Part shown: one piece after another, positions 1-50,805 of the stretch | Position numbering within the stretch: position 1 is the first letter of the stretch | Layout of the letters: each line of letters starts with the position of its first letter | From: a virus | Virus record (IMG/VR): IMGVR_UViG_3300025159_000004 | Coordinates: 1 to 50,805 of that record | Direction: 5' to 3' (one strand) | DNA: 50,805 bases | Position numbers and translations under genes: made by a program | The notes under the pieces: model-generated | The model's database searches: none | The model's input: only the letters and a program-made list of their open reading frames with translations | Told to the model about the DNA's origin: nothing

Positions 1-99
1 ACGGGGTCGACACTCCCATCAACACTAGAAAGAACGCTCGTCATCCAGCCAGACATCGCGGGGATGCCTGACTCACGATATGTGCTCATCGTGGGTAAT
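1..99. repeat. Exact 99-bp terminal direct repeat, copy 1 (identical to 50707-50805); circular or terminally redundant assembly overlap
   Basis: Read directly: the first 99 nt equal the last 99 nt, and ORFs run through the junction. Confidence 0.95.
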
Positions 100-408
100 A
101 CTGGAGTAGTGCCGATGTTCCTGGCCGTTGATTCCTATGTAGTGGGAAGCCCGGTCGTAGTAGGAAGCCCGATCATAGAGTTCTATTTGGACTCATCGCC
201 ATATCCCGTCTATGTCTGCCGCACCCAGGAGGGCGCGTGGAGCCTCATCCGCCGCGACATGATAACGCTTGGAACACGCCGCGCAATCTTGGAGCGTGCG
301 ATGTTAGACAACAAGGATACTGAGGCGCTGATGAAGTCACTTGACCCCGAAGCAGAAGGGTTCCCCGATTCAAATGTGCTCCAGGGTGGCGTGGCGGGGT
401 ATCTGTAA
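64..408 (+). CDS. hypothetical protein (114 aa)
   Basis: The ATG overlaps the stop of the 50478-50777 ORF once the window is circularised (ATGCCTGA). The stop overlaps the next start (TAATG). Confidence 0.7.
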   Translation: MPDSRYVLIVGNTGVVPMFLAVDSYVVGSPVVVGSPIIEFYLDSSPYPVYVCRTQEGAWSLIRRDMITLGTRRAILERAMLDNKDTEALMKSLDPEAEGFPDSNVLQGGVAGYL

Positions 409-992
409 TGCGCCCGGTCATCTTTGACGTCGATGGCGTGCTTGCCGACTTTCTCAGCAGCTATACAGCCTTAGCTAAGCGGCTCTATGGCGTGCCACAC
501 CTCACGACGACGACGTATCGCCGCTGGGATGAAGACGGCTTAACGGAGCCGCAGCGTGACTACGTATGGGAGCAGATTATCAAGAGTCCCTCGTGGTGGG
601 TAAACTTAGCGCCGCTCGTAGGCCCTGACACATTCAGGCGTATCTGCCTAGTGAACACGCTCCAGCCGGTTTACTTTGTGACGAGCCGTCCGGGGTTTGC
701 GGTCCATACTCAGACAACAGCATGGCTTCGTAACCACGGTATCTTTGAGCCACACGTCATCGTGTCAAGTAAGAAGGCTGAGATTGCGTCAGCCGTTGAC
801 GCGGGATGGGCCATCGACGATAAGGCAGGTAACGCGCTCGCAATCGCCTACATGAGCCCAGGGACAGATATCTACTTGCTCGATAGGCTGTATAACCGCT
901 TTGACCACAGCGTAGCCGGGCGACGTGTTACGCGCGTTGCGACGGTTGAAGAGTTTCTTGACCGGGTGGAACGAGAAGGAGGAGCGGCATGA
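408..992 (+). CDS. HAD-superfamily 5'(3')-deoxyribonucleotidase-like protein (NT5C type)
   Basis: HAD motif I FDVDGVLADF sits at the N-terminus and an AIDDK motif lies near the C-terminus. The ~190 aa size matches the NT5C family. Confidence 0.6.
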   Translation: MRPVIFDVDGVLADFLSSYTALAKRLYGVPHLTTTTYRRWDEDGLTEPQRDYVWEQIIKSPSWWVNLAPLVGPDTFRRICLVNTLQPVYFVTSRPGFAVHTQTTAWLRNHGIFEPHVIVSSKKAEIASAVDAGWAIDDKAGNALAIAYMSPGTDIYLLDRLYNRFDHSVAGRRVTRVATVEEFLDRVEREGGAA

Positions 993-1399
993 CAGATACA
1001 GTGCAGATAGCGACGCGCGATGTGGTGGCAAGCGACGACACTTCAGTGCTTGTGGAGCGCTTCCGCCAGAAGTATCCTTACGGACACCGCGAGTTCTTGA
1101 CGATTGCCGTCAAGGAGGCCCAGCTACACTCAGACAAGAATCACGACTATGCCAAGGGTGGTGATGCGCTCGGTAACTTCAAACGTGTCGCTGCCATCTT
1201 GGCACAGTATCCGGAGCTCAACGCGGGCGACCCTAAAGTCGTGGCGCTCACGTATGCCTTGAAGCAGCTTGATGCCGTCTTGTGGGGACTGTGCCAGAAC
1301 ATCGACCACAAGGTTGAAGGGCTGTATAGTCGCTTGCAGGACGTAAGCGTGTACGCAAAGCTTGTGATGTGCATGCTGTTGGACGAGAATGGGAAATGA
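989..1399 (+). CDS. DUF1599 / MazG-like all-alpha nucleotide pyrophosphohydrolase-like protein (tentative)
   Basis: A KNHDYAKGG motif is followed by a helical K..D and E..D..Y pattern. The gene is translationally coupled at both ends (ATGA overlaps). Confidence 0.45.
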   Translation: MTDTVQIATRDVVASDDTSVLVERFRQKYPYGHREFLTIAVKEAQLHSDKNHDYAKGGDALGNFKRVAAILAQYPELNAGDPKVVALTYALKQLDAVLWGLCQNIDHKVEGLYSRLQDVSVYAKLVMCMLLDENGK

Positions 1400-1653
1400 G
1401 CGCGAAGGGGCAGGTAGTAGCAGTAACAAACGAGAGGGTACACGAGTGGGTGCTTGCGGGGAAACCGTGCGCGTTTTGTGGATCGGCACCACGGATTAGT
1501 ACGGCCTTTCTACACTGTTCCTCATGTCTTGGGGAGGGGCACTTTGGGCATGCGCGTGGAGACTTATGTGAACATGAATGGGCTTGGCGCCTTAATCAGA
1601 CCCTACGTGATATCCTAAATCGGGATGGCAGTTATCGTGCCAACAGCGATTGA
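1396..1653 (+). CDS. small zinc-finger protein, LAG-CxxC...HCxxC paralog family
   Basis: The start was moved to ATG 1396 (ATGA overlap with the upstream stop). Motif: EWVLAGKPCAFCG...LHCSSC. Confidence 0.6.
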   Translation: MSAKGQVVAVTNERVHEWVLAGKPCAFCGSAPRISTAFLHCSSCLGEGHFGHARGDLCEHEWAWRLNQTLRDILNRDGSYRANSD

Positions 1654-1888
1654 CACTATCGAGCAAGCCCTCATTGAGATCGAAGCGAAGCTCACGGCAG
1701 CGTGGCGCAACAACCGCTGTCTCACGTGCCCGATTGGCGAGCTGGCCGCGCTTGCTGCTGCTACGCGAACCTTCTACCAGGAGCAGAAACATGGCCACAG
1801 CGGTAGGAATAGCCCCTCCAGTCCTCCAGTTCCAGGCAATGACGGACATTGGAGTCATGCATGGAGACGAGATGGCCCTCGCCTATGA
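1625..1888 (+). CDS. hypothetical protein; 3' boundary uncertain (overlaps next gene in another frame)
   Basis: The first ~58 codons look protein-like (IDTIEQALIEIEAKL..CLTCP). The tail after ~1795 looks off-frame. Confidence 0.35.
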   Translation: MAVIVPTAIDTIEQALIEIEAKLTAAWRNNRCLTCPIGELAALAAATRTFYQEQKHGHSGRNSPSSPPVPGNDGHWSHAWRRDGPRL

Positions 1889-2072
1889 TGTGATCCCCAA
1901 CGCTGACGCACTCGCTGAAGCGGTACTCGCGGGACTAGCAGAGACTTGTGCGCACTGCGGGCGAGTGGTTTGGGTATACAAGATCAAGACTTCTGATGTT
2001 CCCCGGGTGAGTTGGTTCCACGAGGCGTGCTATAAGGACCTGTCTGTCGCTGCTAAAGTAACGAAGAGATAG
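1791..2072 (+). CDS. small zinc-finger protein, LAG-CxxC family; last gene of the rightward arm
   Basis: ATG 1791 has GGAG 8 nt upstream. Motif: AVLAGLAETCAHCG...FHEAC. Confidence 0.55.
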   Translation: MATAVGIAPPVLQFQAMTDIGVMHGDEMALAYDVIPNADALAEAVLAGLAETCAHCGRVVWVYKIKTSDVPRVSWFHEACYKDLSVAAKVTKR

Positions 2073-2452
2073 CTACATGGGCTTGCCCACCGTGCCTTGG
2101 CCTCGTCAAGGGTATACCACGTAAGGCTGGGAAACACGTCATGCTGGCCTTCGGTGACCATATCAACCCGACCCACGCCAACCGCATCCGGTGGGGCACC
2201 CTCGATATCACCCTTGTAATAGAACACCATGATCCGTCCTGACGTTATCTCCGCGAGATACGCCCAAGCGTCTGGCGCCAACGCTAGACGGACGAGAAAC
2301 AGCTCTTTACCCTCACCACACGTCGCCAGCTGTGCCCCCTGAGCATACTCAGTTGACCCGCTGAACGTCTTGAATGGGAATGGGACGTCGATAGCAAACG
2401 CGGCCGCGCTCGTCAGCAGAACGAGAAGTCCTGCGATCATACCACGCTTCAT
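2030..2452 (-). CDS. secreted protein with N-terminal signal peptide; last gene of the leftward arm
   Basis: The N-terminus MKRGMIAGLLVLLTSAAAFA-IDV has a classic n-h-c signal peptide with AFA. The start overlaps the upstream stop. Confidence 0.7.
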   Translation of the reverse strand: MKRGMIAGLLVLLTSAAAFAIDVPFPFKTFSGSTEYAQGAQLATCGEGKELFLVRLALAPDAWAYLAEITSGRIMVFYYKGDIEGAPPDAVGVGRVDMVTEGQHDVFPSLTWYTLDEAKARWASPCSYLFVTLAATDRSL

Positions 2453-2751
2453 GAGTTGCCTCCGTCCTTTACGGGTTCATAGACTACGACACTCTCGACC
2501 AGGTCTTCCGGTACAAAGGTACAGACGATTTCATCGTCCTGCTTCAGCAGCGGCGCGCCAGTTGCATGAGAGTGCTCTAGCTGAACGACTCCATCCGTAA
2601 TGTCAATGATGATACCGCGCTCCCGCCACGTCGCCAGGCAGCCTAGGCCGCGCGGGCGCTCGCGGTAGTTTGGAATGGTCTGCCGCGACTCACCGGGGTC
2701 TCTCCACGTCAGCTCAACATACTTCCCGAGATACGTCCGGTTGATCTTCAT
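2449..2751 (-). CDS. hypothetical protein (100 aa)
   Basis: ORF coupled to its neighbours by overlapping start and stop codons. Confidence 0.7.
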   Translation of the reverse strand: MKINRTYLGKYVELTWRDPGESRQTIPNYRERPRGLGCLATWRERGIIIDITDGVVQLEHSHATGAPLLKQDDEIVCTFVPEDLVESVVVYEPVKDGGNS

Positions 2752-3080
2752 TAGTAGGGCCTCTTTGGGTCATATTCCACGTGTAGGTGCTCGTTGTCCG
2801 ACGCTGGGTCCTCGTGGAGCACGTCGAAGTCTTCTCCAAGCGCTGTTTTGGCGTCTGCCACGATCACGCTACGGAGTGTCGACGGCATGACGTCATTCAG
2901 CCTGAAATCCAGGGCATTGCCCACATAGTGTTCTGAACCAACTGTGTGGCCACCCTCGATGCCAACGGTAATGACACAGTCGCGGTTATGCTTCTGGTAG
3001 ACGCTCGCGACTATCGTTGCTGCGAGGACGATCTGTGGTGTCAACCCCAATATTCGGACGCCCGGCTTCAGACTCAGCAT
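2751..3080 (-). CDS. peptidase M15-type (VanY / L-Ala-D-Glu peptidase-like) endolysin
   Basis: Carries the SxHxxGxAxD motif (SEHYVGNALD) and a C-terminal EHLHVEY zinc-ligand motif. The start was set to ATG 3080, which has GGAGGG 9 nt upstream. Confidence 0.7.
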   Translation of the reverse strand: MLSLKPGVRILGLTPQIVLAATIVASVYQKHNRDCVITVGIEGGHTVGSEHYVGNALDFRLNDVMPSTLRSVIVADAKTALGEDFDVLHEDPASDNEHLHVEYDPKRPY

Positions 3081-3456
3081 TGCGGTATTCCCTCCACTGC
3101 TTCCAGCCCCCAGCACGCACCGCCGACCACATGAGCCACGCCCGCCAGCGCGGCTCGCCAAGAGTCACAATAGCCTCGTAGAAGACGCTATCTGCTTGTG
3201 CCCGCGTTACGCCATTGGTCTTGTAGAGCCAATCGTGGATCACCGCAGCTTCATGCGCTGTGTCGCCGGTAAGCAGATACGCCAGCGGTATCCGGGGCAC
3301 CGACGCGCAGTCGGTCTGGAAGCCACGCGGCACGATGAGACGCCCGCCAAGGACATCGCTTCCATAATGGAGCGGCTTGGTGAGTTGCCAGATCGGGCGC
3401 GCGTCTTTCGTCGTGCCAATCTTCTTGACTTCCAGGCTCGTATAGAAGACTGCCAT
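2986..3456 (-). CDS. DUF1353-family protein
   Basis: Motifs PRGFQTDCASVP and AAVIHDWLY are typical of DUF1353. The 3' end overlaps the endolysin start by ~95 nt. Confidence 0.65.
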   Translation of the reverse strand: MAVFYTSLEVKKIGTTKDARPIWQLTKPLHYGSDVLGGRLIVPRGFQTDCASVPRIPLAYLLTGDTAHEAAVIHDWLYKTNGVTRAQADSVFYEAIVTLGEPRWRAWLMWSAVRAGGWKQWREYRNAESEAGRPNIGVDTTDRPRSNDSRERLPEA

Positions 3457-3457
3457 G

Positions 3458-3613
3458 CTACGTTCTCCTGTCTAAGTAGTCTGAAATAGCGAGCGTTCCG
3501 TGGTACACGAGCTCCCCAAGCGCAAAGAACGCATGCACGCTATGCCAGGCCGCTTTATGTGTCTCGTTCATCTTCGTGAAGCGCATCCCTAGGATCACGA
3601 GCAGCGCCAGCAT
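3458..3613 (-). CDS. small membrane protein, holin-like (51 aa)
   Basis: Below the ORF-track size cutoff. GAGGG precedes the ATG. Hydrophobic segments MLALLVILGM and AFFALGELVYHGTLAI are present. The stop abuts the DUF1353 start. Confidence 0.6.
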   Translation of the reverse strand: MLALLVILGMRFTKMNETHKAAWHSVHAFFALGELVYHGTLAISDYLDRRT

Positions 3614-3615
3614 GG

Positions 3616-3765
3616 TTAGTCCCTCAAGTGAAGATGCTTTTCAACCTTTGTCAAGCGGTCATCGATATGCTTTACATGGTTACGGGTCAGAAGTCTGTAA
3701 ATGGCCGCGCAGAACGCTGTGGTATACAGATACGAGCCAAGGACGATGGTTTCGAGGAGTCCCAT
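3616..3765 (-). CDS. small single-pass membrane protein, holin/antiholin-like (49 aa)
   Basis: Hand translation gives MGLLETIVLGSYLYTTAFCAAIYRLL followed by a charged tail. The start overlaps the upstream stop (TAATG). Confidence 0.6.
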   Translation of the reverse strand: MGLLETIVLGSYLYTTAFCAAIYRLLTRNHVKHIDDRLTKVEKHLHLRD

Positions 3766-3929
3766 TATAGCACCGCGCGACATGCTTGCAAGACTTCGTG
3801 GTTAATCTGGTACTTGACGAGCGTGTCAAGGGCCGCGTTGCACGCATCCAACGTCTGGAACAGAAGGATGCTCACAAACTTACCGCCCCACAATTCAGAG
3901 ATTTTCAGGAGCACGACTGCTGTGACCAT
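3765..3929 (-). CDS. small protein (54 aa) heading the lysis cassette
   Basis: Hand translation gives MVTAVVLLKISELWGGKFVSILLFQ.... The ATG starts 1 nt after the upstream stop (TGAGATG). Confidence 0.5.
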   Translation of the reverse strand: MVTAVVLLKISELWGGKFVSILLFQTLDACNAALDTLVKYQINHEVLQACRAVL

Positions 3930-3930
3930 C

Positions 3931-4533
3931 TCAGGTGACCATTTCTAGCAGGAACTCTGCTTCCCTGCCCTCTGGGATACTCTCCGGTGGCCAGCTTGAC
4001 GAGCACGCTGTAACGACCGGGGCGTCCTCACCAATGTAGCCGTGTAACGCAAACCAACCCCTGAAGCCGATAGACTTGAAGAGCGGCACCCACTCTTGCA
4101 AGTATGGCCCCGGCGGGATCACGTCATTCTTACGGAACCATGCGCCTGACGACCACGGTTCAGTGCCGTCTGGAGTCTCGGGTGCATATGGTATTCCAAG
4201 CGTCCGACACCACTTGCGGAGGTAGCGACGGTCGCCGACAAGCAAGTCGACAGTAGGTGTCGGTCCCAGCGCCACAAAGTGATGCTTGCGGCGCAGCTCC
4301 TCGAAGAACAGCGCGTCACGGTGGGGAACCCATGAGCGCTTATTACGGACCACTTCAAAGCTACTATCAACGACCGCCAGATCAGTAACGCGAGCAAACG
4401 CCCATAAGTCGGCCTGGCGGACGAGCGGCATCCCGGCGCCTTCACCGTAGAGGACAAGCTGGTGGCCCGTGCGGAGAATACGCCCCGCAATCTCCGCACC
4501 GTCGCCGCGTGGGCTAATCCACAGAATCTTCAT
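3931..4533 (-). CDS. hypothetical protein (200 aa), weak ATP-grasp-like features
   Basis: MKILWISPRGDG... together with YLRKWCRTLGIPYAP and GFRGWFALHGYIG recall pre-ATP-grasp/ATP-grasp segments. This assignment is not secure. Confidence 0.6.
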   Translation of the reverse strand: MKILWISPRGDGAEIAGRILRTGHQLVLYGEGAGMPLVRQADLWAFARVTDLAVVDSSFEVVRNKRSWVPHRDALFFEELRRKHHFVALGPTPTVDLLVGDRRYLRKWCRTLGIPYAPETPDGTEPWSSGAWFRKNDVIPPGPYLQEWVPLFKSIGFRGWFALHGYIGEDAPVVTACSSSWPPESIPEGREAEFLLEMVT

Positions 4534-7500
4534 TATTTAGTCTCCCCACCAAAGAGCAGCTCACGCTTCTGTTCGCCTTTAAGCCTGCGGATTTGCTCCT
4601 GCCGCTCTATAGCAGTCTTGGCTTCGCGTGTTACACGAGTACCGGAGATGTCCTGCGGGGCAATCTCCCAGCCTGTGAAGCCCTTCATGGCAGCAGCACC
4701 CCAGGGCGTGCCTGGCTGCAGGAACTTGCCTGACTGCGTATACACTCGCGACAGGAAGAATGACTGGAGCCCAACGACGGCTGCCGTGTTCATGACGTAG
4801 ATTGGCCTGCCGCGCCGATCATATGTCTTCTTGAAGCCCACCATCTCTTGGAGCAGTGTGGGCATCTTGTCAACCCAATCGCCATAGGCTTCACTGATCT
4901 TCGATCGGGGATCGAGCGGCTCGCCCATTTGGATGTTCCACTGGAAGGCAAGTGACAGCGCGCCGCGGATCATCGGGGCGGCGCTCCACATCCAGTTGTT
5001 CACCAGCGCTGCACGGTAGGACTTCTCACCATGCGCACCCGGGAGAATACGGTTCAGGTCTTCCATTGGCAGCCCGAGACCAACAAAGTAGAGTGGTTCC
5101 CCATTTGGTGTGCGCCCCAGCGGCAACGCGAGACCTGAGTTGACATACTCTGGGAGGTACTGGAGATCCTCAGGTGGCACGTCGCCACGTGCGGCGAACA
5201 CCTTACCGAGAAACGCCTGGTAGCCGGGGCGCGCAATGACGGCTTTGGCTTGGAGGGGTAGGTTATGGCGCATGAACGTGTAGAACGGAATGGCGCGCCG
5301 CAGCAACCCGCGCTCAACGGGCGACAACATGTCGTAGTCAAAGAGGAACTTGTTGACCCTCCGTGCGGCTTCATCGGGGCCATAGCCACGCCGCAGGTAG
5401 GTGAGCCAGAGAAACATGCGCGCTTCGTCCTCAACCTTGCTGCCAAAATGCTCAGCACCGCGGGAGAACTGTGTCAGCGGATTACTTGACGTGACACGCT
5501 CGATCTCACGCTTGGTTGACGACATGATCTCCAGTTTGCCTCTAAACTCACCAAGGACGCCGTGGGAAGTTGCCAGCTCGCGAAGGTGGTCGAATGTGTA
5601 GCGTTCACCAAGCTGGGTGACGAACTCGCCCTGTTTGCCCAAGAGGATTTGCCACGCTTCAACTCGGCGGGGCCCATTCAAAGCGACTAACCCAATATCG
5701 AGCGCGCTATTGACAACATTGGTCGTGTAGTTCCGCGCATGGAAGCTTGGCCAAAAGATGGTCAACGCCCGCTTGGTCATGTTGAGCATCTGGTCGTAGC
5801 CGGTTAGGAGAATCTGCAAGCCACCTTGGACGCCCGGCTCCGTGTACATGCCGAGCGAGGAATTGATATCCCGAGCAATCGCGCGTGGGATCATGAGGTC
5901 CTTGAATTGCTCCAAGCCCCGGATCTTACCAATGGTCACGAGGTCTTCGTCCATCCAACGGGCGCCTAGCCCGATCTTATGGCCTTTGGCAATAGCAGCC
6001 TGCTGGAGCGTGCTGAGTGGATTACCACGAGCAAGATCCGCTACAGCAGAATTCCAGACGTGCCCTTCGGTCTTCGTGAACCCATACTTCTGAACTGTAG
6101 ACTCCAAGAACTCTCTCGCAAGGAACACACGCTCGTGAGCAAGGCGACGCTGGGCGAATAGCTGGAAGGCATCCTTCGTGATGGGCTCCAGGCCAGCCTT
6201 CATCCCCTCTTCAATCGTGTCGTAGGTGCGCTGTAGATTTTCGCGCATGCCTGGAGATGTCATTCCCGATCCCAGCCCCGTAAGCGGCTCGACGCGAGGA
6301 TTCTTCCACAGATGGCGCATATACTCACTACGCATGGTTGTTGCTAGGCCAGCGCTAATCTCCATCTGCCGCATGTTCTTTTGAGAGGCGTCTATGTAAC
6401 GCGCAATTGCTGCCAAATCCGGGCGGTCAAGCGCGAGCTGGTCTATGCCACCGCGTTGGGATCGCTCGACAGCATACGTGATCCGTTCGCGCGCTACGTC
6501 GTCCAGCGGGCCGGTCGCCATCCGCGCAAGATCGGCTTCCTCGTCGAGGATGTTAGCCTTGACGCCGTGGTACGAGTTGATGAAGCCGTTCTTGTCCTCG
6601 ATGTATGGTAGGTAGTGTGCTACAGCGGCGTCACGCTGGAAGATTTGGCGCAAGGTCGTCAGTCGGCTTTCACCCTTCTTGGTATAGCCGAGAGCTTGCT
6701 CCAGTTTGTGGAGCGATTTCTCCCACCCGCGCTCTATAGCAGCAATGGCTTGCTTGCTTCCGGGGATCGCCTTTCCCGCGAAGCGTACCGCATTGGCATC
6801 AATGAGGTCGCCGCCCTGACCTGCGCGAATACGCACCTGGAGGTTCGCCTCAGCGATAGCGCGCGCGGTCAATCCTTGCGCGCCGTTAGCTTTTGCCCGC
6901 GCGATCTGCCTAACCAGCTCAGCCTTGCCAGCGTCGTTGAGCCAGACACGCGGCAGCAAGATACGATCAGGGCGAAGGGTCATCTTGGCCCCAAGCTCGA
7001 TGGCGCTGCGGCTTGCGCCAACGGTGGTGTATGTCAGCGGGTCGAGCCCGACATCCATAGCGAACCCTAAGACCCCCCGGCCCGTCGCTAAGGTTGTGGG
7101 CTCCCCATATGACATATGCATGCGTGGATCACGCCGAGCACGATCAGGGTCGTCGTAGTATGGGTTGACTTGGATAGACCCCAGTTCTGGTAGCCCAGCT
7201 TCTTTGAGAACGTCTCCAAAGTTGTATTGTTCTTGACCGGTCAGCCCGCGCCAGGCGCCAGCAAACTCGCTCCCAGGCGTGCTGGGATCTTTGAATGCAG
7301 CCATGGCAGCGCCAGCGATAGCATAATTGGGGCGTAGTGCCAAGTCCAGGATACGCATCATCAGCCCGGGGCGAGGTGGCTCTTTCTTCTCGGAGACACC
7401 GGAGATGTCCGTGCCTAACGCTTCCAACTCCGCGAGATCCTTGACGTTCTGTTGGTCAATCTCACTTGCGCGCTTCCACGTCTCAGCGTCCATCTCGGGC

Positions 7501-7853
7501 ATTGGCCCGTATGGACGAGAGGTGAGGAATGACCCGGGCCCCAGTCTCGGCGGGCGCGCACCCGCGGGCTCTGGAGGGTAGACTTTGGGCGGTGGCGTCA
7601 CGAGACCCGCGACCTCTCTTTGCATACGCTCTGAGAGGCGCACAGAGGGGTCGCCAGGCGTAGTTTTGATGGGGGCCGCTAGGGGGGTGGCGGGTGTAGG
7701 CCGATCGTTGATCCTGGAGCCACCTGGGGCCGCTACAGGGGAAGTCGGCTTATAGCCCCGCAGCGCGGCTTCGAGCTCAGCTTGGTCGCGCGGCTCGCGG
7801 TCAAGCTCAACTTCGTAAACCCCGGCGTCCGTATCTACGCGATACTTTGGCAT
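4533..7853 (-). CDS. large virion-associated protein (1106 aa), possible internal/ejection protein
   Basis: Longest ORF in the window. It is coupled by a TAATG overlap and follows coiled-coil virion proteins. No catalytic motif was recognised. Confidence 0.8.
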   Translation of the reverse strand: MPKYRVDTDAGVYEVELDREPRDQAELEAALRGYKPTSPVAAPGGSRINDRPTPATPLAAPIKTTPGDPSVRLSERMQREVAGLVTPPPKVYPPEPAGARPPRLGPGSFLTSRPYGPMPEMDAETWKRASEIDQQNVKDLAELEALGTDISGVSEKKEPPRPGLMMRILDLALRPNYAIAGAAMAAFKDPSTPGSEFAGAWRGLTGQEQYNFGDVLKEAGLPELGSIQVNPYYDDPDRARRDPRMHMSYGEPTTLATGRGVLGFAMDVGLDPLTYTTVGASRSAIELGAKMTLRPDRILLPRVWLNDAGKAELVRQIARAKANGAQGLTARAIAEANLQVRIRAGQGGDLIDANAVRFAGKAIPGSKQAIAAIERGWEKSLHKLEQALGYTKKGESRLTTLRQIFQRDAAVAHYLPYIEDKNGFINSYHGVKANILDEEADLARMATGPLDDVARERITYAVERSQRGGIDQLALDRPDLAAIARYIDASQKNMRQMEISAGLATTMRSEYMRHLWKNPRVEPLTGLGSGMTSPGMRENLQRTYDTIEEGMKAGLEPITKDAFQLFAQRRLAHERVFLAREFLESTVQKYGFTKTEGHVWNSAVADLARGNPLSTLQQAAIAKGHKIGLGARWMDEDLVTIGKIRGLEQFKDLMIPRAIARDINSSLGMYTEPGVQGGLQILLTGYDQMLNMTKRALTIFWPSFHARNYTTNVVNSALDIGLVALNGPRRVEAWQILLGKQGEFVTQLGERYTFDHLRELATSHGVLGEFRGKLEIMSSTKREIERVTSSNPLTQFSRGAEHFGSKVEDEARMFLWLTYLRRGYGPDEAARRVNKFLFDYDMLSPVERGLLRRAIPFYTFMRHNLPLQAKAVIARPGYQAFLGKVFAARGDVPPEDLQYLPEYVNSGLALPLGRTPNGEPLYFVGLGLPMEDLNRILPGAHGEKSYRAALVNNWMWSAAPMIRGALSLAFQWNIQMGEPLDPRSKISEAYGDWVDKMPTLLQEMVGFKKTYDRRGRPIYVMNTAAVVGLQSFFLSRVYTQSGKFLQPGTPWGAAAMKGFTGWEIAPQDISGTRVTREAKTAIERQEQIRRLKGEQKRELLFGGETK

Positions 7854-8872
7854 TATTCGATCCGTTTGATCGACTTGACCTTAGGTGGCGCTGCCGGCCC
7901 CGACGACCGCTGGAGGGCTGAACGCGCAGCGTCCACAGTGCGCTGAACGTCTCCGCGCGCCTGCTTGAGTGCGTCAATCTCTGCCCGGGCCTTCTGGGCA
8001 AGCGGCGAGTCAGTCACGATAAAGATTGAATACTCGCGCTCTAACGTAGTGATTTCACGGCTCAAATCGCTGGCCTGACGCCCGGCGTCAAGCAAGAGAT
8101 TGTTAAACCCTGCGGCGTCATAACCCTCACGGCGCACGTTAGCCATCAGCTTCGCGATCTTCTCTCGGGTAGTATTGGCTGCCGTCGCAATCTGGCGAGC
8201 ATTACCTAGCTGGGACGTAAGCCGAGATGCCTGCTGGCGGCCCTGCATGGCCTTCTGGAGATAACCACCAATCTGCGGGAACAGCTTCGCGCCCTGCTCT
8301 GGCGCACCACGAAACATGCCAGTGAAGACGTCAATCTCTCGCGCGCCCAGTGGGTCATACTCTTCCATACCCTGGCGGTACTGCTGGAGCGGCGCAAGGA
8401 AGGTCTCCATGTCTGAGATAGCGGCAGTCGTAGCTTCCCGCCGCTTGATGCGCGCAGTCTGTTCGGCGCTTTGCTGGGCTTGCGCCCCCCTGACCATCTC
8501 TCCAAGCCACTTTGCGCCAGCCATGCCGCGTGGCTCAAATGGCGTGAACGCCGTCGTCGCAGGCTCATGTTCCGCCTGGACGCCAGGTGCTGGCATAGAC
8601 GTCGTGATCCGTGTGGGTGCTACTCGACGAGCGAGATCAGGATTGCCTCGTAGAATCTCGTTAAGCGCGGCAGTCTCTTCGCCGCCCTCACGGGCAGACG
8701 TCTGGCGATCAATGTCAGCCTTGGCTTGAGCCTGTGCCATGTACCCCTGAAGAGCGCGCCCACTTGCTGTTTCGCGTGCCTCCTCTTCCCGGCGAGCACG
8801 CTCGCGCTCATCCATGCCCTCCAGGGCTACACGAGCAACAGGAACGAAGCCCGAGTATTTACCGTTGGCCAT
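7853..8872 (-). CDS. Ala/Arg/Gln-rich coiled-coil virion protein (339 aa)
   Basis: The start was set to ATG 8872 (MANGKYSGF), which has GAAGGA upstream. Composition is strongly helical and charged. Confidence 0.7.
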   Translation of the reverse strand: MANGKYSGFVPVARVALEGMDERERARREEEARETASGRALQGYMAQAQAKADIDRQTSAREGGEETAALNEILRGNPDLARRVAPTRITTSMPAPGVQAEHEPATTAFTPFEPRGMAGAKWLGEMVRGAQAQQSAEQTARIKRREATTAAISDMETFLAPLQQYRQGMEEYDPLGAREIDVFTGMFRGAPEQGAKLFPQIGGYLQKAMQGRQQASRLTSQLGNARQIATAANTTREKIAKLMANVRREGYDAAGFNNLLLDAGRQASDLSREITTLEREYSIFIVTDSPLAQKARAEIDALKQARGDVQRTVDAARSALQRSSGPAAPPKVKSIKRIE

Positions 8873-9443
8873 AACTCGTCTGTCCTTCCGCATTCGGGTT
8901 GAACGGCGGCGTGCGTACACTTGGGCCCATGGGTGGGAAGCCTGGTGTTACGCCCATACCACCATCCTTGGGAGGCGCCTTCTTCTTCTTACCCCCAAAC
9001 ATCCAGTCGCCGAGACTCTCAAAGCCCTTTCCAGCGAATCCTTCAAGCATTCCGGCTTGGCGTGGGATGTCCTGTGTCGGCATGCCTGTACCCGCAAGGC
9101 GCCCAATGTAGTCACGCTGCTTGTTCAAGAAGTCGAGCTCCTTCATTGCCAGATCGAGATTGATCTGATTGCGCCCGCGCGTGACCGTATCTTCGAGCCA
9201 GCCTGACCCACCCGCGCCGGGGCGAGCAGAACGCGCAGCCTCTTCGGATTGCTTGTAGAGCATGTTACGATACGGCTCAGGGAAGGCGCCACCGGGGGAC
9301 GCATACATCTTATCATAGTCCGCACGGGCGCGACGCAGCTCGTCCATTCGGAGCATGCGATCCTGTGCGTACGGGTCAAACGTCTCCCGTGGCGTACCAA
9401 GCAGTGCATCACTGAGCCCGGAAAAGAAATCCTGGAGTGCCAT
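8859..9443 (-). CDS. hypothetical virion protein (194 aa)
   Basis: ORF in the late operon with a Gly/Pro-rich C-terminus. Confidence 0.7.
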   Translation of the reverse strand: MALQDFFSGLSDALLGTPRETFDPYAQDRMLRMDELRRARADYDKMYASPGGAFPEPYRNMLYKQSEEAARSARPGAGGSGWLEDTVTRGRNQINLDLAMKELDFLNKQRDYIGRLAGTGMPTQDIPRQAGMLEGFAGKGFESLGDWMFGGKKKKAPPKDGGMGVTPGFPPMGPSVRTPPFNPNAEGQTSYGQR

Positions 9444-9445
9444 GA

Positions 9446-10429
9446 TTACTCCTTATTGAGCATTCCGCGTAATCTCGCACCGGCACGCGGCTCAAATCCC
9501 TCAGCCGAAATGCGCATCACTTCGTCAATGACGCCAGCCTTTTGTGCTGCACTTCTAGCGGCAAGCTCGGTCATGAGTTCGCCAAGGGCATCCTCACCAG
9601 CGCTGCGCTCACTTTGGGTGCTACTGACGCCCTGACCCCTATAGCGCGCATACCCGGCCTTCTTACGAAACTCGTAGTATTTCTTGTGTTCCGGCCGGAG
9701 CACGCCGCGATCAAGCATCTCTTTCACACGCGAACGAGCGCGATCACCACCCGGGTACGCTGAGATCTGTCCTTTAGGCGGCGGAACACGCATATCAAAC
9801 TGGAGCGCGTGCTGAAGCTCGTGGGGGACAGTTGATGCGACTGGCACGAACTCTCCCGCGCCGGCTAGAGTTTTAGCTTTGGGGTCAGTAAGGGTATCCA
9901 TCACCAGTTCGTTTACTTGGATTTGGTGTGGAAATAAGGATGAAGAAGCCCTCTCAAAAGTTGGATTGAACTCTCCAAGTGTGCCCGTGAGGGGACGTTC
10001 AGCGCTTGCTGTTGGCACACCATATCGCGCAGTCCCACCAGACGCTGTCGATGTCACTTCGTTGAGTGTATAGGCAGCCGGTCGCCGCTCCAGTTCGCCA
10101 TATATCTTGGGATAATACTTCTGCACGTATTGCAGGAGGCGCGGCGTAGACTTAGCAGTCAAGATGCGCGCCAAGGTGCCAGTTGGCATCCCGAATGCCC
10201 CACTCGCGGCATCGCGAGGGTCAGCAGCCGGGGCAAGAAGCTTGAGTGCGTTGACAGCCCCGCGCATAGCACGCTCGCCGGGTGTGAGCATCACTGATCC
10301 GCCAAGGCGGGGCGACATGAACGGGCGCCCAGATGCACGTTCCATCTCGCTCGCTACGATGCCGCCAAGGCCCGACGTCGGGACGTAGCCCAGTTCGTCT
10401 TCGGGTTGTGCTTGCACGCCCATTGCCAT
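9446..10429 (-). CDS. virion protein with HExxH motif (327 aa)
   Basis: Contains VPHELQHALQF (HExxH). The start overlaps the upstream stop. Confidence 0.7.
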   Translation of the reverse strand: MAMGVQAQPEDELGYVPTSGLGGIVASEMERASGRPFMSPRLGGSVMLTPGERAMRGAVNALKLLAPAADPRDAASGAFGMPTGTLARILTAKSTPRLLQYVQKYYPKIYGELERRPAAYTLNEVTSTASGGTARYGVPTASAERPLTGTLGEFNPTFERASSSLFPHQIQVNELVMDTLTDPKAKTLAGAGEFVPVASTVPHELQHALQFDMRVPPPKGQISAYPGGDRARSRVKEMLDRGVLRPEHKKYYEFRKKAGYARYRGQGVSSTQSERSAGEDALGELMTELAARSAAQKAGVIDEVMRISAEGFEPRAGARLRGMLNKE

Positions 10430-10698
10430 TAGCGCTTCTCTCCGTCAGACTTTTTCTTCTTCATTTCCCCATACATACCGAACTCTTCAAATGCGGCATC
10501 ATAGAATGTCACGTCAACTTCGATGTTGATGGGCGTTCCAGCTTGATCGACTGTGCCATAGACGCGCACAATCTGTGCCGGTCCCAAGCGGGGGAACAGG
10601 CGCAGGTTCACAATGGTCAGCGTATGTCCTGCTGTTGTCGCATCACCCGTCACGACAAGCTGTGACGTCGACGATGCAAGGATCTGTGTGGATGCCAT
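10429..10698 (-). CDS. hypothetical protein (89 aa)
   Basis: ORF coupled at both ends by overlapping codons. Confidence 0.7.
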   Translation of the reverse strand: MASTQILASSTSQLVVTGDATTAGHTLTIVNLRLFPRLGPAQIVRVYGTVDQAGTPINIEVDVTFYDAAFEEFGMYGEMKKKKSDGEKR

Positions 10699-12770
10699 TA
10701 TCCTGGCCTTGTCGTCGGTGCGGCGATCAGCGAGATTGGTGGAAAGATTTCAAAGCCATAGGTTGCCGCTTGGAGTCGCACCTGGACCCACTTGGTTGTA
10801 CCACCGAAGATGATGTTTGACAGTGTGGCAATCGTTGGCGACGCGGCAAGTGAATCGCGCTGCTCAAACGATGCACTGTCAAAAGCATGTGGATGGTTGG
10901 CGTAGCGCACGTGGACCTGGATAGCGACGGTCGACTTGTAGGGGACGCTAATGCCAATCCACTTGGTGACCTTATCACGCGCCTGTGTCCCGATCCACGG
11001 CAGGTCGATGTACGCTGTCGTGTCGGTCCCAAGCCAAGCGCCAGACGTTGCTGCGCCCATCCGCCAGATATCGGCGGCGTCGTTGACAGAGTACAGCGTC
11101 TCACGTACACCGTCGACGTAAGCTTCCGTCGCATAGTCAGCCAACTGGCCCATCCGCGACGGCCACACGGCGTCACCAATATCTTGGGCGCGCACATAGT
11201 CGAAGACGATCCCGTTCGTCGTCTGTGTAGGGTCGGACTCATCGACTTCACGAAACCAGAATCTGACAGTCTTCGTGGACTCGTCGCGGATGCCTACCGT
11301 CCACTGAGGCTCTTCAAGCCAGATGTCTCTTAAGAGTGGCGCAACCTTCTCTGAAACGTAGTTACGCCCAGTCTGGCGTAGCATGTAGATGCCGCGCTGC
11401 CACGGGAAGAGCAGCGACCCGGATGGCGTCTCCACCAGGGCGAGCGGCGAGTCGATGCCATTCTCCGTCGACACAACCGACCGTGTGGGTGTCCCATCAG
11501 TCCCAACCGTCCACGCTAAGACGGTATTCTGCATGCCGACAATGACGGCGTCACCATACTCCCGAACAGCCGTGATGCGGTTCGTGCGGCTGAGCGACTG
11601 CGCGCCACCAGACATCACCTGCGTGTTGGTTGATGGGAACTCGTCAGGCTTGCTTGCTGGTGAGTAGAAGAGTGTCGAGAGGGCCGGGTCGCTATTTGAG
11701 CCAGCCACGGGCACGCCGCCAAGGATGATACGATCTTTGTGCGCGCAGCCAACCTGAGCAGCAGGTGGGGCGTCAGCATACAAGAAGTAGATGTCATCAA
11801 TGTAGATCACGTTTGTAGCATCATCGTTAGTGATAACCATCGAGGCCACCGTAGCCCAGTTCGCGGTATCAGCGGCGCGCGCAATCGACGCTTGATGCCA
11901 TGTCCCGTCAGCGGTTATACTTGAGAGAGTATGGGCGCCAATAAGTGTCCCGCCACCACCTGGGGCCGTATAAAACCGCACGACACACTGGTTAGCCGTA
12001 GCCGCTTTGAGATACTTAAACTGTATGAAGTCTGTAGTAGCAAACTGTGTCCCACCATAGGGACGCGGCCCAGCACGAAAGTCGCGTACTGGATCAAAGT
12101 CAACGGTGCTTGTCCCACTCGTCCCTACGCGGAGCGCAGACGTTCCCACGCGCGCCGGAACTGGCAAGCTCGCATCCACAATGAAGCCAGGCGATCCACC
12201 CCCAGTATGTGAAACCCACGTTTCCCCGGCGACGGTTCCAGAAACAAGCGGGCTGATCGGCTTGCTACCCAGCGGGAAGAGATGCGGCGTCGCATAGTTC
12301 TGGCCGTCCCAACGGAAGTGTTGTCCGTATTTAAGTGGGTTATCACGCCCATTGAACAGCACGAGCCATTGGTCATACACACAATGGGTATTCAGGTCGG
12401 TCGCGTTGCTGCCTGTGCGCCGCACGGCGGTCTCAGTGCCAGGCGCGCCCGACGTATACGTGTAGTAGTTCCCATCCGCACGGTGAATGAGCAACTCCGT
12501 GACATACGTGAGTACGCCCGTCGTCGAGTTATACGTCGCGTATGTAAACGGAGCAAACCACCTCACGTTGCTGGCTGTCCACGTGATAGCGGCATCCAGC
12601 TCCGCGTCAGGCTGCATCGTCGTTGGGTGCTGACCAGATGTATCAGACGTCAGGAGCATATTCAAGGCGTCGTCGTAGTGTCCCTCCGCGATCAGCGTTC
12701 GCGGGGAGTCGCGGTCGATTCCCTTGGCAAACGAGCTGAGGACCTCAGCGCCCTGGGCCTCGTATGGCAT
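10698..12770 (-). CDS. large tail/baseplate structural protein (690 aa)
   Basis: Its size and position in the late operon suggest a tail tubular or nozzle-like role. This is an inference. Confidence 0.75.
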   Translation of the reverse strand: MPYEAQGAEVLSSFAKGIDRDSPRTLIAEGHYDDALNMLLTSDTSGQHPTTMQPDAELDAAITWTASNVRWFAPFTYATYNSTTGVLTYVTELLIHRADGNYYTYTSGAPGTETAVRRTGSNATDLNTHCVYDQWLVLFNGRDNPLKYGQHFRWDGQNYATPHLFPLGSKPISPLVSGTVAGETWVSHTGGGSPGFIVDASLPVPARVGTSALRVGTSGTSTVDFDPVRDFRAGPRPYGGTQFATTDFIQFKYLKAATANQCVVRFYTAPGGGGTLIGAHTLSSITADGTWHQASIARAADTANWATVASMVITNDDATNVIYIDDIYFLYADAPPAAQVGCAHKDRIILGGVPVAGSNSDPALSTLFYSPASKPDEFPSTNTQVMSGGAQSLSRTNRITAVREYGDAVIVGMQNTVLAWTVGTDGTPTRSVVSTENGIDSPLALVETPSGSLLFPWQRGIYMLRQTGRNYVSEKVAPLLRDIWLEEPQWTVGIRDESTKTVRFWFREVDESDPTQTTNGIVFDYVRAQDIGDAVWPSRMGQLADYATEAYVDGVRETLYSVNDAADIWRMGAATSGAWLGTDTTAYIDLPWIGTQARDKVTKWIGISVPYKSTVAIQVHVRYANHPHAFDSASFEQRDSLAASPTIATLSNIIFGGTTKWVQVRLQAATYGFEIFPPISLIAAPTTRPG

Positions 12771-13786
12771 TAGTAGTCGCTCCCGACGCCCATCTCTTCT
12801 GCGTCTTCGGTGACGACACTATCTTGCGACTGCCGGCGACGGATCGTCGAGTTGATCTGTTCACGAAGCTGCTTGATCGTGCGCGCCTCATACTTCTCAG
12901 CAATGTCAGGGCTGACCTTGGTCAGCATGATTGCGCCAGCGATACGTGACAGCCAGCGGTGGTACTCGCGTGGGATGATCGGCGCCATCGCGAGAATATG
13001 GGTAGCCGCTGCAAGCGTAGCTGGACCCCAGTTCGACACCATGGTCGCAGCCGTGTCGCTCGTGATCGCCGCGACACGGGCATACCGTGCATTGGTCGAG
13101 ATGCTCGCTGACGTTACGCTGTTGATACTCGGGATCAGCTCAGCACGCTGGCTCTGGTCTTCCGTGTAGACGTTGTCCGTCACCCACGTGGTCGTGGTGC
13201 CCGTGAGCACTTTCAGTCCTTGCGTGATTCCCACTGTTCCCGCCAGGCTATACGTGAGCGGCTGGAACATTGGGATGTAGTCGATTTCCAGGTTGAAACT
13301 GCCATTGACCGGCGGGATGAGAATCAGCGTCCGCTCGCCAATGATGTCCCAGTAGAAGACCAGCCCGTTGGGGTCGGCTTGGAGGGGAAGCGACTGGTCG
13401 CTGAAACCCGACTGCTCGGCGTCAATCCAGTGGTAGGTTTCCTCTTGGGCGTGAACGAAGCGCACCGCACGATTGTTGGTACACGTGATGCGGATGAGCT
13501 CAGCGAAGTCAGGCGGGAGAGTGAGCTTATTGGTCGTCGATGAGAGCACGAGCGCCGTTGATGGCGTATACGTCTCACCATCGCGTGTAAAGGCAGTCGA
13601 GGACGTGTTAAGGGTCACCAGGCCCCACTTCTTGTGGACGAGCCTGAATTCGCGTAGGGCTTGTTCGTACGCCTCGTTGACCGCGTCCTGGGCTTCTTCG
13701 TCCGACCAGTGGCCCGACGCGGTGCCACCAGGAAGAATCGCGTCAATGCCCTGGCGGGCACGGCGCATCAGCTGCACGACGTTCAT
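12770..13786 (-). CDS. structural protein (338 aa)
   Basis: The start was set to ATG 13786 (MNVVQLMRRARQG), which overlaps the upstream stop (TAATG). Confidence 0.7.
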   Translation of the reverse strand: MNVVQLMRRARQGIDAILPGGTASGHWSDEEAQDAVNEAYEQALREFRLVHKKWGLVTLNTSSTAFTRDGETYTPSTALVLSSTTNKLTLPPDFAELIRITCTNNRAVRFVHAQEETYHWIDAEQSGFSDQSLPLQADPNGLVFYWDIIGERTLILIPPVNGSFNLEIDYIPMFQPLTYSLAGTVGITQGLKVLTGTTTTWVTDNVYTEDQSQRAELIPSINSVTSASISTNARYARVAAITSDTAATMVSNWGPATLAAATHILAMAPIIPREYHRWLSRIAGAIMLTKVSPDIAEKYEARTIKQLREQINSTIRRRQSQDSVVTEDAEEMGVGSDY

Positions 13787-14226
13787 TAGCGCCCCTTTAC
13801 ATAGGTGGACACGCGCGATTTGCTGGACCACGCATACCGATCCCACACTTCGCCAGCCTTATAGCGGATGCCATCCTGACGAGCCTTGACAAGACGCCGC
13901 TTGTGAGCGTCATCTTCACGCTCGGCACGGCGCCAGAGGGGATCAGCGGAGGTATTATGCAACGACCACGTGTCAGCTTCTTTGAGACTGTCTAAGAGCC
14001 GCTCGGCATCAAAGCCCTCACGTGGCACCATACAGACCAGCACGTGACCCTCTTCACGGCGCCGGCCAACGTCAGGCGTCCAGTTGATGCCGCCAGGGCC
14101 AACCGAGCCGATTCGCCCGCGCATGGTCTTGCGCTCGACGAGGACAGCAGGTTGCTCGTTTGAACGGCGCACACGGAGAGCTTTGTCGTAATGGCGTAGT
14201 CTGCGTTCCGCTCTTTCCAGCGTCAT
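13786..14226 (-). CDS. hypothetical basic protein (146 aa)
   Basis: ORF in the late operon, Arg-rich. Confidence 0.65.
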   Translation of the reverse strand: MTLERAERRLRHYDKALRVRRSNEQPAVLVERKTMRGRIGSVGPGGINWTPDVGRRREEGHVLVCMVPREGFDAERLLDSLKEADTWSLHNTSADPLWRRAEREDDAHKRRLVKARQDGIRYKAGEVWDRYAWSSKSRVSTYVKGR

Positions 14227-14240
14227 GGGGAGCCCCTCGT

Positions 14241-15158
14241 TTAGTTAAAGAACTCTACGATCATTCCACTCTGGGTGATGTCGTTGGTATCAACACCCTC
14301 CCCAGTGACCTTAATGACCACGGCGCTAGAGAGCGTTTCGCCTGGCGCGGTAATCGTGGTCTCATGCAGTATTGCTGTTCCGGACTGTATAAACCATTCT
14401 GAGGCGATTTGCGTTGTGGCATCCACACGGAGTACCTCGGCAACGTAGCGCCACGTGTTCGCTTGGCTCACCGTCATGGCGACCGCGCCCAACGCTGTTG
14501 CGCCAAAGTACAATCGCACCGCCTTGGCGTTCGCGTTGTTCGCCGTCGTGCCCCAGGCTATAATCCGAACCCCCCGCCCGGCCGCGTCCATAGCATTCGC
14601 CGGCAGGGTATATGACATCAGGGTATCATCACCAGTCGTCACGTTACCAACCGACGTGATATTCGCGTTGAGCGTTCCGCCGACGCGCGTCGTGCCAGTT
14701 GCGCTCGCCCCGGCGAGAACATTCATCGTGCCCGCGTTCAGCGTCCCCAGCGTCGTGCCATTCGTGGTGACTTTTAGGACGCCGGCAGAGTCACGAGAGA
14801 TCATTGTATCGAAGGTCCCAACCACAGGCGCGGCGGTCGAGCTCCACCCAACGCCAAATCCGCTGCCTAGTACCATCTCACCCGACAATTGCATCCGAGC
14901 CGCCCCGGCAGCCGCAAAACCCGTCGCGTCAGCAGCTGGATGATAAAACCCGGTGTCAACGTCTCCAGCAAACGTCAGACTTGGTAACGCCGCCGTGCCA
15001 GCAGCGAGGAGGAGCGGGTTCGTAATCGTCAGCCCACTCGCGCTTTGCAAGCCATTGACGAAGATGGTCCTGAACACCTGAACCGCGTTCCCGAGATCAA
15101 GCTTGTCGTTATCCTCGGGGATGAGATGCTTCGTGAGAGAATCGGGGTTACGCGCCAT
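14241..15158 (-). CDS. tail fibre-like protein (305 aa)
   Basis: The start was set to ATG 15158 (MARNPDSL). Composition is Gly/Thr/Ala/Asn-rich and beta-type (TGTTRVGGTLNANITSVGNVTTGDD). Confidence 0.65.
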   Translation of the reverse strand: MARNPDSLTKHLIPEDNDKLDLGNAVQVFRTIFVNGLQSASGLTITNPLLLAAGTAALPSLTFAGDVDTGFYHPAADATGFAAAGAARMQLSGEMVLGSGFGVGWSSTAAPVVGTFDTMISRDSAGVLKVTTNGTTLGTLNAGTMNVLAGASATGTTRVGGTLNANITSVGNVTTGDDTLMSYTLPANAMDAAGRGVRIIAWGTTANNANAKAVRLYFGATALGAVAMTVSQANTWRYVAEVLRVDATTQIASEWFIQSGTAILHETTITAPGETLSSAVVIKVTGEGVDTNDITQSGMIVEFFN

Positions 15159-15294
15159 GGCTCCACACCTCTTTGGGACTCGCGTTAAGTAAGCCTTGGA
15201 GCCTAGCAACCTCAGCCTCTAGCACCTCGACCTTGGCTGCCTGGCACAAAAGCGACCACACGTACATTGCGATCCGTTGTTCGACTGGGTTCAT
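15148..15294 (-). CDS. small coiled-coil protein (48 aa)
   Basis: Below the ORF-track cutoff. GGAGGA lies 8 nt upstream of the ATG. Hand translation: MNPVEQRIAMYVWSLLCQAAKVEVLEAEVARLQGLL... Confidence 0.45.
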   Translation of the reverse strand: MNPVEQRIAMYVWSLLCQAAKVEVLEAEVARLQGLLNASPKEVWSHGA

Positions 15295-15298
15295 GGGA

Positions 15299-17695
15299 TT
15301 ATCCTCCTATGATTCTGTTCCAACCACCAATAATCCGGGCCATCGCGGCCACCAAGCCCGCCTCCTCCGCCCCAAATGCCCCGTGCGTTGGTTCCGTTGC
15401 CACGCTCGGGCGCACGCGGACGTTGTCGAAGTACGCCGTCGCGGTGCGCGTCGTTGTGATCGAGGGGCGGATGCAGCCGAGTGTGCTGTACGCAGGGCTC
15501 GCGTTGAAAAATGCGAGATCCGTTCCGATCAGCGTCCCGTCGAGGTACAGGTCGAACGTCCCGATCGTCTTGATGCGGATGCTGACCATGTGCCAGGCGT
15601 CCCATGTGATGTCCGCGAGCTGCGTGTGGGACGACCCGTTGTAGTAACCGATCTTGTTCGCAGGATTGCCGTAGAACGCGACCCACGGTCCGAAATTCGC
15701 CGACACGTTTAGGCCAATGCCCGACCCCGTAACGAGACCGAATACGAAGTTGTCGTTTGCCGCCGCACCGCCGATCGTGTCGATATACAACGCACACTCA
15801 AAACTGTGTGCAGCGCCGACATTCGGCGTCCGATGATCACATGCCATAACGAACGACGTCGCTGTTGGCTTGTACAATCGGCCCGCGAGGCTCACCGCGT
15901 CGCCTGGAGACTGGACATCGCAGAGGGCGTGGATCAGCGTGTAGGACCCGTTGATATACGCCACGGGGAGCAGCCCGTCGCCGGCGGTCTTCTCGGCCGG
16001 CATCGCGTGCTCCAGCGTAGCTTCCGCTGTCGCCATTCCGACCAAGACGTGCGGCCGGGTCCACGTCGCACCGCTGTCATCCGAGCGGCACCAGTAGATC
16101 GCGCGCCCGCTGGTGTAGGTCCACATGACGATGACGCCCGTGGCCCCATCGAACGATACGCGCGGTGAGGTGACCCAGTCGTGGACCCTCGCGGCGGTGT
16201 CCAGAATGACCTCGTCGCCCCAGGCGCCCGCCGCACTACGCTTTCGGTAGCGGACTACCTGATTGACGTCCTGATACGCGACGTGAACCGTGCCGTCGCC
16301 CGGCCCAGCAGCGTCGATGCGCGAGACGAACGTGTTGTCGCCGCTCGCCGACTCTACCGCCACCAACGTCGCGTCGGCGTCGGCCGCGACCACGCCAGCC
16401 GCCGTCACCGTAAAGCCCGGCGCGACGATGTCCTGCGCCCACTCGTACCCGACGACGTACATGGCGCCGGAGGCCAACGGAGCGAGGACCCCCTGCGCGT
16501 CGTCGCCCACGCCCGCGTAGGCGACCACGGGGAACCCCGCCGTCGTGCTCCACGTCCCGTCGACGTTGTCGTTCCGAATGACAGTCGCGTCGCCAATCGC
16601 AGGGAGGCTCGCGTTGTCGTCGGAGTAGCACACCCAGGCGTGCCCGTCCGTGCCGATGCTGAGATTGAGGTCAGTCACGATGACTGCGCTCGCAAGCGCC
16701 GTCTGCCAGTCCGCGAGCCACGTGATGGTGCCATCAGCGTTCGGCGTCCCAACGCGGTACTCCAATCCACCGTAGCCCGGGTCAGGAAGGGCATAAATGA
16801 TGTTCTTCGCGACGTGGACGTAGGTGCCGTCATAGGCCACGTCCCATGAGGCGTCCCGCTGCGGAGAATCACGAAGGGACGTGTCGCCCGTCCACGTCAC
16901 GCCGTCCGTTGAGGAACGGTAGTACATCGGGAACGGGGGCGTGCCTCCGGAGATGTCGGCCCAGACGAGCCAGTAGCGCCCGGCGGCGACGAAACACTGT
17001 CGCTGCTGTGCAATCCTCGCCGTGAAGGGCGCCTCCGACCCGGTGCCCGTGGACACGGACGTAAGCACAGCGGAGCCGAGCGGTCGATCGCTTCGCGCCT
17101 GAGTCGCGCTGAGGTCGACCGTCGCCCCGCCGTCCGGCGTGCCAATGAACCATGTGCGCCAGCCCCACGGCTGATCGCCCGACGCGCCTTTGGAGAACGA
17201 CGAAAATGCGAGGAACACTTCCTCGCCGTCGCTCGCGCTCACCGCCGCGGCGTTGCCGTAGTAGAGGTAGAGCGTGACCGTGCCGGAGGCGGCGATCGAC
17301 GGCACGCGCGCCCAGATCGTGAGGTCCCCGGCGCCCGAGTCCCAGGACTCGACCCAGTGGGGGATCAGCGTCGTGCCGTCGGCCAGCGTCACGCGGAAGT
17401 CGTCCCCGTCTGCCTGGGCGGAAGTGAAACTCCCACCAGAGATAACCACCTTGACCGCATACTCCGTCAGCGCGGAGCCGGACTGCTCCGTGAAGGTCAC
17501 CGCGCGGCGGTAGAGCCACGCGGCGTCGTACCAGCCCGCGACCGCAGCCGCCGCAAGAATGCCTGCGTACCACGCCGCCGCCTGCTGGCGATCCGCCTGC
17601 GTGATCGCCCCGTCCGGGAGTGGCAGCAGCCAGCGCCACGGCAGGCCGACGTGGACGCCCGACGCTCGCTTCTCTCGCGTGTCGAGATTCGCCAT
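15299..17695 (-). CDS. tail spike/fibre: DUF2341-like N-domain, BNR (Asp-box) propeller-like centre, LamG/ConA-like C-domain
   Basis: AWLYRRAVTF...DFRVT..IPHWVESW..IWARVP..LYLYYGN is a DUF2341 pattern. Two SxDxGxTW boxes are present (SSTDGVTWTG, SDDSGATWTRP). Confidence 0.65.
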   Translation of the reverse strand: MANLDTREKRASGVHVGLPWRWLLPLPDGAITQADRQQAAAWYAGILAAAAVAGWYDAAWLYRRAVTFTEQSGSALTEYAVKVVISGGSFTSAQADGDDFRVTLADGTTLIPHWVESWDSGAGDLTIWARVPSIAASGTVTLYLYYGNAAAVSASDGEEVFLAFSSFSKGASGDQPWGWRTWFIGTPDGGATVDLSATQARSDRPLGSAVLTSVSTGTGSEAPFTARIAQQRQCFVAAGRYWLVWADISGGTPPFPMYYRSSTDGVTWTGDTSLRDSPQRDASWDVAYDGTYVHVAKNIIYALPDPGYGGLEYRVGTPNADGTITWLADWQTALASAVIVTDLNLSIGTDGHAWVCYSDDNASLPAIGDATVIRNDNVDGTWSTTAGFPVVAYAGVGDDAQGVLAPLASGAMYVVGYEWAQDIVAPGFTVTAAGVVAADADATLVAVESASGDNTFVSRIDAAGPGDGTVHVAYQDVNQVVRYRKRSAAGAWGDEVILDTAARVHDWVTSPRVSFDGATGVIVMWTYTSGRAIYWCRSDDSGATWTRPHVLVGMATAEATLEHAMPAEKTAGDGLLPVAYINGSYTLIHALCDVQSPGDAVSLAGRLYKPTATSFVMACDHRTPNVGAAHSFECALYIDTIGGAAANDNFVFGLVTGSGIGLNVSANFGPWVAFYGNPANKIGYYNGSSHTQLADITWDAWHMVSIRIKTIGTFDLYLDGTLIGTDLAFFNASPAYSTLGCIRPSITTTRTATAYFDNVRVRPSVATEPTHGAFGAEEAGLVAAMARIIGGWNRIIGG

Positions 17696-19269
17696 TAGGG
17701 CCCCGTAGCGACTTCACCTTTATCGAACGTGGTGGCATCGTCGCTCACAGCCGCCTTCTGATCCACCGTCGTCGCGTTGTCAGCGTAGAGCGTATATTGC
17801 GTGGCGGTCTGTGTTACACGATTCCGCCATGCCTTATAGAGATAGTTGAGCTTCGCCGCGAGTGTGGTCGTGGCAGCAGGTGTGCCCTGGCCTGGCTCAG
17901 CATAGGTGTCAGTCGCGACCGCGTCAACCACCTCAGCGTTCACGTCAGCCTTCTCCTGCGTGCTCAGCGCAACGTTGCCAGTCTTCGCGCCGATGTCCGA
18001 GTCCATCCGCCCGCCGACCAGCGCCGCCGGGATGCGTCCGTCGAGCGTCGTGCCGGTATCCACGAGGATCGCCGCCGTATCGACCTTCACGGCCGCGATG
18101 TCCGCGCTCATGTCCGTGCCGGCCGGCGTCCCGAGCTTCGGCTGCATGTCCGCCGTATCAACCAGAATCGCGTCGACATTCGCATCCACGACCGCAAGCG
18201 CCGCGTCCAGGGTCGTCCCCGTGTCCACGAGGATCGCGTCCGTCACCGCCGGCAGATTCGCCGCGTCGAGTTCCGCGAGGCGCGCCTCAGTACAGACGGA
18301 CGCCAACGCCGCGCTGTCGGTGCCACGCATCGCGGTGCCCAGCGGCGCCGTGTCACGGATCGCTTGCAGCGAATCGGTCGTCCGGTCGTACACGGCCGTC
18401 CCGTCGTCCATCATCTGGTCAATGTACGTACCAGCAACAACGGCGGGGATCGCCGTAGCCGTTCCGACAAGATGGTCCAGATTCTGCGCGACTAGCGCGT
18501 CATCGACCTCACTCTGCACCTCGGCATCCCACGCGGCGTTCCACGGGACCGCTGTCAAGCCTGCCCCCGCCACACCGATGTCGTCGGTCTGGGCTTCAAT
18601 AGCTGCGATGTCTGCCGAGATGCTGACACCAGCCGGTGTCCCCAACTTGGGCTGCATATCGGCCGTGTCGGTCAGAATCGCATCCACGTTCGTTGCGAGC
18701 GCGGCCACGTTCGTCGTCACGCCGGCAACATGGGTGAGATCAACCTCCGGGACGCCGGCCACTGTGGGTGTCGCCGGGGCGGTCCCCAGCCACTTCGTCA
18801 CGTCAACGGTCAGCTTGGCGGTCCCGCCCGCATACCCGGTGCCGTCGAAGAAGTCCTCCAGGTTGGTGGAGGCTGTGCTCCCATCGATGAACAGATCATT
18901 CAGAGCTGCTCGGCGGAATCCAATCGTGGGACCACGCCACGGGAGCACGCCCGTCGCCACGCCCGTGAACCACCCGACACCCTCGGTGTTGTTGTTGATG
19001 GAGACGCCACCCGAGGCGGGGATCTCTATGGTGTACATGCCTTTATCGGCGACGGGCTCGGCCCAGTCATAGTTGCCGCCGGTCGTTGGTGTGACGGCGG
19101 TCCCCGTGACGGTACCCGCAGACGTGACGAAGTTCCACGTCAACGCCATCCCAGCCGAGTTATAGACGACAGCCGTCTCAATCGTCTTGAAATCGGTGTC
19201 GTCAATGAGCGGCATAATATTGACTGGCACGACGACTGCCGTGTCAACATCGACCCAGAGATCAGGCAT
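17695..19269 (-). CDS. tail fibre protein with internal repeats (524 aa)
   Basis: The NVDAIL(T/V)DTADMQPKLGTPAG..SADIAA unit occurs twice and DAILVDTGTTLD occurs twice. The protein is Thr/Ala/Val/Asp-rich. Confidence 0.7.
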   Translation of the reverse strand: MPDLWVDVDTAVVVPVNIMPLIDDTDFKTIETAVVYNSAGMALTWNFVTSAGTVTGTAVTPTTGGNYDWAEPVADKGMYTIEIPASGGVSINNNTEGVGWFTGVATGVLPWRGPTIGFRRAALNDLFIDGSTASTNLEDFFDGTGYAGGTAKLTVDVTKWLGTAPATPTVAGVPEVDLTHVAGVTTNVAALATNVDAILTDTADMQPKLGTPAGVSISADIAAIEAQTDDIGVAGAGLTAVPWNAAWDAEVQSEVDDALVAQNLDHLVGTATAIPAVVAGTYIDQMMDDGTAVYDRTTDSLQAIRDTAPLGTAMRGTDSAALASVCTEARLAELDAANLPAVTDAILVDTGTTLDAALAVVDANVDAILVDTADMQPKLGTPAGTDMSADIAAVKVDTAAILVDTGTTLDGRIPAALVGGRMDSDIGAKTGNVALSTQEKADVNAEVVDAVATDTYAEPGQGTPAATTTLAAKLNYLYKAWRNRVTQTATQYTLYADNATTVDQKAAVSDDATTFDKGEVATGP

Positions 19270-19309
19270 CTTAGACTCCCGCCGCCGCCGTCGTAATCAT
19301 GCAGTGCTC

Positions 19310-19978
19310 CTATTGTTGCGCAAAGTAATACCACGGATTGCCCGCTGCCCCGCCCGCCGCCGCGATATCTGTACCGACGACGACCCACGCGACGTTCCAA
19401 ATGGTCCACGTGTGTGTGACCGTGCCGCCGCCAACGTTCTCCGACGCTCCGCCGTCCTGGGCGCCCGCGCCCGTCACGAACCACAGGAGCGTTTGATCGG
19501 TCGTGCCTGTACCCGTCGGAGCCGACATGACGCTCACGGTCGCGCGCCCGCTCGTGCTCGTGATCGAGAGCGCCGCCGACGTGCCCGTGCCCGTCGCCGA
19601 GGTGCTGTTCGGGAACGTCGTGACTCCGCCGGTTTGGTCTACGTTGTAGTAGGACGTGGCGTTGACGATGAGACCGATCGTGTTCGAGTGCGTGATCCGC
19701 AGGGTCTTATTACCCTGTGCCGGGTTGACGAGCCCGTAGAGGGACGCGCGACGATCCCCGGTGTTCGCCTGATCTTTGATCAGCGTGAGGGCCTGGTTAC
19801 TGCCGCCCTGATCCCACGTGACCGTGACGGTGCCTGGATTGCCATCGGCACCCCACGCAATCTCAACGAGCAGCGCGAGATCGGGCTGATTTCCTACGGT
19901 CAGTCCTGTGTAGTCGTTCGGGCCTGCGCCATACGCGAACTCTGCCCGCGTCCCGTTCACGTCGCGAAGTACCGCCAC
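19310..19978 (-). CDS. structural protein (222 aa), GTG start as given by the track
   Basis: Thr/Gly-rich beta-type protein. The reading frame stays open upstream of the GTG back to 20096. Confidence 0.6.
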   Translation of the reverse strand: MAVLRDVNGTRAEFAYGAGPNDYTGLTVGNQPDLALLVEIAWGADGNPGTVTVTWDQGGSNQALTLIKDQANTGDRRASLYGLVNPAQGNKTLRITHSNTIGLIVNATSYYNVDQTGGVTTFPNSTSATGTGTSAALSITSTSGRATVSVMSAPTGTGTTDQTLLWFVTGAGAQDGGASENVGGGTVTHTWTIWNVAWVVVGTDIAAAGGAAGNPWYYFAQQ

Positions 19979-19979
19979 G

Positions 19980-20099
19980 CTACCGCCCCCGTCGAGCTGG
20001 AGCCGGAGATCCGTCGCCGGGAGCGGCGTCCCGGCCGCGAGCGTCGTGCCGCTGGCGGGCGAAGAGCAGGAGCGCGAGGAACACAGACGCCTTCTTCAT
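19980..20099 (-). CDS. mini-ORF (39 aa) encoding a signal-peptide/TM-like segment
   Basis: ATG 20099 has GAGG 6 nt upstream. Sequence: MKKASVFLALLLFA followed by an Arg-rich tail. Confidence 0.35.
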   Translation of the reverse strand: MKKASVFLALLLFARQRHDARGRDAAPGDGSPAPARRGR

Positions 20100-20130
20100 C
20101 AAGAACCTCAAGTCTTTGGTGTACTTTCCC

Positions 20131-20553
20131 TTAGCTCGCATCATCATCCCAGTAATAGACACCCCAGACAATTGTACCAGTACCAGTGATAACGATGTCC
20201 AGGCGATTGCCGGCCGTAGTGGCTAGCAGGAACTCAGGCGGGTTCGTTGGCCCAATCGCTACACCCTCTCGGCTATTGAACGTCCACACAGGCGTGAGTA
20301 TTGAGCCTGCGGCTCCGTCACGTAGTGACGCGGTCATGGTGTCGCTTTGGCTCTGCAACTGATAGGCGAAGACTTTGAGCTTTTTGCTGGCAACAGCCGC
20401 GATGATCTGGTCGGTGGCGGTGTCGCTGCCCACGGCGACTTTGAGCGTCTTACCGGACGCCAGAGTCGCGTCGGCGCTTTCCAGCTTCTGCTCAAGCTCT
20501 GTTAGCAGAGAATTGAGTAGACTGTTTGTACGATCAAACGCCTCGCCCGGCAT
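20131..20553 (-). CDS. hypothetical structural protein (140 aa)
   Basis: ORF coupled to the collagen-like gene by overlapping stop and start. Confidence 0.7.
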   Translation of the reverse strand: MPGEAFDRTNSLLNSLLTELEQKLESADATLASGKTLKVAVGSDTATDQIIAAVASKKLKVFAYQLQSQSDTMTASLRDGAAGSILTPVWTFNSREGVAIGPTNPPEFLLATTAGNRLDIVITGTGTIVWGVYYWDDDAS

Positions 20554-21137
20554 TACCGCACCTTACAAATCAACCGCGGCACGTCACCGCCCACAGCCTG
20601 CTCCCACACACGCCGCCACCAGTCTTCGCCCTTACGCAGCGGGTAGACGTCCCAACCGTCAGGGAGCGGAGCCGCAGATGGCCATAGGAGAATCGCGCCA
20701 ATCGGGGCACTGCCAGTATCTCCCTTGGCGCCTTTCGGTCCCGGGGAGCCCAGCTTACCCTCCGGACCCTGTGGACCCTCAGGACCGATAGTCCCGCGGG
20801 GGCCAACGGGACCAGAGGGGCCAGCAGGCCCGGGCACGCCTTTGTCACCCTTTGGACCTTGGCTCCCAGCAGGGCCACGTGGTCCGTCCGGGCCCGTCTT
20901 ACCAATCGGCCCCGATTCACTACGTGGCCCAACCTCACCACGTTCACCGCGCGCGCCGACAGGGCCTACAGCGCCCCGAGGGCCGGGCGCACCAACGTCC
21001 CCTTTAGGCCCCTGCACGCCAGGCTCGCCCTGTGGGCCACGCGGGCCAGGAACGCCCTGTGAACCCTGCTTGCCGTCCGGGCCAGGCGGGCCGGTCTCTA
21101 CGATACGCTTCTCTTCGTTTCCACTATAGATAGGCAT
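20553..21137 (-). CDS. collagen-like triple-helix-repeat fibre protein (194 aa)
   Basis: About 40 uninterrupted G-X-Y triplets (GPPGPDGKQGSQGVPGPRGPQGEPG...). The start was set to ATG 21137 (TAATG overlap). Confidence 0.8.
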   Translation of the reverse strand: MPIYSGNEEKRIVETGPPGPDGKQGSQGVPGPRGPQGEPGVQGPKGDVGAPGPRGAVGPVGARGERGEVGPRSESGPIGKTGPDGPRGPAGSQGPKGDKGVPGPAGPSGPVGPRGTIGPEGPQGPEGKLGSPGPKGAKGDTGSAPIGAILLWPSAAPLPDGWDVYPLRKGEDWWRRVWEQAVGGDVPRLICKVR

Positions 21138-21976
21138 TAGGCCATTCTCACCTGCACCGTCGCGCGGTTCATGGCGCTCGCGGTGGAGAAGAACACAGAG
21201 AGTCCGTCTGAGAACCGCTCCCATAGGGGCTCGCCACTCCCAGCAAACTCCAGCGTCCCGTTGTCGCCAAGCGCTTCCGTCAGCAGATGGATGTTCCAGA
21301 GCTCGATGGAGGCAGCGATTCCCGCAGTGGTATCCGGTGCCGTTGTGGCACGGACGTTGACCGCATAGTACCCATCAGGGATGTCACCAAGACTCGACGT
21401 GCGACCCCAGTCCCATGGCGTGTTGAAGACGAGCAGTTGCTCGCCAGTCGTGTACTCAGCAGCGCCTGTACCATCGGATGCGTAGAAGTCAGTCGCCGTG
21501 AAGTTGGTCCAACCTGTACCAGCCGAGTCGCTATACCGCACCGCCCGCGTGGGGTTCGTCGCATCCGCGGATGCCGTGGAGACGTTGAGCGTGACACAGT
21601 TGAATCGCTCGCGGCTTGCCACGACGTAGCCATCGTTATTGGTCGTCGTCTCAAGCGGGAAGTCGTCGGTTACCGTGTCCTGCGCGGCGGTGGTGTCGTC
21701 GCTATACTGTGTAGCGCCACCGGTATCGTCCCACTGGCCAGCAATCCAGAGCCGATTGGGCACGCGCCAGCCGATACCAACATTCGCTGCGCCACCGCTC
21801 CGATTGTGGAGGGACGCATAGAGTACCACAATACCCTCTAGCTTGCGATCGTTGCCGTTGTGGTCTTTGAACGTACCCGGAACGTAGAGAAGGTTGGTAT
21901 CCGTCTGATGATACGTGCTGCGGAGTTTTCCTGTGGGTGTGCCTGTGAACGTCTTGTAGATTGGCAGATGAGGCAT
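21137..21976 (-). CDS. structural protein (279 aa)
   Basis: AGGAGA RBS upstream of ATG 21976; lies in the late operon. Confidence 0.75.
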   Translation of the reverse strand: MPHLPIYKTFTGTPTGKLRSTYHQTDTNLLYVPGTFKDHNGNDRKLEGIVVLYASLHNRSGGAANVGIGWRVPNRLWIAGQWDDTGGATQYSDDTTAAQDTVTDDFPLETTTNNDGYVVASRERFNCVTLNVSTASADATNPTRAVRYSDSAGTGWTNFTATDFYASDGTGAAEYTTGEQLLVFNTPWDWGRTSSLGDIPDGYYAVNVRATTAPDTTAGIAASIELWNIHLLTEALGDNGTLEFAGSGEPLWERFSDGLSVFFSTASAMNRATVQVRMA

Positions 21977-22017
21977 GATGTCTCCTGGGGAGTAGACCCC
22001 ACGATTGTGGTACGTGA

Positions 22018-22053
22018 TGGCTCCCGGTGATGGACTCGAACCACCACCGGGAG
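22018..22053 (-). ncRNA. tRNA-like acceptor/T-arm minihelix ending in CCA (no D or anticodon arm)
   Basis: The minus strand reads CTCCCGGTGGTGG-TTCGAGT-CCATCACCGGGAG-CCA. This is a 13-bp stem with a T-loop-consensus 7-nt loop and a 3' CCA. Confidence 0.55.
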
Positions 22054-22063
22054 CTAGTTGTTC

Positions 22064-22702
22064 TTACAGACCTTCCTGTGTTGCGTGCAGCTGGACGCCC
22101 AGCGGATAGGCGTTCAAGAGCCGCCGCCCGCCAAGGATGTTCTTACGCGGACCAGCAGTCCTGCGCGGCGTATAGCGGATCTCCAGCCCGAGGAAGCTCA
22201 CTTCATCGGCTGAGAAGGTGCCAATAGCGTCAGCCTCCACGACCAGCCCAACCATCGCGCAATCGGTATCGAGCGTGTTACGGTTGAGTATCCCAAAGCC
22301 CGTAGCCTGGAGTGCCAGCGCATCGTCACTGGAAGCGTCCGTGCCAATGACAGTATTGAGCCCCGTGCCGGTGCCACCAGCGACGTCCGTCAGCGCCTCG
22401 TCTTCCGCAAACTGCGTGTAGGTGACCAGCCACGTCATGATGTCGGTTGTGACACCCTGCGTCTGCGTCCACCACACGCGGAAGCGGATCTGCTTACTGC
22501 GATCAACATCTGATGGCATCCAGATGGTTGCCCAGCTGTCGCCTGCCGCATTCACCTGGCCACCCGTGAGACCAAACGTGCTGATCTCCTGGAAGACCGG
22601 GTCACCGGCTGCGACGCCCGCTCCTGTGACATATGTCTGGAACGCCTGAGCAGGGATGAACTCCCGGTGCTCAAGCCAATCGACGTTAAAATCCCTAATC
22701 AA
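22064..22702 (-). CDS. structural protein (212 aa), TTG start
   Basis: AAGGAGA lies 5 nt upstream of TTG 22702. Confidence 0.7.
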   Translation of the reverse strand: MIRDFNVDWLEHREFIPAQAFQTYVTGAGVAAGDPVFQEISTFGLTGGQVNAAGDSWATIWMPSDVDRSKQIRFRVWWTQTQGVTTDIMTWLVTYTQFAEDEALTDVAGGTGTGLNTVIGTDASSDDALALQATGFGILNRNTLDTDCAMVGLVVEADAIGTFSADEVSFLGLEIRYTPRRTAGPRKNILGGRRLLNAYPLGVQLHATQEGL

Positions 22703-22751
22703 ATCCGTCTCCTTGGCCCACTATATGCTACGGGTGGGCTTCTGTTTATGA

Positions 22752-22827
22752 TGGAGCCCCGCCGTGGAGTCGAACCACGACCTGGTCGGTTACAAACCGT
22801 CCGCTCTGCCTGTTAAGCTAACGGGGC
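22752..22827 (-). tRNA. trnT: tRNA-Thr (anticodon UGU), CCA encoded
   Basis: A hand-folded 76-nt cloverleaf: acceptor GCCCCGT/GCGGGGC, D arm GCTT/GAGC, anticodon loop TTTGTAA, T arm CGTGG-TTCGACT-CCACG. There is one A-A mismatch in the anticodon stem. Confidence 0.85.
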
Positions 22828-22837
22828 TCTAGCCAGA

Positions 22838-23341
22838 TTACTCTGCGTACACTACGAGGACACGCACGCCGCTGGCATCACCAAGGGTCGTCCCCTCGAT
22901 GTCACCGTCAGCGCCGTTGTCCACAACCGACCAGTACAGCGCGGCCATGGGGATCGGCTCAGGAAAGACAACCGCTGTAGCCCTCGCGGTCGCTGCCGTG
23001 TTGGCCGCGTCCACGTTAATCATCGCCACGTAGCGGGTGGTCCCCTCGGTCACCGCCGCCTCATAGAAGAGGACTGCGGCATCCTCAACCTGCGCCGCGA
23101 GCGACTGCGCGATGACCGCGATCAGCTTGACCGCAGTCGTCTCCAACGTCACGGCGTTCGTGCCGTCGAAGAGACGCGGGGGCATCACGCGGATGTTTGC
23201 CTCCGTCAGATCAGCCCGAGACGCGATGCGCTCGACCATCTCAGGCACCAGGGACAGGCCCTGGTTGTTAGGCGCCCCAAACCCGCTGGCGATAAAGCCT
23301 TGCAGCTGGTTGAGAGAAGCCCCAAGGTTTCCGATAGCCAT
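22838..23341 (-). CDS. head-associated structural protein (167 aa)
   Basis: ORF two genes downstream of the major capsid gene. Confidence 0.7.
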   Translation of the reverse strand: MAIGNLGASLNQLQGFIASGFGAPNNQGLSLVPEMVERIASRADLTEANIRVMPPRLFDGTNAVTLETTAVKLIAVIAQSLAAQVEDAAVLFYEAAVTEGTTRYVAMINVDAANTAATARATAVVFPEPIPMAALYWSVVDNGADGDIEGTTLGDASGVRVLVVYAE

Positions 23342-23343
23342 TG

Positions 23344-23760
23344 TTATAGCCTTTCAAAGGAGCCTTGAAGGGCTCCATCTGCGTTTGGCGCGGGCGTCGA
23401 AACTCCAATTGGGTCATGCCGCCGCACGCGATTATTGTTCCGGATGCGCTGAAGCTCCATCTTCTGCTCAGGCAATCCAGAGCGGTCGATGAGTTCCACG
23501 CGCTGTGTCTCTTCTACGGGGATAGGGTCTTCGGGAGCGCCAAGCTCGGCGCACCCTAGCTTGTACGCGGTCTCCAACGTCACCGGGTCCACGCGATACA
23601 TTGAGCCGTGGATAAGGATACGCGCGACTCCCAAGGGAAGATCGAGCGTATCCCGCACCACGATAGCTTCGCCGTCTACGACCCCTTCGTAGGGGATCAG
23701 ACTGCCATCCACGCCACGGACACGGTTAATCACTTTCACCAGTGGTCCCAAGCCGTGCAT
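23344..23760 (-). CDS. head-associated protein (138 aa)
   Basis: ORF immediately downstream of the major capsid gene. Confidence 0.7.
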   Translation of the reverse strand: MHGLGPLVKVINRVRGVDGSLIPYEGVVDGEAIVVRDTLDLPLGVARILIHGSMYRVDPVTLETAYKLGCAELGAPEDPIPVEETQRVELIDRSGLPEQKMELQRIRNNNRVRRHDPIGVSTPAPNADGALQGSFERL

Positions 23761-23769
23761 GTTAACTCC

Positions 23770-25062
23770 TTACTCAACGTGAATGTTATTGACCGTCACA
23801 TCGATACCATCCCACCGGATGCACTTGTTGGGTGCATCGAGGAAGAAGTTATCGACGAGATAGAACAGCCCGGTGGCCGTATGCGTCGCGGCGGCTGGAA
23901 GCAGCACGGAGCCACCCCAGTCTTCGAACTTCCCGGGCACCACGGAATACCGGACAAGCGTCGAAGGGTCGATGCCCATCAGCATCCCATAGGGGAAGTT
24001 GTAGTCCACCTTGATCGGCATGGTCGACCACGTGATCGTCTGACCGTACTTGCCCATCTTCGACCCAGCATCGGGGTTGACGGAGCCACTACCATCGTAG
24101 CGGACGTCGCCCTCGCGGAGGGCCAGAAGCTGGCGCCGCACAGCCTGCTCGCACAGGAAATACTGGATATGCCCGCGCCCGCGAGCATACGCCACGTCGA
24201 TTCCCTGTTGGAGGATGTCACTTGACAGCGCGCCCACGCTTGCGAACACGTAGGACTTGAGCGCATCCCAGGTCGTCCGGTTCAGACCGAAGTAGTCCGA
24301 CACATACGTGCCGTCGTCGATCATCCCCAAAAGACCCATAGGCGCCTGATACCACGACGTATCTGCGACATCCGTCACCGTGAGCGAATGTGCGCGAACG
24401 AGGACGTCGTTGTCAGCAAGCGTCGGGTTGGACGCCCACGTGACGGTGATGTTGTTATAGTTGCTCGACGGAGCGACGGCTGCTACTGTTCCGACTGAGT
24501 TGGTCACGATAGCGCCAGTATTGATGGCCGCGATGATCTGGCCAACTTGGAAGAAGCGTGAACCGTTGCTCACGCCCGTAGGCATGGCCACCCCGCCAGG
24601 GGTGTCCACCCCAAGCACGCCAGCCGTATCGTCACCCGTGGCCCACCCCAGGACGTCTGCGCCATAATGGCACATGGCCTTGTTGCGGATGTCCACGAGA
24701 TTCTCGACAAGGTGATCCATGATGAAGCTCAGCGTCCGCACGAAACTTCCGCGGTTGGTCTGAGCCTGGTCAATGGCTTCCTTGGTGATCTGGAAACGCG
24801 CTGCCGACTTGCGGAACGGGATCGTGAAGAACCCGCTCTGCTCGGCGCTCGGGGTGGGAAGCTGACGCCCCTCACCCACGAACCCGATACCGGCGTGGTC
24901 ACGGCGCAGATGCGCCGGAAGAATAACGCGCCGCCCGTCCGCCGAAGACGTATCGCCGTCGGTAAACAGGTCAAGCGCTACAGACTCTGTGTGAACGAGT
25001 TCGACGATGTAATCCTCGTACTCGTCCTTCAACAGAGGGTTAACGGCGCTGAGGTCCATCAT
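23770..25062 (-). CDS. major capsid protein, HK97-fold type (430 aa)
   Basis: Its size, its position after the scaffold and portal genes, and its sequence character fit the phage_capsid family. This was not verified by search. Confidence 0.75.
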   Translation of the reverse strand: MMDLSAVNPLLKDEYEDYIVELVHTESVALDLFTDGDTSSADGRRVILPAHLRRDHAGIGFVGEGRQLPTPSAEQSGFFTIPFRKSAARFQITKEAIDQAQTNRGSFVRTLSFIMDHLVENLVDIRNKAMCHYGADVLGWATGDDTAGVLGVDTPGGVAMPTGVSNGSRFFQVGQIIAAINTGAIVTNSVGTVAAVAPSSNYNNITVTWASNPTLADNDVLVRAHSLTVTDVADTSWYQAPMGLLGMIDDGTYVSDYFGLNRTTWDALKSYVFASVGALSSDILQQGIDVAYARGRGHIQYFLCEQAVRRQLLALREGDVRYDGSGSVNPDAGSKMGKYGQTITWSTMPIKVDYNFPYGMLMGIDPSTLVRYSVVPGKFEDWGGSVLLPAAATHTATGLFYLVDNFFLDAPNKCIRWDGIDVTVNNIHVE

Positions 25063-25077
25063 TGGGAAACTATCTCC

Positions 25078-25959
25078 TTACTCTTCACCCTGCTGGGCGG
25101 CTTTGTCAAGCCACCGTCCAACTGCCTGCTTATGGAAGGCAGCCTTGCCAGCGGGGGTCGAGAGGTCTCTCTTGGGTTTATCCTCGCCAGTCCCTGGGGC
25201 GCCGCCTGACGGTGCAGCTTTCGGGAGCGCCAGAGCGCCCGTACGACTCTGCTTCTCGCGTAGGCGAATCGCTACATGGGGCTTGACGAGACGTGTGAAA
25301 ATCTCATCCACGACCTCGATGTTTCCGCTGATGAACGCTTTCCGCAACTCCGCGTTTGCATTGATCATCGTTGTCATCGTCTGCTCGAATGGAAATATCA
25401 GCGCCGACATTTCATCGGTATTTGCAGCCTTGAAGCCGGCCTTCTTCGCGAGGGTAAGCACCCTCTCGTGCGCCCGTTCGTTCAGGCCAATCAAGTGGTT
25501 CGCCATGAGCGCAGACTGCGAACCAGCGACCTGGTCGATCCAGTCTGGATTCTCTTCCAGCAGATCGAGCATCTTTGCGAGGCCAGGCGCCGACGCCTTG
25601 GCCACGCGCTTGAGGTCACCATAGACCTCACGCATTACCTTTGGGTCACCCGCCGGAGCATCGTCACCCTTGAGGGCGGCAACGAGCCGATCGACAAGCT
25701 GCATCTTCTTGGTCATTCCCTCGAATGACTCAGGGAGCTTGGCCAGTTTGGCCTCAAGCTCGGCAACCTTGGCCTGGAGAGCAGCCGTGTTGGGATCGCC
25801 CGTCTTGTCGTCCGTAACAGGCTTCTTCTCTTCTACGACAATAGGCGTTCCGTCGGGGTTTAGCCCATACGCGGCCCACGGGTTGACGTCTGCACCAGTG
25901 CCAGCACCGGCACGCGCTTCATCTTGTGGAGTACCTTGACCAATCACCTGATCTGGCAT
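25078..25959 (-). CDS. scaffolding protein (293 aa)
   Basis: Acidic/Lys/Ala-rich helical protein directly upstream of the capsid gene. Confidence 0.6.
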   Translation of the reverse strand: MPDQVIGQGTPQDEARAGAGTGADVNPWAAYGLNPDGTPIVVEEKKPVTDDKTGDPNTAALQAKVAELEAKLAKLPESFEGMTKKMQLVDRLVAALKGDDAPAGDPKVMREVYGDLKRVAKASAPGLAKMLDLLEENPDWIDQVAGSQSALMANHLIGLNERAHERVLTLAKKAGFKAANTDEMSALIFPFEQTMTTMINANAELRKAFISGNIEVVDEIFTRLVKPHVAIRLREKQSRTGALALPKAAPSGGAPGTGEDKPKRDLSTPAGKAAFHKQAVGRWLDKAAQQGEE

Positions 25960-25971
25960 TGTCGTCCTCTC

Positions 25972-26106
25972 TTACCGATGCTTATACTTGGTAGCGCCCG
26001 TTGCCGCTGACTTCACGCTTGCAGGGCTGGACGCCTTCTGCATTGCAGCATGCGCCCCACAATCCGAACCCTTTGCGCCTGCCGGCTTGCCCATGACCTT
26101 TGCCAT
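25972..26106 (-). CDS. tiny basic protein (44 aa)
   Basis: The start was set to ATG 26106, which has AAGGAGA upstream. Sequence: MAKVMGKPAGAKGS...KYKHR. Confidence 0.5.
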   Translation of the reverse strand: MAKVMGKPAGAKGSDCGAHAAMQKASSPASVKSAATGATKYKHR

Positions 26107-26116
26107 TGCTGTCTCC

Positions 26117-26278
26117 TTACCCGACGGACATGCCGCCGGCCTTTCTCTTGTTCTTCGTAGCATAGAAGACACTCTCAGCCTTCTTCTCAGACTTGTAGGT
26201 CTTCTTCATTGAACGCTTCACCTTTGCCGCTGAACCCTTCTTCCCGCCAAAGAACTTATCATACTTGCCGACGGGCAT
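26117..26278 (-). CDS. tiny basic protein (53 aa)
   Basis: Below the ORF-track cutoff. Hand translation: MPVGKYDKFFGGKKGSAAKVKRSMKKTYKSEKKAESVFYATKNKRKAGG... Confidence 0.55.
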   Translation of the reverse strand: MPVGKYDKFFGGKKGSAAKVKRSMKKTYKSEKKAESVFYATKNKRKAGGMSVG

Positions 26279-26280
26279 GA

Positions 26281-26424
26281 CTACTTCGCCTTCTTTGCGG
26301 CGCTAGTCCCAGCCCGAGCCGCCGCAGCCTTCGTGCCAGTTGTGTTAGCGGAGAGCCCCGGTACACCACTAGGACCTGTAGGCTTATCCGTAGGAGCTTT
26401 GACCTTCGGATGCGACTTAGACAT
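26281..26424 (-). CDS. tiny basic protein (47 aa)
   Basis: Below the ORF-track cutoff. The ATG overlaps the portal stop (TAATG). Sequence: MSKSHPKVKAPTDKPTG...AAKKAK. Confidence 0.5.
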   Translation of the reverse strand: MSKSHPKVKAPTDKPTGPSGVPGLSANTTGTKAAAARAGTSAAKKAK

Positions 26425-28628
26425 TAGTTATTAACCTCTGCGTTGGGATTAGACTCACCGCCGCCCATCTCACGGGTACTTGCTTGCGCGGGTGACCCAT
26501 TGCCTTGCCCGCCAGGCTGCGCACCGCCCATACTCGCAGCCACTCCAGCGTTACGCAAGGCCATCGGCGGTGCGTTGAGCACCTTACTTGCCATCAAGTC
26601 GGCCTGGTGCTGCATCATGTGCATGTACCACGCCTGCTGGATAATCATGGGCAGCTGCTTGAATTCATCCGTCATCGCCAGACGACGATGCGTCAGGAAG
26701 TGGACCGCGTGGTCGTCAACAATGGGGACGACGTGGATCGGCATGGTTACGGCCAGCTGTTGTGCCAGCACATCCACCATTTCAGGTGGAACCTCCTCGA
26801 TCTGGTCGCCAACCCCGCGCGCCCATTCCAAGAACTGGGCGTTCTCTTTGTATGCGTGCTTGGTATCTTCTTCCACACCGGGGCGCATATTCAGCATCCC
26901 AATGTCTTCCAGCATCTTGATCTTTTGGGCTTCATCCATGAAGTCCAGCACGCCGACCTGGGCGAGTTCCATATACGTCTGCATCTTCTCGGTTTGTGTG
27001 TGAGGCCGAGTCGAACCTGCCTCAACCTCAACCTCGACGCCTTCGTCCCAATCCGCGCCTATAAACTCTTGGAATGAGAAGCCCCCGACGGCGTCACGAA
27101 CGGCCATGAGCCGAGGCGTGTGTGCTTTCATCCGCCACACTTCGAGAGACTTCTTCGCCAGGGACTCGTAGCCGGCCTCGATGCCCTGGAAGACAGTTGC
27201 CCACCGCCCAAAGCCGCGCTCCTGGAGGGACTGGACGGTTCCTACAGGCGTCCGCGAACCCATGCTCCGTCCGCGCACAGCGGCGAATGCGCCGCTCAGC
27301 TCGTCGAAGCTTTGGCGGATGTCTTCAATGTACTTCACGAGTGACTGCGGGGCCTCGGCGCCAGGGACACGTTGGGGCTGAGCACCACCAACCGGCGTAT
27401 ACTCGATCTGGATTCCGATTTCTCCAGAGATACGCGACGGGTTGCTGTTTGCTGGGATCAGCCAGACCGGGTTAGCTACCCGGGTCATAATCAGCGTGAA
27501 CAGTGACTCGGCCTTGTTGAGCTGGTACTGCTTCGGGGTCAGGTCGTCAGCCGGGGTAAATCCCCATGCACGCCCGGTTACGGTCCCGAAACGATAGTGA
27601 ACTAGTGGATAGTATTTACGACCCTTGCCGTTTCGCTTGCGCCACGGGAAAGGCTTAACCTTCTCCAGCTCCTCCCCGCGATTGGTCATTGCCAAGTACA
27701 AACCGTTTGGGTATTCTTTGCACGCCTTTACGAACAAGCGAAACACTAGAACGCGCTTCGACCCAGTGTCACCGCCAGTTGAATGCGCGTAGGGTGATCC
27801 TGGGGTAACGCCAGGCGCCACGGACGCAATGGAGTCGCGGTGGATCGCTGAGGATGATACCTCACCGTAGCCGCCAAACCCTTCGTCTTGGACGTCTTTA
27901 TCCCAAATGCTCTTGATCTGTTCAGTCGTGTACGACTGAAGCAAGAGAATCGCGGGCTGTTGCTCGATATCCGTGATGACCGGGTCAAGGAACACTTCAA
28001 ACGGTGAGAGCGTCATGTACCGCATCTCACCACGAGGAACTTCTACCATCTGATCCGGCGAATCAACGAGGTATGGAGACGCACAATTTGGGCACACCGG
28101 ATCGTTTGGCTTGATGTCTCCAGGTTTCCACGTCGAGAAGCAGTCCTGACACTGTTCCAACGGGACCTGATCAACGCCCGTCTCTTCGCCCTCTTCCCAC
28201 GCAATTTCGTGGAAGGCGTTACCCGTGAGGAGCAACCAATCGAGCATCTCCAGGCGCGCTGCCTTAAAGCCTGCCTCACGGAAGATCACGCGGAGCTGTG
28301 CGTCAACAGCCGCCGCACGGGCGACAGCCTCAGCAGCGTCAAGTGTCGGCAGCCCCAAGAAGCGCGGCTCGTGCTGAGCAATCGCCGACTTGACCGTATC
28401 AATCGTCGCCCGAAAGAGATTCGTAATGGGCGTCGGGACGCTAGGAGAAAGCTTACGCTGCCTCCACCGTCGCGCGCTTGAATCGTAGATAACCCACTGC
28501 TGGCCAAGGTAGAAGAGGATGTTTCCCCACCATCCGCGCTCTTGGAGCCACCGACGGTGCTTCAGCCTCTCGTGCCAAGCGCGTATCAGCGCTTGGTCGT
28601 CGTTAGAGGCTATCTTCACCTGAGCCAT
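26424..28628 (-). CDS. portal protein (734 aa)
   Basis: Its size and its position between TerL and the scaffold/capsid genes support the call. The N-terminal W-rich GNILFYLGQQW segment is portal-like. Confidence 0.65.
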   Translation of the reverse strand: MAQVKIASNDDQALIRAWHERLKHRRWLQERGWWGNILFYLGQQWVIYDSSARRWRQRKLSPSVPTPITNLFRATIDTVKSAIAQHEPRFLGLPTLDAAEAVARAAAVDAQLRVIFREAGFKAARLEMLDWLLLTGNAFHEIAWEEGEETGVDQVPLEQCQDCFSTWKPGDIKPNDPVCPNCASPYLVDSPDQMVEVPRGEMRYMTLSPFEVFLDPVITDIEQQPAILLLQSYTTEQIKSIWDKDVQDEGFGGYGEVSSSAIHRDSIASVAPGVTPGSPYAHSTGGDTGSKRVLVFRLFVKACKEYPNGLYLAMTNRGEELEKVKPFPWRKRNGKGRKYYPLVHYRFGTVTGRAWGFTPADDLTPKQYQLNKAESLFTLIMTRVANPVWLIPANSNPSRISGEIGIQIEYTPVGGAQPQRVPGAEAPQSLVKYIEDIRQSFDELSGAFAAVRGRSMGSRTPVGTVQSLQERGFGRWATVFQGIEAGYESLAKKSLEVWRMKAHTPRLMAVRDAVGGFSFQEFIGADWDEGVEVEVEAGSTRPHTQTEKMQTYMELAQVGVLDFMDEAQKIKMLEDIGMLNMRPGVEEDTKHAYKENAQFLEWARGVGDQIEEVPPEMVDVLAQQLAVTMPIHVVPIVDDHAVHFLTHRRLAMTDEFKQLPMIIQQAWYMHMMQHQADLMASKVLNAPPMALRNAGVAASMGGAQPGGQGNGSPAQASTREMGGGESNPNAEVNN

Positions 28629-28968
28629 GTGTTAATTCCTGTGGGTCTGCGGTGGTCGCTAGTGCCTCACGCGCTTGCGTGCCGGCAAACCCCATTTCAT
28701 CTTCGCTCGGCGATAAGAAGACATCCACCTGTCGCCTATCTTCCTCGAAGGGGTCTCTGTTTAGATCCACTGTGCCGCCCCGGGGAGGGATGCGCCCAGA
28801 CATGTACATGGTGAGCTGCCGTACGTCGTCGTGTGAACGATCCACTTCAAGACGTAGCCGGTCGACTTCTGTCTCCAGAAGCGCGTTCTGTGCCTTGAGT
28901 GCCTCGATCACCCTGTCGCGTGCGTGCATCTCAGTGAGGAAGCGCGTCTTACCAACCCACATCATCAT
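28603..28968 (-). CDS. hypothetical coiled-coil protein (121 aa)
   Basis: ORF bridging TerL and the portal gene, overlapping both. Confidence 0.6.
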   Translation of the reverse strand: MMMWVGKTRFLTEMHARDRVIEALKAQNALLETEVDRLRLEVDRSHDDVRQLTMYMSGRIPPRGGTVDLNRDPFEEDRRQVDVFLSPSEDEMGFAGTQAREALATTADPQELTHGSGEDSL

Positions 28969-30493
28969 GCTCCCACCAGCCTGCTGCGTGTGTGGTATTC
29001 TCCCCGTGTAGCTCAGCCTCGTCGATACCTTGTGTCACGACGGATTCGTGTCCTTTGCGCTTCGGGAGTGTACGCTGGAGCGCTTCCCAGTGGCGCCGCG
29101 AACCGTCGTCGATGTCATCCGCGATGTCGAAGGCCGCTTCAAGCGTTCGTGTGTCAACCGCAACGACCTTCGTTGGGATGAACTCGAAGGCATAGCCGCC
29201 TGCGTCAATTGCGTGAAACTTCTGTTTGGATACGATCTTGAGGTCTTTAATAGCCCCTGTTGAGTCTACCATCTGCTGCCCGCGGACACGATACTCTGGG
29301 CCTTGGCGTAGCAGATGAGTACACGTCCGAAACACCACGAGCCCACGTTTCTGCGCTTCCAGGAACAACATGACACGCGCCCACTCGTCGCCACTTGATG
29401 GCGAGGCGGGCAATCCAGCGTTCACATACAACTGTGCAACCGAAATGGCGCCTAACTTGCGGGACAGCGCGCCAGTCGACCACGCGGAACGATCCATTGC
29501 GTATCCGAGAAGCCTGTGTGGCCCCGATTGACGCAAAATCTCTTGGCTGTGATCCTCAGCATCACGACCCTCGGCCCAGTACTCATTGTAAACGACTGGT
29601 GCATTGGGCGCCACGCCTTGATACACATCCTTATCGGGGTTCACCGCGACCCAAATGGCGCATGTCACTCCAGTGGAACGGGCGGGATCAACTCCAACCC
29701 ACCGCGGCCAGTGTGCTGGCACCATGAAGGGGGCAATGACACGAAAGTCTGGAATTAGCCGGGACGTCCCGGCGTCCATTGTCGCGTATACCCAGCGAGC
29801 TTGAACCTCTGGTGGCAGCGACAGCAGCTGTGCCTTAGCCCCCTCGTCAATATTTGGGTTTGCGAGCGATGTGCCACGCAGCAAACGCCGGGTTGCGCTC
29901 ATTGTTGGGCGCCCGTGGGGCGGCTCAAAGGTTAAAAAGCGCCGCCGGAGCCAATTGTCGCCTTCATCGTTCGCAATGGCGATCACGTGGCGGTCGCTAT
30001 AGGGCACAGCGTTAAGCCGACAACGGTTCAAGAGCAGCTGATAGGTCTCGTACTGGATCTCTTCAGCCTGATCGATGACGACCAGACTGTACTCTAGGTT
30101 CTTTAGCTTATCGAGACGGTTCGGCTCAAGGTTAGCGAAGAGAATCTCAGCGCCATTCTTGAATCGGACGACGTTTGTGCGCTCGCGATAGTCCCAATTA
30201 GCGGGCTTGACAATGAACGACCGGAGCTTCTTGTTTTCCACCATCTCGTAGAACATCTTCTTGGTGGTGTCAACCAGCTCACGGAAGGTCAATCGGCCAA
30301 CCAGGACGAATGCACCCGGGTATTTCACCGCGTGGCGAAACGCTGCAACGCACGCCGCGTATGTTTTACCGGCGCCCATCCCGGTGACTGCCGCTACCTC
30401 ATACTCAGGAGCAAGAATCAGCTCGGCTTGGACTGGATTATAGTCCTTCCCGAGTAAGTATGCTAGACTTAGCTTCTCCGCGTCTTCGGCCAC
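28949..30493 (-). CDS. terL: terminase large subunit
   Basis: Walker A GMGAGKT and Walker B-like LVVIDQAEE are followed by a C-terminal nuclease-size domain. Total length is 514 aa. Confidence 0.8.
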   Translation of the reverse strand: MAEDAEKLSLAYLLGKDYNPVQAELILAPEYEVAAVTGMGAGKTYAACVAAFRHAVKYPGAFVLVGRLTFRELVDTTKKMFYEMVENKKLRSFIVKPANWDYRERTNVVRFKNGAEILFANLEPNRLDKLKNLEYSLVVIDQAEEIQYETYQLLLNRCRLNAVPYSDRHVIAIANDEGDNWLRRRFLTFEPPHGRPTMSATRRLLRGTSLANPNIDEGAKAQLLSLPPEVQARWVYATMDAGTSRLIPDFRVIAPFMVPAHWPRWVGVDPARSTGVTCAIWVAVNPDKDVYQGVAPNAPVVYNEYWAEGRDAEDHSQEILRQSGPHRLLGYAMDRSAWSTGALSRKLGAISVAQLYVNAGLPASPSSGDEWARVMLFLEAQKRGLVVFRTCTHLLRQGPEYRVRGQQMVDSTGAIKDLKIVSKQKFHAIDAGGYAFEFIPTKVVAVDTRTLEAAFDIADDIDDGSRRHWEALQRTLPKRKGHESVVTQGIDEAELHGENTTHAAGWWEHDDVGW

Positions 30494-30495
30494 GC

Positions 30496-31098
30496 TTAGA
30501 CTCCAATGACCATTCCACCCGACGGGCCACCCTTCTTACGGTAAGCGTCAAGATCCAGGCCCTGGCTGGCGACGACTTTCGTTGGCCCTTTAGTGATCAG
30601 CGGGCTCGCTTTGGTGCCAGGCGGCGCCTCGTAGGGCGCAGGCTGATACGCTGACGCCGCGGTGTTCTGGTAGCCCGCCATTGCCATAGGAGATGGCTGA
30701 CTAGGCGAGCGCTTCATCATTGAAGCGAGGCCAGACGTAAGCAGCCCGAGACCACCTTTAGCGAGTTCCTTCTGCGTGTCAGGGCGCTCAAAGAAGCGCC
30801 CAACTCCCTGACCGATATTGCCCATCGTCGCGCCGAATCCGCCCTGCTCGGGCGCAAATCCGGGCATGAAATTGGTAGGCATCGGCGAGTATTGCTCAGC
30901 CCATGGAGCACTAGCCCCGCCCAGGCTTCCTATAAAGTCCAACTCTGGAGTGACGTTCCATCCACCAGATGAGCCCACGTTGAATCCGCCGAAATCGGTT
31001 GGTCCAGCAGAACCACTCCCCGCGAAGTCGGAGCCGTAACGTAGTAAGTCTTCATCAGGATTGAAGTCAGTCTGGAAATCCTCGAAATAATCAGCCAT
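30496..31098 (-). CDS. Gly/Ser/Pro-rich low-complexity protein (200 aa)
   Basis: ORF between the HTH/TerS-like gene and TerL; rich in GG, FG and GS repeats. Confidence 0.65.
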   Translation of the reverse strand: MADYFEDFQTDFNPDEDLLRYGSDFAGSGSAGPTDFGGFNVGSSGGWNVTPELDFIGSLGGASAPWAEQYSPMPTNFMPGFAPEQGGFGATMGNIGQGVGRFFERPDTQKELAKGGLGLLTSGLASMMKRSPSQPSPMAMAGYQNTAASAYQPAPYEAPPGTKASPLITKGPTKVVASQGLDLDAYRKKGGPSGGMVIGV

Positions 31099-32417
31099 CA
31101 GGCACTTCCAGTACCCAAGTCTAACGGTACCTCATAACCAGCACCAAAACCGCCAGTGCTGGGCATCCCGAATGCTCCACTCCCACCGAGCGCGGTATTG
31201 AGCGCAGCAGAGAGGTTGATAAGATTTTCATACTCGGCTTGGTCGTATCCGAGCTCGCCGAGCCCCGTGGAACGCGCGGCGGTCATGTCAGCCACCTTCT
31301 GCCCTACCCGCGCGTTGAGCGCGCCTAGCCGTGTACCTCCGGGGCTTTGCGCCAGTACGTCTAGATTGTGGTACATATTGCCGGCTCCCGCGTTTGGAAT
31401 GTAGCGCATCGCCTCTTGACCCAACGGACCACGATAGATATCGCGCTGGCGGATATCCTCGTTGAGCGATGATAGTGCTTCGGGGTTTTGTCCTACACGT
31501 GATGGGGCACGTGTCTGTCCAGCCATCAATGGCGAAGCAAAGCTCGTCGGGCCCGGCTGTCCCTGCGCGAGTGTCATTCGTTCTTTATAAGCGTTGATGA
31601 TTGCTTGTGCTTGGGGCGAGTAGCGCTGCCAGCTCCCGGGCTCTATAGTCCCGAGAGCCGCTTCCAACTCTTCTGGCGTTCCGGCTTCCTTGAGGTTGAG
31701 TCCAAAGGTGCCAAGCTGTTCAGCGTAATACTTATCCTTCATCGCTTCCCTTTGGGCACGCGAGGGCTCATCCCATCCGAAGATTTGACTAGCAGCATCG
31801 GAGAGCGCGGGACCAAACATGGCTACGGGTGGGAAGAAGCTCGTGCCCACACCCATGCCGATGTCGTGAATAGCTTTCCATGCTTTGTAGTCGGCCGGCG
31901 CATCTGAGCCCATTGTCTGCGCAGTATTGATTGCCGCAATAGCGGCCTGGATGTAAGGTGCGATATCGCCTATGTTGAGCCCACCTGCTGCGCCCGTTGC
32001 ACCCTGCTCGGCAGTCGTTGCGAGGTCGATGTCACTCGGCGATAGCCCACCAGCCGCCGCACCACCATATGGGATGATCTCTTGTGGAAAATCTGCAAAG
32101 AGGTCAAGCCCACGTGGGATGGCACCAGTAATGGAACCGTCAGGCGTGCGTTGGTCACCGCGCCCTTTGAACCCCTCAGCAAGCTTAGCTCCAGTCTTAC
32201 CTACGCTAAGCGCCTGCTTTGCTGTGCCAAGCTTCTCTTCAAGGCCAGTCGGCTTATCCTCTTGGTCCTCTTCATCGCGCCGCTTCTTGGGTGATGCACC
32301 TACACCAAATCCGCCGCGGGCGGGGGCACTTCCCGGGAGGAGGGGGCTAAGGAACTCGCGGGTTCCTCCCCGTCCTTCGGGGGTGTACTTGGCGTAGTCG
32401 GTGATTCGTCTGGCCAT
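31098..32417 (-). CDS. Gly/Ala-rich hypothetical protein (439 aa)
   Basis: ORF coupled downstream by an ATGA-type overlap. Its 5' end overlaps the upstream gene by ~118 nt. Confidence 0.65.
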   Translation of the reverse strand: MARRITDYAKYTPEGRGGTREFLSPLLPGSAPARGGFGVGASPKKRRDEEDQEDKPTGLEEKLGTAKQALSVGKTGAKLAEGFKGRGDQRTPDGSITGAIPRGLDLFADFPQEIIPYGGAAAGGLSPSDIDLATTAEQGATGAAGGLNIGDIAPYIQAAIAAINTAQTMGSDAPADYKAWKAIHDIGMGVGTSFFPPVAMFGPALSDAASQIFGWDEPSRAQREAMKDKYYAEQLGTFGLNLKEAGTPEELEAALGTIEPGSWQRYSPQAQAIINAYKERMTLAQGQPGPTSFASPLMAGQTRAPSRVGQNPEALSSLNEDIRQRDIYRGPLGQEAMRYIPNAGAGNMYHNLDVLAQSPGGTRLGALNARVGQKVADMTAARSTGLGELGYDQAEYENLINLSAALNTALGGSGAFGMPSTGGFGAGYEVPLDLGTGSA

Positions 32418-32845
32418 TCCACATCGTCCTTGAAGTCGCTCAGGGCGGTAGAGCTGTCGGCACCACTAGCACCACTGACGATCGCTTCAACCTTGGAAGC
32501 AATGTCAGCAAGGGCGCGTACCGCATGAATACGGTCAGCGTCACGGTTAGCGGTCTTGGCGATCTTGTTCAGCTGATCGAGGCCGTCGAGGAGACCTTGG
32601 CGTACCCGCCGCCTAATGGCGTTTGCATGGGTCTCTGCTGCTCCAGCAGCCTCAGTCAGTATCTTGTTGATCTTGGGGTCCCAGTCGTCGGCGTCACGCC
32701 AACGCTGGATTGTCTTGAGCGCCACCCCAAGCTCTTGTGCTATGGATCGCAACGAGCGACGCTTGCCCGTCGCTGCTGCTGACATGTACAGCTCGAAGGC
32801 TTTAGTGCGCTCCGCCTTCTTTGGGTCGAACTGGTTTGGCTCCAT
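32300..32845 (-). CDS. HTH DNA-binding protein, possible terminase small subunit; first gene of the leftward arm
   Basis: HTH-like RSLRSIAQELGVALKTIQRWRD. GGAGACGC precedes the ATG. The gene is separated from TerL by two genes. Confidence 0.45.
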   Translation of the reverse strand: MEPNQFDPKKAERTKAFELYMSAAATGKRRSLRSIAQELGVALKTIQRWRDADDWDPKINKILTEAAGAAETHANAIRRRVRQGLLDGLDQLNKIAKTANRDADRIHAVRALADIASKVEAIVSGASGADSSTALSDFKDDVEWPDESPTTPSTPPKDGEEPASSLAPSSREVPPPAADLV

Positions 32846-32994
32846 GCGTCTCCGCTATATCCGCCGCGCCGCCCGGGGTAGCCGGGTCCACCTGGGGCTC
32901 GGGAAAGCCATTGTGTGGGCCGGGGGGCAGGGTAGCCCCAGCTGGCAGGGCCGGGCAGCGAGCGAGCCTGGCTTGGGTCTGCGCAGCATGTGCT

Positions 32995-33012
32995 TGCGTC
33001 ATAATTGACGCA
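32995..33012. promoter_or_regulatory. perfect palindrome TGCGTCA-TAAT-TGACGCA upstream of the leftward arm
   Basis: Read directly: 7-bp arms with a 4-bp spacer that contains CATAAT. Confidence 0.4.
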
Positions 33013-33096
33013 CGCCGCTTGGCCGCGCGTGCTTGCGGATTGGGTCGGCGTTCATGCTGGTCGAGGCATTTCCTCACATAGAGGAAGCGTGCCAGC

Positions 33097-33109
33097 TGCC
33101 ACTTTGGCA
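33097..33109. promoter_or_regulatory. operator-like palindrome TGCCA-CTT-TGGCA, copy 1
   Basis: The exact 13-mer is repeated at 33181-33193. Degenerate copies lie at 33279-33291 and 33956-33967. Confidence 0.5.
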
Positions 33110-33174
33110 CGCAATCTTTCGTGTCATCTTGGCACGATTGGGGTGGTGAATAGCTTACACGGAACTATGGCGGT

Positions 33175-33203
33175 GTCTCATGCCACTTTGGCACCGTGAG
33201 ACA
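33175..33203. promoter_or_regulatory. operator-like palindrome TGCCA-CTT-TGGCA, copy 2, flanked by inverted GTCTCA/TGAGAC
   Basis: GTCTCA-TGCCACTTTGGCA-CCG-TGAGAC. The 8-mer GTGAGACA recurs at 33271-33278 and 33331-33338 (inverted) and at 42525-42532. Confidence 0.5.
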
Positions 33204-33376
33204 ACCCCCCTCGTGAGTACTAAAAAGCGCAACATCATGTGTGTAGTTTCTTACCACCACTACCTGGAGTTGTCTCACGCCAATTTGTCACATGTCCAAA
33301 AGTGCGCTGTAAACTATTGAAATATTACCTTGTCTCACGGTGCGGACCTACTATATAGAATATAGAGACAACCCTC

Positions 33377-33407
33377 GGGGGAGGGAGCTCGCACCGCCCC
33401 CTCCCCC
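33377..33407. other. 9-bp all-G/C hairpin (GGGGGAGGG / CCCTCCCCC) opening a C-run tract
   Basis: Read directly: 13-nt loop, followed by C5, C3, C3, C6 and C4 runs up to 33445. Confidence 0.5.
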
Positions 33408-33633
33408 TCGCCTCCCGCTCACGCTCCCGGCTCACCCCCCACCCCGGAGCGCGCTATGACGTTTTGGCGCTGACGCGGGTGGCGGGGGGAATTTCACGTG
33501 AGGGGGACTCCTAGACGCTATTAGGTACTTAAAAGCATTCTTTTCCACATAGTTAGCGAGGGGGCCCCATGTCAAAATTGGAGGAGGTGCGTGTGGGCTC
33601 AGGCTGGATGGGGACGGGCTGGGCTGAGCTGAC

Positions 33634-33689
33634 AGCAGCATGGCCAGGCTGGCTGGGGCATAGCAGCATAGCCAAGCTGGCACTAGCAT
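33634..33689. repeat. two tandem 28-bp units (iteron-like)
   Basis: AGCAGCATGGCCAGGCTGGCTGGGGCAT and AGCAGCATAGCCAAGCTGGCACTAGCAT match at 22 of 28 positions. They are embedded in repeated GGCTGG/GCATGG motifs. Confidence 0.6.
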
Positions 33690-33859
33690 GGGGATGGGGA
33701 TGGCATGGGCTAAGCTGGGGCTATCTAGCCATTACCAGCCCGGTGGGGCATTGCGTAACTGTAACATAGCCTTACATAACGCATGGTTAGGGTGGGATAG
33801 GTAGTGTTCCCAACTGCCACACAGGTTGACGCGCGCATGTATGTCAGTCATAGGCGATA

Positions 33860-34044
33860 CCCCGCCCCCGTATTTTCGCGTCTCATTTTTGCCACGAAAA
33901 ATAATTGGCTCACGTTTTCGCCCACTTACGGCGCGCCGCTTGTGAACCTTTTCACGCCAATTTGGCAAAAACCCACAATTCCGCGGGTTTGGCGGGGCGG
34001 GGGTATCCCCTTAGGGTAGAGGCGAAAAAATCGGCGGGGCGGGG
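33860..34044. repeat. GC-box repeats: GGCGGGGCGGGG at 33991 and 34033, near-inverted copy CCCCGCCCCC at 33860; hairpin 33871-33902
   Basis: Read directly. They lie just upstream of the first rightward gene (ATG 34068). Confidence 0.5.
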
Positions 34045-34067
34045 CCAAACTCACCGGGAGAGAACTT

Positions 34068-34331
34068 ATGAAATTGCGGGAACTGGTCGACGGGTATGTG
34101 GCTACTCCAGCCGACGCGGCTGCCGCGGCGGCCTGGCGCGCCATCCTGGCCGAGATCGATGCGGAGTGGGCGAGCCTGCTCGGTGATCACGAGTTGTCCA
34201 CACTGGGGCGGGTCATCGAGTATGCCGCGGTCAAACAGGTCATCACCAACGACAGCGGCCTACGGCTGGCAGTCGCGACGTTCGCACTCGGTCGCGAGTT
34301 CGGCTGCAGGGCCGAACGGCTGGAAGGCTAG
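34068..34331 (+). CDS. early protein (87 aa), hypothetical
   Basis: GGAGA lies 7 nt upstream of the ATG. This is the first gene of the rightward arm. Confidence 0.7.
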   Translation: MKLRELVDGYVATPADAAAAAAWRAILAEIDAEWASLLGDHELSTLGRVIEYAAVKQVITNDSGLRLAVATFALGREFGCRAERLEG

Positions 34332-34333
34332 CA

Positions 34334-34555
34334 GTGGCCAGATTGTCACGTAGACGCGGCGTGCAGGGTACAGCGCCACGCATGGCACTGTCAGACGCTG
34401 CTACCGCGCTACGTGACAGTTGCCGTCCCAAACACCAAACACGCGGGCTATGGAGGGCTCGCATCACAAACGCTGCATACTTCCGACAACGTGCGTTTCA
34501 GCGACGTCTAGCTGTCGCACGAGCAGAATGGCAGACGCTAGGCATCCCAGACTAA
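34334..34555 (+). CDS. early Arg-rich protein (73 aa), GTG start
   Basis: N-terminal MARLSRRRG arginine-rich motif, with GGAAGG upstream. Confidence 0.55.
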   Translation: MARLSRRRGVQGTAPRMALSDAATALRDSCRPKHQTRGLWRARITNAAYFRQRAFQRRLAVARAEWQTLGIPD

Positions 34556-34566
34556 GGGGAGACACG

Positions 34567-34731
34567 ATGGACAAGTTCACCTTCGCGATGGTCCAACACT
34601 CGGAGCACAAGCACTCCATTCGCTACGACGCGGCGGACGGCAAGGCGCCAGTCAAGAGCATCTACGTGGCCCGGCTGGCCCTCGGATCCGCCGCGCCGGC
34701 CGAGCTGACGGTCACAGTCGGCCCGAAGTAG
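34567..34731 (+). CDS. early protein (54 aa)
   Basis: ATG 34567 has AAGGGGA upstream. Sequence: MDKFTFAMVQHSEHKHSIRYD... Confidence 0.55.
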   Translation: MDKFTFAMVQHSEHKHSIRYDAADGKAPVKSIYVARLALGSAAPAELTVTVGPK

Positions 34732-34809
34732 CCGAAACGCGCCCCGGTCAGCATGACGGGGTGCGTCATACGGTAAAGCGCCTAATCCGTATCTGAAGAG
34801 GCTTGGCGC

Positions 34810-34850
34810 GGGGCGTGGGGAGAATGGGCTTCCCACGCCCCATTCCTTTT
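34810..34850 (+). terminator. intrinsic terminator
   Basis: A perfect 10-bp stem GGGGCGTGGG/CCCACGCCCC with a 12-nt loop is followed by ATTCCTTTTG. Confidence 0.7.
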
Positions 34851-34855
34851 GCCTG

Positions 34856-34879
34856 CACTCGTGAACAGTTTCACGAGTG
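34856..34879. promoter_or_regulatory. 24-bp perfect palindrome CACTCGTGAA-cagt-TTCACGAGTG (operator-like)
   Basis: Read directly. A related GTGAA-cctt-TTCAC element lies at 33942-33955, and TTTCACG recurs at 33492 and 42540. Confidence 0.5.
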
Positions 34880-35121
34880 TCAATGTGCAGGGCCTAGGAG
34901 CCACGATGATCGAACGGGCATACCCGAGTAGCCTCGCAGGCGAGAAGTCGCGCCCAGGAGGCGCCCAAGGGCCCTACGGGTCAAATTTGGGGCTAGTGCC
35001 CCGCCGCATTCGCCGCCGCGCCACGTTTAGGCGCCTCGCCCCCGGTCGACAGGCTGGGGACGTGCTCGCGTGTACGCATGCGTGGGGCGTGCCCGTAGCG
35101 CGTGCGTCCGGGCGAGCTCGC

Positions 35122-35544
35122 GTGTGTGCTCCCCGAGCGGCCAAGCGACAATGGAGCCTTGAAATAGATATCATTCGTGGTATCATCGTACGAGTACACG
35201 CTGGCCTAATAGGGCTAGTGCTACTAGCCGGGTGCGGTAGTCAGCTAGTCGAAGGTCGTGACTACTGGATTGACCAACAGGCCCGGACGATCTATACGCG
35301 CTCTGAGCAGATTGCACAGAATGTATGCATGATGCGCGGTGCTGACTATGGACCATACCTAGCGCGTAATGTGCTTACTGGCGTAGCATTGGGAAGTGGC
35401 GTGTCCACCAATACGGATAGCTGGAATAACGATGCATTTGGGTGCTATGATGCACGAGATGACGTTATCATTTGTACTAAAGACAACCCAGCGTGTATGC
35501 CTCACGAACAGGGACATCGCGGAGGTATACTCCAACATGACTAG
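35122..35544 (+). CDS. lipoprotein (lipobox LLAGC); start uncertain
   Basis: GLIGLVLLAGC-GSQ matches a lipobox. The nearest upstream in-frame start is GTG 35122. The track start at 34849 crosses the terminator and palindrome. Confidence 0.55.
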   Translation: MCAPRAAKRQWSLEIDIIRGIIVRVHAGLIGLVLLAGCGSQLVEGRDYWIDQQARTIYTRSEQIAQNVCMMRGADYGPYLARNVLTGVALGSGVSTNTDSWNNDAFGCYDARDDVIICTKDNPACMPHEQGHRGGILQHD

Positions 35545-35664
35545 AGAACACGCCTTCCGTCTAGCGTTCTTGTACGCTAGAATCAAACTCAATCACGTAA
35601 CGATTCCAGTAACAGATCCACGCGACCCCACGCCTTGGCGTATCCTGTTAACGGCTCGCGCGTA

Positions 35665-36327
35665 ATGTTGCGCGCCCTAGCGGTACGGAATAGCAAGAAT
35701 GCCAAGCTTGGCAATGCTCATGCAACCTATGCAAGCCAAGCAACATGTCCCCAACGGTGCCCATTCTTGAACAATGGGTGCTATGCCGAAAACAGCCCAA
35801 CTGGCATCCACACGGCAAGACTAAATAACAATGACCACACTGCGGATCAGGAAATAGCCGAAGAAGCTAAGCTTATCAAGCAGTTACCAGACGATAAGCC
35901 ACTACGATTACACGTAGTGGGCGATGCGTCTACGCCAGCTCAAGCACGCCAGCTCGCCAAAGCTTGCGAAGCGCGGAAGCAACCTACATGGACTTACACA
36001 CACGCTTGGGGCCAAGTACCACGCTCCGCATGGGGTAGCATTAGCGTTCTTGCAAGCACCGAATCAGTAACTATGGCCGACGAAGCCATGTATCAATTCT
36101 ACGCGGCAGCTATGGTTGTATCACACTTTCCTAACGGTGATAAGGCTTGGAATCAAGACGGATTCACGTTTATTCCTTGTCCAGCACAAACACGCAACAA
36201 AACATGTAGTGAATGCCGGTTGTGCTTTAATGATAGACTATTAAGCCGAAAACGACTAGTTATCGCATTTGAAGCCCACGGTAGCCGAGCTAACACAGTC
36301 CGAAAGGAGCTAGCCAAATGCCAGTAG
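35665..36327 (+). CDS. Cys-rich hypothetical protein (possibly GP88-like)
   Basis: The N-terminal pattern KLGN..ATYASQATCPQRCPFLNNGCYA and a C-terminal CSECRLC were noted. The family assignment comes from memory only. Confidence 0.55.
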   Translation: MLRALAVRNSKNAKLGNAHATYASQATCPQRCPFLNNGCYAENSPTGIHTARLNNNDHTADQEIAEEAKLIKQLPDDKPLRLHVVGDASTPAQARQLAKACEARKQPTWTYTHAWGQVPRSAWGSISVLASTESVTMADEAMYQFYAAAMVVSHFPNGDKAWNQDGFTFIPCPAQTRNKTCSECRLCFNDRLLSRKRLVIAFEAHGSRANTVRKELAKCQ

Positions 36328-36578
36328 GCGACCTACGCATCAAGTTTGCATACGACCCACCCGAAGTCAAGCGCAGACGAACGCTGTGCCGTATTCACGA
36401 TGCTGGTGGTGTACTGGGTTCTGGGCTAACCAAGTGTAGCCGCAACGACCAATTTGTCAAGGCAACCGGGCGTAAGCTGGCCCTGGCACGCGCCATGCAA
36501 GATGCGAAGCTCGACCGCAAAGCAAGACGGCTCCTATGGGCGCAGTATCTCGGGAGGTCTACGCATGACCTACTGTAG
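36318..36578 (+). CDS. hypothetical protein (86 aa)
   Basis: The ATG overlaps the upstream gene end. Contains the motif CSRNDQFVKATGRKLALARA. Confidence 0.65.
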   Translation: MPVGDLRIKFAYDPPEVKRRRTLCRIHDAGGVLGSGLTKCSRNDQFVKATGRKLALARAMQDAKLDRKARRLLWAQYLGRSTHDLL

Positions 36579-36810
36579 TTACACGTGGAGCGAGCTTGTA
36601 CAAGTCAACACGCGTCGCCCACACATGATGCGGCTAAAGCATCGGTGCATATTAACAACCGGGCATAATCTTTCCACACATCCGTGCACCAATCCAGAAA
36701 CTGGTCGGCGACATATGCACAAGACGCAACCAACACCGCATCGTTGCGCCTGCCAACCAGTCGATGAGTTTCACACGGATCGTGTGCTACCGGGGGGAGA
36801 ACCTAAGTGA
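36565..36810 (+). CDS. Cys/His-rich small protein (81 aa)
   Basis: The start was set to ATG 36565, which has GGAGG 7 nt upstream. The stop overlaps the next start (GTGA). Confidence 0.5.
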   Translation: MTYCSYTWSELVQVNTRRPHMMRLKHRCILTTGHNLSTHPCTNPETGRRHMHKTQPTPHRCACQPVDEFHTDRVLPGGEPK

Positions 36811-37913
36811 GAGCCATCGCACCACTGTTCGTAGCCGCTCAAGCGGGAACACCAGTCCTGGCGATTGGTTCGCCCGGCGTCGGCAAGTCTGCTATCATTA
36901 ACAGCGTAGGTAACAGTTTAGACTATGAGGTCTTCACTGTTATCGCGTCGCTACGTGAACCAGCAGACTTTGCTGGGTTGCCGTTTATCAAGGATGGCAA
37001 AGTGTTTCTGGCCCCACCAGCTTGGGCAGTAGCGGCGGCAGAATCCAAGCGCGCTATCGTATTTCTTGACGAGATCAGCACCGCGTCACCAGCAACACAA
37101 GCAGCACTCTTGCGGCCAGTGCTAGAGCGCGTGGTCGGTGACATTGTGCTTCCAAGTACCGTGTCGTTTATCGCAGCAATGAATCCACCCGATGAAGCAG
37201 CGGGTGGCTGGGACTTATCAGCCCCACTTGCAAACCGCTTCTGCCATCTCAATTGGATACCCGATGCAGCAATATGGATCGATGGGATGATGCAAGGCTT
37301 TCCCGTGCCCAGTGTACCACGACTCCCGGCTAACTGGGAAAGTTATCTTCTGGAAGCCCGAACGATGGTATCGTCATTCATTCGCCACAAGCAGACACTA
37401 TTCCTCAACGTGCCCAAGGAAGCCGACAAAATGGGTAAGCCGTGGCCGTCGCCTCGGTCGTGGACTATGGCAGCGACATTGCAGGCCGCCACCAAGGCCG
37501 CTCAGGCCGGGAGAGAATGTGAAGCTCTTCTCGTTGCAGGTTGTGTTGGTGAGGGAAGCGCGCTAGAGTACCTGAGTTGGCGCGACGCTATGGATCTTCC
37601 TAATCCTGAAGATGTGCTCGCGGACCCTGACAACTTTGAGGTTCCCGATCGTGGAGATAAGTTGTATACTGTCCTCGCGTCAGTCGCTGTAGCCGTTGCC
37701 ACGAACCTGACCAAGGATCGTTACTTGCGCGCCTATCGCGTGTTTAACCGCGCTGCTGAGGCGGGGAAGAAAGATGTAGCGGCGGCGAGCGTTAGGATGC
37801 TGTCAATCGCTGGCGTCAAGGCACAATACCTTACGGACGAAAAGCTTCGTCGGGCTGTCCAGCCACTCATGAAGCCATTTGTCCAGTTGCTAACAGAAGC
37901 AGGGATTATCTAA
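36807..37913 (+). CDS. MoxR-like AAA+ ATPase (AAA_5 type)
   Basis: Walker A GSPGVGKS, Walker B IVFLDEIS and the sensor region ATQAALLRPVLER are present. The start is GTG with a GGGGGGAGA RBS. Confidence 0.8.
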   Translation: MRAIAPLFVAAQAGTPVLAIGSPGVGKSAIINSVGNSLDYEVFTVIASLREPADFAGLPFIKDGKVFLAPPAWAVAAAESKRAIVFLDEISTASPATQAALLRPVLERVVGDIVLPSTVSFIAAMNPPDEAAGGWDLSAPLANRFCHLNWIPDAAIWIDGMMQGFPVPSVPRLPANWESYLLEARTMVSSFIRHKQTLFLNVPKEADKMGKPWPSPRSWTMAATLQAATKAAQAGRECEALLVAGCVGEGSALEYLSWRDAMDLPNPEDVLADPDNFEVPDRGDKLYTVLASVAVAVATNLTKDRYLRAYRVFNRAAEAGKKDVAAASVRMLSIAGVKAQYLTDEKLRRAVQPLMKPFVQLLTEAGII

Positions 37914-38650
37914 TGCGTGATGAAGCAATACTAACACCAGGAACAGTTAACCAGTATCTAGTAGATAATATGTATTGTCACTCGTGGAGCATAGTAAGTA
38001 GTCAAGACTATATCATGAAGCGCTTGCCGATGCACACGAGCTATAAACGTACTCCTACTGGATACAATCACGTGACTACACCAATACCATACTGGATGAG
38101 CCCAACCATGACGATAAGCGATTTGGATGATTCACAACGAATACTCGACTGCCGCGAGCCGGTAGCTATTACTGTGGCTGCGAAGTCTAACCCCGGCCAA
38201 AGAATGCAAGCATGGCGCGTTCACAGTTTGTCACGCAATACAGTTAAAGATTTAGATATTTCACGCAATGCACCATATCAGCTACGCGCGGCACAAGCAA
38301 GAATCTTCGAAGAATATGACTATCGTGGCCCGGTAAAGGGTAGTGAAGCAAAAGGACTTAGCCGATTCTTCATGACTATAGGTAAGGATGAGTATGTGCG
38401 ACGCGGATGGTTTTTTAAAGAAACTTTCATGCATGCGTGGCGTCGCAGTAAGCTCATCTACTGTTACGTTTTTAAGTGCCCAATCCCCGGAGTAGATTTC
38501 GCGGATTTCATGCTTGCCGTTCGCGCATTCAAGAGTAACGGTAAGTTTCGCCAAACGGTCAAAGCACTTATCGACAACCCCGACAACGCTGTAGACGAAA
38601 TCAACACGCTCAAAGCTATGCTAACGCTCGCAAAGGGGATGGGTAAGTAA
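37913..38650 (+). CDS. hypothetical protein (245 aa) in a low-GC island
   Basis: ORF coupled at both ends by TAATG overlaps. Hand counts give 20/60 and 25/60 G+C in the lines at 37921 and 38041. Confidence 0.75.
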   Translation: MRDEAILTPGTVNQYLVDNMYCHSWSIVSSQDYIMKRLPMHTSYKRTPTGYNHVTTPIPYWMSPTMTISDLDDSQRILDCREPVAITVAAKSNPGQRMQAWRVHSLSRNTVKDLDISRNAPYQLRAAQARIFEEYDYRGPVKGSEAKGLSRFFMTIGKDEYVRRGWFFKETFMHAWRRSKLIYCYVFKCPIPGVDFADFMLAVRAFKSNGKFRQTVKALIDNPDNAVDEINTLKAMLTLAKGMGK

Positions 38651-39888
38651 TGAGCGATAACCTGCCCGAACGGCTCCAAGCGTCCCGCGTGTGGCTGGGC
38701 TTCAAGCGACCATATCTTGGCGCACTCTTGTGGGCATTACGCCCGACCCCGATGAAAGGTTTGGGAACATTTGGGATTAACCCTAAGCTCCAGTTGGTGT
38801 ATGACCCAGACAAGCTCCAAGAGTGGAGCATAGAACACTGTGCAACGGTGCTCTACCATGAATGTGGTCACATTCTACGCGACCATGCTGGCCGCGCGGC
38901 TATGGTCGCTGACCGTGATCCGAAAGCGTGGAATATCGCCGGAGACGCGGAAATAAACGATGATCTTGCTAGTGAGCAGTGCAAATGGCCCTTTGTGCCA
39001 ATCTACCCTAAAAACTTAACACCACCGCAGCCGGCCGGCTTGACAGCAGAAGAGTATTACGCTCATATGCCGTTGGTCACGGTTGGTATGGCAAGCGATG
39101 GTGATGGTAAGGGTAATCAGAAGTTTCCCGGCCAAGGTAAATGCCAAGGCGTGCATCCAAGCGATGACGATTCCAAAGGTGATGGAGTACATCCCATTGA
39201 AGTGGAGCTTATTCGTCGGCAAGTTGCACAAGACGTGCAAGACATGGTCAAGTCGCGTGGCACTGTTCCGGCGTGGATGCAACTATGGGCGCAACATTTG
39301 CTGGAGCCTAAAGTTGACTGGCGCCGCATGCTGCGCGCTGAAGTCCGCCGTGCCGCATCTGACGTGATGGGGCAAGTTGACTTCCGCTATAAGCGACCGT
39401 CACGACGAACGGTCGTGTTACCAGATCTCATTCTTCCGATCTTACGTATGCCTGAGATACAGATCGCAGTCGTGGTCGATACGTCTGGGTCTATGCTTGG
39501 TGGGCCTGATAACGTGTCAGACCTGGAACGCGCGATGGCTGAGCTGTCGGGCGTCATCAAGCATTTTGGGCGTCATAGCGGTGTTCAAGTCTACGCTGTC
39601 GATGCAGCCGTTGCCAGTGCGAAGCGAGTGTTCAAGTTGTCACAAATCTCGCTCGCTGGCGGTGGCGGAACCAACATGTGCGTAGGAATCGAAGCCGCGG
39701 TTAACGGTAAGCCAAAACCCAACATCGTTATTGTACTCACTGATGGTGCGACACCGTGGCCGACCACGCCCATTTCCAATGTTCGCGTAATCGCTGGCGT
39801 TATCGGTAATGAGCGCGTACATAGCGCTGTCCCTACCTGGATTCGTGTCGTGCCTATTGCTACACAAGACGAGGAACGCAAGCGATGA
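38650..39888 (+). CDS. VWA-domain protein with N-terminal putative metallopeptidase domain (DUF2201_N + DUF2201 architecture)
   Basis: HExxH in VLYHECGHILRDH, then NIAGDAEINDDL. The C-terminal VVDTSGSM is a MIDAS-like DxSxS motif. Confidence 0.75.
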   Translation: MSDNLPERLQASRVWLGFKRPYLGALLWALRPTPMKGLGTFGINPKLQLVYDPDKLQEWSIEHCATVLYHECGHILRDHAGRAAMVADRDPKAWNIAGDAEINDDLASEQCKWPFVPIYPKNLTPPQPAGLTAEEYYAHMPLVTVGMASDGDGKGNQKFPGQGKCQGVHPSDDDSKGDGVHPIEVELIRRQVAQDVQDMVKSRGTVPAWMQLWAQHLLEPKVDWRRMLRAEVRRAASDVMGQVDFRYKRPSRRTVVLPDLILPILRMPEIQIAVVVDTSGSMLGGPDNVSDLERAMAELSGVIKHFGRHSGVQVYAVDAAVASAKRVFKLSQISLAGGGGTNMCVGIEAAVNGKPKPNIVIVLTDGATPWPTTPISNVRVIAGVIGNERVHSAVPTWIRVVPIATQDEERKR

Positions 39889-40088
39889 CTGATGAAGAGA
39901 TCAGACTACTATACACAGAATGTCGGCTCGCGGGGATGCGTATGTGTTTAGGGTGTTTATGTCCACTTCTAGACCACGTTGACACACACTGCACCCCGTG
40001 TGCACGTTTGGAAGAAGAAGAATGCCCGTGTCAACGGCACCGCCAAATCTTGGGTTTGGCAAACACCGCAACGTGGGCTAAAGCATGA
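39885..40088 (+). CDS. small zinc-finger protein, LAG-CxxC...HCxxC family
   Basis: Motif: TECRLAGMRMCLGC...THCTPC. Confidence 0.6.
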   Translation: MTDEEIRLLYTECRLAGMRMCLGCLCPLLDHVDTHCTPCARLEEEECPCQRHRQILGLANTATWAKA

Positions 40089-40306
40089 TCCTTATACCAA
40101 AAGGACTCTCAAATGACGAAGCGCGCGCGATCCAAGCAGAACAGCGTCTCGCGGGTATCCCGACGTGTCCGCTCTGCAAAGGTGCGGGTAAAATCTTCAC
40201 CGGCAAAACGCGTCAAATCGCCGGGCGCGAATACACGTTCTTCATCTACTGCTCCCGTTGTGAAGGCCGCGGATCGGCGGAAATGCCGGAATCCACGTTG
40301 TCATAA
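40085..40306 (+). CDS. DnaJ-type zinc-finger protein (two CxxCxGxG motifs)
   Basis: Contains CPLCKGAG and CSRCEGRG. Confidence 0.65.
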   Translation: MILIPKGLSNDEARAIQAEQRLAGIPTCPLCKGAGKIFTGKTRQIAGREYTFFIYCSRCEGRGSAEMPESTLS

Positions 40307-40478
40307 AATGTTCGTGCCGTGGAGCCCGACAACCTACGTCTGCTCAGAACACTGTGCGTGGTGTATGCTGCTGGAACGAATATGCGGAAACTCTATAGAC
40401 GCAGACGCCTACTGGAAACAATATCGCGCGACAGTCATGGAAGCGTACGCGAAAATGAAGCGTAGGAGTGACCCTTGA
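40260..40478 (+). CDS. small zinc-finger protein, YacG-like Cys pattern; start uncertain (alternative ATG 40308)
   Basis: The motif CRNPRCHKMF...YVCSEHC requires the GTG 40260 start. No clear RBS precedes either start. Confidence 0.4.
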   Translation: MKAADRRKCRNPRCHKMFVPWSPTTYVCSEHCAWCMLLERICGNSIDADAYWKQYRATVMEAYAKMKRRSDP

Positions 40479-41029
40479 CGCCAATAGAATTTACTGATAC
40501 CATTGTGGCAGTAACACCACAGCTCCGTAATCGTTTGTCAGGTGAGTTTCGTCGCGCAGATCGAACAGAGATTGACGAAGCATTATGTACCGCGACGATG
40601 GAAGCGTGGTCTAAGAAACCTACCTACTTTCCCAAGCGAGTCGCACTGGAAATATTCGTGCTTGACACTGCAAGACTACGCCTGATCGACTACATGCGTA
40701 AGGTTGCCATTCGCTTTGGTGCTCGAACGCTAGGGCCGCGCGTCTATGATCCAAGCACGCCTATCGACCGTCGGCTGGACTTGATTAAGGCCATCAAGCG
40801 GTCTACACATTCTTCTATGTGGCCGATGCTCTGGAACATCTTGTGGTATGGCTATACAGTCAGGGAAGCGATTGGTTTTGGGGCTCGATACATTGGGACT
40901 GAACGCACGGAGTCTGCTGGGGCGCTTCGTGGTCAACTGGCTCGGGCGCTTCGCCGGGTAAAGCAGCGGCTGCGAGACGATGCGCGCATGATTGTCCCCC
41001 AAGCACACGAAAGTATGTCGCGCGGCTGA
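40475..41029 (+). CDS. ECF-like sigma-70 family sigma factor (tentative), TTG start
   Basis: Region-2-like ALEIFVLDTARLRLIDYMRK and region-4-like YTVREAIGF...GALRGQLARALRRVKQRL. Confidence 0.5.
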   Translation: MTPIEFTDTIVAVTPQLRNRLSGEFRRADRTEIDEALCTATMEAWSKKPTYFPKRVALEIFVLDTARLRLIDYMRKVAIRFGARTLGPRVYDPSTPIDRRLDLIKAIKRSTHSSMWPMLWNILWYGYTVREAIGFGARYIGTERTESAGALRGQLARALRRVKQRLRDDARMIVPQAHESMSRG

Positions 41030-41861
41030 TCTTAAGGTCGACGTGGGCTTTTTTCCACAATTGGTTATGTGACGTGGCAACATTCTGCGCGCACATGTCT
41101 AAGAGTTTGGGGAGGAGTTTCATATCTTCGTCTAAGTCTGGATAATCGAAGATGCCATTATCACCTTGAACGGCACGTAGGCGCTGATCTTCATGGAATC
41201 GGCTTATCATCTTAAGGTATCCACCATGAAGCAACCAGAAGGCGTCTACGCGCCCAGTAATGTACGATGAGCCACGCGCGAGCGATGATAGCTCGACATC
41301 CGCGCTATCATCGCGTGACATCTTGCGCGTGTGGTGGACAAAGAATACGGTGTAACCTGCAAACAGAGACTCAAAGGAGTCAAACACGACTTTCATAGCG
41401 GTGCTGTCATTCTCGTCAGCTTGGTGGATCTCGCGGAGTACGTCAATGATGATAACGTCTGGCTTCTCAGCGGCGAGCACTTTTGACAACCACTCGCGAT
41501 GCTGCGGAATGGTAAGGATCATTGGCAGGAGGAGGTCATCAGGATGAACGAAGCGGAAGTTTGCTGTGTTGAGCTTATAGCCACTGCCTTCAAGCTCGGC
41601 AAGGCGCTCTGTCCAAGCGGGACGCTTCGTGTCAAGTTGCAAATAGAGGACTCTAGCGGGCCGCCCCACCTTACAGCCGAACACGTCTTTTCCCTCAGCG
41701 ATGCGGGAGCCAACATCAAACATGAGAAAGCTTTTACCGGCTTTTGGACTACCCATGACTAGGATGTATGCAGGTCGTGGCACCAAGCTGTCAACAATCC
41801 AGTTGACGCGGTCTGATTGGCTCACATCGAGATATTCCTTAGGGGAGACAGTTCGTGTCAA
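40860..41861 (-). CDS. RecA-fold ATPase, RepA/DnaB-like (AAA_25 type) with C-terminal HTH; only reverse-strand gene in the rightward arm
   Basis: Walker A GSPKAGKS, Walker B VIIIDVL and HTH-like ISRATYFRVLGG. The start is TTG with AGGAGG 8 nt upstream. Confidence 0.6.
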   Translation of the reverse strand: MTRTVSPKEYLDVSQSDRVNWIVDSLVPRPAYILVMGSPKAGKSFLMFDVGSRIAEGKDVFGCKVGRPARVLYLQLDTKRPAWTERLAELEGSGYKLNTANFRFVHPDDLLLPMILTIPQHREWLSKVLAAEKPDVIIIDVLREIHQADENDSTAMKVVFDSFESLFAGYTVFFVHHTRKMSRDDSADVELSSLARGSSYITGRVDAFWLLHGGYLKMISRFHEDQRLRAVQGDNGIFDYPDLDEDMKLLPKLLDMCAQNVATSHNQLWKKAHVDLKISRATYFRVLGGQSCAHRLAAAALPGEAPEPVDHEAPQQTPCVQSQCIEPQNQSLP

Positions 41862-42103
41862 TGTCTGAGCCTCCTAATCGCGATGAAAGATTGGCTAGTA
41901 AGTTACGAGATGATGAAATGGTAATGATAACTGAATACGTGCTCGCCGGACTTAAGTTTCCCATTTGTAACGCTTGCCGAAAGCGCCCAATAGGCCCCTT
42001 GCTCGTCAACCATTGTGATGTGTGTTGGAAGGAATGTAAGCACCCCTGTTACACGCCAACGCATGGTGCTATTCAGCTAGATGGCCAGATATGGCGACAA
42101 TAA
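41855..42103 (+). CDS. small zinc-finger protein, LAG-CxxC...HCxxC family
   Basis: Motif: TEYVLAGLKFPICNAC...NHCDVCW. Starts are GTG 41855 or ATG 41861. Confidence 0.65.
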   Translation: MSMSEPPNRDERLASKLRDDEMVMITEYVLAGLKFPICNACRKRPIGPLLVNHCDVCWKECKHPCYTPTHGAIQLDGQIWRQ

Positions 42104-42456
42104 GACCTCGTGATCTGACACTCACCGAAGTCGCCGAGTTAATGCTAGCTGGTATTGAGTTCCCTGTTTGTGGGGTTTGCGTGAAAGCTACCATAGGTGG
42201 CAACGGGCTGACCAACCATTGTAGATCCTGCTGGAAGCTCTGTAGTCGAGGCGGGTACAGCATACCTCACAACATGCCTCCCAAGCATGGACACTACAAG
42301 GTTGATGGGTTGTGGTATCCACCACCCAAAAATGGGGAAAACGCCTACCCTGGTCCAGGTGATGTCAGACGGCGCCAAGCGTGGATTGATAAAAGCACTA
42401 GCGTTGCCTGTGTCAATCTGTCCCTTCCTGGCGTGGGCGCGTCGGGAACACCGTAA
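42091..42456 (+). CDS. small zinc-finger protein, LAG-CxxC...HCxxC family
   Basis: Motif: VAELMLAGIEFPVCGVC...NHCRSCW. It is a tandem paralog of the preceding gene. Confidence 0.65.
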   Translation: MATIRPRDLTLTEVAELMLAGIEFPVCGVCVKATIGGNGLTNHCRSCWKLCSRGGYSIPHNMPPKHGHYKVDGLWYPPPKNGENAYPGPGDVRRRQAWIDKSTSVACVNLSLPGVGASGTP

Positions 42457-42462
42457 ACTCTG

Positions 42463-42490
42463 ACGCCCACGGGGCGGAGGACGTGGGCGT
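42463..42490 (+). terminator. hairpin after the 42456 stop (possible terminator)
   Basis: An 8-bp stem ACGCCCAC/GTGGGCGT with a 12-nt loop. The following T-tract is weak (AAGTTTG). Confidence 0.35.
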
Positions 42491-42579
42491 AAGTTTGCCC
42501 CTCTGTCCTCGCCAGAGGAAGCGTGTGAGACAGGGGGTTTTTCACGGTCCGTGTCAAGATTGCACGGAAATGAGCGTTT

Positions 42580-42604
42580 TGTCAACTTGACACGAAATTT
42601 CGTG
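42580..42604. promoter_or_regulatory. two abutting perfect palindromes TGTCAA-C-TTGACA and CACGAAATTTCGTG (operator/promoter candidates)
   Basis: Read directly in the 225-bp gap 42457-42681. They contain a TTGACA hexamer. Confidence 0.45.
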
Positions 42605-42681
42605 TGAAATAGCCGACCGCCGCCCGCTTCCTATCTGTGAGGCAAAGTTTTGGTTCTTCCAAGAATACAAGGAGAATGTAC

Positions 42682-42990
42682 ATGCCTGACCTGACCCCGG
42701 AGGGGCTGCGGGCGCGGGCGAAGAGCGTAGCGATTAGCTGCTGTATGTGGCACCGCGGCTATACCGAAGAGTGGCGAGGACGGCTGGCTACTGAATCGCT
42801 CGAAGCGTGCGAGGAGTGTCTCGCTGCCGCCTTCACCGCCCTCGTGGCCGAGGCGCGGCGGGCGCAGCGGGAAGTGGATGCGCAACTTGTAGAAGACGAC
42901 GATTGCGTGACGTGCCACGACGAAATCAACCCGTTTATGCGTGAGCATCTAGCCGCCGCGATCCGCGCACAGGAGGAGAAAACGCCATGA
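42682..42990 (+). CDS. hypothetical protein (102 aa)
   Basis: The start was set to ATG 42682, which has AAGGAGA 7 nt upstream. Confidence 0.65.
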   Translation: MPDLTPEGLRARAKSVAISCCMWHRGYTEEWRGRLATESLEACEECLAAAFTALVAEARRAQREVDAQLVEDDDCVTCHDEINPFMREHLAAAIRAQEEKTP

Positions 42991-43199
42991 CCGATGAGTT
43001 CATGGAGATGGCCCTCCGCCAGCAGCTCGCCGACGCGGAGGAGCGCGTGCGGGAGCTGGAGGAAGCGCTGCACGCCTTGACTATCTGGTCGCAGAATGGT
43101 GAGCAACTGTGTTTTCGGTCACACAATAACGTTCCAATGGGAATGAGCAAGACGCAAGAGCGACTTGCCCGCGCCGCCCTCGCGCGGAGGACGCCGTGA
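42987..43199 (+). CDS. coiled-coil protein (70 aa)
   Basis: Contains ERVRELEEALHAL. ATGA overlap with the upstream gene. Confidence 0.65.
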   Translation: MTDEFMEMALRQQLADAEERVRELEEALHALTIWSQNGEQLCFRSHNNVPMGMSKTQERLARAALARRTP

Positions 43200-43678
43200 C
43201 ACAGCCCGAGTCTTTAGGCAGCCAGGTCGGTCGCCTTGCTCAGTTCATTGTGGACTCGGTGCCGGGTGAGCCGAGCCAGAGCGAAGGCGCCGTTGACACG
43301 GCGATCCGCGTGATGACAACGCTTCAGGCGCGCGTGCGGGAGTTGGAAGAGGCGTTGGGCACGCTGCTGATGTGTGCTCACGGTGACGAGCACATGTGTG
43401 GCTGTCGTGAGCAAGCAGACCTCGCGTGGAGGATACCAAGTATCACGTCGACGACGTGCCGCGAGTGCGGCGGATCAGGTCGATTTCGCGTCGGGTATTT
43501 CCCCAACCACGAGGAGTTCGAGCGGACGGGGCCTGACGAGGTGTGTGGAGTCTGCGGGGGGTCCGGGACCGCCACCATGACCGACAACACCCCGATGGAT
43601 CTCACAGACGACGAGCGGGCGCGCGTGGAGGGTGCCATGATTGGTAGGATGCACTGCGAGCGCGGGGGTAACAAATGA
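43196..43678 (+). CDS. DnaJ-type zinc-finger protein (160 aa)
   Basis: ARVRELEEALGTL is a paralog of the previous gene's motif. CRECGGSG and CGVCGGSG are also present. Confidence 0.65.
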   Translation: MTQPESLGSQVGRLAQFIVDSVPGEPSQSEGAVDTAIRVMTTLQARVRELEEALGTLLMCAHGDEHMCGCREQADLAWRIPSITSTTCRECGGSGRFRVGYFPNHEEFERTGPDEVCGVCGGSGTATMTDNTPMDLTDDERARVEGAMIGRMHCERGGNK

Positions 43679-44568
43679 AGGTCTATAGCCCAAGCGCAAC
43701 CGCCAGATTTTCACGATGTCCGCTCCTATGGGCACTTGACCGCAACGGTTGGCGTCCACGTGTCCTGTCCAAGCGTGACCTTTATGCCATTGGTGGGCGT
43801 GCTATCGCGTCTGGCGTGGGCGCGTACAACCTCATGACCCAAGCAGGTGACACGAGCGCAATCGAAATCAGGTTTAAGCGCGCTGCTGACGTCATGTCTA
43901 CCATCTTCCACCAAGGCATCGAGGAGCTGGAAGCATCACAACGCCAATTGCCAAATACGGCTATCGTGTCCGAAGCAGACGAGATTCTTGAGAATGCCAA
44001 GCGCATGCTTGGCGCTTACACAGCCAAGAATCCCACGCAACACTACCACATCGTCGGGGTAGAGCTGGAACTTGGGCCTGAAGCTGGCAACGCCCGCCCA
44101 GACTTGGTAGTAGAGGACAAAGCGGGCGACCTTCTCGTGATTGACTACAAATCTCGGTGGACGACCCGGACTGGCGCGCAACCTGGATACTGGGAAAACA
44201 TCGACCGCTTGGAGCGGAGCGTCTCGCATCAGTTGCTTCACTATGCTTACTTTGTGGGCCAAAAGTATGGGCGCCCGGTCAAGCACGTCGGCATTTGTGA
44301 GCTTCACGGGACGCGGGGGTATACACCATTCATCACGCCTGACGCAGTATCTCATGAGACGCTTGCGATCTGGTACGAATCCGCTAAGGGGATGTGGGAG
44401 GTGATGGAACGTATCGAAAAGGAAGGTGTGGCTCCCTGGATGGCAACGCAGCACGCTGACCGCTATGGGCTCTGTGAAATGTATAATGCGTGCTTCCGCC
44501 ATCATCTTGACCCTACACTGATGTCGCACGAATACGTACAACTGGAACGGGTAAAGGAGAGTGTGTAA
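43675..44568 (+). CDS. PD-(D/E)XK nuclease, Cas4/RecB-exonuclease-like
   Basis: N-terminal Cys (FSRCPLLW), the core DLVVED...LLVIDYKS and a C-terminal CEMYNAC. Confidence 0.6.
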   Translation: MKVYSPSATARFSRCPLLWALDRNGWRPRVLSKRDLYAIGGRAIASGVGAYNLMTQAGDTSAIEIRFKRAADVMSTIFHQGIEELEASQRQLPNTAIVSEADEILENAKRMLGAYTAKNPTQHYHIVGVELELGPEAGNARPDLVVEDKAGDLLVIDYKSRWTTRTGAQPGYWENIDRLERSVSHQLLHYAYFVGQKYGRPVKHVGICELHGTRGYTPFITPDAVSHETLAIWYESAKGMWEVMERIEKEGVAPWMATQHADRYGLCEMYNACFRHHLDPTLMSHEYVQLERVKESV

Positions 44569-44729
44569 TGTTCTATGGAAAGATTACGATGCACTTTCGT
44601 AGGGAGGATCGCGACGGTCTTTTGCGTGACTTATCTGAGATCGGTATTTTTGCGGAAACGGACTATGCGGGGATCGGCGGCGTAGAGATCCGCATAGAGG
44701 GTTGCGAGAAGAATGAGAACGACGACTAA
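44568..44729 (+). CDS. small acidic protein (53 aa)
   Basis: Below the ORF-track cutoff, with TAATG overlaps at both ends. Sequence: MFYGKITMHFRREDRDGLL... Confidence 0.5.
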   Translation: MFYGKITMHFRREDRDGLLRDLSEIGIFAETDYAGIGGVEIRIEGCEKNENDD

Positions 44730-45508
44730 TGATCGACATCGCCAAGTTGCGGTTCAATCTTGACCAGGCCAAGCCTGAACGTTCAACCTATTTGATCCAC
44801 GGGAACTATGGTGTTGGCAAGACGAGCCTGCTTGGCGACATGCTCCGAACGGAGGCTGCAACCGGCCCCGTGCGCTACATCAACATGGCTGGCGAAGATG
44901 GTAGCCTATCCGTATCTACGCTTGGCCTTGGGGATATTGGCTACACTGCCCATGACCTTGAGGAGTTCAAGGCTATCATAGACGATGCTAAGATGCAAGG
45001 CTTAGCCGCTGTTGGCATCGACGGCTTTCAGTGGCTGGGCAAGTTCGTCATCCGGAGCGTGTGTGGGCAGCGGTTGCCATCAGTCGGCAAGGGTAGCGAT
45101 GACTGGCAGAAGATTCATCAAGCGTTTGAGCAAGTGGTTCCTACGCTCCGCTGGATGGCACCTATCGTCATGGCCACAGCATCGAGTGACCGTTCGATGG
45201 ATCAGATTACTGGCGAAATCACACTCACTCCAGACCTGCCGGGTCGCCAGGCAGCAGGCGTCGGGGGCATGTTTGACTTCGTATTTGTGCTGAAAACGCG
45301 ACCTGTTAACCCAACAAAGATCGAGCGTTATGTCCTAACAGCGCCAGTCGGCAACATGGTTATCCGGGCGCGACTGCCACGATCGTTGCCAGCGGAGCTC
45401 ACGCTTCCAGAAGGTCCAGGTGGCTGGGCCAAGATCAAGGCTGCGATTGCAGAGTGTTTCATGCCAGAGGCTGCTGAGATGGCCCTGGCGGGAAGGAAAA
45501 TGAAGTGA
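44729..45508 (+). CDS. Sak4-like RecA-fold ATPase (AAA_24 type)
   Basis: Walker A HGNYGVGKTS near the N-terminus and Walker B-like AAVGIDGF. The ~260 aa size fits. Confidence 0.6.
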   Translation: MIDIAKLRFNLDQAKPERSTYLIHGNYGVGKTSLLGDMLRTEAATGPVRYINMAGEDGSLSVSTLGLGDIGYTAHDLEEFKAIIDDAKMQGLAAVGIDGFQWLGKFVIRSVCGQRLPSVGKGSDDWQKIHQAFEQVVPTLRWMAPIVMATASSDRSMDQITGEITLTPDLPGRQAAGVGGMFDFVFVLKTRPVNPTKIERYVLTAPVGNMVIRARLPRSLPAELTLPEGPGGWAKIKAAIAECFMPEAAEMALAGRKMK

Positions 45509-46032
45509 TGGTAGACACGATGGGAACTGATACTGGGCTGGATGTCGCGGAGCTTTACCAGACGTACACGTCCGAGGAGCAGATCAAGGAATCCTTCGAG
45601 CGCTTCACGGTGCCGACGGGGCGGTATACGTTCACGCCAAAGCGAGTCCAGACGCAGCGTGCAAGCGACCGCTCCCCCTGGCCGGGGCGTGAGATGGTGC
45701 GTCTATTTGGCCAGCTATTTGATCGTGAGGATGGTAGCCGTAAGGGGTCGGTGGGCTTCGATGGCTCATGGGACGTGCGCCGCATGAAGAATAACAAGCT
45801 GGATGGCCCCTCGAAGCTGTGGGGTCAGCTCGTCACGGCACTGGACATGAAGGCGGAAACGGTCGGTAAGGTTGTGGAGGCCGCAGGAGGCTACCAACTC
45901 AGCCTCTATGTCACTGAGGCATTCAAGACTCCTGACGGCTGGCGCACAGCTCGCACTCCGGAGCAGCGCCGCGACTATCGTAAGGCGGGCTACGATGCCA
46001 AGAACTTCGTGGACAGTGTTTCTCGCGTCTAA
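45505..46032 (+). CDS. possible ssDNA-binding protein (gp2.5/DUF669-like), tentative
   Basis: The call rests on its position directly after the Sak4-like gene and on its size. No decisive motif was found. Confidence 0.35.
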   Translation: MMVDTMGTDTGLDVAELYQTYTSEEQIKESFERFTVPTGRYTFTPKRVQTQRASDRSPWPGREMVRLFGQLFDREDGSRKGSVGFDGSWDVRRMKNNKLDGPSKLWGQLVTALDMKAETVGKVVEAAGGYQLSLYVTEAFKTPDGWRTARTPEQRRDYRKAGYDAKNFVDSVSRV

Positions 46033-46179
46033 GCCTTTCAGGTGCTTAGCCGCGGGGCCCGCTTAGTGTGGCAGCGGTTTACTAGCCATTTGGCCAGGCT
46101 ACGCCAGGAGGAGGCCACACGCCCTAGTGATATGCTTGGGCAGAGAACTCCTCTTGGTGATTTCTTAGGAGGCTCAGTA

Positions 46180-46431
46180 ATGACACCGCAGGGTGGACTG
46201 GAAGGGCGCCAGCGGCGGGTTCATACCCCGCATGACGAGAGTTCGAATCTCTCCCCTGCTACCATTGAGCCCGATAGACGAGAGGCATTTACGTGTGTTG
46301 TCTGCTGGGAAGATCGACACGAAAATGTTACGCTAACTGAGGCCCCACTTGAATTCAACAACCGCTCGGTCGAAGTCATCCACAAATGGTACTGCCCAAA
46401 ATGCGGGCGCGAAGTTACATTTGGGCTCTAG
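46180..46431 (+). CDS. zinc-ribbon protein (83 aa) whose N-terminal codons overlap the tRNA-like element
   Basis: AGGAGG lies 7 nt upstream of ATG 46180. The zinc ribbon is CVVC...CPKC. No in-frame ATG, GTG or TTG lies downstream of the tRNA-like sequence. Confidence 0.5.
   Translation: MTPQGGLEGRQRRVHTPHDESSNLSPATIEPDRREAFTCVVCWEDRHENVTLTEAPLEFNNRSVEVIHKWYCPKCGREVTFGL
46187..46264 (+). tRNA. tRNA-Met-like (anticodon CAU), initiator-like features, non-canonical D-arm spacing
   Basis: Acceptor CGCAGGG/CCCTGCT with a C1-U72 mismatch. D stem CTGG/CCAG. Anticodon arm GCGGG-TTCATAC-CCCGC. T arm GAGAG-TTCGAAT-CTCTC, then ACCA. It is 78 nt and has extra connector nucleotides. Confidence 0.5.
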
Positions 46432-46657
46432 AAAGCTACCTGAGATTCCCCTAGGAACTGTCGAAGCAATATTGGCGGGTGGCCACCTTTGTGAGTGTTG
46501 CCGGATGATGCCGGGGTTAGTGAATAAGGATCACGTGGTCGCCTACGAATACTGCGATTGGTGTTTGCGGACGCACGGCCCGTACTGTCATCCGTCCTAT
46601 AAATACAGCACCGCATACTTGTGGTGGGTGCGATATGACACAAATCGACGCACTTGA
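46421..46657 (+). CDS. small zinc-finger protein, LAG-CxxC...CxxC family; start uncertain (TTG 46421 or ATG 46349)
   Basis: Motif: TVEAILAGGHLCECC...YCDWC. Confidence 0.5.
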   Translation: MGSRKLPEIPLGTVEAILAGGHLCECCRMMPGLVNKDHVVAYEYCDWCLRTHGPYCHPSYKYSTAYLWWVRYDTNRRT

Positions 46658-46853
46658 GTACGCACAGTGGGTGCTAGCTGGGAAACATATCTGTCATGTA
46701 TGTGGCGCGCTCGTGGGTAAAGGCTATCGCGCGCATTGCAACCGACACGGGACCTCAACATATACAAGTGAGCACGGGAGCACAATATATTCCGATGTGT
46801 GCTGCTCTCATCTGTGTGGATGGGGTTCCGATGCAGACTTCGAGTGGGACTAG
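46635..46853 (+). CDS. small zinc-finger protein, LAG-CxxC family
   Basis: Motif: YAQWVLAGKHICHVCG...AHC. It is a tandem paralog of the preceding gene. Confidence 0.6.
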   Translation: MTQIDALEYAQWVLAGKHICHVCGALVGKGYRAHCNRHGTSTYTSEHGSTIYSDVCCSHLCGWGSDADFEWD

Positions 46854-49262
46854 ATGAAAAAACCAGATACATGTAAGGGCTGCCCGCTTTACGATGACGG
46901 TGAGGGCTTTGTACCTGACGAGTTGATAGCAGGTGCACTCACCCAAGTATGGCTCCAGAACCCCGGCGATGGCGAGGAACGTAAAGCCAAGCCCGCAGTT
47001 GGTGCGACTGGTGACGACCTGGACCGCAAGTGGCTCCCACGTGCGGGCCTGACCCGAAGCGTCAATACATCAGTCTGTAATGCCTTCCGCTGTCGCTGGC
47101 GTGACCCTAAAACGGGTAAGAAGGTCAACAAACTACCGCCGCCAGCCATACTTAGCGCGGCACTGAAACACTGTCGTCAATATGACGACGTCCAGGGGCT
47201 GAGCAAGATCATTGCCGCAGGCGCTGTCGCTTGGCGCGCGCTAGGACAGGCTTTTGCTATCACCGACTGGCGCGGCTTTGTTGGCCCCAAGCTTTTCAAT
47301 GGGGCGAGTGTCTTTGGGACACTTCACCCTGCGGATCTTTTCCGGGCACCAAAGAATGCGCTCCCAGTCAGCGTTGACTGGGCTAAGATTGGTCGGTGGC
47401 TGGATGATAAGTGGCCTCTAGCCGTACCGCCGTTTGAGCGTATCCCCAAGACGGCTGACCCGTCTATCTTGCTGCCGTGGGTCGAAGAGGCTGCTGCACG
47501 CGCGCCGTTCGTAGTGATCGACACCGAATACGCACGCGGATCGCGCTACCTCCTGATGATTGGACTTGGGTATCCTGAGATGCCGCACGGGATTCAGGTC
47601 GCTGTGAATACGTTAAGCCCTGTGGGTCGAAGCATGCTCCGCAACGCTCTGCTGGTCTTGGTAGCGGCGTGTCCTATCGTCTTCCAGAACGCTATGGCGG
47701 ACGTGCCGGTGCTGCGGGATAACCTGGGCATCCAGTATGCGGACTATCGCGCCATAGATGATACGATGCTCATGCACGCTCTCCTGTGGAGCGATTGGCC
47801 ACATACATTAGAGTTCCTGGCGTCCCTCTACGGTTCGTATCCTAAGATGAAGCACCTTGCGAAAGTAGACCCGGAGCTTTACAATTGGGGCGACGTGATA
47901 GACACCATTGCTGTCTACGAAGGGCTGGTTAAAGAGCTACGGCACGATGCCCCGTCTGCGGCTATCTACCGGGCGCAGTCGTTGCCACTTGTGCCCATCA
48001 TCCTCCGGCGCGCGCAACGTGGGCTAAGAGTCAATCGTGGCCTCGTCACCGAGAAGACCCGGCTCTATGAGACGAAGAAGACTGTGGCTTCCCAGATTGC
48101 TCAGGCATGCATGGGCCGGCCCTTTAACGTGGGCAGCGACGACCAACTAAAGGCCGCGCTCTATAAGGAGCGCGGCTATCAGGCTCAAATCAACAGGGAC
48201 ACCAGATCTGCCACGGTTGATGGAGATGCCATCGCTGAGCTCCGTAAGGCAATCGACCCAATCCCAGACTTCGAAGAAGAAGAGAAGAACGGGCTCAGCG
48301 TGGATGAAGCCCTGAGCCGTATTGGACAGGGCGCCGACCCTCTCCTTGAGGCTCGTGTCATCTATGCCGGGGCTCAGCAGATTTTGACGCACTACTTGGC
48401 GCCGCGTGACGCTGAGCGCATCTATCCCTCAATGAAGCTCCACGCGCAAGCCAGCGGGCGGTGGAGCATTACCGAACCACCGCTACAGCAAGACCCAAGC
48501 GAGCTAAAGGGTACGTTAATACCCGACGAGGGTATGTCATTCGTGGGCTGGGACTGGGATCAGATTGAGCTTCGCATCTTGGCAGCACTCGCGAAAGACG
48601 CAGCCTATCTGGAAGCCTTTGAGCGCGACTGGGACGTTCACACGCTCAATGCGTGCGACATCTTTGACCTGCCAAAGCCCACGGAGCGCCGCGACCCGAC
48701 GAAAGATGCCGAGTGGGTGAAGGTGGTCGGTTGGGCTGGTAAAGAAGACATCAGGCGCACGTTTGCTAAGCGATTCGTCTACAGACTGAACTACGGAGGA
48801 GACCCACATGGCGCTGGTGACATTCCTGGAGCGCGACAACTTGGACTCGACGGACCCCAGCTCGTTGAGGCGTCTCGTCGATATCTTGCTGCACATCCTG
48901 CGATGGCTTCTTGGCGTGTTGCGACGGCAGCGCAGGCACACACGACCCGGCAGTCTCGAACCTTCATGGGTCGGCTGAGGCGCCTTGAGGGCAACAAGGG
49001 AGCGATAGAGCGTGCCGCGTTCAATCACCCAATGCAAGGGGCCGTCGCTGATATTCTCAACATCGTGGTTGTACAGATAGCGGGCGCCTGTCCTTATGCC
49101 ATACTGGCATGGACCGTCCACGACGCCGCGTGGTTTGAAGTACCCACGGAGATGGTCGAGGACTTTCAGCGCGCTGCGTATCCCATCATTACTCAAGCCT
49201 GGGACGTGTATGGCACGAAGCTAGCCGTCCCGGCGAAGTGGAAAGAGGTCGTGACCGCATGA
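46854..49262 (+). CDS. polA: family A DNA polymerase with 3'-5' exonuclease domain and N-terminal family-4 UDG-like domain
   Basis: UDG-like: CKGC...WLQNPGDGEE...PAVGATGDDL...CNAFRC...LHPADLFR. Exo I: VVIDTEYA. Pol motif A: WDWDQIELRILA. Motif B: RRTFAKRFVYRLNYGG. Motif C: VHDAAW. Confidence 0.85.
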   Translation: MKKPDTCKGCPLYDDGEGFVPDELIAGALTQVWLQNPGDGEERKAKPAVGATGDDLDRKWLPRAGLTRSVNTSVCNAFRCRWRDPKTGKKVNKLPPPAILSAALKHCRQYDDVQGLSKIIAAGAVAWRALGQAFAITDWRGFVGPKLFNGASVFGTLHPADLFRAPKNALPVSVDWAKIGRWLDDKWPLAVPPFERIPKTADPSILLPWVEEAAARAPFVVIDTEYARGSRYLLMIGLGYPEMPHGIQVAVNTLSPVGRSMLRNALLVLVAACPIVFQNAMADVPVLRDNLGIQYADYRAIDDTMLMHALLWSDWPHTLEFLASLYGSYPKMKHLAKVDPELYNWGDVIDTIAVYEGLVKELRHDAPSAAIYRAQSLPLVPIILRRAQRGLRVNRGLVTEKTRLYETKKTVASQIAQACMGRPFNVGSDDQLKAALYKERGYQAQINRDTRSATVDGDAIAELRKAIDPIPDFEEEEKNGLSVDEALSRIGQGADPLLEARVIYAGAQQILTHYLAPRDAERIYPSMKLHAQASGRWSITEPPLQQDPSELKGTLIPDEGMSFVGWDWDQIELRILAALAKDAAYLEAFERDWDVHTLNACDIFDLPKPTERRDPTKDAEWVKVVGWAGKEDIRRTFAKRFVYRLNYGGDPHGAGDIPGARQLGLDGPQLVEASRRYLAAHPAMASWRVATAAQAHTTRQSRTFMGRLRRLEGNKGAIERAAFNHPMQGAVADILNIVVVQIAGACPYAILAWTVHDAAWFEVPTEMVEDFQRAAYPIITQAWDVYGTKLAVPAKWKEVVTA

Positions 49263-50020
49263 AGAAGACAGAGACGTGGGCCGTGCTCAATGACATCCAG
49301 ATCCCCTTCCACGACGTTCCGGTGTTGGCAAACGTCCTGAGCTTCATCCAAGACCTCAAGCCACAGGGCGTTATACTCAATGGTGACGTTGTCGAGTGCT
49401 ATGCTATCAGCAACTTCACCAAAGATCCTATGGAGCCTAGTAGCCTCACCAACGAGCGCATGATTGCTGGCGACCTGATGAACCGTCTCAGCCACGTCAA
49501 ACATAAAATCTGGCTGGGAGGAAACCACGAAGATCGTCTACGGAGCCACGTCTGGCGCAACCGAAAAGAGTGGTCGCGTGCGCTCGGGGTGCTCGGCGTA
49601 AGCATCGACGTGTCATTCGAGAGTCTCTTTACGCCGCGCAAGTATGGCTTTAAGTATACACCATATGGGACATATCACATGCTGGGAAAGCTTATGGTCA
49701 CCCACGGCGAGTTCATCAGCAAGCACTCAGCATTCAGTGCCAAGATGCACATGGATCGCTTTGGGACGTCAGTGCTTCATGGCCACACGCATCGCCTTGG
49801 CATCCACTACCGCACAGACATGAAGGGTGTACACGGCGCATGGGAGAACGGATGCTTGTGCGTCGTCAACGCCCGGGAGTGGGTGCATTTCCCTAACTGG
49901 CAGCAGGGCTTTGCCATTGTCAACGTGGCACCGGATGGCATGTTTAACGTCCAGCAAATCCCGATCCTTCCTGACAAGACGTTCATGTTCGGTGGATTAC
50001 GGGTGGGAAAGGAGGGCTAA
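49259..50020 (+). CDS. calcineurin-like metallophosphoesterase (Mre11/SbcD-type motifs)
   Basis: Motifs NDIQIPFHD, NGDVVE, GGNHE, VTHGE and HGHTH. The start was set to ATG 49259 (ATGA overlap with polA). Confidence 0.75.
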   Translation: MKKTETWAVLNDIQIPFHDVPVLANVLSFIQDLKPQGVILNGDVVECYAISNFTKDPMEPSSLTNERMIAGDLMNRLSHVKHKIWLGGNHEDRLRSHVWRNRKEWSRALGVLGVSIDVSFESLFTPRKYGFKYTPYGTYHMLGKLMVTHGEFISKHSAFSAKMHMDRFGTSVLHGHTHRLGIHYRTDMKGVHGAWENGCLCVVNAREWVHFPNWQQGFAIVNVAPDGMFNVQQIPILPDKTFMFGGLRVGKEG

Positions 50021-50022
50021 CA

Positions 50023-50232
50023 ATGCGCTACTACAGCCCCAAGGTGGGTGAGTGGTTCCGCGCCACCTGGCGTAATCAGCGGATTGCTTGCTGCGACTGT
50101 GACTTGGTTCATAAGATGGATTTCACCGTGCGGAAGGGTAAGCTCCTCATACGTGCATTTCGGGACGAGCGCGCCACAGCCATGAAGCGCGTATGGGCGA
50201 AGCGGAGGGCAAAGTGTCGGAAGAATACGTAA
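50023..50232 (+). CDS. hypothetical basic protein (69 aa)
   Basis: ORF 2 nt after the upstream stop; contains CCDCD. Confidence 0.6.
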   Translation: MRYYSPKVGEWFRATWRNQRIACCDCDLVHKMDFTVRKGKLLIRAFRDERATAMKRVWAKRRAKCRKNT

Positions 50233-50477
50233 TCCTTGTGCCTAAGGCGATTGCCATGAGGATCAAGACGTGCTTGACAGCAGCAACCGCGGCGCAGTTG
50301 CTTCCACCGTCTACAACGGCACGCGAGTTTATCCAGAACACCTTGCTGGCCAACGGCTTGCTGCTCGTGGAAGCGGATCTAAAACAACGCGAGCGTAAGA
50401 CCGCGCTCATAGTTTCCCCGGAGGACTCTCTGAAACAGATGCGGAATCTTGGTACGTCACCTTGGCCGCGACGTTAG
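50214..50477 (+). CDS. hypothetical protein (87 aa), GTG start
   Basis: GGAGG lies 5 nt upstream of GTG 50214. The track start at 50193 is less well placed. Confidence 0.5.
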   Translation: MSEEYVILVPKAIAMRIKTCLTAATAAQLLPPSTTAREFIQNTLLANGLLLVEADLKQRERKTALIVSPEDSLKQMRNLGTSPWPRR

Positions 50478-50777
50478 ATGGCACCCACTAAACCCCTGAC
50501 CATTTGGGTCCATCCTCGCTGGGCCAAGCATCCGGCCATCTGTGAACTGGAGACTAAAGGGCATACTATCGTGGATATGGGCCAACCAGGCCCGTGGGCT
50601 GAGCCGGATCTCATCCTTCACCCCTCAGCTTGGCGCTGGAATGAAGAACTCTGGAAGTACATCGACATCACCATCAAGGAGGCTCGGCGTGCTAAATATC
50701 CACCCGACGGGGTCGACACTCCCATCAACACTAGAAAGAACGCTCGTCATCCAGCCAGACATCGCGGGGATGCCTGA
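50478..50777 (+). CDS. hypothetical protein (99 aa) running into the terminal repeat
   Basis: The ORF ends inside the 99-bp repeat. Its stop overlaps the ATG of the ORF annotated at 64. Confidence 0.65.
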   Translation: MAPTKPLTIWVHPRWAKHPAICELETKGHTIVDMGQPGPWAEPDLILHPSAWRWNEELWKYIDITIKEARRAKYPPDGVDTPINTRKNARHPARHRGDA

Positions 50778-50805
50778 CTCACGATATGTGCTCATCGTGG
50801 GTAAT
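50707..50805. repeat. Exact 99-bp terminal direct repeat, copy 2 (identical to 1-99)
   Basis: Read directly. Confidence 0.95.

What the first reader, a model, noticed from the sequence alone, without database searches (positions are those of the whole stretch)
22018..22053. Free-standing tRNA acceptor/T-arm minihelix with encoded CCA between two late structural genes
Seen: in the 87-nt gap between the 212-aa and 279-aa late genes the minus strand reads CTCCCGGTGGTGG-TTCGAGT-CCATCACCGGGAG-CCA. This is a 13-bp stem with a single G-U pair. Its 7-nt loop matches the tRNA T-loop consensus (TTCRANY), and it is followed directly by CCA. There is no D arm, no anticodon arm and no U-tract, so it is neither a full tRNA nor a classic intrinsic terminator. 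A genuine tRNA-Thr sits one gene upstream. Established: acceptor/T-arm minihelices are recognised by RNase P, CCA-adding enzyme, EF-Tu and several aminoacyl-tRNA synthetases. Inference: it could be an mRNA processing or stability signal inside the late polycistron. It could also be the collapsed remnant of a tRNA gene, or a decoy for host factors or toxins that recognise the tRNA acceptor end.
Basis: partly seen in the sequence, partly recalled or inferred. Interest (0 to 1): 0.72.

Follow-up and report, generated by a model that had tools for sequence, protein, structure and literature searches.

The report
tRNA-Gln-derived minihelix in a phage hairpin slot
Between two late genes of an uncultured phage lies an RNA hairpin that is exactly the acceptor arm and T arm of a glutamine tRNA with the middle 41 bases missing; related phages carry ordinary hairpins at the same spot, so a tRNA relic probably serves as the gene-boundary stem-loop.

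Summary
On the minus strand, 22054..22020 forms a perfect 14-bp stem with one G.U pair and the loop UUCGAGU, ending in CCA (22020..22018). It is the most stable perfect hairpin in the 50.7-kb circular phage genome.

The tRNA likeness is not chance. The loop plus 3' arm recurs in more than 115 real tRNA-Asn and tRNA-Gln genes. The hairpin equals nt 1-7 plus 49-74 of a tRNA-Gln(CTG) from a Candidatus Lustribacter MAG, wobble included. It is therefore a tRNA-Gln lacking nt 8-48, with an encoded CCA like the phage's two real tRNA genes.

The hairpin function does not need the tRNA features. About half of the relatives carry a strong G+C hairpin at the same place, just after the 212-aa gene. Their sequences are unrelated, with no T-loop, CCA or U-tract. 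They show sense-strand G.U pairs, and one pair of relatives shows a compensatory change. In the slot upstream of that gene, tRNA-Thr genes and plain hairpins alternate among relatives.

Best reading: a collapsed tRNA-Gln gene serving as the lineage's intercistronic RNA stem-loop (3'-end protection or attenuation). RNase P cutting, as at plant mitochondrial t-elements, is possible but untested. There is no evidence for a decoy, attP or DNA-level role. Interest is moderate.

The parts
22018..22054 (-). tRNA-Gln-type minihelix: G(-2) C(-1), acceptor 5' strand U1-U7, T arm nt 49-65, acceptor 3' strand nt 66-72, discriminator G73, CCA
   Evidence: Sequence. MFE fold and z-score. Strongest hairpin in the window. 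Exact match to nt 1-7 and 49-74 of the L043 tRNA-Gln(CTG).
22041..22054 (-). 5' arm of the 14-bp stem: two leader bases, acceptor 5' strand and T-stem 5' strand
22034..22040 (-). 7-nt loop UUCGAGU. It is identical to the T-loop of the matched tRNA-Asn/Gln genes.
22020..22033 (-). 3' arm of the stem: T-stem 3' strand, acceptor 3' strand, G73 and C74
22018..22020 (-). Encoded CCA. C74 is paired with G(-2). The next bases are UCA, the same CCAUCA trailer as after the phage tRNA-Thr.
21987..22000 (-). Second, small hairpin GGGG-UCUACU-CCCC, directly followed by the AGGAG ribosome-binding site (21982-21986) of the 279-aa gene. The 12-nt core is identical in relative L036.
22064..22702 (-). Upstream 212-aa gene. 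Predicted beta-sandwich (jelly-roll) protein of unknown role. In relatives its stop codon is followed by a hairpin.
21137..21976 (-). Downstream 279-aa gene. Confident beta-rich model, with only a weak structural hit to a chain of the LME-1 portal-tail complex.
22752..22827 (-). Genuine tRNA-Thr(UGU) with encoded CCA, in the slot upstream of the 212-aa gene. In relatives this slot holds a tRNA-Thr, a plain hairpin or nothing.

Best explanation
The element is a relic of a tRNA-Gln gene, probably phage-borne, that lost nt 8-48 (D arm, anticodon arm and variable loop). What remains is the acceptor stem stacked on the T arm, plus CCA.

It sits in an intercistronic slot just after the 212-aa gene, where this phage lineage normally keeps a strong G+C-rich RNA stem-loop. 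Its main job is the job of that stem-loop. It works in cis on the late transcript and marks the boundary after the 212-aa gene. It would block 3'-to-5' exonucleases, or make RNA polymerase pause or partly terminate there. Either way the upstream genes are expressed more than the downstream ones.

Shown: tRNA ancestry, positional conservation of the hairpin and RNA-level (sense-strand) pairing. Inferred: the stabiliser or attenuator mechanism and the direction of the expression difference. Open: whether the tRNA features are still read by RNase P and the 3'-processing enzymes.
For: tRNA ancestry:
- The loop plus 3' arm pattern hits more than 120 genome stretches; of the 130 stretches scanned (120 genome, 10 viral), ARAGORN called 115 tRNA-Asn(GUU) or tRNA-Gln(CUG/UUG), all starting TCCCGGT.
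- The L043 tRNA-Gln(CTG) matches nt 1-7 and 49-74 exactly, including the G50.U64 wobble.
- A palindrome-correction origin would have erased that wobble.
- CCA is encoded, as in the phage tRNA-Thr and tRNA-Met genes, and the CCAUCA trailer is shared with tRNA-Thr.
- Phage-borne tRNA-Gln genes with this acceptor stem exist in IMG/VR (L158, L159, L164).

Hairpin slot:
- All five relatives first found with the 212-aa/279-aa gene pair have a 10-12-bp G+C hairpin in the gap.
- Across 29 distinct loci, 48% have a perfect hairpin of -16 kcal/mol or better within 60 nt of the stop codon. The figure for 1490 background windows is 1.6% (Mann-Whitney p = 9e-4).
- Three of four further relatives have one too.
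- The sequences and loops are unrelated.
- L021 and L022 differ by a compensatory U-A to G-C change.
- G.U pairs on the sense strand are frequent, which places the structure in RNA.

Interchangeability: in the slot upstream of the same gene, 4 of the 24 distinct loci examined carry tRNA-Thr, about 10 carry a strong plain hairpin and the rest have little or none.

Stability: the minihelix stays in the MFE and centroid folds of a 281-nt context.
Against: - No transcript data exist, so no RNA end or expression ratio has been observed.
- The hairpin has no U-tract, so it is not a canonical intrinsic terminator.
- A clean nt 8-48 deletion that leaves a perfect coaxial helix, an intact T-loop and CCA is a very tidy outcome for decay alone. 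That may point to selection on the tRNA features themselves.
- No intermediate was found, meaning a relative with a full tRNA-Gln in this slot.
- The roles of the 212-aa and 279-aa proteins are unknown, so the idea of a head/tail expression boundary is an inference.
Confidence: 0.6

Rival explanations
1. Active tRNA-type punctuation, like a t-element. The tRNA features are the point. RNase P cuts at the 5' side of U1 (22052), or one base upstream. The 3' side is matured as for a CCA-encoding tRNA gene. Together with the tRNA-Thr upstream, this would free a separate mRNA for the 212-aa gene and give the 279-aa mRNA its own 5' end.
For: - The architecture is that of RNase P model hairpin substrates and of the acceptor/T-stem stack that RNase P measures: 12 bp, a T-loop and GCCA (PMC4919913, PMC12710915, PMC6614837).
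- The T-arm motif GGTTCRANYCC that was used to find plant mitochondrial t-elements is present (PMC1920247).
- The T-loop, G73 and CCA are perfectly preserved.
- The 212-aa gene is bracketed by tRNA-Thr and the minihelix.
- tRNA genes and hairpins alternate in the neighbouring slot.
Against: - Relatives manage with plain hairpins that have no tRNA features.
- C(-1) and G(-2) pair with G73 and C74. This hides the RCCA motif and, for model substrates, is expected to shift or weaken cleavage (PMC12710915).
- RNase P cutting would strip the protective hairpin from the upstream mRNA.
- No RNA ends have been observed.
Confidence: 0.28
2. Trans-acting small RNA. The minihelix is excised as an RNA of about 35 nt ending in CCA. 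It then titrates host factors that read the tRNA acceptor end, such as defence toxins that modify or cut CCA tails, the CCA-adding enzyme or EF-Tu.
For: - It is built only from the parts such factors read.
- Defences aimed at the acceptor end exist, and some accept truncated acceptor-stem substrates: Cas12a3 (PMC12851939), toxSAS FaRel2 (PMC11559606) and MenT (PMC7450476).
- It lies in a late operon that is probably highly transcribed.
Against: - There is no evidence of excision.
- It occurs in one phage lineage only.
- No partner gene is nearby.
- Relatives have plain hairpins in the same slot.
- A decoy would be expected early in infection, not in the late operon.
Confidence: 0.05
3. Ordinary terminator-like hairpin whose resemblance to a tRNA is coincidence.
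For: - Relatives have ordinary hairpins here.
- Cultured phages have partly similar palindromes at chance-level E-values: Lilbeanie (E = 7e-3) and Olliecat (E about 1).
Against: - The 19-base pattern falls in register inside 108 real tRNA genes among the 120 genome stretches returned, against about 4 chance hits expected in the whole genome collection.
- The match to one tRNA-Gln is exact, including the wobble.
- The helix is 12 bp and is followed by G73 and CCA.
- No comparable hairpin occurs in 1.3 Mb of control DNA.
Confidence: 0.03
4. Integration-site remnant (attP-like). The 3' part of a tRNA-Gln/Asn gene would be carried to rebuild the host tRNA after integration.
For: - Nt 49-76 correspond to the block that T-loop-type att sites carry.
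- tRNA 3' fragments with this acceptor occur in other viral contigs (L165-L167).
Against: - No integrase was found among 40 ORFs of the complete circular genome.
- The site lies inside the late operon.
- The 9-nt 5' extension that completes the acceptor stem is not explained by an att core.
Confidence: 0.02
5. DNA-level palindrome, for example a protein-binding site, an origin or a packaging signal.
For: It is a near-perfect inverted repeat.
Against: - The G.U pair would be an A.C mismatch on the other strand.
- Relatives keep sense-strand G.U pairs and show a compensatory change, but share no sequence.
- It lies 9 nt after a stop codon, inside an operon.
Confidence: 0.02

Closest known systems
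Plant mitochondrial t-elements (tRNA-like processing signals in mRNAs; Forner et al. 2007, PMC1920247)
   Same: - A tRNA-derived structure embedded in an mRNA precursor.
- It contains the GGTTCRANYCC T-arm motif and an acceptor-like stem.
- It sits next to protein-coding genes.
- It is proposed to be read by RNase P and RNase Z to make mRNA ends.
   Different: - t-elements usually keep a degenerate cloverleaf. This one is a clean two-arm minihelix with encoded CCA.
- It is in a bacteriophage, not an organelle.
- Processing is not demonstrated here.
- Relatives use plain hairpins instead.
RNase P model hairpin substrates (pATSer and pMini types; PMC12710915, PMC6614837)
   Same: A 12-bp acceptor/T-stem helix, a T-loop and a 3' GCCA. 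This is the same design as the synthetic minimal substrates.
   Different: - This one is natural and lies inside a long transcript.
- The two leader bases pair with G73 and C74, giving a 14-bp stem. The RCCA motif and the cleavage site are therefore partly buried.
Truncated tRNA genes and tRNA pseudogenes in phage and bacterial genomes
   Same: Sequence identity to a real tRNA family, with part of the gene missing.
   Different: - Decay usually leaves 5' or 3' fragments or scattered mutations.
- Here the deletion removes exactly nt 8-48 and leaves a perfect helix.
- The relic occupies a slot with a conserved structural role.
Intercistronic or 3' stem-loops that set differential expression in phage late operons, such as terminator or RNase III hairpins after capsid genes (from general knowledge)
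   Same: - A strong G+C hairpin just after an upstream virion gene.
- Position is conserved while sequence is free to vary.
- Gordonia phage Lilbeanie has such a palindrome right after its major head gene.
   Different: - No U-tract.
- The stem is too short and too regular for a classic RNase III site.
- The sequence is tRNA-derived.
tRNA-like domain of tmRNA, and mascRNA-type tRNA-like small RNAs (from general knowledge)
   Same: An acceptor stem, T arm and CCA used without an anticodon function.
   Different: - Those have dedicated genes, partner proteins and proven processing.
- No Rfam family matches here.

Membership tests
Canonical tRNA gene | Cloverleaf with D arm and anticodon arm | tested here: not met
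   ARAGORN finds only tRNA-Thr and tRNA-Met in the window. The Rfam tRNA model gives no hit at the hairpin even at E up to 10. Nt 7 is joined directly to nt 49.
Canonical tRNA gene | 7-bp acceptor stem, 5-bp T stem, 7-nt UUCRANY loop, discriminator base and CCA | tested here: met
   Sequence. Identical to nt 1-7 and 49-74 of the L043 tRNA-Gln(CTG).
tRNA gene remnant / pseudogene | Significant sequence identity to a real tRNA family, with part of the gene missing | tested here: met
   More than 120 genome hits against about 4 expected; 108 of the 120 genome stretches (115 of all 130 scanned, viral included) are called tRNA-Asn or tRNA-Gln, in register.
Intrinsic (Rho-independent) terminator | G+C-rich stem-loop | tested here: met
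   14-bp stem; the hairpin alone folds at -28.4 kcal/mol.
Intrinsic (Rho-independent) terminator | U-tract immediately 3' of the stem | tested here: not met
   The tail is CAUCACGUACC. The terminator scan does not list the site.
t-element-like tRNA-type processing signal | GGTTCRANYCC T-arm motif within an acceptor-like helix, inside an mRNA precursor | tested here: met
   GGTTCGAGTCC at 22042-22032(-), between two same-strand ORFs. The criterion is from PMC1920247.
t-element-like tRNA-type processing signal | mRNA or small-RNA ends coincide with the ends of the element | not testable with these tools
   No transcript data are available for this uncultured phage.
RNase P minimal substrate | 12-bp coaxial helix with T-loop and 3' RCCA | tested here: met
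RNase P minimal substrate | Unpaired N(-1) and accessible RCCA | tested here: not met
   C(-1):G73 and G(-2):C74 are paired in the MFE and centroid folds.
attP / tRNA 3'-end integration core | Integrase gene in the same element | tested here: not met
   No integrase or recombinase domain in 40 ORFs of the circular genome.
Lineage-conserved intercistronic RNA hairpin after the 212-aa gene | Strong sense-strand hairpin within about 60 nt of the stop codon of the 212-aa homologue | tested here: met
   The window hairpin starts 9 nt after the stop. 48% of 29 relatives have one, against 1.6% of background windows. One compensatory change between L021 and L022.

The most novel reading that the evidence does not exclude
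The minihelix is cut out of the late transcript by RNase P and 3' trimming. It then accumulates as a discrete RNA of about 35 nt, a CCA-ended 'half-tRNA' that acts in trans. The most likely role would be a decoy for host factors or defence enzymes that recognise only the acceptor/T-arm face of tRNA, such as CCA-tail nucleases, toxSAS pyrophosphokinases or MenT/AbiEii nucleotidyltransferases. That would make it a natural counterpart of the synthetic minihelices used in the laboratory.
Probability: 0.06. Interest if true: 0.85.

Novelty: new variant of a known kind. Interest (0 to 1): 0.5.

Why it matters
- It is a clean natural example of a tRNA gene reduced to exactly the acceptor/T-arm minihelix. 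That half of tRNA is the part read by RNase P, the CCA-adding enzyme, EF-Tu and several defence toxins.
- It sits where relatives keep a generic stem-loop. This shows that tRNA genes and plain hairpins can replace one another in phage intercistronic slots, and it suggests how phage tRNA genes are gained and lost.
- If the tRNA features are still read, it would extend tRNA-type punctuation of polycistronic mRNA, known from mitochondria, to phages.
- It offers a ready test object: one phage carries the minihelix, and its relatives carry plain hairpins in the same context.
- The exact match to an Eremiobacterota tRNA-Gln is also a weak lead to the unknown host.

Tried and rejected
- Near-identity search of the 2.4-kb region against cultured phages found nothing.
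- My first loci pattern had one N too many and falsely suggested that identical contigs lack the hairpin. The alignment corrected this.
- A metagenome scan with the 279-aa alignment failed because no stretch was conserved enough.
- More distant relatives of the 279-aa gene have a different upstream gene, tightly coupled with no gap, so they say nothing about the slot.
- Rfam at permissive thresholds gives only noise. This includes an RtT hit at 11 bits against a gathering score of 45.
- Polymorphism among five 99%-identical contigs is uninformative. No variant lies anywhere in 21700-22400.
- A short-query blastn against cultured phages found mostly T arms of real phage tRNA genes. It also found three intergenic look-alikes at chance-level E-values (Lilbeanie, Olliecat group, GTE7), none with the full minihelix.
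- Structure prediction and fold search did not assign a role to the 212-aa or 279-aa proteins. PDB sequence searches found nothing.
- No relative with a full tRNA-Gln in the slot was found.
- Rejected readings: a permuted or split tRNA, because the downstream small hairpin has a 6-nt loop and no anticodon-arm features. The attP and DNA-palindrome readings are dealt with under the rival explanations.

Full report
**1. What is there**

On the minus strand the 87-nt gap (21977-22063) lies between a 212-aa ORF (22064-22702) and a 279-aa ORF (21137-21976). It reads GAACAACUA-GCUCCCGGUGGUGG-UUCGAGU-CCAUCACCGGGAGC-CAUCACG....

G22054 pairs with the first C of the CCA.
- It has one G.U pair and a 7-nt loop that fits the T-loop consensus.
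- The gap folds at -41.7 kcal/mol (z = -5.2; 0 of 200 shuffles as good).
- The hairpin persists in the MFE and centroid folds of a 281-nt context.
- It is the most stable perfect hairpin in the whole window.
- ARAGORN and Rfam see no tRNA there, even at permissive thresholds.
- A real tRNA-Thr(UGU) lies one gene upstream, at 22752-22827.
- The same sequence is present in at least five independent assemblies that differ from the window by about 1% elsewhere.

**2. The tRNA likeness is not chance**

In tRNA numbering the hairpin is U1-U7, G49-C65 (the T arm), A66-A72, G73 and CCA. U1-A72 with G73 is the signature of bacterial tRNA-Gln and tRNA-Asn (my own knowledge).

I scanned one genome per GTDB species with GGTTCGAGTCCNNNACCGGGAG (19 fixed bases, about 4 chance hits expected in 596 Gb).

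- I ran ARAGORN on the 130 stretches then in hand (120 genomic, 10 viral).
- ARAGORN called 68 of them tRNA-Asn(GUU) and 47 tRNA-Gln(CUG/UUG). All begin TCCCGGT, and the pattern sits in register at nt 52-73.
- One of them, the tRNA-Gln(CTG) of a Candidatus Lustribacter MAG (L043, Eremiobacterota), is identical to the hairpin at nt 1-7 and 49-74. This includes the G50.U64 wobble.

The hairpin is therefore this kind of tRNA-Gln with nt 8-48 removed.

- The retained wobble argues against an origin by copying one arm onto the other.
- The phage's own tRNA-Thr and tRNA-Met genes encode CCA. The tRNA-Thr trailer (CCAUCA) is the same as the minihelix trailer.
- Phage-borne tRNA-Gln genes with this acceptor stem exist in IMG/VR.

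**3. Genome context**

The window is a complete circular assembly with a 99-nt terminal overlap. It is a podovirus-like phage. The recognisable genes are:

- small and large terminase subunits, a T7-type portal (weak match) and a major head protein at 23770-25062;
- a collagen-like fibre, a DUF2341/BNR protein and an SU10-type adaptor;
- on the other strand, replication genes including a family A DNA polymerase.

No integrase was found among 40 ORFs scanned.

The 212-aa protein is predicted to be a beta-sandwich with only weak structural neighbours. The 279-aa protein gives a confident beta-rich model whose only marginal match is a chain of the LME-1 portal-tail complex. That the gap separates head-side from tail-side genes is therefore an inference.

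**4. What relatives show**

- Homologues of both flanking proteins are common in soil and groundwater metagenomes.
- Every relative first found with the 212-aa/279-aa gene pair (L036, L037, L011, L021, L022) has a 10-12-bp G+C hairpin in the same gap.
- In a wider set of 29 distinct loci, 48% have a perfect hairpin of -16 kcal/mol or better within 60 nt of the stop codon of the 212-aa homologue. Only 1.6% of 1490 background windows do (details).
- Three of four further relatives agree.
- These hairpins share no sequence. Their loops are UUCG, ACUAC, ACAAC, UCUACU, UGAAC and others. None has a T-loop, an NCCA tail or a clear U-tract.
- Sense-strand G.U pairs are frequent. L021 and L022 differ by a compensatory U-A to G-C change. 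The structure is therefore selected at the RNA level.
- The tRNA-like version occurs only in the window phage.
- In the slot upstream of the 212-aa gene, 24 distinct loci (the window phage's own among them) were examined: 4 carry tRNA-Thr(UGU), about 10 carry a strong plain hairpin and the rest have little or none. In this lineage, tRNA genes and plain hairpins occupy the same intercistronic slots.

**5. Most likely mechanism**

The conserved function belongs to a generic RNA stem-loop placed just after the 212-aa gene. It probably protects the upstream mRNA 3' end, or pauses or partly stops transcription. Either way expression drops across the boundary. This step is inferred from position and from analogy with hairpins after highly expressed phage virion genes.

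In the window phage the stem-loop is supplied by the collapsed remains of a tRNA-Gln gene (shown by sequence). I put 0.6 on this combined reading.

**6. Main rival**

The main rival (0.28) is that the tRNA features are still used, as in plant mitochondrial t-elements.

- Those elements were found through the same GGTTCRANYCC motif, and they direct RNase P and RNase Z cuts that make mRNA ends (PMC1920247).
- RNase P binds the acceptor/T-stem stack and measures from the elbow (PMC4919913).
- It cleaves hairpin substrates of exactly this design (PMC12710915; PMC6614837).

Against this, relatives do without tRNA features. In addition, C(-1) and G(-2) pair with G73 and C74, which buries the RCCA motif. 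For model substrates such pairing is expected to shift the cleavage site.

**7. Minor rivals**

- A trans-acting decoy for acceptor-end-targeting defences is conceivable, because such defences exist and some accept truncated substrates (PMC12851939; PMC11559606 and PMC7450476). It has no support here (0.05).
- Coincidence, attP remnant and DNA palindrome are each at or below 0.03, for the reasons given with the rival explanations.

**8. Comparison with known things and novelty**

The closest known things are t-elements, RNase P model substrates, truncated tRNA genes, and post-capsid hairpins in phage late operons. It is not a member of any Rfam family. No equal element was found in 50,697 cultured phage records.

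I rate it a new variant of a known kind: a tRNA relic reused as, or doubling as, an intercistronic stem-loop. Interest is 0.5. The exact deletion of nt 8-48 and the interchange of hairpins and tRNA genes are neat and testable. The conserved function looks ordinary, and no use of the tRNA features is demonstrated.

**9. Host lead**

tRNA-Gln(CUG) genes with this acceptor stem and T-loop come mainly from Eremiobacterota/Vulcanimicrobiota MAGs. The Gln(UUG) versions come mainly from Actinomycetes, and the Asn versions from Azospirillum and Eremiobacterota.

Noticed in passing
window 21982-22001 (-); L036 2937-2948 and 2973-2984; L037 about 1990-2003: A second, small hairpin (GGGG-UCUACU-CCCC) abuts the AGGAG ribosome-binding site of the 279-aa gene. 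Its 12-nt core GGGTCTACTCCC is identical in the 61%-identical relative L036, where it occurs twice, once as the tip of the big hairpin. L037 has GGGGUUGCACCCC at the same place. It may be a translational or protein-binding operator.
   Followed up: partly
window 22703-22837 (-), and the same slot in L201, L202, L204, L207, L211, L224 and others: The slot upstream of the 212-aa gene holds tRNA-Thr(UGU) in 4 of the 24 distinct loci examined, a strong plain hairpin in about 10, and little or nothing in the rest. tRNA genes and hairpins look interchangeable there.
   Followed up: partly
window 1-99 and 50707-50805: The first 99 bases equal the last 99. The window is therefore a circularly closed assembly of a phage genome of about 50.7 kb.
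   Followed up: yes
window 33377-33407 (-) and 34810-34841 (+): These are the only two other perfect hairpins of 12 bp or more in the genome (about -27 kcal/mol each). They flank the divergent region between the late (minus-strand) and early (plus-strand) gene blocks. The plus-strand one is followed by a T-rich tail.
   Followed up: no
window 46187-46264 (+): ARAGORN calls the tRNA-Met(CAU) as 78 nt with the anticodon at position 36, which is unusually long. It encodes CCA. It was not checked against Rfam or for initiator versus elongator features.
   Followed up: no
L219 1201-1229 (Curtobacterium phage Olliecat; also Squircle and Buldak): An intergenic 12-bp hairpin, TCCCGGTGGTGG-TTCGA-CCGCCACCGGGG, lies between the Cas4 and metallophosphoesterase genes. 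It shares 18 of 18 bases with the window's 5' arm and the start of the loop, but has a 5-nt loop and no CCA. The BLAST E-value is about 1, so it may be chance or a second, more decayed tRNA-Gln relic. It is identical in the 91%-identical phage Buldak.
   Followed up: partly
L220 about 1204-1222 (Gordonia phage GTE7; also GMA7, Amore2 and HayZem): An orphan T-arm-like sequence, GGTGGTTCGAGTCCACC, lies in an unannotated intergenic region. ARAGORN calls no tRNA there. It may be a degenerate tRNA.
   Followed up: no
L218 1501-1542 (Gordonia phage Lilbeanie): The palindrome GGGCTCCCGGTGA...TCACCGGGAGCCC lies immediately after the major head protein gene. Its stem resembles the window's, but the loop is not T-loop-like. 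It is an example of a post-capsid hairpin in a cultured phage.
   Followed up: partly
L165-L167 (IMG/VR contigs): These viral contigs carry 3' fragments of tRNA-Asn/Gln-type genes with the same ACCGGGAG acceptor strand, but ARAGORN calls no tRNA. They look like att-site or prophage-boundary fragments.
   Followed up: no

Follow-up and report, generated by a model that had tools for sequence, protein, structure and literature searches.

Gene organization and genomic context

The window analysed in this work (IMG/VR virus record IMGVR_UViG_3300025159_000004; 50,805 nucleotides) is the complete genome of an uncultured phage. Three consecutive ORFs on its plus strand encode a 368-amino-acid AAA+ ATPase with a GTG start (36807-37913), a 245-amino-acid middle protein, hereafter MID (37913-38650), and a 412-amino-acid metallopeptidase-VWA protein (38650-39888). 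TAATG overlaps were found at both junctions of the triad (TCTAATGCG and AAGTAATGAGC). ORF coordinates, motif positions and junction letters confirmed the three ORFs, the overlaps and all the motif sites reported in a preliminary description of this DNA. The translational coupling proposed there extends across all three genes but is not specific to them, since the overlaps run through a larger set of genes (approximately 35635-40306): a GTGA overlap joins the stop of an upstream 81-amino-acid ORF to the ATPase start, and ATGA overlaps join the VWA gene to the next ORF and that ORF to the following one.

The flanking small ORFs, all on the plus strand, are given for context only. The 81-amino-acid ORF (36565..36810), located from gene calls on near-identical contigs and from the junction sequence, had no tblastn match in divergent relatives and is not conserved. 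Downstream of the triad, two short ORFs (67 and 73 amino acids; 39885..40306) are rich in Cys, zinc-ribbon-like and at most weakly conserved, with weak matches for the 73-amino-acid ORF only, in three relatives. The triad lies in the plus-strand early/replication arm, together with an AAA_25 helicase-like gene, a PD-(D/E)XK nuclease, an AAA_24 gene and DNA polymerase A, and opposite the structural arm, all the structural genes of the window being on the other strand. Positions 36500-40400 contained no notable repeats, and a megablast search with positions 36000-41000 matched none of 50,697 phage records.

The ATPase

The ATPase carries GSPGVGKS at residue 21 (Walker A, nucleotides 36867-36890) and IVFLDEIS at residue 84 (Walker B, nucleotides 37056-37079), and matched phrog_1297 over residues 10-334 (E=4.8e-51). 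Its best Pfam family was AAA_5 (38 bits, E=2e-9), which scored higher than AAA_3, the MoxR family proper (27.6 bits, marginally over the cutoff of 27); the bpMoxR model stayed under its cutoff (25.9 bits vs. 27). The nearest solved sequence relative was an AAA domain of midasin (E=2e-4), which is not a MoxR protein. The earlier “MoxR-type” label is thus only approximately right. Residues P23, G24 and K27 (Walker A), D88 and E89 (Walker B), N126, R144 and R217 were invariant in 10 divergent homologues, including those of N4-like phages and Thermus phage phiFa, and the Walker A (GxxGxGK[ST]), Walker B (hhhhDE), sensor 1 Asn and Arg finger were all conserved in the family. The protein retains the full catalytic motif set of an AAA_5/MoxR-class AAA+ protein and is predicted to be competent for hydrolysis.

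The metallopeptidase-VWA protein

The third gene encodes an N-terminal zincin-type metallopeptidase domain (nucleotides 38668-39438; DUF2201_N, PF13203, putative metallopeptidase; E=4e-40, 138.5 bits vs. a cutoff of 23.2) and a C-terminal VWA/MIDAS domain (nucleotides 39463-39858; DUF2201, PF09967, VWA-like; E=2e-16, 60.4 bits vs. 26.4). YHECGH begins at residue 69, with the HExxH motif at nucleotides 38857-38871, and VVDTSGSM begins at residue 275, with DxSxS at nucleotides 39478-39492. The protein matched phrog_1314 (E=8.9e-46) and showed a weak Pfam similarity to VWA_CoxE (E=0.0096). Among 65-68 homologues, the peptidase residues H70, H74, H79, D99 and N103 and the MIDAS residues D277, S279, S281, T341 and D365 were invariant, and E71 was present in at least 90%; E101 had no exception among the 65 homologues from metagenomes and stayed at 90% or more when three sequences from cultured phages were added. 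The HExxH(x4)H zincin motif is intact and the MIDAS (DxSxS...T...D) complete, and peptidase activity is predicted from these residues. In Foldseek searches with an AF2 model of the protein (mean pLDDT 85.8), the top matches of the VWA domain were the MIDAS domain of MDN1 (E=4e-4) and integrin I domains (probability 1.00), and the zincin domain matched no solved structure. None of the specific family models compared with the ATPase and the VWA protein (CbbQ_C, RavA LARA and so on) matched, and NCBIfam yielded nothing meaningful for any of the three proteins.

The middle protein

MID belongs to a small family. A full HMMER search of 1.84 billion representatives returned 27 matches at E≤1e-3, one of them spurious (a 606-amino-acid repeat protein), leaving approximately 26 members, all matching within residues ~100-243; a word-indexed search of 5.8 billion proteins retrieved only MID itself, and the family surfaced only with full HMMER. 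Its members are 210-290 amino acids long and come exclusively from metagenomic phage contigs. Tblastn with MID and two family members (P0130 and P0129) gave no match in the 50,697 phage records, and no homologue was found in 185,579 species genomes.

Residues 1 to ~100 are hypervariable and predicted to be disordered, and residues ~108-245 (nucleotides 38234-38647) make up a basic alpha/beta domain that is conserved and predicted with high confidence (AF2 pLDDT below 50 at residues 1-72 and above 90 at 110-245). This C-terminal domain has a median pI of 9.6, a net charge of +8 and a basic beta-hairpin arm rich in Arg, Lys and Trp whose length varies among members. MID had no match in Pfam, PHROGs, PADLOC or NCBIfam, and the 25 family members compared with Pfam and PHROG revealed no match and no recurrent family. 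The fold and profile comparisons suggested in the preliminary description likewise gave neither a fold nor a family: a Foldseek comparison of the AF2 structure with PDB and BFVD returned no match (best E=0.08-0.3, TM below 0.2), and a profile search of PDB sequences returned noise only (E≥0.28).

Among related loci, MID could be aligned in its C-terminal half only, at 25-37% identity, while the ATPase (42-56%) and the VWA protein (40-53%) of the same loci aligned over full or near-full genes. This faster divergence fits a specificity or adaptor role without proving one. The GC content of the MID gene was 5-10 points under that of both neighbours in each of five lineages, which may hint at a separate origin.

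Conservation of the triad and of the outer pair

The order ATPase-MID-VWA was kept in all 13 informative divergent loci, at ATPase identities down to 42%, and small ORFs flanking the triad turned over across these relatives while MID stayed. The MID start overlapped or abutted the ATPase stop in the window and in three of the related loci (L011, L013 and L014), and extra small ORFs lay beside MID within the slot in three others (L009, L030 and L031). Across the phage records, the species genomes and the HMMER family, MID members were seen nowhere except between the ATPase and VWA genes. The survey of the triad contemplated in the preliminary description thus recovered a middle homologue in the same slot in 13/13 informative related loci, which rules against a random insertion, and an outer pair that is widespread. 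The 13 loci appear to represent one phage lineage with shared synteny, most of them with an AAA_25 gene downstream, so the conserved position of MID could reflect descent alone and not functional coupling.

The outer genes correspond to the gp24/gp25 pair of phage N4 (PHROG 1297 and PHROG 1314). Tblastn homologues of the VWA protein were found in 321 phage records and of the ATPase in 510, including N4-like phages, jumbo phages, cyanophage S-TIM5 and Thermus phage phiFa. The ATPase gene preceded the VWA gene, both on one strand and within a few kb of each other, in the window, the 13 related loci and eight more distant phages; the earlier proposal of a partnership between the ATPase and the HExxH-VWA protein therefore holds, the PHROG matches and the shared order and strand across very different phages identifying a genuine, conserved pair. 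In N4 the pair adjoins nucleotide-metabolism genes. Both genes belong to the middle genes and to the set of 14 that form the core of N4-like phages (PMC4193335); the N4 pair has already been catalogued (PMC4193335, PMC2784036), and Iyer et al. 2021 (PMC7824862) reported the same pair from jumbo phages of group 2.2, as MoxR-vWA chaperones (“MoxR AAA+ - vWA with N-terminal metallopeptidase”).

The content of the slot between the two genes differed among phages: no ORF in Moo19 and S-TIM5, one in At2, two in JWAlpha and L024, three in phiFa (one of them an RNase H) and four in L023 and PA5oct (one a homing endonuclease). The slot therefore tolerates unrelated cargo. An HMM scan of all the slot ORFs in other phages detected none related to MID. 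A 188-amino-acid slot ORF of L023 aligned to the last ~65 residues of MID with an hhalign E-value of 0.0016 but a probability of only 16%, and a homologue search with this ORF returned only itself.

Comparison with known systems

The locus shares with the N4 gp24/gp25 pair the protein families (AAA_5; DUF2201_N plus DUF2201), the gene order and strand, the invariant Walker, HExxH and MIDAS residues and an early/middle genomic context, at only 22-28% identity to the proteins of cultured phages. The two genes are adjacent in the N4-like phage Moo19 and in S-TIM5, whereas in this uncultured lineage, and only there, a conserved protein of unknown fold is encoded between them.

Midasin/Rea1 (MDN1), in which an AAA_5 ring is combined with a MIDAS domain, pulls assembly factors out of pre-60S ribosomes. 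Among solved structures it comes nearest to both parts of the pair, to the ATPase by sequence and to the VWA domain by fold, and offers a mechanistic template in which the MIDAS grips an acidic residue and the AAA+ ring provides force. However, midasin is a giant protein of eukaryotes, a single chain in which six AAA modules are fused and which lacks a peptidase, whereas here the proteins are separate and small and a zincin domain is present; the similarity is distant, and midasin is used as a working analogy and not as evidence of family membership. The bacterial pairs RavA-ViaA, CbbQ-CbbO, NorQ-NorD and CoxD-CoxE resemble the phage pair in being encoded by two genes, for an ATPase and a VWA/MIDAS adaptor. 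Their VWA partners lack the HExxH peptidase domain present here, and their targets are defined host enzymes.

Proposed function and alternative explanations

The explanation we favour, with a confidence slightly above even, is that the locus encodes an N4 gp24/gp25-type two-protein machine plus a lineage-specific third protein, whose gene occupies the variable slot that separates the other two. The pair itself is predicted to consist of an ATP-driven motor and a metal-dependent protease/adhesion protein. By analogy with midasin/Rea1, CbbQ-CbbO, RavA-ViaA and NorQ-NorD, the MIDAS site would clamp an acidic residue on a target protein and the ATPase, presumably a hexamer, would spend ATP on pulling or remodelling it; the fused zincin domain would then cut the target, making the pair a split, ATP-dependent remodeller/protease that would act in the early/middle (replication) phase of infection. 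More weakly, MID may be a clade-specific accessory of this machine: it could be an adaptor, using its hypervariable N-terminus and its basic C-terminal domain to select or localise the target, or else a substrate or regulator dedicated to the machine. The view of the middle gene as a specificity or effector subunit, put forward in the preliminary description, fits the conserved slot and the fast divergence, which do not prove it.

The strong rival to an adaptor or substrate role is an unrelated gene in a permissive slot: MID would be functionally independent cargo, for example a basic nucleic-acid-binding early protein, kept by vertical descent only. This is a real possibility, if a somewhat doubtful one. 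It would account for the zero to four slot ORFs elsewhere, none detectably MID-related, for the extra small ORFs flanking MID in three loci and for its GC dip in five lineages; the strongly basic C-terminal domain with a beta-hairpin arm is also of a kind found in many DNA- or RNA-binding proteins, and the TAATG/ATGA coupling is operon-wide. The retention of MID in 13/13 informative loci, while neighbouring small ORFs turned over, and its absence from any other position argue against independent cargo. The pair, with or without MID, might instead be a virion-assembly chaperone/protease, as proposed for the jumbo-phage pair in section 3.4.5 of Iyer et al. 2021 (PMC7824862) by analogy with the p618/p892 MoxR-vWA proteins of Acidianus two-tailed virus. 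The S-TIM5 pair does have an Hsp20 gene on one side and a “virion structural protein and packaging” gene on the other, and an “ESI-MS/MS” note on the ATPase homologue of PA5oct suggests detection in a proteome, though the RefSeq record is its sole source. A virion role is nevertheless unlikely: the window genes belong to the early/replication arm and no structural gene shares their strand, the N4 pair are middle genes beside nucleotide-metabolism genes, and gp24 and gp25 are absent from the N4-like virion proteins in Table 4 of PMC4193335.

Two features define the bacterial MoxR-vWA ternary conflict systems, a third component of the VMAP, iSTAND or FtsH class and effector domains at the C-terminus of the vWA protein (Kaur et al. 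2020, PMC7159879). They share with the triad a three-gene layout of a MoxR-like ATPase, a vWA protein and a variable third protein, and the preliminary description had linked the triad to such NTP-dependent systems. MID would then be a diversifying specificity/effector subunit directed against host defence proteins or competing phages, and its hypervariable N-terminus, its divergence faster than that of its neighbours and the cassette-like variation of the slot across phages are consistent with this. The link was not borne out: MID is none of VMAP, iSTAND or FtsH (25 members against Pfam; no fold match), the VWA domain is itself C-terminal, its sole extra domain is the N-terminal zincin and effector arrays are lacking, the bpMoxR score is under its cutoff, and PADLOC offered no support (no match for the VWA protein or MID, nothing meaningful for any of the three). 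Moreover, the triad is phage-borne and absent from bacterial genomes (185,579 species genomes scanned for MID), and the pair is a stable N4-like core and not a sporadic accessory, which is unusual for counter-defence genes. A conflict or counter-defence system is therefore very unlikely. Scarcely more probable, and clearly speculative, is a broader idea in which the gap between gp24- and gp25-like genes is a general phage “adaptor cassette” site, where each lineage would insert its own fast-evolving third subunit to guide the split AAA+/MIDAS/zincin protease towards a host target particular to that lineage (e.g. a defence or replication protein), MID being the first recognisable, conserved example, with a new fold.

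Novelty and annotation of the family

Being both a catalogued N4 core pair and a jumbo-phage pair, the outer pair is common. The preliminary description had allowed that the triad might prove to be a common phage accessory with a characterised role; this applies to the pair in part only, as it is common without a characterised role, and the literature on gp24/gp25 function offers “unknown” annotations and one proposal only. The new part is MID, a small metagenome-only family tied to an already catalogued module; the advance is incremental, since a third protein present only in this phage lineage makes the locus a modest variation on a known pair and not a new system. The pair turns up in jumbo phages, cyanophages and thermophilic phages, and a lineage with a dedicated third protein provides a handle on its function: should MID prove to bind the machine, the target shared by the family might be identified through the partners of MID and through its basic domain with the arm.

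The GenBank notes of phage JWAlpha equate its homologues with N4 gp24 and gp25 (its ATPase gene is annotated “similar to gp24 [N4]”), and the “HNH endonuclease” label that RefSeq and PHROGs attach to the gp25 family is apparently a propagated annotation error.

A conserved third gene within a known gene pair

The three genes of the triad, all on the plus strand, were found where the preliminary description had placed them: an AAA+ ATPase (36807-37913, 368 aa), a middle protein (37913-38650, 245 aa) and a protein with an N-terminal zincin (HExxH) domain and a C-terminal VWA domain (38650-39888, 412 aa; "VWA protein" below). The motifs quoted for them were at their expected positions and TAATG was present at both junctions. 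The overlaps on which translational coupling had been proposed were real but not exclusive to the triad, as the overlapping run also took in an 81-aa ORF upstream and two Cys-rich ORFs downstream, via GTGA and ATGA overlaps. What is new here is the conserved third gene within a known pair, together with the small protein family to which it belongs, whose modelled fold is unmatched in the PDB and BFVD.

The ATPase and the VWA protein

The ATPase had been described as MoxR-type; it matched Pfam AAA_5 (E=2e-9) and AAA_3 only marginally, leaving its assignment to the MoxR family proper marginal. It also matched PHROG 1297 (E=4.8e-51), and its nearest solved relative by sequence was midasin, an AAA_5 module (E=2e-4). 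The VWA protein matched DUF2201_N ("putative metallopeptidase", E=4e-40), DUF2201 (VWA-like, E=2e-16) and PHROG 1314 (E=8.9e-46). The suggestion that the triad was an NTP-dependent conflict system was not borne out: the components of the MoxR-vWA ternary systems of Kaur et al. (VMAP, iSTAND, FtsH) and C-terminal effectors were absent, bpMoxR scored below its cutoff and PADLOC returned no hit.

In tblastn searches, the VWA protein was detected in 321 phage records and the ATPase in 510 (22-32% identity), ranging over N4-like Schitoviridae, jumbo phages (Asteriusvirus, PA5oct), cyanophage S-TIM5 and Thermus phage phiFa. The JWAlpha record equates genes of these two types with homologues of N4 gp24 and gp25, middle genes annotated as "unknown" and "vWFA domain" respectively, and both belonging to the set of 14 genes that forms the core of N4-like phages (PMC4193335; PMC2784036). 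Every tested feature of the N4 gp24/gp25-type pair was found in the outer pair of the window, which is therefore of a kind already known. Iyer et al. (2021, PMC7824862) reported the same architecture, N-terminal metallopeptidase included, from jumbo phages of group 2.2 and called it a "MoxR AAA+ - vWA chaperone-cochaperone pair". No experimental work on a gp24/gp25-type pair was found in the literature.

Ten divergent homologues of the ATPase kept invariant Walker A (P23, G24, K27) and Walker B (D88, E89) residues, as well as N126, R144 and R217. In the VWA protein, H70, H74, H79, D99, N103 and the full MIDAS set (D277, S279, S281, T341, D365) were invariant in 65-68 homologues and E71 was kept in at least 90% of them; E101 was invariant in the 65 metagenomic homologues and kept in at least 90% when three sequences from cultured phages were included. 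The AlphaFold2 model of this protein (mean pLDDT 85.8) had as best solved matches the MIDAS domain of human MDN1 (midasin) and integrin I domains (probability 1.00); its zincin domain had no match among solved structures. The two proteins are an AAA+ ATPase and a zincin-MIDAS protein, both predicted to be catalytically competent, and the pair is co-inherited across very different phages.

The VWA protein family carries the label "HNH endonuclease" in PHROG 1314 and in many RefSeq records (genes at 38650-39888 in the window, and at 4001-5161, 3989-5119 and 4427-5575 in the homologue-bearing loci L001, L003 and L027). This looks like a propagated annotation error, since the only Pfam matches were the two DUF2201 families and the fold search led to MIDAS/VWA domains.

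The middle protein and its family

The middle protein had no match in Pfam, PHROG, PADLOC or NCBIfam, and a word-indexed protein search returned only the protein itself. A full HMMER search against 1.84 billion cluster representatives gave 27 proteins at E<=1e-3, and the family was what remained once the cluster of the query itself and a spurious repeat protein of 606 aa were set aside. Members were 141-289 aa long and all matched residues ~100-243 only; the alignment of 25 sequences had an N-terminal region, 1-114 residues long, that could not be aligned, and a conserved C-terminal domain marked by the motifs ..NS....R..QA.....GY.GP[VI].GGEARAL, VRRGW, CY.FKSP, LAR.Y and NP[ED]A. This domain was consistently basic (median pI 9.6, net charge +8) and contained a beta-hairpin with a loop of 19 to 56 residues in which Arg, Lys, Trp and Pro were abundant. 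The AlphaFold2 model built from the alignment had pLDDT <50 at residues 1-72 and >90 at residues 110-245, and Foldseek searches with it found nothing in the PDB or BFVD (best E 0.08-0.3, TM <0.2, rmsd >9 Å).

GC content of the middle gene was 5-10 points lower than that of both flanking genes in the five lineages checked (37913-38650 in the window; 5139-5804, 5292-5999, 5315-5980 and 5118-5987 in loci L009, L011, L013 and L014). The window values were 0.46 for the middle gene, 0.55 and 0.54 for its neighbours and 0.58 for the genome average. This low GC could reflect amino-acid composition or a separate origin.

The three window proteins were searched by tblastn in every locus holding a family member. 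The order ATPase, middle gene, VWA gene was present in all 13 distinct, divergent loci with readable flanks (L009, L011, L013, L014, L015, L016, L018, L019, L020, L021, L029, L030 and L031/32; L033 was too short to judge), and it held even for P0146 and P0147, the weakest members of the family. Identity to the window in these loci was 42-56% for the ATPase and 40-53% for the VWA protein, over full or near-full genes, and 25-37% for the middle protein, over its C-terminal half alone. The small ORFs on either side of the triad were not conserved among relatives, and L009, L030 and L031 had additional small ORFs beside the middle gene, within the stretch separating the ATPase gene from the VWA gene. 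No family member was detected in cultured phages or in 185,579 species-representative bacterial and archaeal genomes; the lineage bearing the gene was thus not seen as a prophage.

Possible functions of the pair and of the middle protein

By analogy with midasin, CbbQ-CbbO, RavA-ViaA and NorQ-NorD, the MIDAS site would bind an acidic residue of a target, which the ATPase ring would then remodel or extract; in this phage pair, the zincin domain fused to the VWA domain may also cleave it. Iyer et al. (2021), taking ATV p618/p892 as the analogue, suggested that the pair serves virion assembly and proteolytic processing (PMC7824862). An "ESI-MS/MS" note in RefSeq on the PA5oct ATPase homologue (gp149; locus L026, 3426-4541) suggests detection in a proteome or virion, though the preprint text searched did not mention it, and in S-TIM5 the pair adjoins Hsp20 and a structural gene. 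Against this, the pair lies in the early/middle arm of both the window phage and N4, among replication and nucleotide-metabolism genes, a position which favours host takeover, or remodelling during the replication phase, more than it does virion assembly.

The middle protein is most likely a clade-specific accessory of the pair, acting as an adaptor or as a dedicated substrate or regulator; the basis for this reading was its exclusive, persistent co-location with the pair and its fast-evolving, partly disordered architecture. Nearly as likely, it is independent cargo, perhaps a nucleic-acid binder, in a permissive slot. The loci bearing the gene, which share downstream AAA_25, PD-(D/E)XK and AAA_24 genes, appear to be one phage lineage, so that its fixed position may be simply inherited. 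Outside the lineage, what separates the ATPase gene from the VWA gene varied: no ORF in Moo19 and S-TIM5, one in At2, two in JWAlpha and locus L024, three in phiFa (one an RNase H), and four in locus L023 and in PA5oct (one of the latter a 498-aa putative homing endonuclease). None of these ORFs was detectably related to the middle protein, apart from a weak alignment of one L023 ORF (3671-4237, 188 aa) with the last ~65 residues of the family (hhalign E=0.0016, probability 16%; pattern like C..Y.CP...F...NPE). A homologue search with this ORF, which may be a remote relative, returned only itself. If the middle protein proved to be the targeting subunit, it could show what this pair of core phage genes does, for which there has been no explanation since the sequencing of N4.

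Other features of the phage genome

Nucleotides 1-99 of the window were identical to nucleotides 50707-50805, indicating a complete, circularly assembled phage genome of ~50.7 kb. A structural arm (~400-32,850, minus strand) encoded the major head protein, portal, large and small terminase, an SU10-type adaptor and a collagen-repeat protein; an early/replication arm (~34,000 to the end, plus strand) encoded a PD-(D/E)XK nuclease, AAA_24, a family-A DNA polymerase (UDG-like N-terminus) and a metallophosphatase. No DNA-level relative was found among 50,697 phage records, and the major capsid protein was 36% identical to its nearest record, an uncultured spring-water phage. The collagen-triple-helix-repeat and SU10-type adaptor proteins (20553-21224 and 12770-13846, both minus strand) hint at a podovirus with collagen-like fibres.

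The N-terminal domain of the polymerase (46854-49262, plus strand) belonged to the uracil-DNA-glycosylase superfamily (PF03167, E=6.7e-6). An AAA_25 (RepA/DnaB-like, helicase-like) gene (40860-41861) was the sole minus-strand gene inside the early arm and overlapped the 3' end of a 184-aa ORF (40475-41029, plus strand) by ~170 nt, a convergent overlap also present in relatives L011 and L014. Two small overlapping ORFs separated the ATPase gene from that of a DUF7227 Cys-rich protein (35635-36327, plus strand, E=7.6e-31) ~0.5 kb upstream; among divergent relatives this protein was retained only in L014 (49% identity). Two phage tRNAs were present, tRNA-Thr(TGT) at 22752-22827 (minus strand) and tRNA-Met(CAT) at 46187-46264 (plus strand).

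Follow-up and report, generated by a model that had tools for sequence, protein, structure and literature searches.

The phage gene family

The window (the whole analysed stretch of 50,805 nucleotides) comes from the complete, 50.7-kb genome of an uncultured phage, which carries eight copies of a family of small cysteine-rich proteins (Table 1). The eight ORFs are protein-coding genes of one clade-specific multigene family, whose members are 58–121 aa long and contain an N-terminal helix leading to the tripeptide LAG, followed by a four-ligand motif. Six-frame translation of the window yields eight occurrences of LAG-x(0-6)-CxxC, all of them on the plus strand and all within ORFs, compared to 0.34 on average and at most 4 in 500 residue shuffles. 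The codons for the Leu, Ala, Gly and Cys residues of the motif differ synonymously among the copies, which indicates conservation at the protein level. Together with the lack of repeats linking the copies, this variation rules out a DNA-level repeat or regulatory element.

An earlier sequence-only reading of the window had described seven of these ORFs, and all seven, with their motifs, lie where it had placed them. The count has to be raised to eight, owing to m4 ('AEQRLAGIPTCPLCKGAGK...YCSRCEGRG'), and as m4 overlaps the stop codon of m3, the window contains four tandem pairs rather than three. The pattern E-x-x-LAG proposed in that reading also needs to be narrowed: the Glu residue at position -3 of LAG is limited to this genome (7/8 members in the window vs 0/26 in relatives). 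For m2, m5 and m7 the position of the start codon is uncertain; the candidates are listed in Table 1.

Table 1. Members of the family and the sigma factor gene in the window
Gene	Coordinates	Strand	Length	Motif	Remarks
m1	1396..1653	+	85 aa	...NERVHEWVLAG-KP-CAFCG-x12-HCSSC...	gene call in 14 metagenome contigs (P0001); intact in strain contigs
m2	1791..2072	+	93 aa	...ALAEAVLAG-LAET-CAHCG-x20-FHEAC (C2-HC ligands)	start at 1791, 1839 or 1872, AGGAG upstream of 1791; 93-aa gene call in L008
m3	39885..40088	+	67 aa	MTDEEIRLLYTECRLAG-MRM-CLGC-x11-HCTPC	start overlaps stop of metallopeptidase/VWA gene; P0008 is a 1-residue variant
m4	40085..40306	+	73 aa	...AEQRLAG-IPT-CPLCKGAG-x20-CSRCEGRG	DnaJ-like CxxCxGxG knuckles; from motif scan; P0012
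m5	41855..42103	+	82 aa	...ITEYVLAG-LKFPI-CNAC-x12-HCDVC	P0007; alternative starts 41861, 41891, 41918; divergent from RepA-like gene
m6	42091..42456	+	121 aa	...EVAELMLAG-IEFPV-CGVC-x13-HCRSC	P0002; long tail; overlaps end of m5; P0003 is a divergent allele
m7	46421..46657	+	78 aa	...GTVEAILAG-GHL-CECC-x17-YCDWC	TTG start; alternative 46349
m8	46635..46853	+	72 aa	MTQIDALEYAQWVLAG-KHI-CHVCG-x11-HCNRH	P0009; stop abuts PolA start at 46854
Sigma factor	40475..41029	+			divergent ECF type; context gene, not a family member

Sequence relatedness and domain architecture

In BLASTP searches among the members, m5 and m6 form the only significant pair (40% identity, 1.7e-15). A profile built from the window members alone nevertheless matches members from the related phage L002 (3e-7 to 2e-4), and a profile built from relatives alone identifies m1, m8, m2, m7, m6 and m5 as the best six of 866 window segments, with E-values between 4e-7 and 0.01 (m1 4e-7, m8 7e-6, m2 8e-6, m7 1.5e-3). 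The same profile finds m4 only at E 0.09 and does not recover m3 among the 866 segments, which makes m3 the weakest member by this measure, its full motif notwithstanding. With the cysteines masked, m8 alone stays significant (0.0025), hence most of the profile signal resides in LAG and the ligands; a helix-only profile of 13 residues is too weak for individual members, only m8 reaching E 0.013. The homology of the most divergent members (m3 and m4) thus rests on about ten positions.

The helix, which lies 9 to 26 residues from the N-terminus, has the consensus [ILV]-T-x-[DE]-E-h-A-L-h-[VI]-L-A-G, and this reads as a helix with a T-x-x-E N-cap and a Gly C-cap. LAG is followed by 2–5 residues, a CxxC knuckle, a loop of 9–25 residues (most commonly 11–12), the second knuckle and a variable tail. 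All four candidate ligands are present in every window member, as CxxC...CxxC in six of them; the second knuckle of the form H/Y-C-x-x-C, claimed earlier for all members, holds for these six but is replaced by C-x2-H in m8 and by H-x2-C in m2. In alignments of 20 and 30 members the ligand columns are invariant or nearly so, with CxxCG and CPxC forms. In L002 the same helix is also found in ORFs that lack cysteines, so it is not strictly tied to a zinc ribbon.

Searches of the PDB with family profiles returned exclusively C4 zinc fingers and ribbons of a generic, short-spacer kind, the best match of the 30-member profile being the RanBP2-type finger of MDM2 (2c6a, 3.8e-4), along with LIM domains, uS14 and the adenylate-kinase lid. 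Two AlphaFold2 models, of m1 and m5, are of low confidence (pLDDT 55 and 59). Both contain a helix ending at LAG; the low-confidence m1 model continues with a hairpin at residues 32–41 and a 4-residue helix, and that of m5, equally tentative, has no hairpin and a helix (43–49) that begins at the third Cys. Foldseek searches with these models against the PDB and BFVD gave no match at E < 2. A treble-clef finger, as suggested in the sequence-only reading, would have an N-terminal knuckle, a hairpin and then a helix whose first turn supplies the last two ligands; given the low-confidence models and the generic profile matches, it is no more than a candidate fold.

Distribution

In an exhaustive search of 1.84 billion representatives the family was restricted to a single clade of phages from groundwater and soil, and the matches among 5.8 billion and 1.84 billion proteins are clade-internal. 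Three outside matches from the exhaustive search (P0010, P0011 and P0013) were rejected as generic Cys-rich repeats or a nuclear-receptor finger. The sampled related lineages, represented by partial contigs, carry about 2–11 or more copies each. As supposed in the sequence-only reading, this is not a named family: no significant match was obtained in Pfam, PHROGs, NCBIfam or PADLOC, and none of the PADLOC defence-system models matched at E < 0.03. Likewise, tblastn with m6 found no match in cultured phages, to which the phage polymerase is at best 37% identical; in 191 kb of DNA from distant phages the family profile had no match at E < 0.07; the polymerase used as an anchor retrieved no bacterial genomes or prophages; and the literature yielded nothing relevant to the family.

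Duplication and rate of evolution

Repeated duplication and divergence, as had been proposed from the sequence alone, is borne out by the overlapping tandem pairs, by the similarity of m5 to m6, by the greater similarity of paralogs within genomes than across them, and by fast-evolving orthologs. Expansion proceeds by tandem duplication in a small number of fixed slots, which lie between core genes in the arm for early, replication and transcription functions. Between the L025 and L020 orthologs, ω is 0.19 for the core and 0.47 for the tail, compared to 0.06 for five neighbouring genes, and the corresponding dN values are 0.18 and 0.28, compared to 0.033 for the five neighbours; the amino-acid change is five to eight times that of neighbouring core genes. 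Most of the change falls in the tail and in the loop between the knuckles; the N-terminal helices of the L025 and L020 orthologs are identical or near-identical. Although nearly invariant between orthologs, the helix residues are genome-specific, and per position this signal is about 2.6 times the within-genome similarity of the ribbon. As ω is below 1 everywhere in the family, these values indicate relaxed constraint only, and positive selection is not demonstrated. Strain-level substitutions amount to approximately 10 nonsynonymous and 4 synonymous in the family, compared to approximately 40 and 80 in other genes; m7 and its counterpart in strain L014 differ by 4 nonsynonymous and 2 synonymous changes.

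Such a pattern could also be expected from dispensable or selfish filler ORFs that persist in permissive intergenic slots with no role in infection, given that sequence turnover is very fast and that both copy number and presence vary among lineages (upstream of PolA, L002 has three members and L003 none). We nonetheless regard this as distinctly improbable: ω is clearly below 1, the helix and the ligands are strictly conserved across phages of 46–62% GC, all family copies are intact in strain variants, and the genes are embedded in operons through overlapping stop and start codons.

Gene neighbourhood

The gene at 40475–41029 belongs to a divergent ECF sigma factor that the clade encodes. A profile of five orthologs matches ECF sigma factors of the PDB (5uxx 1.1e-6, 7qh5 3.2e-6, and also SigW, CnrH and SigE), and the L025 ortholog matches Sigma70_r2 at 1e-4. 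In five of six related lineages (L002, L003, L020, L025 and L042) the start of a family member falls at or over the stop codon of the sigma gene. Anti-sigma genes classically occupy this position, and many anti-sigma factors of ECF sigma factors bind zinc (the ZAS family). The sigma gene is, moreover, the fastest-diverging conserved gene of its module, and a genome-specific helix signature would be expected if the helix co-evolved with one lineage-specific partner. The family could therefore consist of accessory proteins that bind the phage sigma factor or the host RNA polymerase through the conserved helix and serve the phage transcription programme as anti-sigma factors, co-factors or promoter-class switches. 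We consider this possible but rather unlikely, since in the window the sigma gene is trailed by a convergent RepA-like gene and no family member lies directly downstream, no member contains the ZAS motif H-x3-C-x2-C, and no anti-sigma chain is found among the PDB matches of the family profile. The number of copies per lineage also far exceeds the needs of one sigma factor, and other members adjoin PolA, the VWA gene or the end of the arm. As to the helix signature, the ribbon too shows within-genome similarity, and lineage-specific duplication can explain much of it.

In soil contigs a positional counterpart of m5, P0014, adjoins AAA_25. In the window several members overlap with, or directly adjoin, the gene that follows (m3-m4, m5-m6 and m7-m8-PolA). 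Such coupling would suit sequence-specific nucleic-acid-binding regulators, i.e. zinc-ribbon transcription or translation factors like Ogr/Delta, Com or Q-like proteins, each controlling the coupled gene downstream. Phage zinc fingers of this small size often bind DNA or RNA (Ogr/Delta, Com), and m4 weakly matches PHROGs of Q-like antiterminators (phrog_127 at 5e-4). This explanation seems improbable to us, as the pI of the proteins (5.5–9.0) is near neutral or acidic for most members, eight such regulators in a 50-kb phage are implausible, copy number and sequence differ strongly among close relatives, unlike those of core regulators, and no member has a significant match to any such family.

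In all five lineages that cover the region, a gene for a HExxH metallopeptidase/VWA protein lies directly upstream of family members. With the N-terminus conserved, the remainder fast-evolving, and the same helix fused to non-cysteine domains in L002, it is conceivable that the LAG-ending helix is a recognition or cleavage signal for a hypervariable Cys-rich cargo, which it would deliver to the capsid or to a protease or exporter. The last two residues of the motif, A-G, are small, and the cleavage sites of double-glycine leaders are GG, GA or AG. This is in our opinion very improbable: the distance of the helix from the N-terminus is variable, and CxxC...CxxC with CxxCG knuckles is typical of structural zinc sites. 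No cognate peptidase-transporter or modification enzyme of a double-glycine leader or RiPP precursor system (C39 peptidase, ABC exporter, radical-SAM or lanthipeptide-type enzyme) is present among the genes annotated by Pfam or PHROGs, with the 32–36 kb region incompletely scanned. The metallopeptidase/VWA gene forms a pair with MoxR that co-occurs with the family within the clade, but this pair is a widespread N4 gp24/gp25-like module found also without the family, and we rejected the idea that the family members are its clients.

Predicted function

The most likely reading, which we favour tentatively, is that the family comprises diversifying, protein-binding zinc-ribbon modulators. The four ligands would coordinate one zinc ion, giving a small zinc ribbon on which the capped helix would pack. 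The near-neutral pI, the lack of any enzyme-like domain and the size of 58–121 aa argue against enzymes and basic DNA-binding proteins, and the proteins may instead act as modulators that bind other proteins rather than as classical DNA-binding regulators. The helix and the first knuckle could provide a common scaffold or docking surface, and the variable loop and tail would set the target specificity. Likely targets are host or phage components of early infection, e.g. the transcription or replication machinery or host defences; the sequence-only reading had proposed the same broad category. A role in host takeover or anti-defence would fit the evolutionary pattern, but the neighbourhood (ECF sigma factor and replication genes) indicates equally that the proteins may serve transcription or replication of the phage itself, and the adjacency to the sigma gene in relatives could signify a regulatory rather than an effector role.

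The genome-specific helix, its presence on cysteine-free proteins and the overlap with the sigma stop codon in five of six lineages together suggest a further, speculative and improbable, possibility: the capped helix 'T-x-E-E...V-L-A-G' might be a portable docking module that co-evolves with one lineage-specific hub protein, most obviously the ECF sigma factor of the phage, which diverges rapidly. In that case the paralogs would make up a combinatorial set of interchangeable adaptors that re-target the transcription machinery of phage or host, the variable head of each being a zinc ribbon or some other small domain.

A large share of what is unexplained in phage genomes consists of small ORFan proteins. 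This family is well delimited and detectable with profiles, has a two-part architecture in which a capped helix is constant and the predicted zinc ribbon, together with a tail, is variable, and evolves at a measurably fast rate. Should the helix serve all members as a docking element, the family would offer a tractable system for studying the diversification of small phage binders on a shared scaffold, and would also provide new protein inhibitors or adaptors; should it be only a structural zinc ribbon, this is an ordinary clade-restricted ORFan family.

Comparison with known systems

Several identities suggested by parts of the motif were considered and rejected. The N-terminal domain of ClpX contains the segment 'LIAGP...ICDEC', but the hhalign probability for the ClpX zinc-binding domain (PF06689) is 11%, LAG is out of register with LIAG, and one of 30 members matches at E 0.014. 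Lar matches m4 only, at E 0.027 (PF14354) and 0.062 (TIGR03655), far short of the cut-offs. For HNH or endonuclease VII the commonest spacer of 11–12 residues is too short, and the PHROG of endonuclease VII matches m1 only (E 0.18). A lipoprotein with an L-A-G-C lipobox is excluded by the first CxxC, which in canonical members lies 2–5 residues past LAG, and by the segment before LAG, which is acidic and amphipathic and not a signal peptide. A LuxR-like or sigma-region-4-like first helix is excluded by the lack of a helix-turn-helix after it.

The combination of many paralogs, a conserved N-terminal segment and a diverging remainder resembles T4 internal proteins, with their capsid-targeting sequence, and prochlorosin precursors; this is an analogy of architecture only, with no sequence relation and no processing enzyme identified in the phage. 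TraR/DksA, Lar, Ogr/Delta and Com are likewise phage-borne proteins of about 60–120 aa, and TraR shares with the family an acidic N-terminal helix followed by a C4 zinc ribbon. Unlike in TraR, the spacer is not kept at a fixed 17 residues and the helix is far too short for the secondary channel of RNA polymerase; the comparison with DksA/TraR (PF01258) gave an hhalign probability of 4% with only CxxCG aligned, and zf-dskA_traR matched one of 30 members (0.056). ZAS anti-sigma factors are similar in that they, too, are small and rich in cysteine and that their genes directly follow the gene of an ECF sigma factor and are coupled to it in translation, as in five of six lineages here, but this family is multi-copy and scattered.

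Two CxxCxGxG knuckles, like those of DnaJ and anti-TRAP, are found in m4 and in two members from L002 (4783–5022 and 5026–5298). DnaJ_CXXCXGXG (PF00684) has four such repeats and two zinc centres, whereas these proteins have two knuckles, i.e. one metal site, and represent a minority form that carries the family's own LAG/LSG/LEG helix. The m4 match to PF00684 (2.3e-4; 21.8 bits, below the gathering threshold of 32.7) covers two repeats only, and the other seven members do not match, on which grounds we rejected this assignment.

The family also resembles generic C4 zinc ribbons with a short spacer, such as the RanBP2-type finger of MDM2, uS14/eS27 and the adenylate-kinase lid, in which two CxxC knuckles are 10–13 residues apart and, as in the family, a His often precedes the third Cys. 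The matches to these domains are, however, marginal and driven by the cysteines, the family spacer extends from 9 to 25 residues, and the signature W and N of the RanBP2 finger are not conserved. The capped helix that ends in LAG is not part of the generic C4 ribbon domains and is a feature of this family.

Members of the family and their statistical support

The seven ORFs picked out by the sequence-only reading are all present in the window with their motifs. The family has an eighth copy there, m4, whose start overlaps the stop of m3, so that neither the total of seven nor the three tandem pairs first described hold, and four pairs are counted (m1/m2, m3/m4, m5/m6 and m7/m8; see table). When all six frames were scanned with the regular expression LAG-x(0-6)-CxxC, 8 matches came up, each of them within a + strand ORF; 500 shuffles of the residues averaged 0.34 matches, with a maximum of 4. 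Codons for L, A, G and Cys vary synonymously among the copies and no DNA repeat links them in the window; the conservation therefore lies at the protein level.

That the likeness exceeds generic CxxC spacing is borne out by profiles, but much less by pairwise comparison, as BLASTP among members is significant only for m5/m6 (40% identity, 70 residues, 1.7e-15). The window-only profile (8 members) finds members in the related phage lineage L002 at 3e-7 to 2e-4 (2,180-ORF database). When a profile built only from members outside the window was run against 866 window segments, its six best matches were m1, m8, m2, m7, m6 and m5 (E 4e-7 to 0.01); m4 reached only 0.09 and m3 was missed. These two are members by motif, not by score. 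Masking of all cysteines leaves m8 as the one significant match, and a 13-residue helix-only profile is too weak alone; the signal therefore resides in about 10 positions (the L-A-G helix end, four ligands, and a Pro or Gly). Dependence on few positions is normal for tiny metal-binding domains. Against 191 kb of distant phage DNA the iterated family profile gave nothing better than E 0.07.

Coordinates of family members and other features in the window and in contigs of related phages (L002, L003, L025)
Feature	Coordinates	Strand	Remarks
m1	1396-1653	+	
m2	1791-2072	+	
m3	39885-40088	+	
m4	40085-40306	+	
m5	41855-42103	+	
m6	42091-42456	+	
m7	46421-46657	+	
m8	46635-46853	+	
Terminal direct repeat	1-99 = 50707-50805		exact, 99 nt
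Structural genes	~2.0-32.4 kb	−	terminase, SU10-type adaptor, others
Early/replication/transcription arm	~33.9 kb through junction to 2,072	+	
Strain-variable segment	64-408	+	
Strain-variable segment	2449-3161	−	
tRNA-Thr (TGT)	22752-22827	−	second tRNA; among structural genes
Segment with few convincing ORFs	32417-35600		~3 kb, between divergent structural and early arms
Hairpin	34810-34841	+	strong, 13 bp, GC-rich, then T-run; within 32417-35600
N4 gp24/gp25-like module	36807-39888	+	MoxR-like AAA+ ATPase, 245-aa gene, HExxH-metallopeptidase/VWA (DUF2201)
Cys-rich non-family ORF	40302-40478	+	58 aa, between m4 and sigma gene
Sigma factor gene	40475-41029	+	184 aa, unannotated
RepA-like AAA_25 gene	40860-41861	−	
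Sigma/RepA overlap	40860-41029		convergent 3' ends, 170 nt
g160	43196-43678	+	Cys-rich non-family protein, two CxxCGGSG (DnaJ-like) knuckles
Mechanical ORF	46042-46431		129 aa
tRNA-Met (CAT)	46187-46264	+	ARAGORN and Rfam; just upstream of m7
L002, four small cysteine-free ORFs	1189-1392, 2578-2814, 4572-4790, 12580-12774		
L002, Cys-rich ORF	3022-3306		same position in gene order as 40302-40478 of window
L003, polymerase gene interruption	10435-11011		~575 nt
L025, polymerase gene	10001-12685		~90 codons longer than in window

Architecture and predicted fold

The consensus of 36 members from the window and its relatives, anchored on an invariant Leu, is [ILV]-T-x-[DE]-E-h-A-L-h-[VI]-L(36/36)-A(30/36)-G(32/36)-x-P-C-x-x-C, a pattern that reads as a helix of 11 residues, N-capped by a T-x-x-E box and C-capped by Gly. 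The family architecture is a capped helix followed by a four-ligand motif. The initiator Met lies 9-26 residues ahead of the invariant Leu (median ~13), LAG is separated from the first knuckle by 2-5 residues, and the inter-knuckle loop spans 9-25 residues, mostly 11-12, with a second knuckle that is often H-CxxC; the tails bear no relation to one another, and pI ranges from 5.5 to 9.0. In two low-confidence AlphaFold2 models (pLDDT 55 and 59) the helix ends exactly at LAG (residues 3-20 of m1, 7-18 of m5), and neither PDB nor BFVD gave a Foldseek match for them (E no better than 2.2 and 2.1). The models do not discriminate between a zinc ribbon and the treble clef proposed in the sequence-only reading; a small ribbon with one zinc site is the predicted fold.

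Distribution among related phages

No significant Pfam, PHROGs, NCBIfam or PADLOC match to the family was found, the sole near miss being m4 to DnaJ_CXXCXGXG (21.8 bits, threshold 32.7). From 5.8 billion proteins, two word-indexed searches retrieved nothing beyond window proteins, near-identical variants and related-phage members, as did an exhaustive hmmsearch of 1.84 billion representatives, where the one real outsider (P0014) adjoins a RepA-like gene in soil contigs, the slot of m5. Related contigs were fetched from IMG/VR and metagenomes (Rifle-type sediment, Hainich groundwater, soils) with the polymerase as anchor. All lineages with at least 53% polymerase identity carry the family: 8 copies in the window, at least 11 in the L002 lineage (four of them cysteine-free ORFs that bear the family helix), at least 7 in L025, at least 5 in L003, at least 4 in L020, and 2 on the 1.9-kb contig L042. 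It is absent from a more distant clade (32-37% polymerase identity, including the complete genome MW202572). We conclude that this is a real multigene family restricted to one clade. The N-terminal helix of the L002 cysteine-free ORFs reads …T-S/E-D-E-L-x-L-L-V-LAAP… or …LAGE…, and is followed by an unrelated domain without Pfam match.

Genome organization and gene neighbourhood

The window (50,805 bases, GC 58%) represents a whole phage genome, assembled as a circle with a unique length of 50,706 bp, and strain contigs read through its terminal junction; m1/m2 lie at the distal end of the same + strand early arm, across the circular junction. This arm encodes MoxR-like AAA+, HExxH-metallopeptidase/VWA (DUF2201), PD-(D/E)XK nuclease, AAA_24, family-A DNA polymerase, metallophosphoesterase and NT5C proteins, and contains the RepA-like gene, but on the − strand. 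There is no close cultured phage (best polymerase match 37% identical), and no relative was found in bacterial genomes. The mechanical ORF at 46042-46431 is at least partly spurious, because the tRNA-Met gene sits within it; its 55 codons 3' of the tRNA encode a CxxC...CxxC ribbon (FTCVVCW...WYCPKCGREV) without start codon. Strain contigs otherwise 99-100% identical differ by up to ~14% plus indels in the two strain-variable segments, which suggests recombination patches. The extra polymerase-gene sequences of L003 and L025 may be intron, intein or homing-endonuclease insertions.

Across lineages the gene order is MoxR, g245, metallopeptidase/VWA, (family), ECF sigma, (family), RepA(−), (family), PD-(D/E)XK, AAA_24, SSB-like, (family), PolA, and onward to (family), with most adjacent genes overlapping by a few bases. 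The family slots are fixed and their contents vary in number and sequence; expansion has proceeded by tandem duplication in these slots. Within the clade, MoxR and metallopeptidase/VWA accompany the family, but the association is not specific, since the pair is common in phages without the family; the N4-like module is also found in Schitoviridae and jumbo phages.

A five-ortholog profile identified the gene at 40475-41029 as a divergent ECF-type sigma factor (PDB matches 5uxx 1.1e-6 and 7qh5 3.2e-6, also SigW, CnrH and SigE), and the L025 ortholog matches Sigma70_r2 at 1e-4. In 5 of 6 lineages a family member starts at or over the sigma-gene stop, the window being the exception. An alternative considered is that the proteins might be sigma or RNA-polymerase accessory factors. 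The sigma gene diverges faster than any other conserved gene of the module. It also has a patch of recombination between strains, with 31 synonymous and 5 nonsynonymous differences; convergent overlaps with RepA similar to that of the window occur in L003 and L002.

Evolution and proposed role

In a comparison of L025 with L020 (core proteins 91-97% identical), four family orthologs have dN 0.18 and dN/dS (ω) 0.19 in helix and ribbon, and dN 0.28 and ω 0.47 in the tails, against dN 0.033 and ω 0.06 in five neighbouring genes. The family genes are therefore translated and constrained, with a rate of change 5-8 times that of their neighbours. Between orthologs the helices are the same or almost the same and substitutions fall in the inter-knuckle loop and tail; evolution is fast outside the helix. 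Dispensable filler was considered as an explanation. Every copy is intact in strains that are 96-99.6% identical to the window phage, and the few changes in the family lean nonsynonymous (~10 N to 4 S, other genes ~40 N to 80 S).

The helix is genome-specific: mean BLOSUM62 over the seven residues before Leu is 8.0 within vs 1.7 between genomes (permutation p = 0.0002). Glu at −3 occurs in 7 of 8 window copies vs 0 of 26 elsewhere (p = 1.5e-6), and the acidic pair −7/−6 is found in 21/26 and 18/26 copies of other lineages and in 2/8 at each position in the window. The ribbon shows a weaker within-genome excess (0.35 per position vs 0.90 for the helix, p = 0.0008), so recurrent within-lineage duplication explains at least part of the pattern; the helix could also be co-evolving with a lineage-specific partner.

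From the small size, near-neutral pI, lack of a catalytic motif, copy number and turnover we infer a protein-binding role, rather than an enzymatic or classical DNA-binding one; nucleic-acid regulators were among the alternatives considered, as was a leader-cargo architecture. The helix and first knuckle would provide a common scaffold or docking surface, and the loop and tail would set specificity. Duplication in slots and fast turnover fit the category of diversifying effectors proposed in the sequence-only reading, an interpretation that is partly supported. The part in host takeover or anti-defence suggested there would be one possibility, and the neighbourhood points equally to an involvement with the replisome or the sigma factor of the phage.

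Comparison with known families

Several specific look-alikes were compared. The DnaJ cysteine-rich domain is matched by m4 below threshold and with two knuckles only, the H-x3-C-x2-C of ZAS anti-sigma factors is absent from the family, and hhalign gave 4% for TraR/DksA and 11% for the ClpX zinc-binding domain; Lar, HNH/EndoVII, lipobox and double-glycine leaders did not fit either. In sequence, the family comes nearest to C4 zinc ribbons of the generic short-spacer type (MDM2 RanBP2-type finger 3.8e-4, LIM domain 3.3e-4). Because of this, the family is, as far as sequence comparison goes, an undescribed variant among small phage zinc-ribbon proteins. Small cysteine-rich ORFan families are common in phages; this one is well defined, with an unusual genome-specific helix signature.

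Follow-up and report, generated by a model that had tools for sequence, protein, structure and literature searches.

Several systems are known in which a tRNA and a coding sequence share one RNA. In Escherichia coli the metY-nusA-infB and thrU-tyrU-glyT-thrT-tufB co-transcripts carry both tRNA and mRNA and are processed by RNase P and RNase E. Maturation of the tRNA cleaves the mRNA in these transcripts, but the tRNAs lie outside the coding sequences and the ORFs therefore come out of the processing intact. In tmRNA a tRNA shape and a translatable frame are likewise combined in one RNA, with the ORF placed inside the tRNA-like domain. Inteins, introns and homing-endonuclease ORFs are self-contained elements that sit within a host gene and preserve its frame. 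Phages also carry tRNA genes of their own, among them initiator-like tRNA-Met, and these have been proposed to resist host tRNA-targeting nucleases (PMC10264068). Such genes are found in intergenic gaps or in clusters.

The present study deals with a tRNA that departs from each of these systems. The window, that is the whole stretch of DNA that was analysed, is the 50.8-kb viral record IMGVR_UViG_3300025159_000004. As with the known phage tRNAs, the carrier is a lytic-type tailed phage with two tRNAs, and the anticodon loop deviates at positions 32/38. However, whereas those tRNAs, and also the tRNA-Thr of this phage, are intergenic, the tRNA described here lies inside a coding frame, 7 nt after the start codon, and has a remodelled D arm. 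It shares with the E. coli co-transcripts a tRNA and a coding sequence on one transcript, but a processing cut here would leave the start codon on one piece of RNA and the ORF body on another. Compared to tmRNA the topology is inverted, with a normal Shine-Dalgarno sequence and ATG and no tag-peptide logic. Unlike inteins, introns and homing elements, the insert is a tRNA without known splicing or homing activity, and no intron or intein signature was found. No described case of a phage ORF with a tRNA lying in frame inside it came up in a literature search, and the nested arrangement is unusual.

Layout of the locus and identity of the tRNA

The features of the locus, in order of position, are as follows.

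46104..46158, plus strand: strong hairpin CCAGGAGGAG / CUCCUCUUGG, from the minimum-energy fold of 46033-46186
46167..46172, plus strand: Shine-Dalgarno sequence AGGAGG, followed by a 7-nt spacer and ATG 46180 (from the sequence)
46180..46186, plus strand: apparent original 5' end of the zinc-ribbon gene, kept; ATG ACA C, two codons for Met-Thr plus base 1 of codon 3 (comparison with P0019 and P0008)
46180..46431, plus strand: 83-aa ORF with TAG at 46429-46431 (ORF list and gene-caller predictions); made up of two codons of the original gene, then ~26 codons that come from the tRNA, then the zinc-ribbon body
46187..46264, plus strand: tRNA-Met(CAU) of initiator type, 78 nt with encoded CCA (ARAGORN, RF00005, minimum-energy cloverleaf)
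46187-46193 / 46254-46260, plus strand: acceptor stem of the tRNA, CGCAGGG/CCCTGCT
46196-46213, plus strand: D arm, with G10:C25, bulged A 46197 and CUGG/CCAG
46215-46231, plus strand: anticodon arm GCGGG-TTCATAC-CCCGC, with the anticodon at 46222-46224
46237-46253, plus strand: T arm GAGAG-TTCGAAT-CTCTC
46261 and 46262-46264, plus strand: discriminator A and CCA
46265..46428, plus strand: conserved zinc-ribbon body EPDRREAFTCVVCW...NRSVE...CPKCG... (HMMER matches)
46294, 46303, 46393 and 46402, plus strand: Cys codons of the zinc-ribbon body

The locus is part of a plus-strand replication module, and a UDG-PolA polymerase is encoded downstream of the 83-aa ORF. The hairpin at 46104..46158 sits in the 147-nt gap between a 175-aa gene and the Shine-Dalgarno sequence and may be outside the unit. 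A scan of the plus strand near the locus for terminators and promoters called none, this hairpin included.

The preliminary description had proposed a near-cloverleaf with these arms and an ACCA end, and had suggested that it be scored with ARAGORN and Infernal. It was found that ARAGORN calls a tRNA-Met(CAT) at 46187-46264 and no tmRNA, that the same segment scores 38.3 bits in RF00005, for which the gathering score is 29 (E-value 1.4e-4 in the whole window and 2.7e-6 in a 1-kb scan), and that the minimum-energy fold of the 78 nt (ViennaRNA) is a cloverleaf. All of the proposed parts are in place. The T loop UUCGAAU, GG in the D loop, U8 and a 7-nt anticodon loop with U33 are all present. The initiator features present are the CAU anticodon, A73, the C1·U72 mismatch and three consecutive G:C pairs at 29-31:39-41 (GCGGG/CCCGC) adjoining the anticodon loop; the mismatched 1:72 pair and the three G:C pairs had been named as initiator hallmarks before, and the sequence bears this out. 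One feature of canonical tRNA-fMet is absent, namely A11:U24 in a standard 4-bp D stem. Here a CUGG/CCAG stem goes with a bulged A11, thus the element is an initiator-like variant and not a canonical tRNA-fMet. Both ViennaRNA and Infernal pair G10 with C25, which closes the D stem above the bulged A11. The earlier reading of four rather than two nucleotides between acceptor and D stems, and two rather than one before the anticodon stem, was right that the arm is odd at this point, but the arm is better read as G10:C25 over a bulged A11. A15·C48 and G21, as read from the sequence, deviate from the usual tertiary pairs of tRNA. Positions 32 and 38 of the anticodon loop are U and C and differ from the canonical bacterial initiator loop; the identical anticodon arm is present in 13 viral initiator-like tRNAs. 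The phage genome has two tRNAs in all, the other being the intergenic tRNA-Thr. A permissive Rfam scan of 45900-46900 returned the tRNA only, with no ribozyme or intron signature, and self-splicing intron, intein and tmRNA were set aside as candidates, with no signature of them in Rfam (45900-46900), Pfam or ARAGORN. Judged by sequence and predicted fold, 46187-46264 is an initiator-type tRNA-Met gene.

The same odd D arm was found in three other tRNA-Met genes, two of them stand-alone genes on viral contigs and one in a Bryobacterales genomic island. The island gene, a 78-nt tRNA-Met, was the single match when 185,579 species genomes were scanned with the D-arm pattern. It is 81% identical to the phage tRNA without gaps, has the same acceptor and D arm, and differs by three double-compensated T-stem pairs. 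In IMG/VR the exact pattern of the whole D and anticodon arms gave no match, while a looser D-arm pattern gave 32, made up of 29 chance matches, a truncated contig of the same phage (L079) and the two class tRNAs. Among the four class members 93% of cells are paired and 7 pairs have changed on both sides, which 0 of 500 shuffles match, in a test of four sequences only with two arms fixed beforehand by the search pattern. Position 1:72 is unpaired in all four members, and the three G:C pairs of the anticodon stem are present in three. The RF00005 scores of the other three are 29.1, 32.6 and 37.5, and the tRNA at 46187-46264 is the top one. Its score is low compared to the 50-64 bits of viral initiator-like tRNAs with standard D arms, but it is typical of the class and no sign of decay. 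The oddity of the D arm had earlier been counted against tRNA status; it turns out to be common to a covarying class of four members. On the evidence of these alignments the odd D arm is a shared trait of a small tRNA class and not decay. The host of the phage is possibly an acidobacterium of the Bryobacterales, a suggestion that comes from the single genomic relative of the tRNA.

The reading frame and the zinc-ribbon family

The frame that starts at ATG 46180, 7 nt after AGGAGG 46167-46172, stays open to the TAG at 46429-46431 and codes for 83 aa right through the tRNA, as the preliminary description had it. AGGAGG with the same spacing also precedes other gene starts here, for example at 977, 41530 and 50010, and the hexamer occurs 17 times on the plus strand of the 50.8 kb. 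From these counts we estimate the chance of AGGAGG-N5-9-ATG in the right frame just 5' of the tRNA at about 1e-4 to 1e-3. A perfect Shine-Dalgarno sequence and ATG ahead of the tRNA is remarkable, being unlikely by chance. An open frame through a tRNA is by itself not remarkable; about half of 20 control tRNAs have an open same-strand frame, two of the three frames of 46187-46264 are open, and the chance of an in-frame stop-free 78-nt insert is estimated at about 0.2 overall.

Between 46180 and the first Cys codon at 46294, ATG 46180 is the only in-frame ATG, GTG or TTG, and the near-cognate codons in frame are CTG 46198 and ATT 46264. The earlier statement that no such start exists between the 3' end of the tRNA and the first CxxC is thereby upheld. 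Since there is no start inside the zinc-ribbon body, the ORF can be translated through the tRNA only. The peptide across the junction of tRNA and zinc-ribbon body is VHTPHDESSNLSPATIEPDR. Exactly this 83-aa protein (P0001) is predicted by gene callers on at least 26 metagenome contigs. In the AF2 model residues 1-30 have a pLDDT of 55-60 and the ribbon 84-91, and the N-terminus is predicted to be disordered.

Residues ~31-83 belong to a rare, unnamed phage zinc-ribbon family, the homologues of which align from query residue ~31-34. An HMMER scan of 1.8e9 proteins together with a profile search gave ~13 homologues of 47-89 aa (P0004, P0007, P0008, P0010, P0012-P0015 and P0017-P0020), mostly of 47-58 aa and a few, with longer N-termini, of 65-89 aa; among 5.8e9 proteins the family makes up ~13 clusters. 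The NRSVE motif and every Cys are conserved across the homologues, and the window protein (E-value 1.8e-22 in the profile search) has 11/11 of the invariant columns of the core T-C-x2-C ... N-(R/L)-S-V-E ... C-P-x-C. Members of the family normally start 1-20 residues before the first Cys. The window protein starts 38 residues before it because ~26 tRNA-derived codons intervene; N-terminal extensions are natural in the family, as in P0014, P0020 and P0007. All four homologues on long contigs follow a ~215-aa protein, and three of them (L049, L051, L053) lie upstream of UDG-PolA, or of separate UDG and PolA, as in the window. No tRNA was found within the homologue genes, and a search of IMG/VR for the family gave no match. 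Scans of the ORF against Pfam and PHROGs gave generic zinc-ribbon matches below family thresholds only, and Pfam found no intein or endonuclease domain. Foldseek against the PDB gave nothing significant (E > 0.3). The best of these non-significant structural matches are NrdR zinc ribbons (probability ~0.9, with 45 residues superposed at an rmsd of 2.8 Å). NrdR has in its N-terminal ribbon the same CxxC...CPxC arrangement, but it shows no significant match to the window ribbon in sequence (Pfam sub-threshold) or fold. From its conserved sequence, the 83-aa ORF is taken to be a real gene.

The preliminary description had suggested that homologous loci be compared for whether the ORF or the cloverleaf is the conserved unit. 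The zinc ribbon is conserved in homologues that have no tRNA, and the tRNA belongs to a class of its own. The earlier framing, according to which a tRNA is excised from a coding mRNA, or its sequence is translated, or both, stands because the tRNA belongs to a covarying class and the zinc ribbon to a conserved syntenic family. What that framing missed is the probable origin of the arrangement by insertion.

Probable insertion history and population variation

When 46187-46264 was deleted in silico, the remaining sequence read AGGAGG-N7-ATG ACA CTT GAG CCC, coding for M-T-L-E-P. The homologue L089 has AGGAGG-N4-GTG ACG CGG GAA CCC, coding for M-T-R-E-P. Joining 46180-46186 to 46265 onward gives M-T-L-E-P-D-R-R-E-A-F-T-C, to be compared with M-T-R-E-P-M-T-C in P0019 and M-T-E-P-R-R-P-F-T-C in P0008. 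In sequence, then, the tRNA has the look of an insertion that entered the zinc-ribbon gene after codon 2, in frame and without flanks. Since its removal restores a family-like N-terminus and the homologues are free of tRNA, the comparison points to insertion into a pre-existing gene and not to an ancestral design.

Relatives of the phage at 50-58% amino acid identity, found in IMG/VR and JGI metagenomes via the polymerase and the 175-aa protein, have in this slot neither the tRNA nor a homologue of the zinc ribbon. The slot, which runs from the 175-aa gene to the polymerase, is hypervariable, and its small ORFs are odd or decaying. A clean start is missing from the next Cys-rich ORF in it as well, and HNH endonuclease insertions occupy the same slot in relatives. 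Neither megablast nor blastn matched the region to any of 50,697 GenBank phages, and only remote polymerase matches (<=37% identity) were found to GenBank phages.

The nested arrangement is known from one near-clonal phage species only. There is zero sequence variation over 46033-46431 in 11 near-identical loci (10 loci and L020). In the variant L055/P0022 three of 408 nt are substituted, each of them within the tRNA (U32G, T54G and a change of A4:U69 to A·C). Its tRNA falls below the Rfam RF00005 threshold and its ORF is still open. This damage means that the tRNA is dispensable in at least one lineage, unless the L055 contig is erroneous. As the chance of an open frame is high enough (about 0.2), the ORF may be intact merely because the insertion is recent, and the nested arrangement may be a recent accident.

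Two proposed fates of one RNA

We propose that after an in-frame insertion of the tRNA each transcript is either excised as tRNA or read through as protein, the two outcomes being mutually exclusive; in our judgement this reading has about an even chance of being correct. It starts from the two gene families, the geometry of the insertion and the absence of another start codon, which are observed. A complete initiator-type tRNA-Met gene, one of a small class present in viruses and on mobile elements, would have been inserted in frame and nearly without flanks after codon 2 of the zinc-ribbon gene. The gene's own Shine-Dalgarno sequence and ATG would thereby have come to lie 7 nt upstream of tRNA position 1, with the protein body starting directly after the CCA. 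The locus would be transcribed within the plus-strand replication operon. In one fate the cloverleaf would fold, RNase P would cut at 46186/46187, the 3' end would be trimmed and the tRNA released. Such a cut would part the start codon from the zinc-ribbon body, and that RNA would thus make no protein. In the other fate the footprint of a ribosome on the Shine-Dalgarno sequence and ATG would cover the RNase P site together with the 5' strand of the acceptor stem, and the unfolded tRNA sequence would be read through to give the 83-aa zinc-ribbon protein with a ~26-residue disordered N-terminal insert. We infer from the sequence that both fates occur and that they compete. It has been hypothesized that phage tRNAs bear anticodon-loop changes to evade host tRNases (PMC10264068). 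By extension from that literature, the tRNA would likely benefit the phage as a supply of initiator tRNA that differs from the host's in its anticodon loop (U32, C38) and D arm and that evades the tRNA-targeting nucleases of the host. A further, very improbable step would make the locus a sensor of translation-initiation capacity, a negative-feedback loop built by gene nesting. A mature-size initiator tRNA (78 nt with CCA and without flanks), possibly inserted via an RNA intermediate, would sit behind a start site on which, under efficient initiation, 30S or 70S ribosomes block the cloverleaf and the access of RNase P, so that protein is made. A shortage of initiator tRNA, such as under attack by a host nuclease, would leave the site free; the RNA would then fold and more phage initiator tRNA would be released.

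It could also be that the tRNA works and the protein gene is its casualty. The tRNA would have inserted at the 5' end of that gene and be efficiently processed from the operon transcript, leaving a recently disabled ORF, open by chance, any protein from which would be inconsequential. The tRNA indeed scores highest within its class and its stems are perfect, the chance of a stop-free in-frame insert (~0.2) is not small, the slot is hypervariable with decaying or odd small ORFs and a neighbouring Cys-rich ORF without a clean start, and relatives manage without a zinc-ribbon gene at this position. We nevertheless consider this reading unlikely, as the 11 family-invariant residues of the zinc ribbon are all intact, the perfect AGGAGG-N7-ATG has been kept, gene callers consistently predict the 83-aa product, and extended N-termini are natural in the family. 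The converse, a working protein whose gene carries a defunct tRNA, would turn the 78 nt into a linker for a disordered N-terminus and the cloverleaf into a recent relic beginning to decay. The L055 changes speak for it, since all of them fall in the tRNA (U32, the 4:69 pair and the conserved T54) and take it below threshold with the ORF open, as do the low score of 38.3 bits and the deviations at A15·C48 and G21. But the low score is typical of the class, the stems are perfectly paired, the D arm is remodelled just as in three diverged homologues with compensatory changes, and the damaged variant is one contig against at least 26 intact ones, which makes this reading improbable.

Two further readings concern the history and the processing of the RNA. 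The present arrangement could have arisen from a tRNA that was once separate and lay just upstream, the ATG of the gene overlapping the terminal A of the CCA (46264). That ATG would have become ATT, or ATT would be a weak start, and translation would have been rescued from the upstream in-frame ATG. ATT 46264 is in frame, and a start there would give M-E-P-D-R-R-E-A-F-T-C, which resembles MESRRPFTC and MPEERRPFTC of the family. We give this history a low probability; no purine-rich Shine-Dalgarno sequence lies ahead of 46264 (CUCCCCUGCUACC), an AGGAGG-N7-ATG-ACA would have to occur by chance in frame 84 nt upstream (~1e-4 to 1e-3 by our own estimate), and the retained M-T and AGGAGG match the homologue L089. 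Extremely improbable, in our view, is an intron-like process that would cut out the tRNA by means of RNase P and a 3' endonuclease and then join the leader, with its 3'-OH, back to the trailer, with its 5'-P, to give a 57-aa ORF (MTLEPDRREAFTC...). Excision of exactly 78 nt would yield a family-like ORF, and a 7-bp flank helix in the local minimum-energy fold (GGCUCAG 46171-46177 / UUGAGCC 46265-46271) could hold the ends. A flank helix of equal length, however, forms in 21% of shuffles, for which reason this complementarity of leader and trailer was dropped as evidence; Rfam gave no intron ribozyme, and no RNA ligase or tRNA-repair gene was found among the phage genes scanned. To our knowledge there is no precedent for such a process in bacteria. 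A metallophosphoesterase and an NT5C-like nucleotidase were considered as splicing-supporting enzymes and rejected, as they are not ligases.

Annotation pipelines and curators treat overlaps of a tRNA and an ORF as artefacts. In the present case both partners are supported independently, each by a family of its own. Should the insertion be only a recent neutral one, the locus would still record the flank-free entry of a tRNA-sized segment into a coding sequence. The analysis also reveals a small class of initiator-like, D-arm-remodelled tRNAs in viruses and genomic islands, which are candidates for escape from host tRNA-targeting defences. If, as in the two-fate reading, both products are made, the locus would be a natural competition between RNase P and the ribosome for the same nucleotides, and would show cleanly, in a phage, a form of gene nesting that is new.

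The locus and its neighbourhood in the phage genome

The window comprises nearly the whole genome of a novel tailed phage. No nucleotide match to it was found among GenBank phages, and the closest GenBank phage polymerases show 37% identity to its polymerase.

Features of the window
~2-33 kb, minus strand: genes for the major head protein, portal and large terminase
22752-22827, minus strand: second phage tRNA, Thr(UGU), 46.9 bits, CCA encoded
from ~34 kb, plus strand: replication module (PD-(D/E)XK nuclease, AAA_24 ATPase, 175-aa protein, UDG-like/PolA polymerase)
46104-46158: strong hairpin in the gap upstream of the Shine-Dalgarno (SD) sequence, CCAGGAGGAG pairing with CUCCUCUUGG
46180-46431: zinc-ribbon ORF (83 aa)
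46187-46264: tRNA-Met(CAU)
46349-46657: next small Cys-rich ORF (conserved part ~46436-46657)
46854-49262: DNA polymerase, a fusion of a UDG-like N-terminal domain and PolA

The tRNA-Met and the ORF around it are placed between the 175-aa gene (end 46032) and the polymerase (start 46854), within a long plus-strand operon where no promoter or terminator was called near the locus. Unlike this nested tRNA, tRNA-Thr(UGU) has the ordinary arrangement, flanked by two structural-module genes in a clean gap of 135 nt. The slot after the 175-aa (or ~215-aa) gene and before the polymerase is an insertion hot spot in relatives. In those with 50-58% identity it is occupied by other small Cys-rich ORFs or HNH endonucleases.

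Occupants of the slot in other phages
loci L024/L027 (two relatives), ~1244-1642 and 2472-2870: HNH endonuclease ORFs
locus L050 (another phage with a zinc-ribbon gene), 6131-6203 and 7356-7430: tRNA-Ile(UAU) and tRNA-Asn

In the relative IMGVR_UViG_3300019458_000073 (L002/L032 ~4001-6987) an HNH/Endonuclease-VII-like ORF (L032 4958-5329) breaks the polymerase frame after ~144 codons, pointing to an intron or mobile insertion. At 36807-39888 the window encodes a MoxR-type AAA+ ATPase and, one gene further on, a DUF2201 metallopeptidase/VWA protein, a pairing that is uncommon in the early region of a phage.

The hairpin at 46104-46158 sequesters a second SD-like AGGAGGAGG by an anti-SD-like CUCCUC, and no U-tract terminator follows it. 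The Cys-rich ORF 46349-46657 is paralogous to ORF 46635-46853 and to the 'W-x-LAG-x2-C-x2-C' mini-proteins of relative L001; neither ORF was called by metagenome pipelines. No ATG, GTG or TTG is available to ORF 46349-46657 after the zinc-ribbon stop. The sole canonical start it has is TTG 46349, preceded at 6 nt by GAGG, and this gives an 83-nt overlap with the zinc-ribbon gene in a different frame. Nine population SNPs fall within it (46445-46558). Among near-identical strains SNPs form tight clusters of 6-7 changes in <90 nt (45367-45453, 47918-47961) with kilobases of identity between, the pattern expected of recombination patches rather than clock-like divergence.

An unusual class of initiator-like tRNA

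The tRNA-like element of the preliminary description is called tRNA-Met(CAT) by ARAGORN and scores 38.3 bits in Rfam RF00005, above the threshold of 29. The cloverleaf is the minimum-energy fold of its 78 nt. All the features described earlier are present: the arms, with the C1·U72 mismatch and three G:C pairs by the anticodon loop, a discriminator A and an encoded CCA. The D stem had been drawn with extra nucleotides flanking it; instead, G10 pairs with C25, leaving A11 bulged, and CUGG/CCAG follows. The main hallmarks of an initiator are found (CAU, A73, unpaired 1:72, three G:C pairs), but A11:U24 is absent and the anticodon loop has U32 and C38, and hence we call it initiator-like. The same anticodon arm, GCGGG-UUCAUAC-CCCGC (U32 and C38 where C32 and A38 are canonical), occurs in 13 viral tRNA-Met genes (IMG/VR contigs L033-L048), most with 1:72 unpaired or weak and with standard D arms, which suggests that U32/C38 is a variant of the initiator's anticodon loop that recurs in viruses.

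When the D-arm pattern was scanned over one genome per species in 185,579 species, the only match was a tRNA-Met of 78 nt encoded on a chromosome of the Bryobacterales (Acidobacteriota).

Chromosomal relative of the tRNA
MAG OZ252030.1 (locus L056), 1936-2013, minus strand: Bryobacterales tRNA-Met, intergenic

It aligns to the window tRNA without gaps at 81% identity; the acceptor stem (C1·U72) and D arm are the same, and three T-stem pairs differ on both sides. This relative hints that the phage host may be an acidobacterium. Its region carries a tRNA-Pro, an IS21 istA/istB pair and a DNA methyltransferase, together with a protein in which pentapeptide repeats and a TIR-like motif can be made out by eye; it has the look of a genomic island. 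A looser pattern applied to IMG/VR gave two further members, both stand-alone genes, one with TATAAT closely upstream (L081) and the other part of a tRNA cluster (L082). In the four sequences 93% of cells are paired, 7 pairs are altered on both sides and 1:72 is always unpaired; shuffles and slid registers all fall far short of this pairing. RF00005 scores within the class are 29.1, 32.6, 37.5 and 38.3 bits, the window copy being the highest, whereas viral initiator-like tRNAs with its exact anticodon arm but standard D arms reach 50-64 bits. By these comparisons, the window tRNA belongs to a real, unusual class and is no decayed relic.

The zinc-ribbon gene and the insertion

The SD and ORF reported earlier hold: AGGAGG (46167-46172) and ATG 46180 are 7 nt apart, and no stop interrupts the frame until TAG 46429-46431. 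From 46183 to the first Cys codon (46294) there is indeed no in-frame ATG, GTG or TTG, the only near-cognate codons being CTG 46198 and ATT 46264. A word-indexed search returned the identical 83-aa protein alone, called on at least 26 contigs. HMMER, run in full against 1.8 billion representatives, and a subsequent profile search gave ~13 small proteins (47-89 aa) aligned to window residues ~31-83 only and sharing T-C-x2-C-(W/Y), N-V-x-L, (D/N)-N-R-S-V-E and C-P-x-C. The neighbourhood of homologues on long contigs matches that of the window, as a UDG-PolA-type polymerase lies downstream in three of the four and each of the four follows a protein of ~215 aa. None of the homologues contains a tRNA. 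Their start codons lie 1-20 residues ahead of the first Cys, where the window protein has no start, and the family has natural members with longer N-termini. AlphaFold gave pLDDT 84-91 for the ribbon, with residues 1-30 disordered (55-60); the closest folds, NrdR-type ribbons, were a non-significant match. Both the tRNA and the 83-aa ORF are genuine.

Deletion of 46187-46264 yields AGGAGG-N7-ATG ACA CTT GAG CCC GAT AGA CGA GAG GCA TTT ACG TGT, encoding M-T-L-E-P-D-R-R-E-A-F-T-C. Homologue L089 reads AGGAGG-N4-GTG ACG CGG GAA CCC ATG ACT TGT (M-T-R-E-P-M-T-C), and homologous protein P0008 begins M-T-E-P-R-R-P-F-T-C. The simplest reading is that a mature-tRNA-sized segment of 78 nt, its boundaries uncertain by a few bases, entered codon 3 of a pre-existing zinc-ribbon gene in frame and without flanking DNA, leaving the SD and ATG on one side of the tRNA and the conserved body on the other. 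In a less likely history, ATT 46264 would be what is left of an ATG that was the original start of the gene.

tRNA release and translation

The best explanation is that the locus has a dual output, for which RNase P and the ribosome would compete; we consider its chances evenly balanced. RNA folded as a pre-tRNA would be cut by RNase P at 46186/46187 and trimmed at the 3' end, freeing the tRNA and cutting the sole usable start off from the zinc-ribbon body. A ribosome arriving first on the SD/ATG would instead cover with its footprint both the RNase P site and the 5' strand of the acceptor stem; by elongating, it would unfold the remaining tRNA and make the 83-aa protein. Since the cut severs the start and the ribosome covers the cut site, the two outcomes would be mutually exclusive for one RNA at one time.

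An output of tRNA only is rather unlikely. Open frames through control tRNAs are common, and an open frame taken alone means little; as an insert of 78 nt leaves the frame beyond it unchanged and stops are absent from two of the three frames through the window tRNA, the intact ORF could be a recent accident. A further reason for caution is that the nested arrangement was found in one near-clonal species (11 loci identical across 46033-46431). The perfect SD-ATG before the tRNA, in contrast, is informative: of the 17 copies of AGGAGG on the plus strand, about one third stand 6-10 nt before plausible gene starts. An output of protein only is more doubtful still, set beside the paired changes of the tRNA class. 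The case that bears on it is a variant contig, L055 (ERZ4903070, 2422-2673), with three substitutions in 408 nt, all in the tRNA, and none in the 330 flanking nt.

Substitutions in L055
window 46220: U32G
window 46242: T54G
window 46257: U69C (opposite A4)

Its tRNA falls under the RF00005 threshold, and the ORF is still open with V14G and S21R. Provided that the contig is sound, the phage can lose the tRNA and keep the ORF; relaxed selection and a recombination patch are candidate causes of the pattern, and so is faulty assembly. A splicing-like model, in which the tRNA would be excised and the mRNA rejoined, has no support, as the 7-bp leader-trailer helix is expected by chance 21% of the time and neither ligase nor ribozyme was found in phage-gene and Rfam scans.

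No described precedent for this nested arrangement was found in literature searches; the known kinds closest to it are phage tRNAs, tRNA-mRNA co-transcripts and nested genes. By analogy with the proposal of a phage tRNA unrecognised by host nucleases (PMC10264068), the window tRNA may be a supply of initiator that is unseen by host anticodon nucleases.
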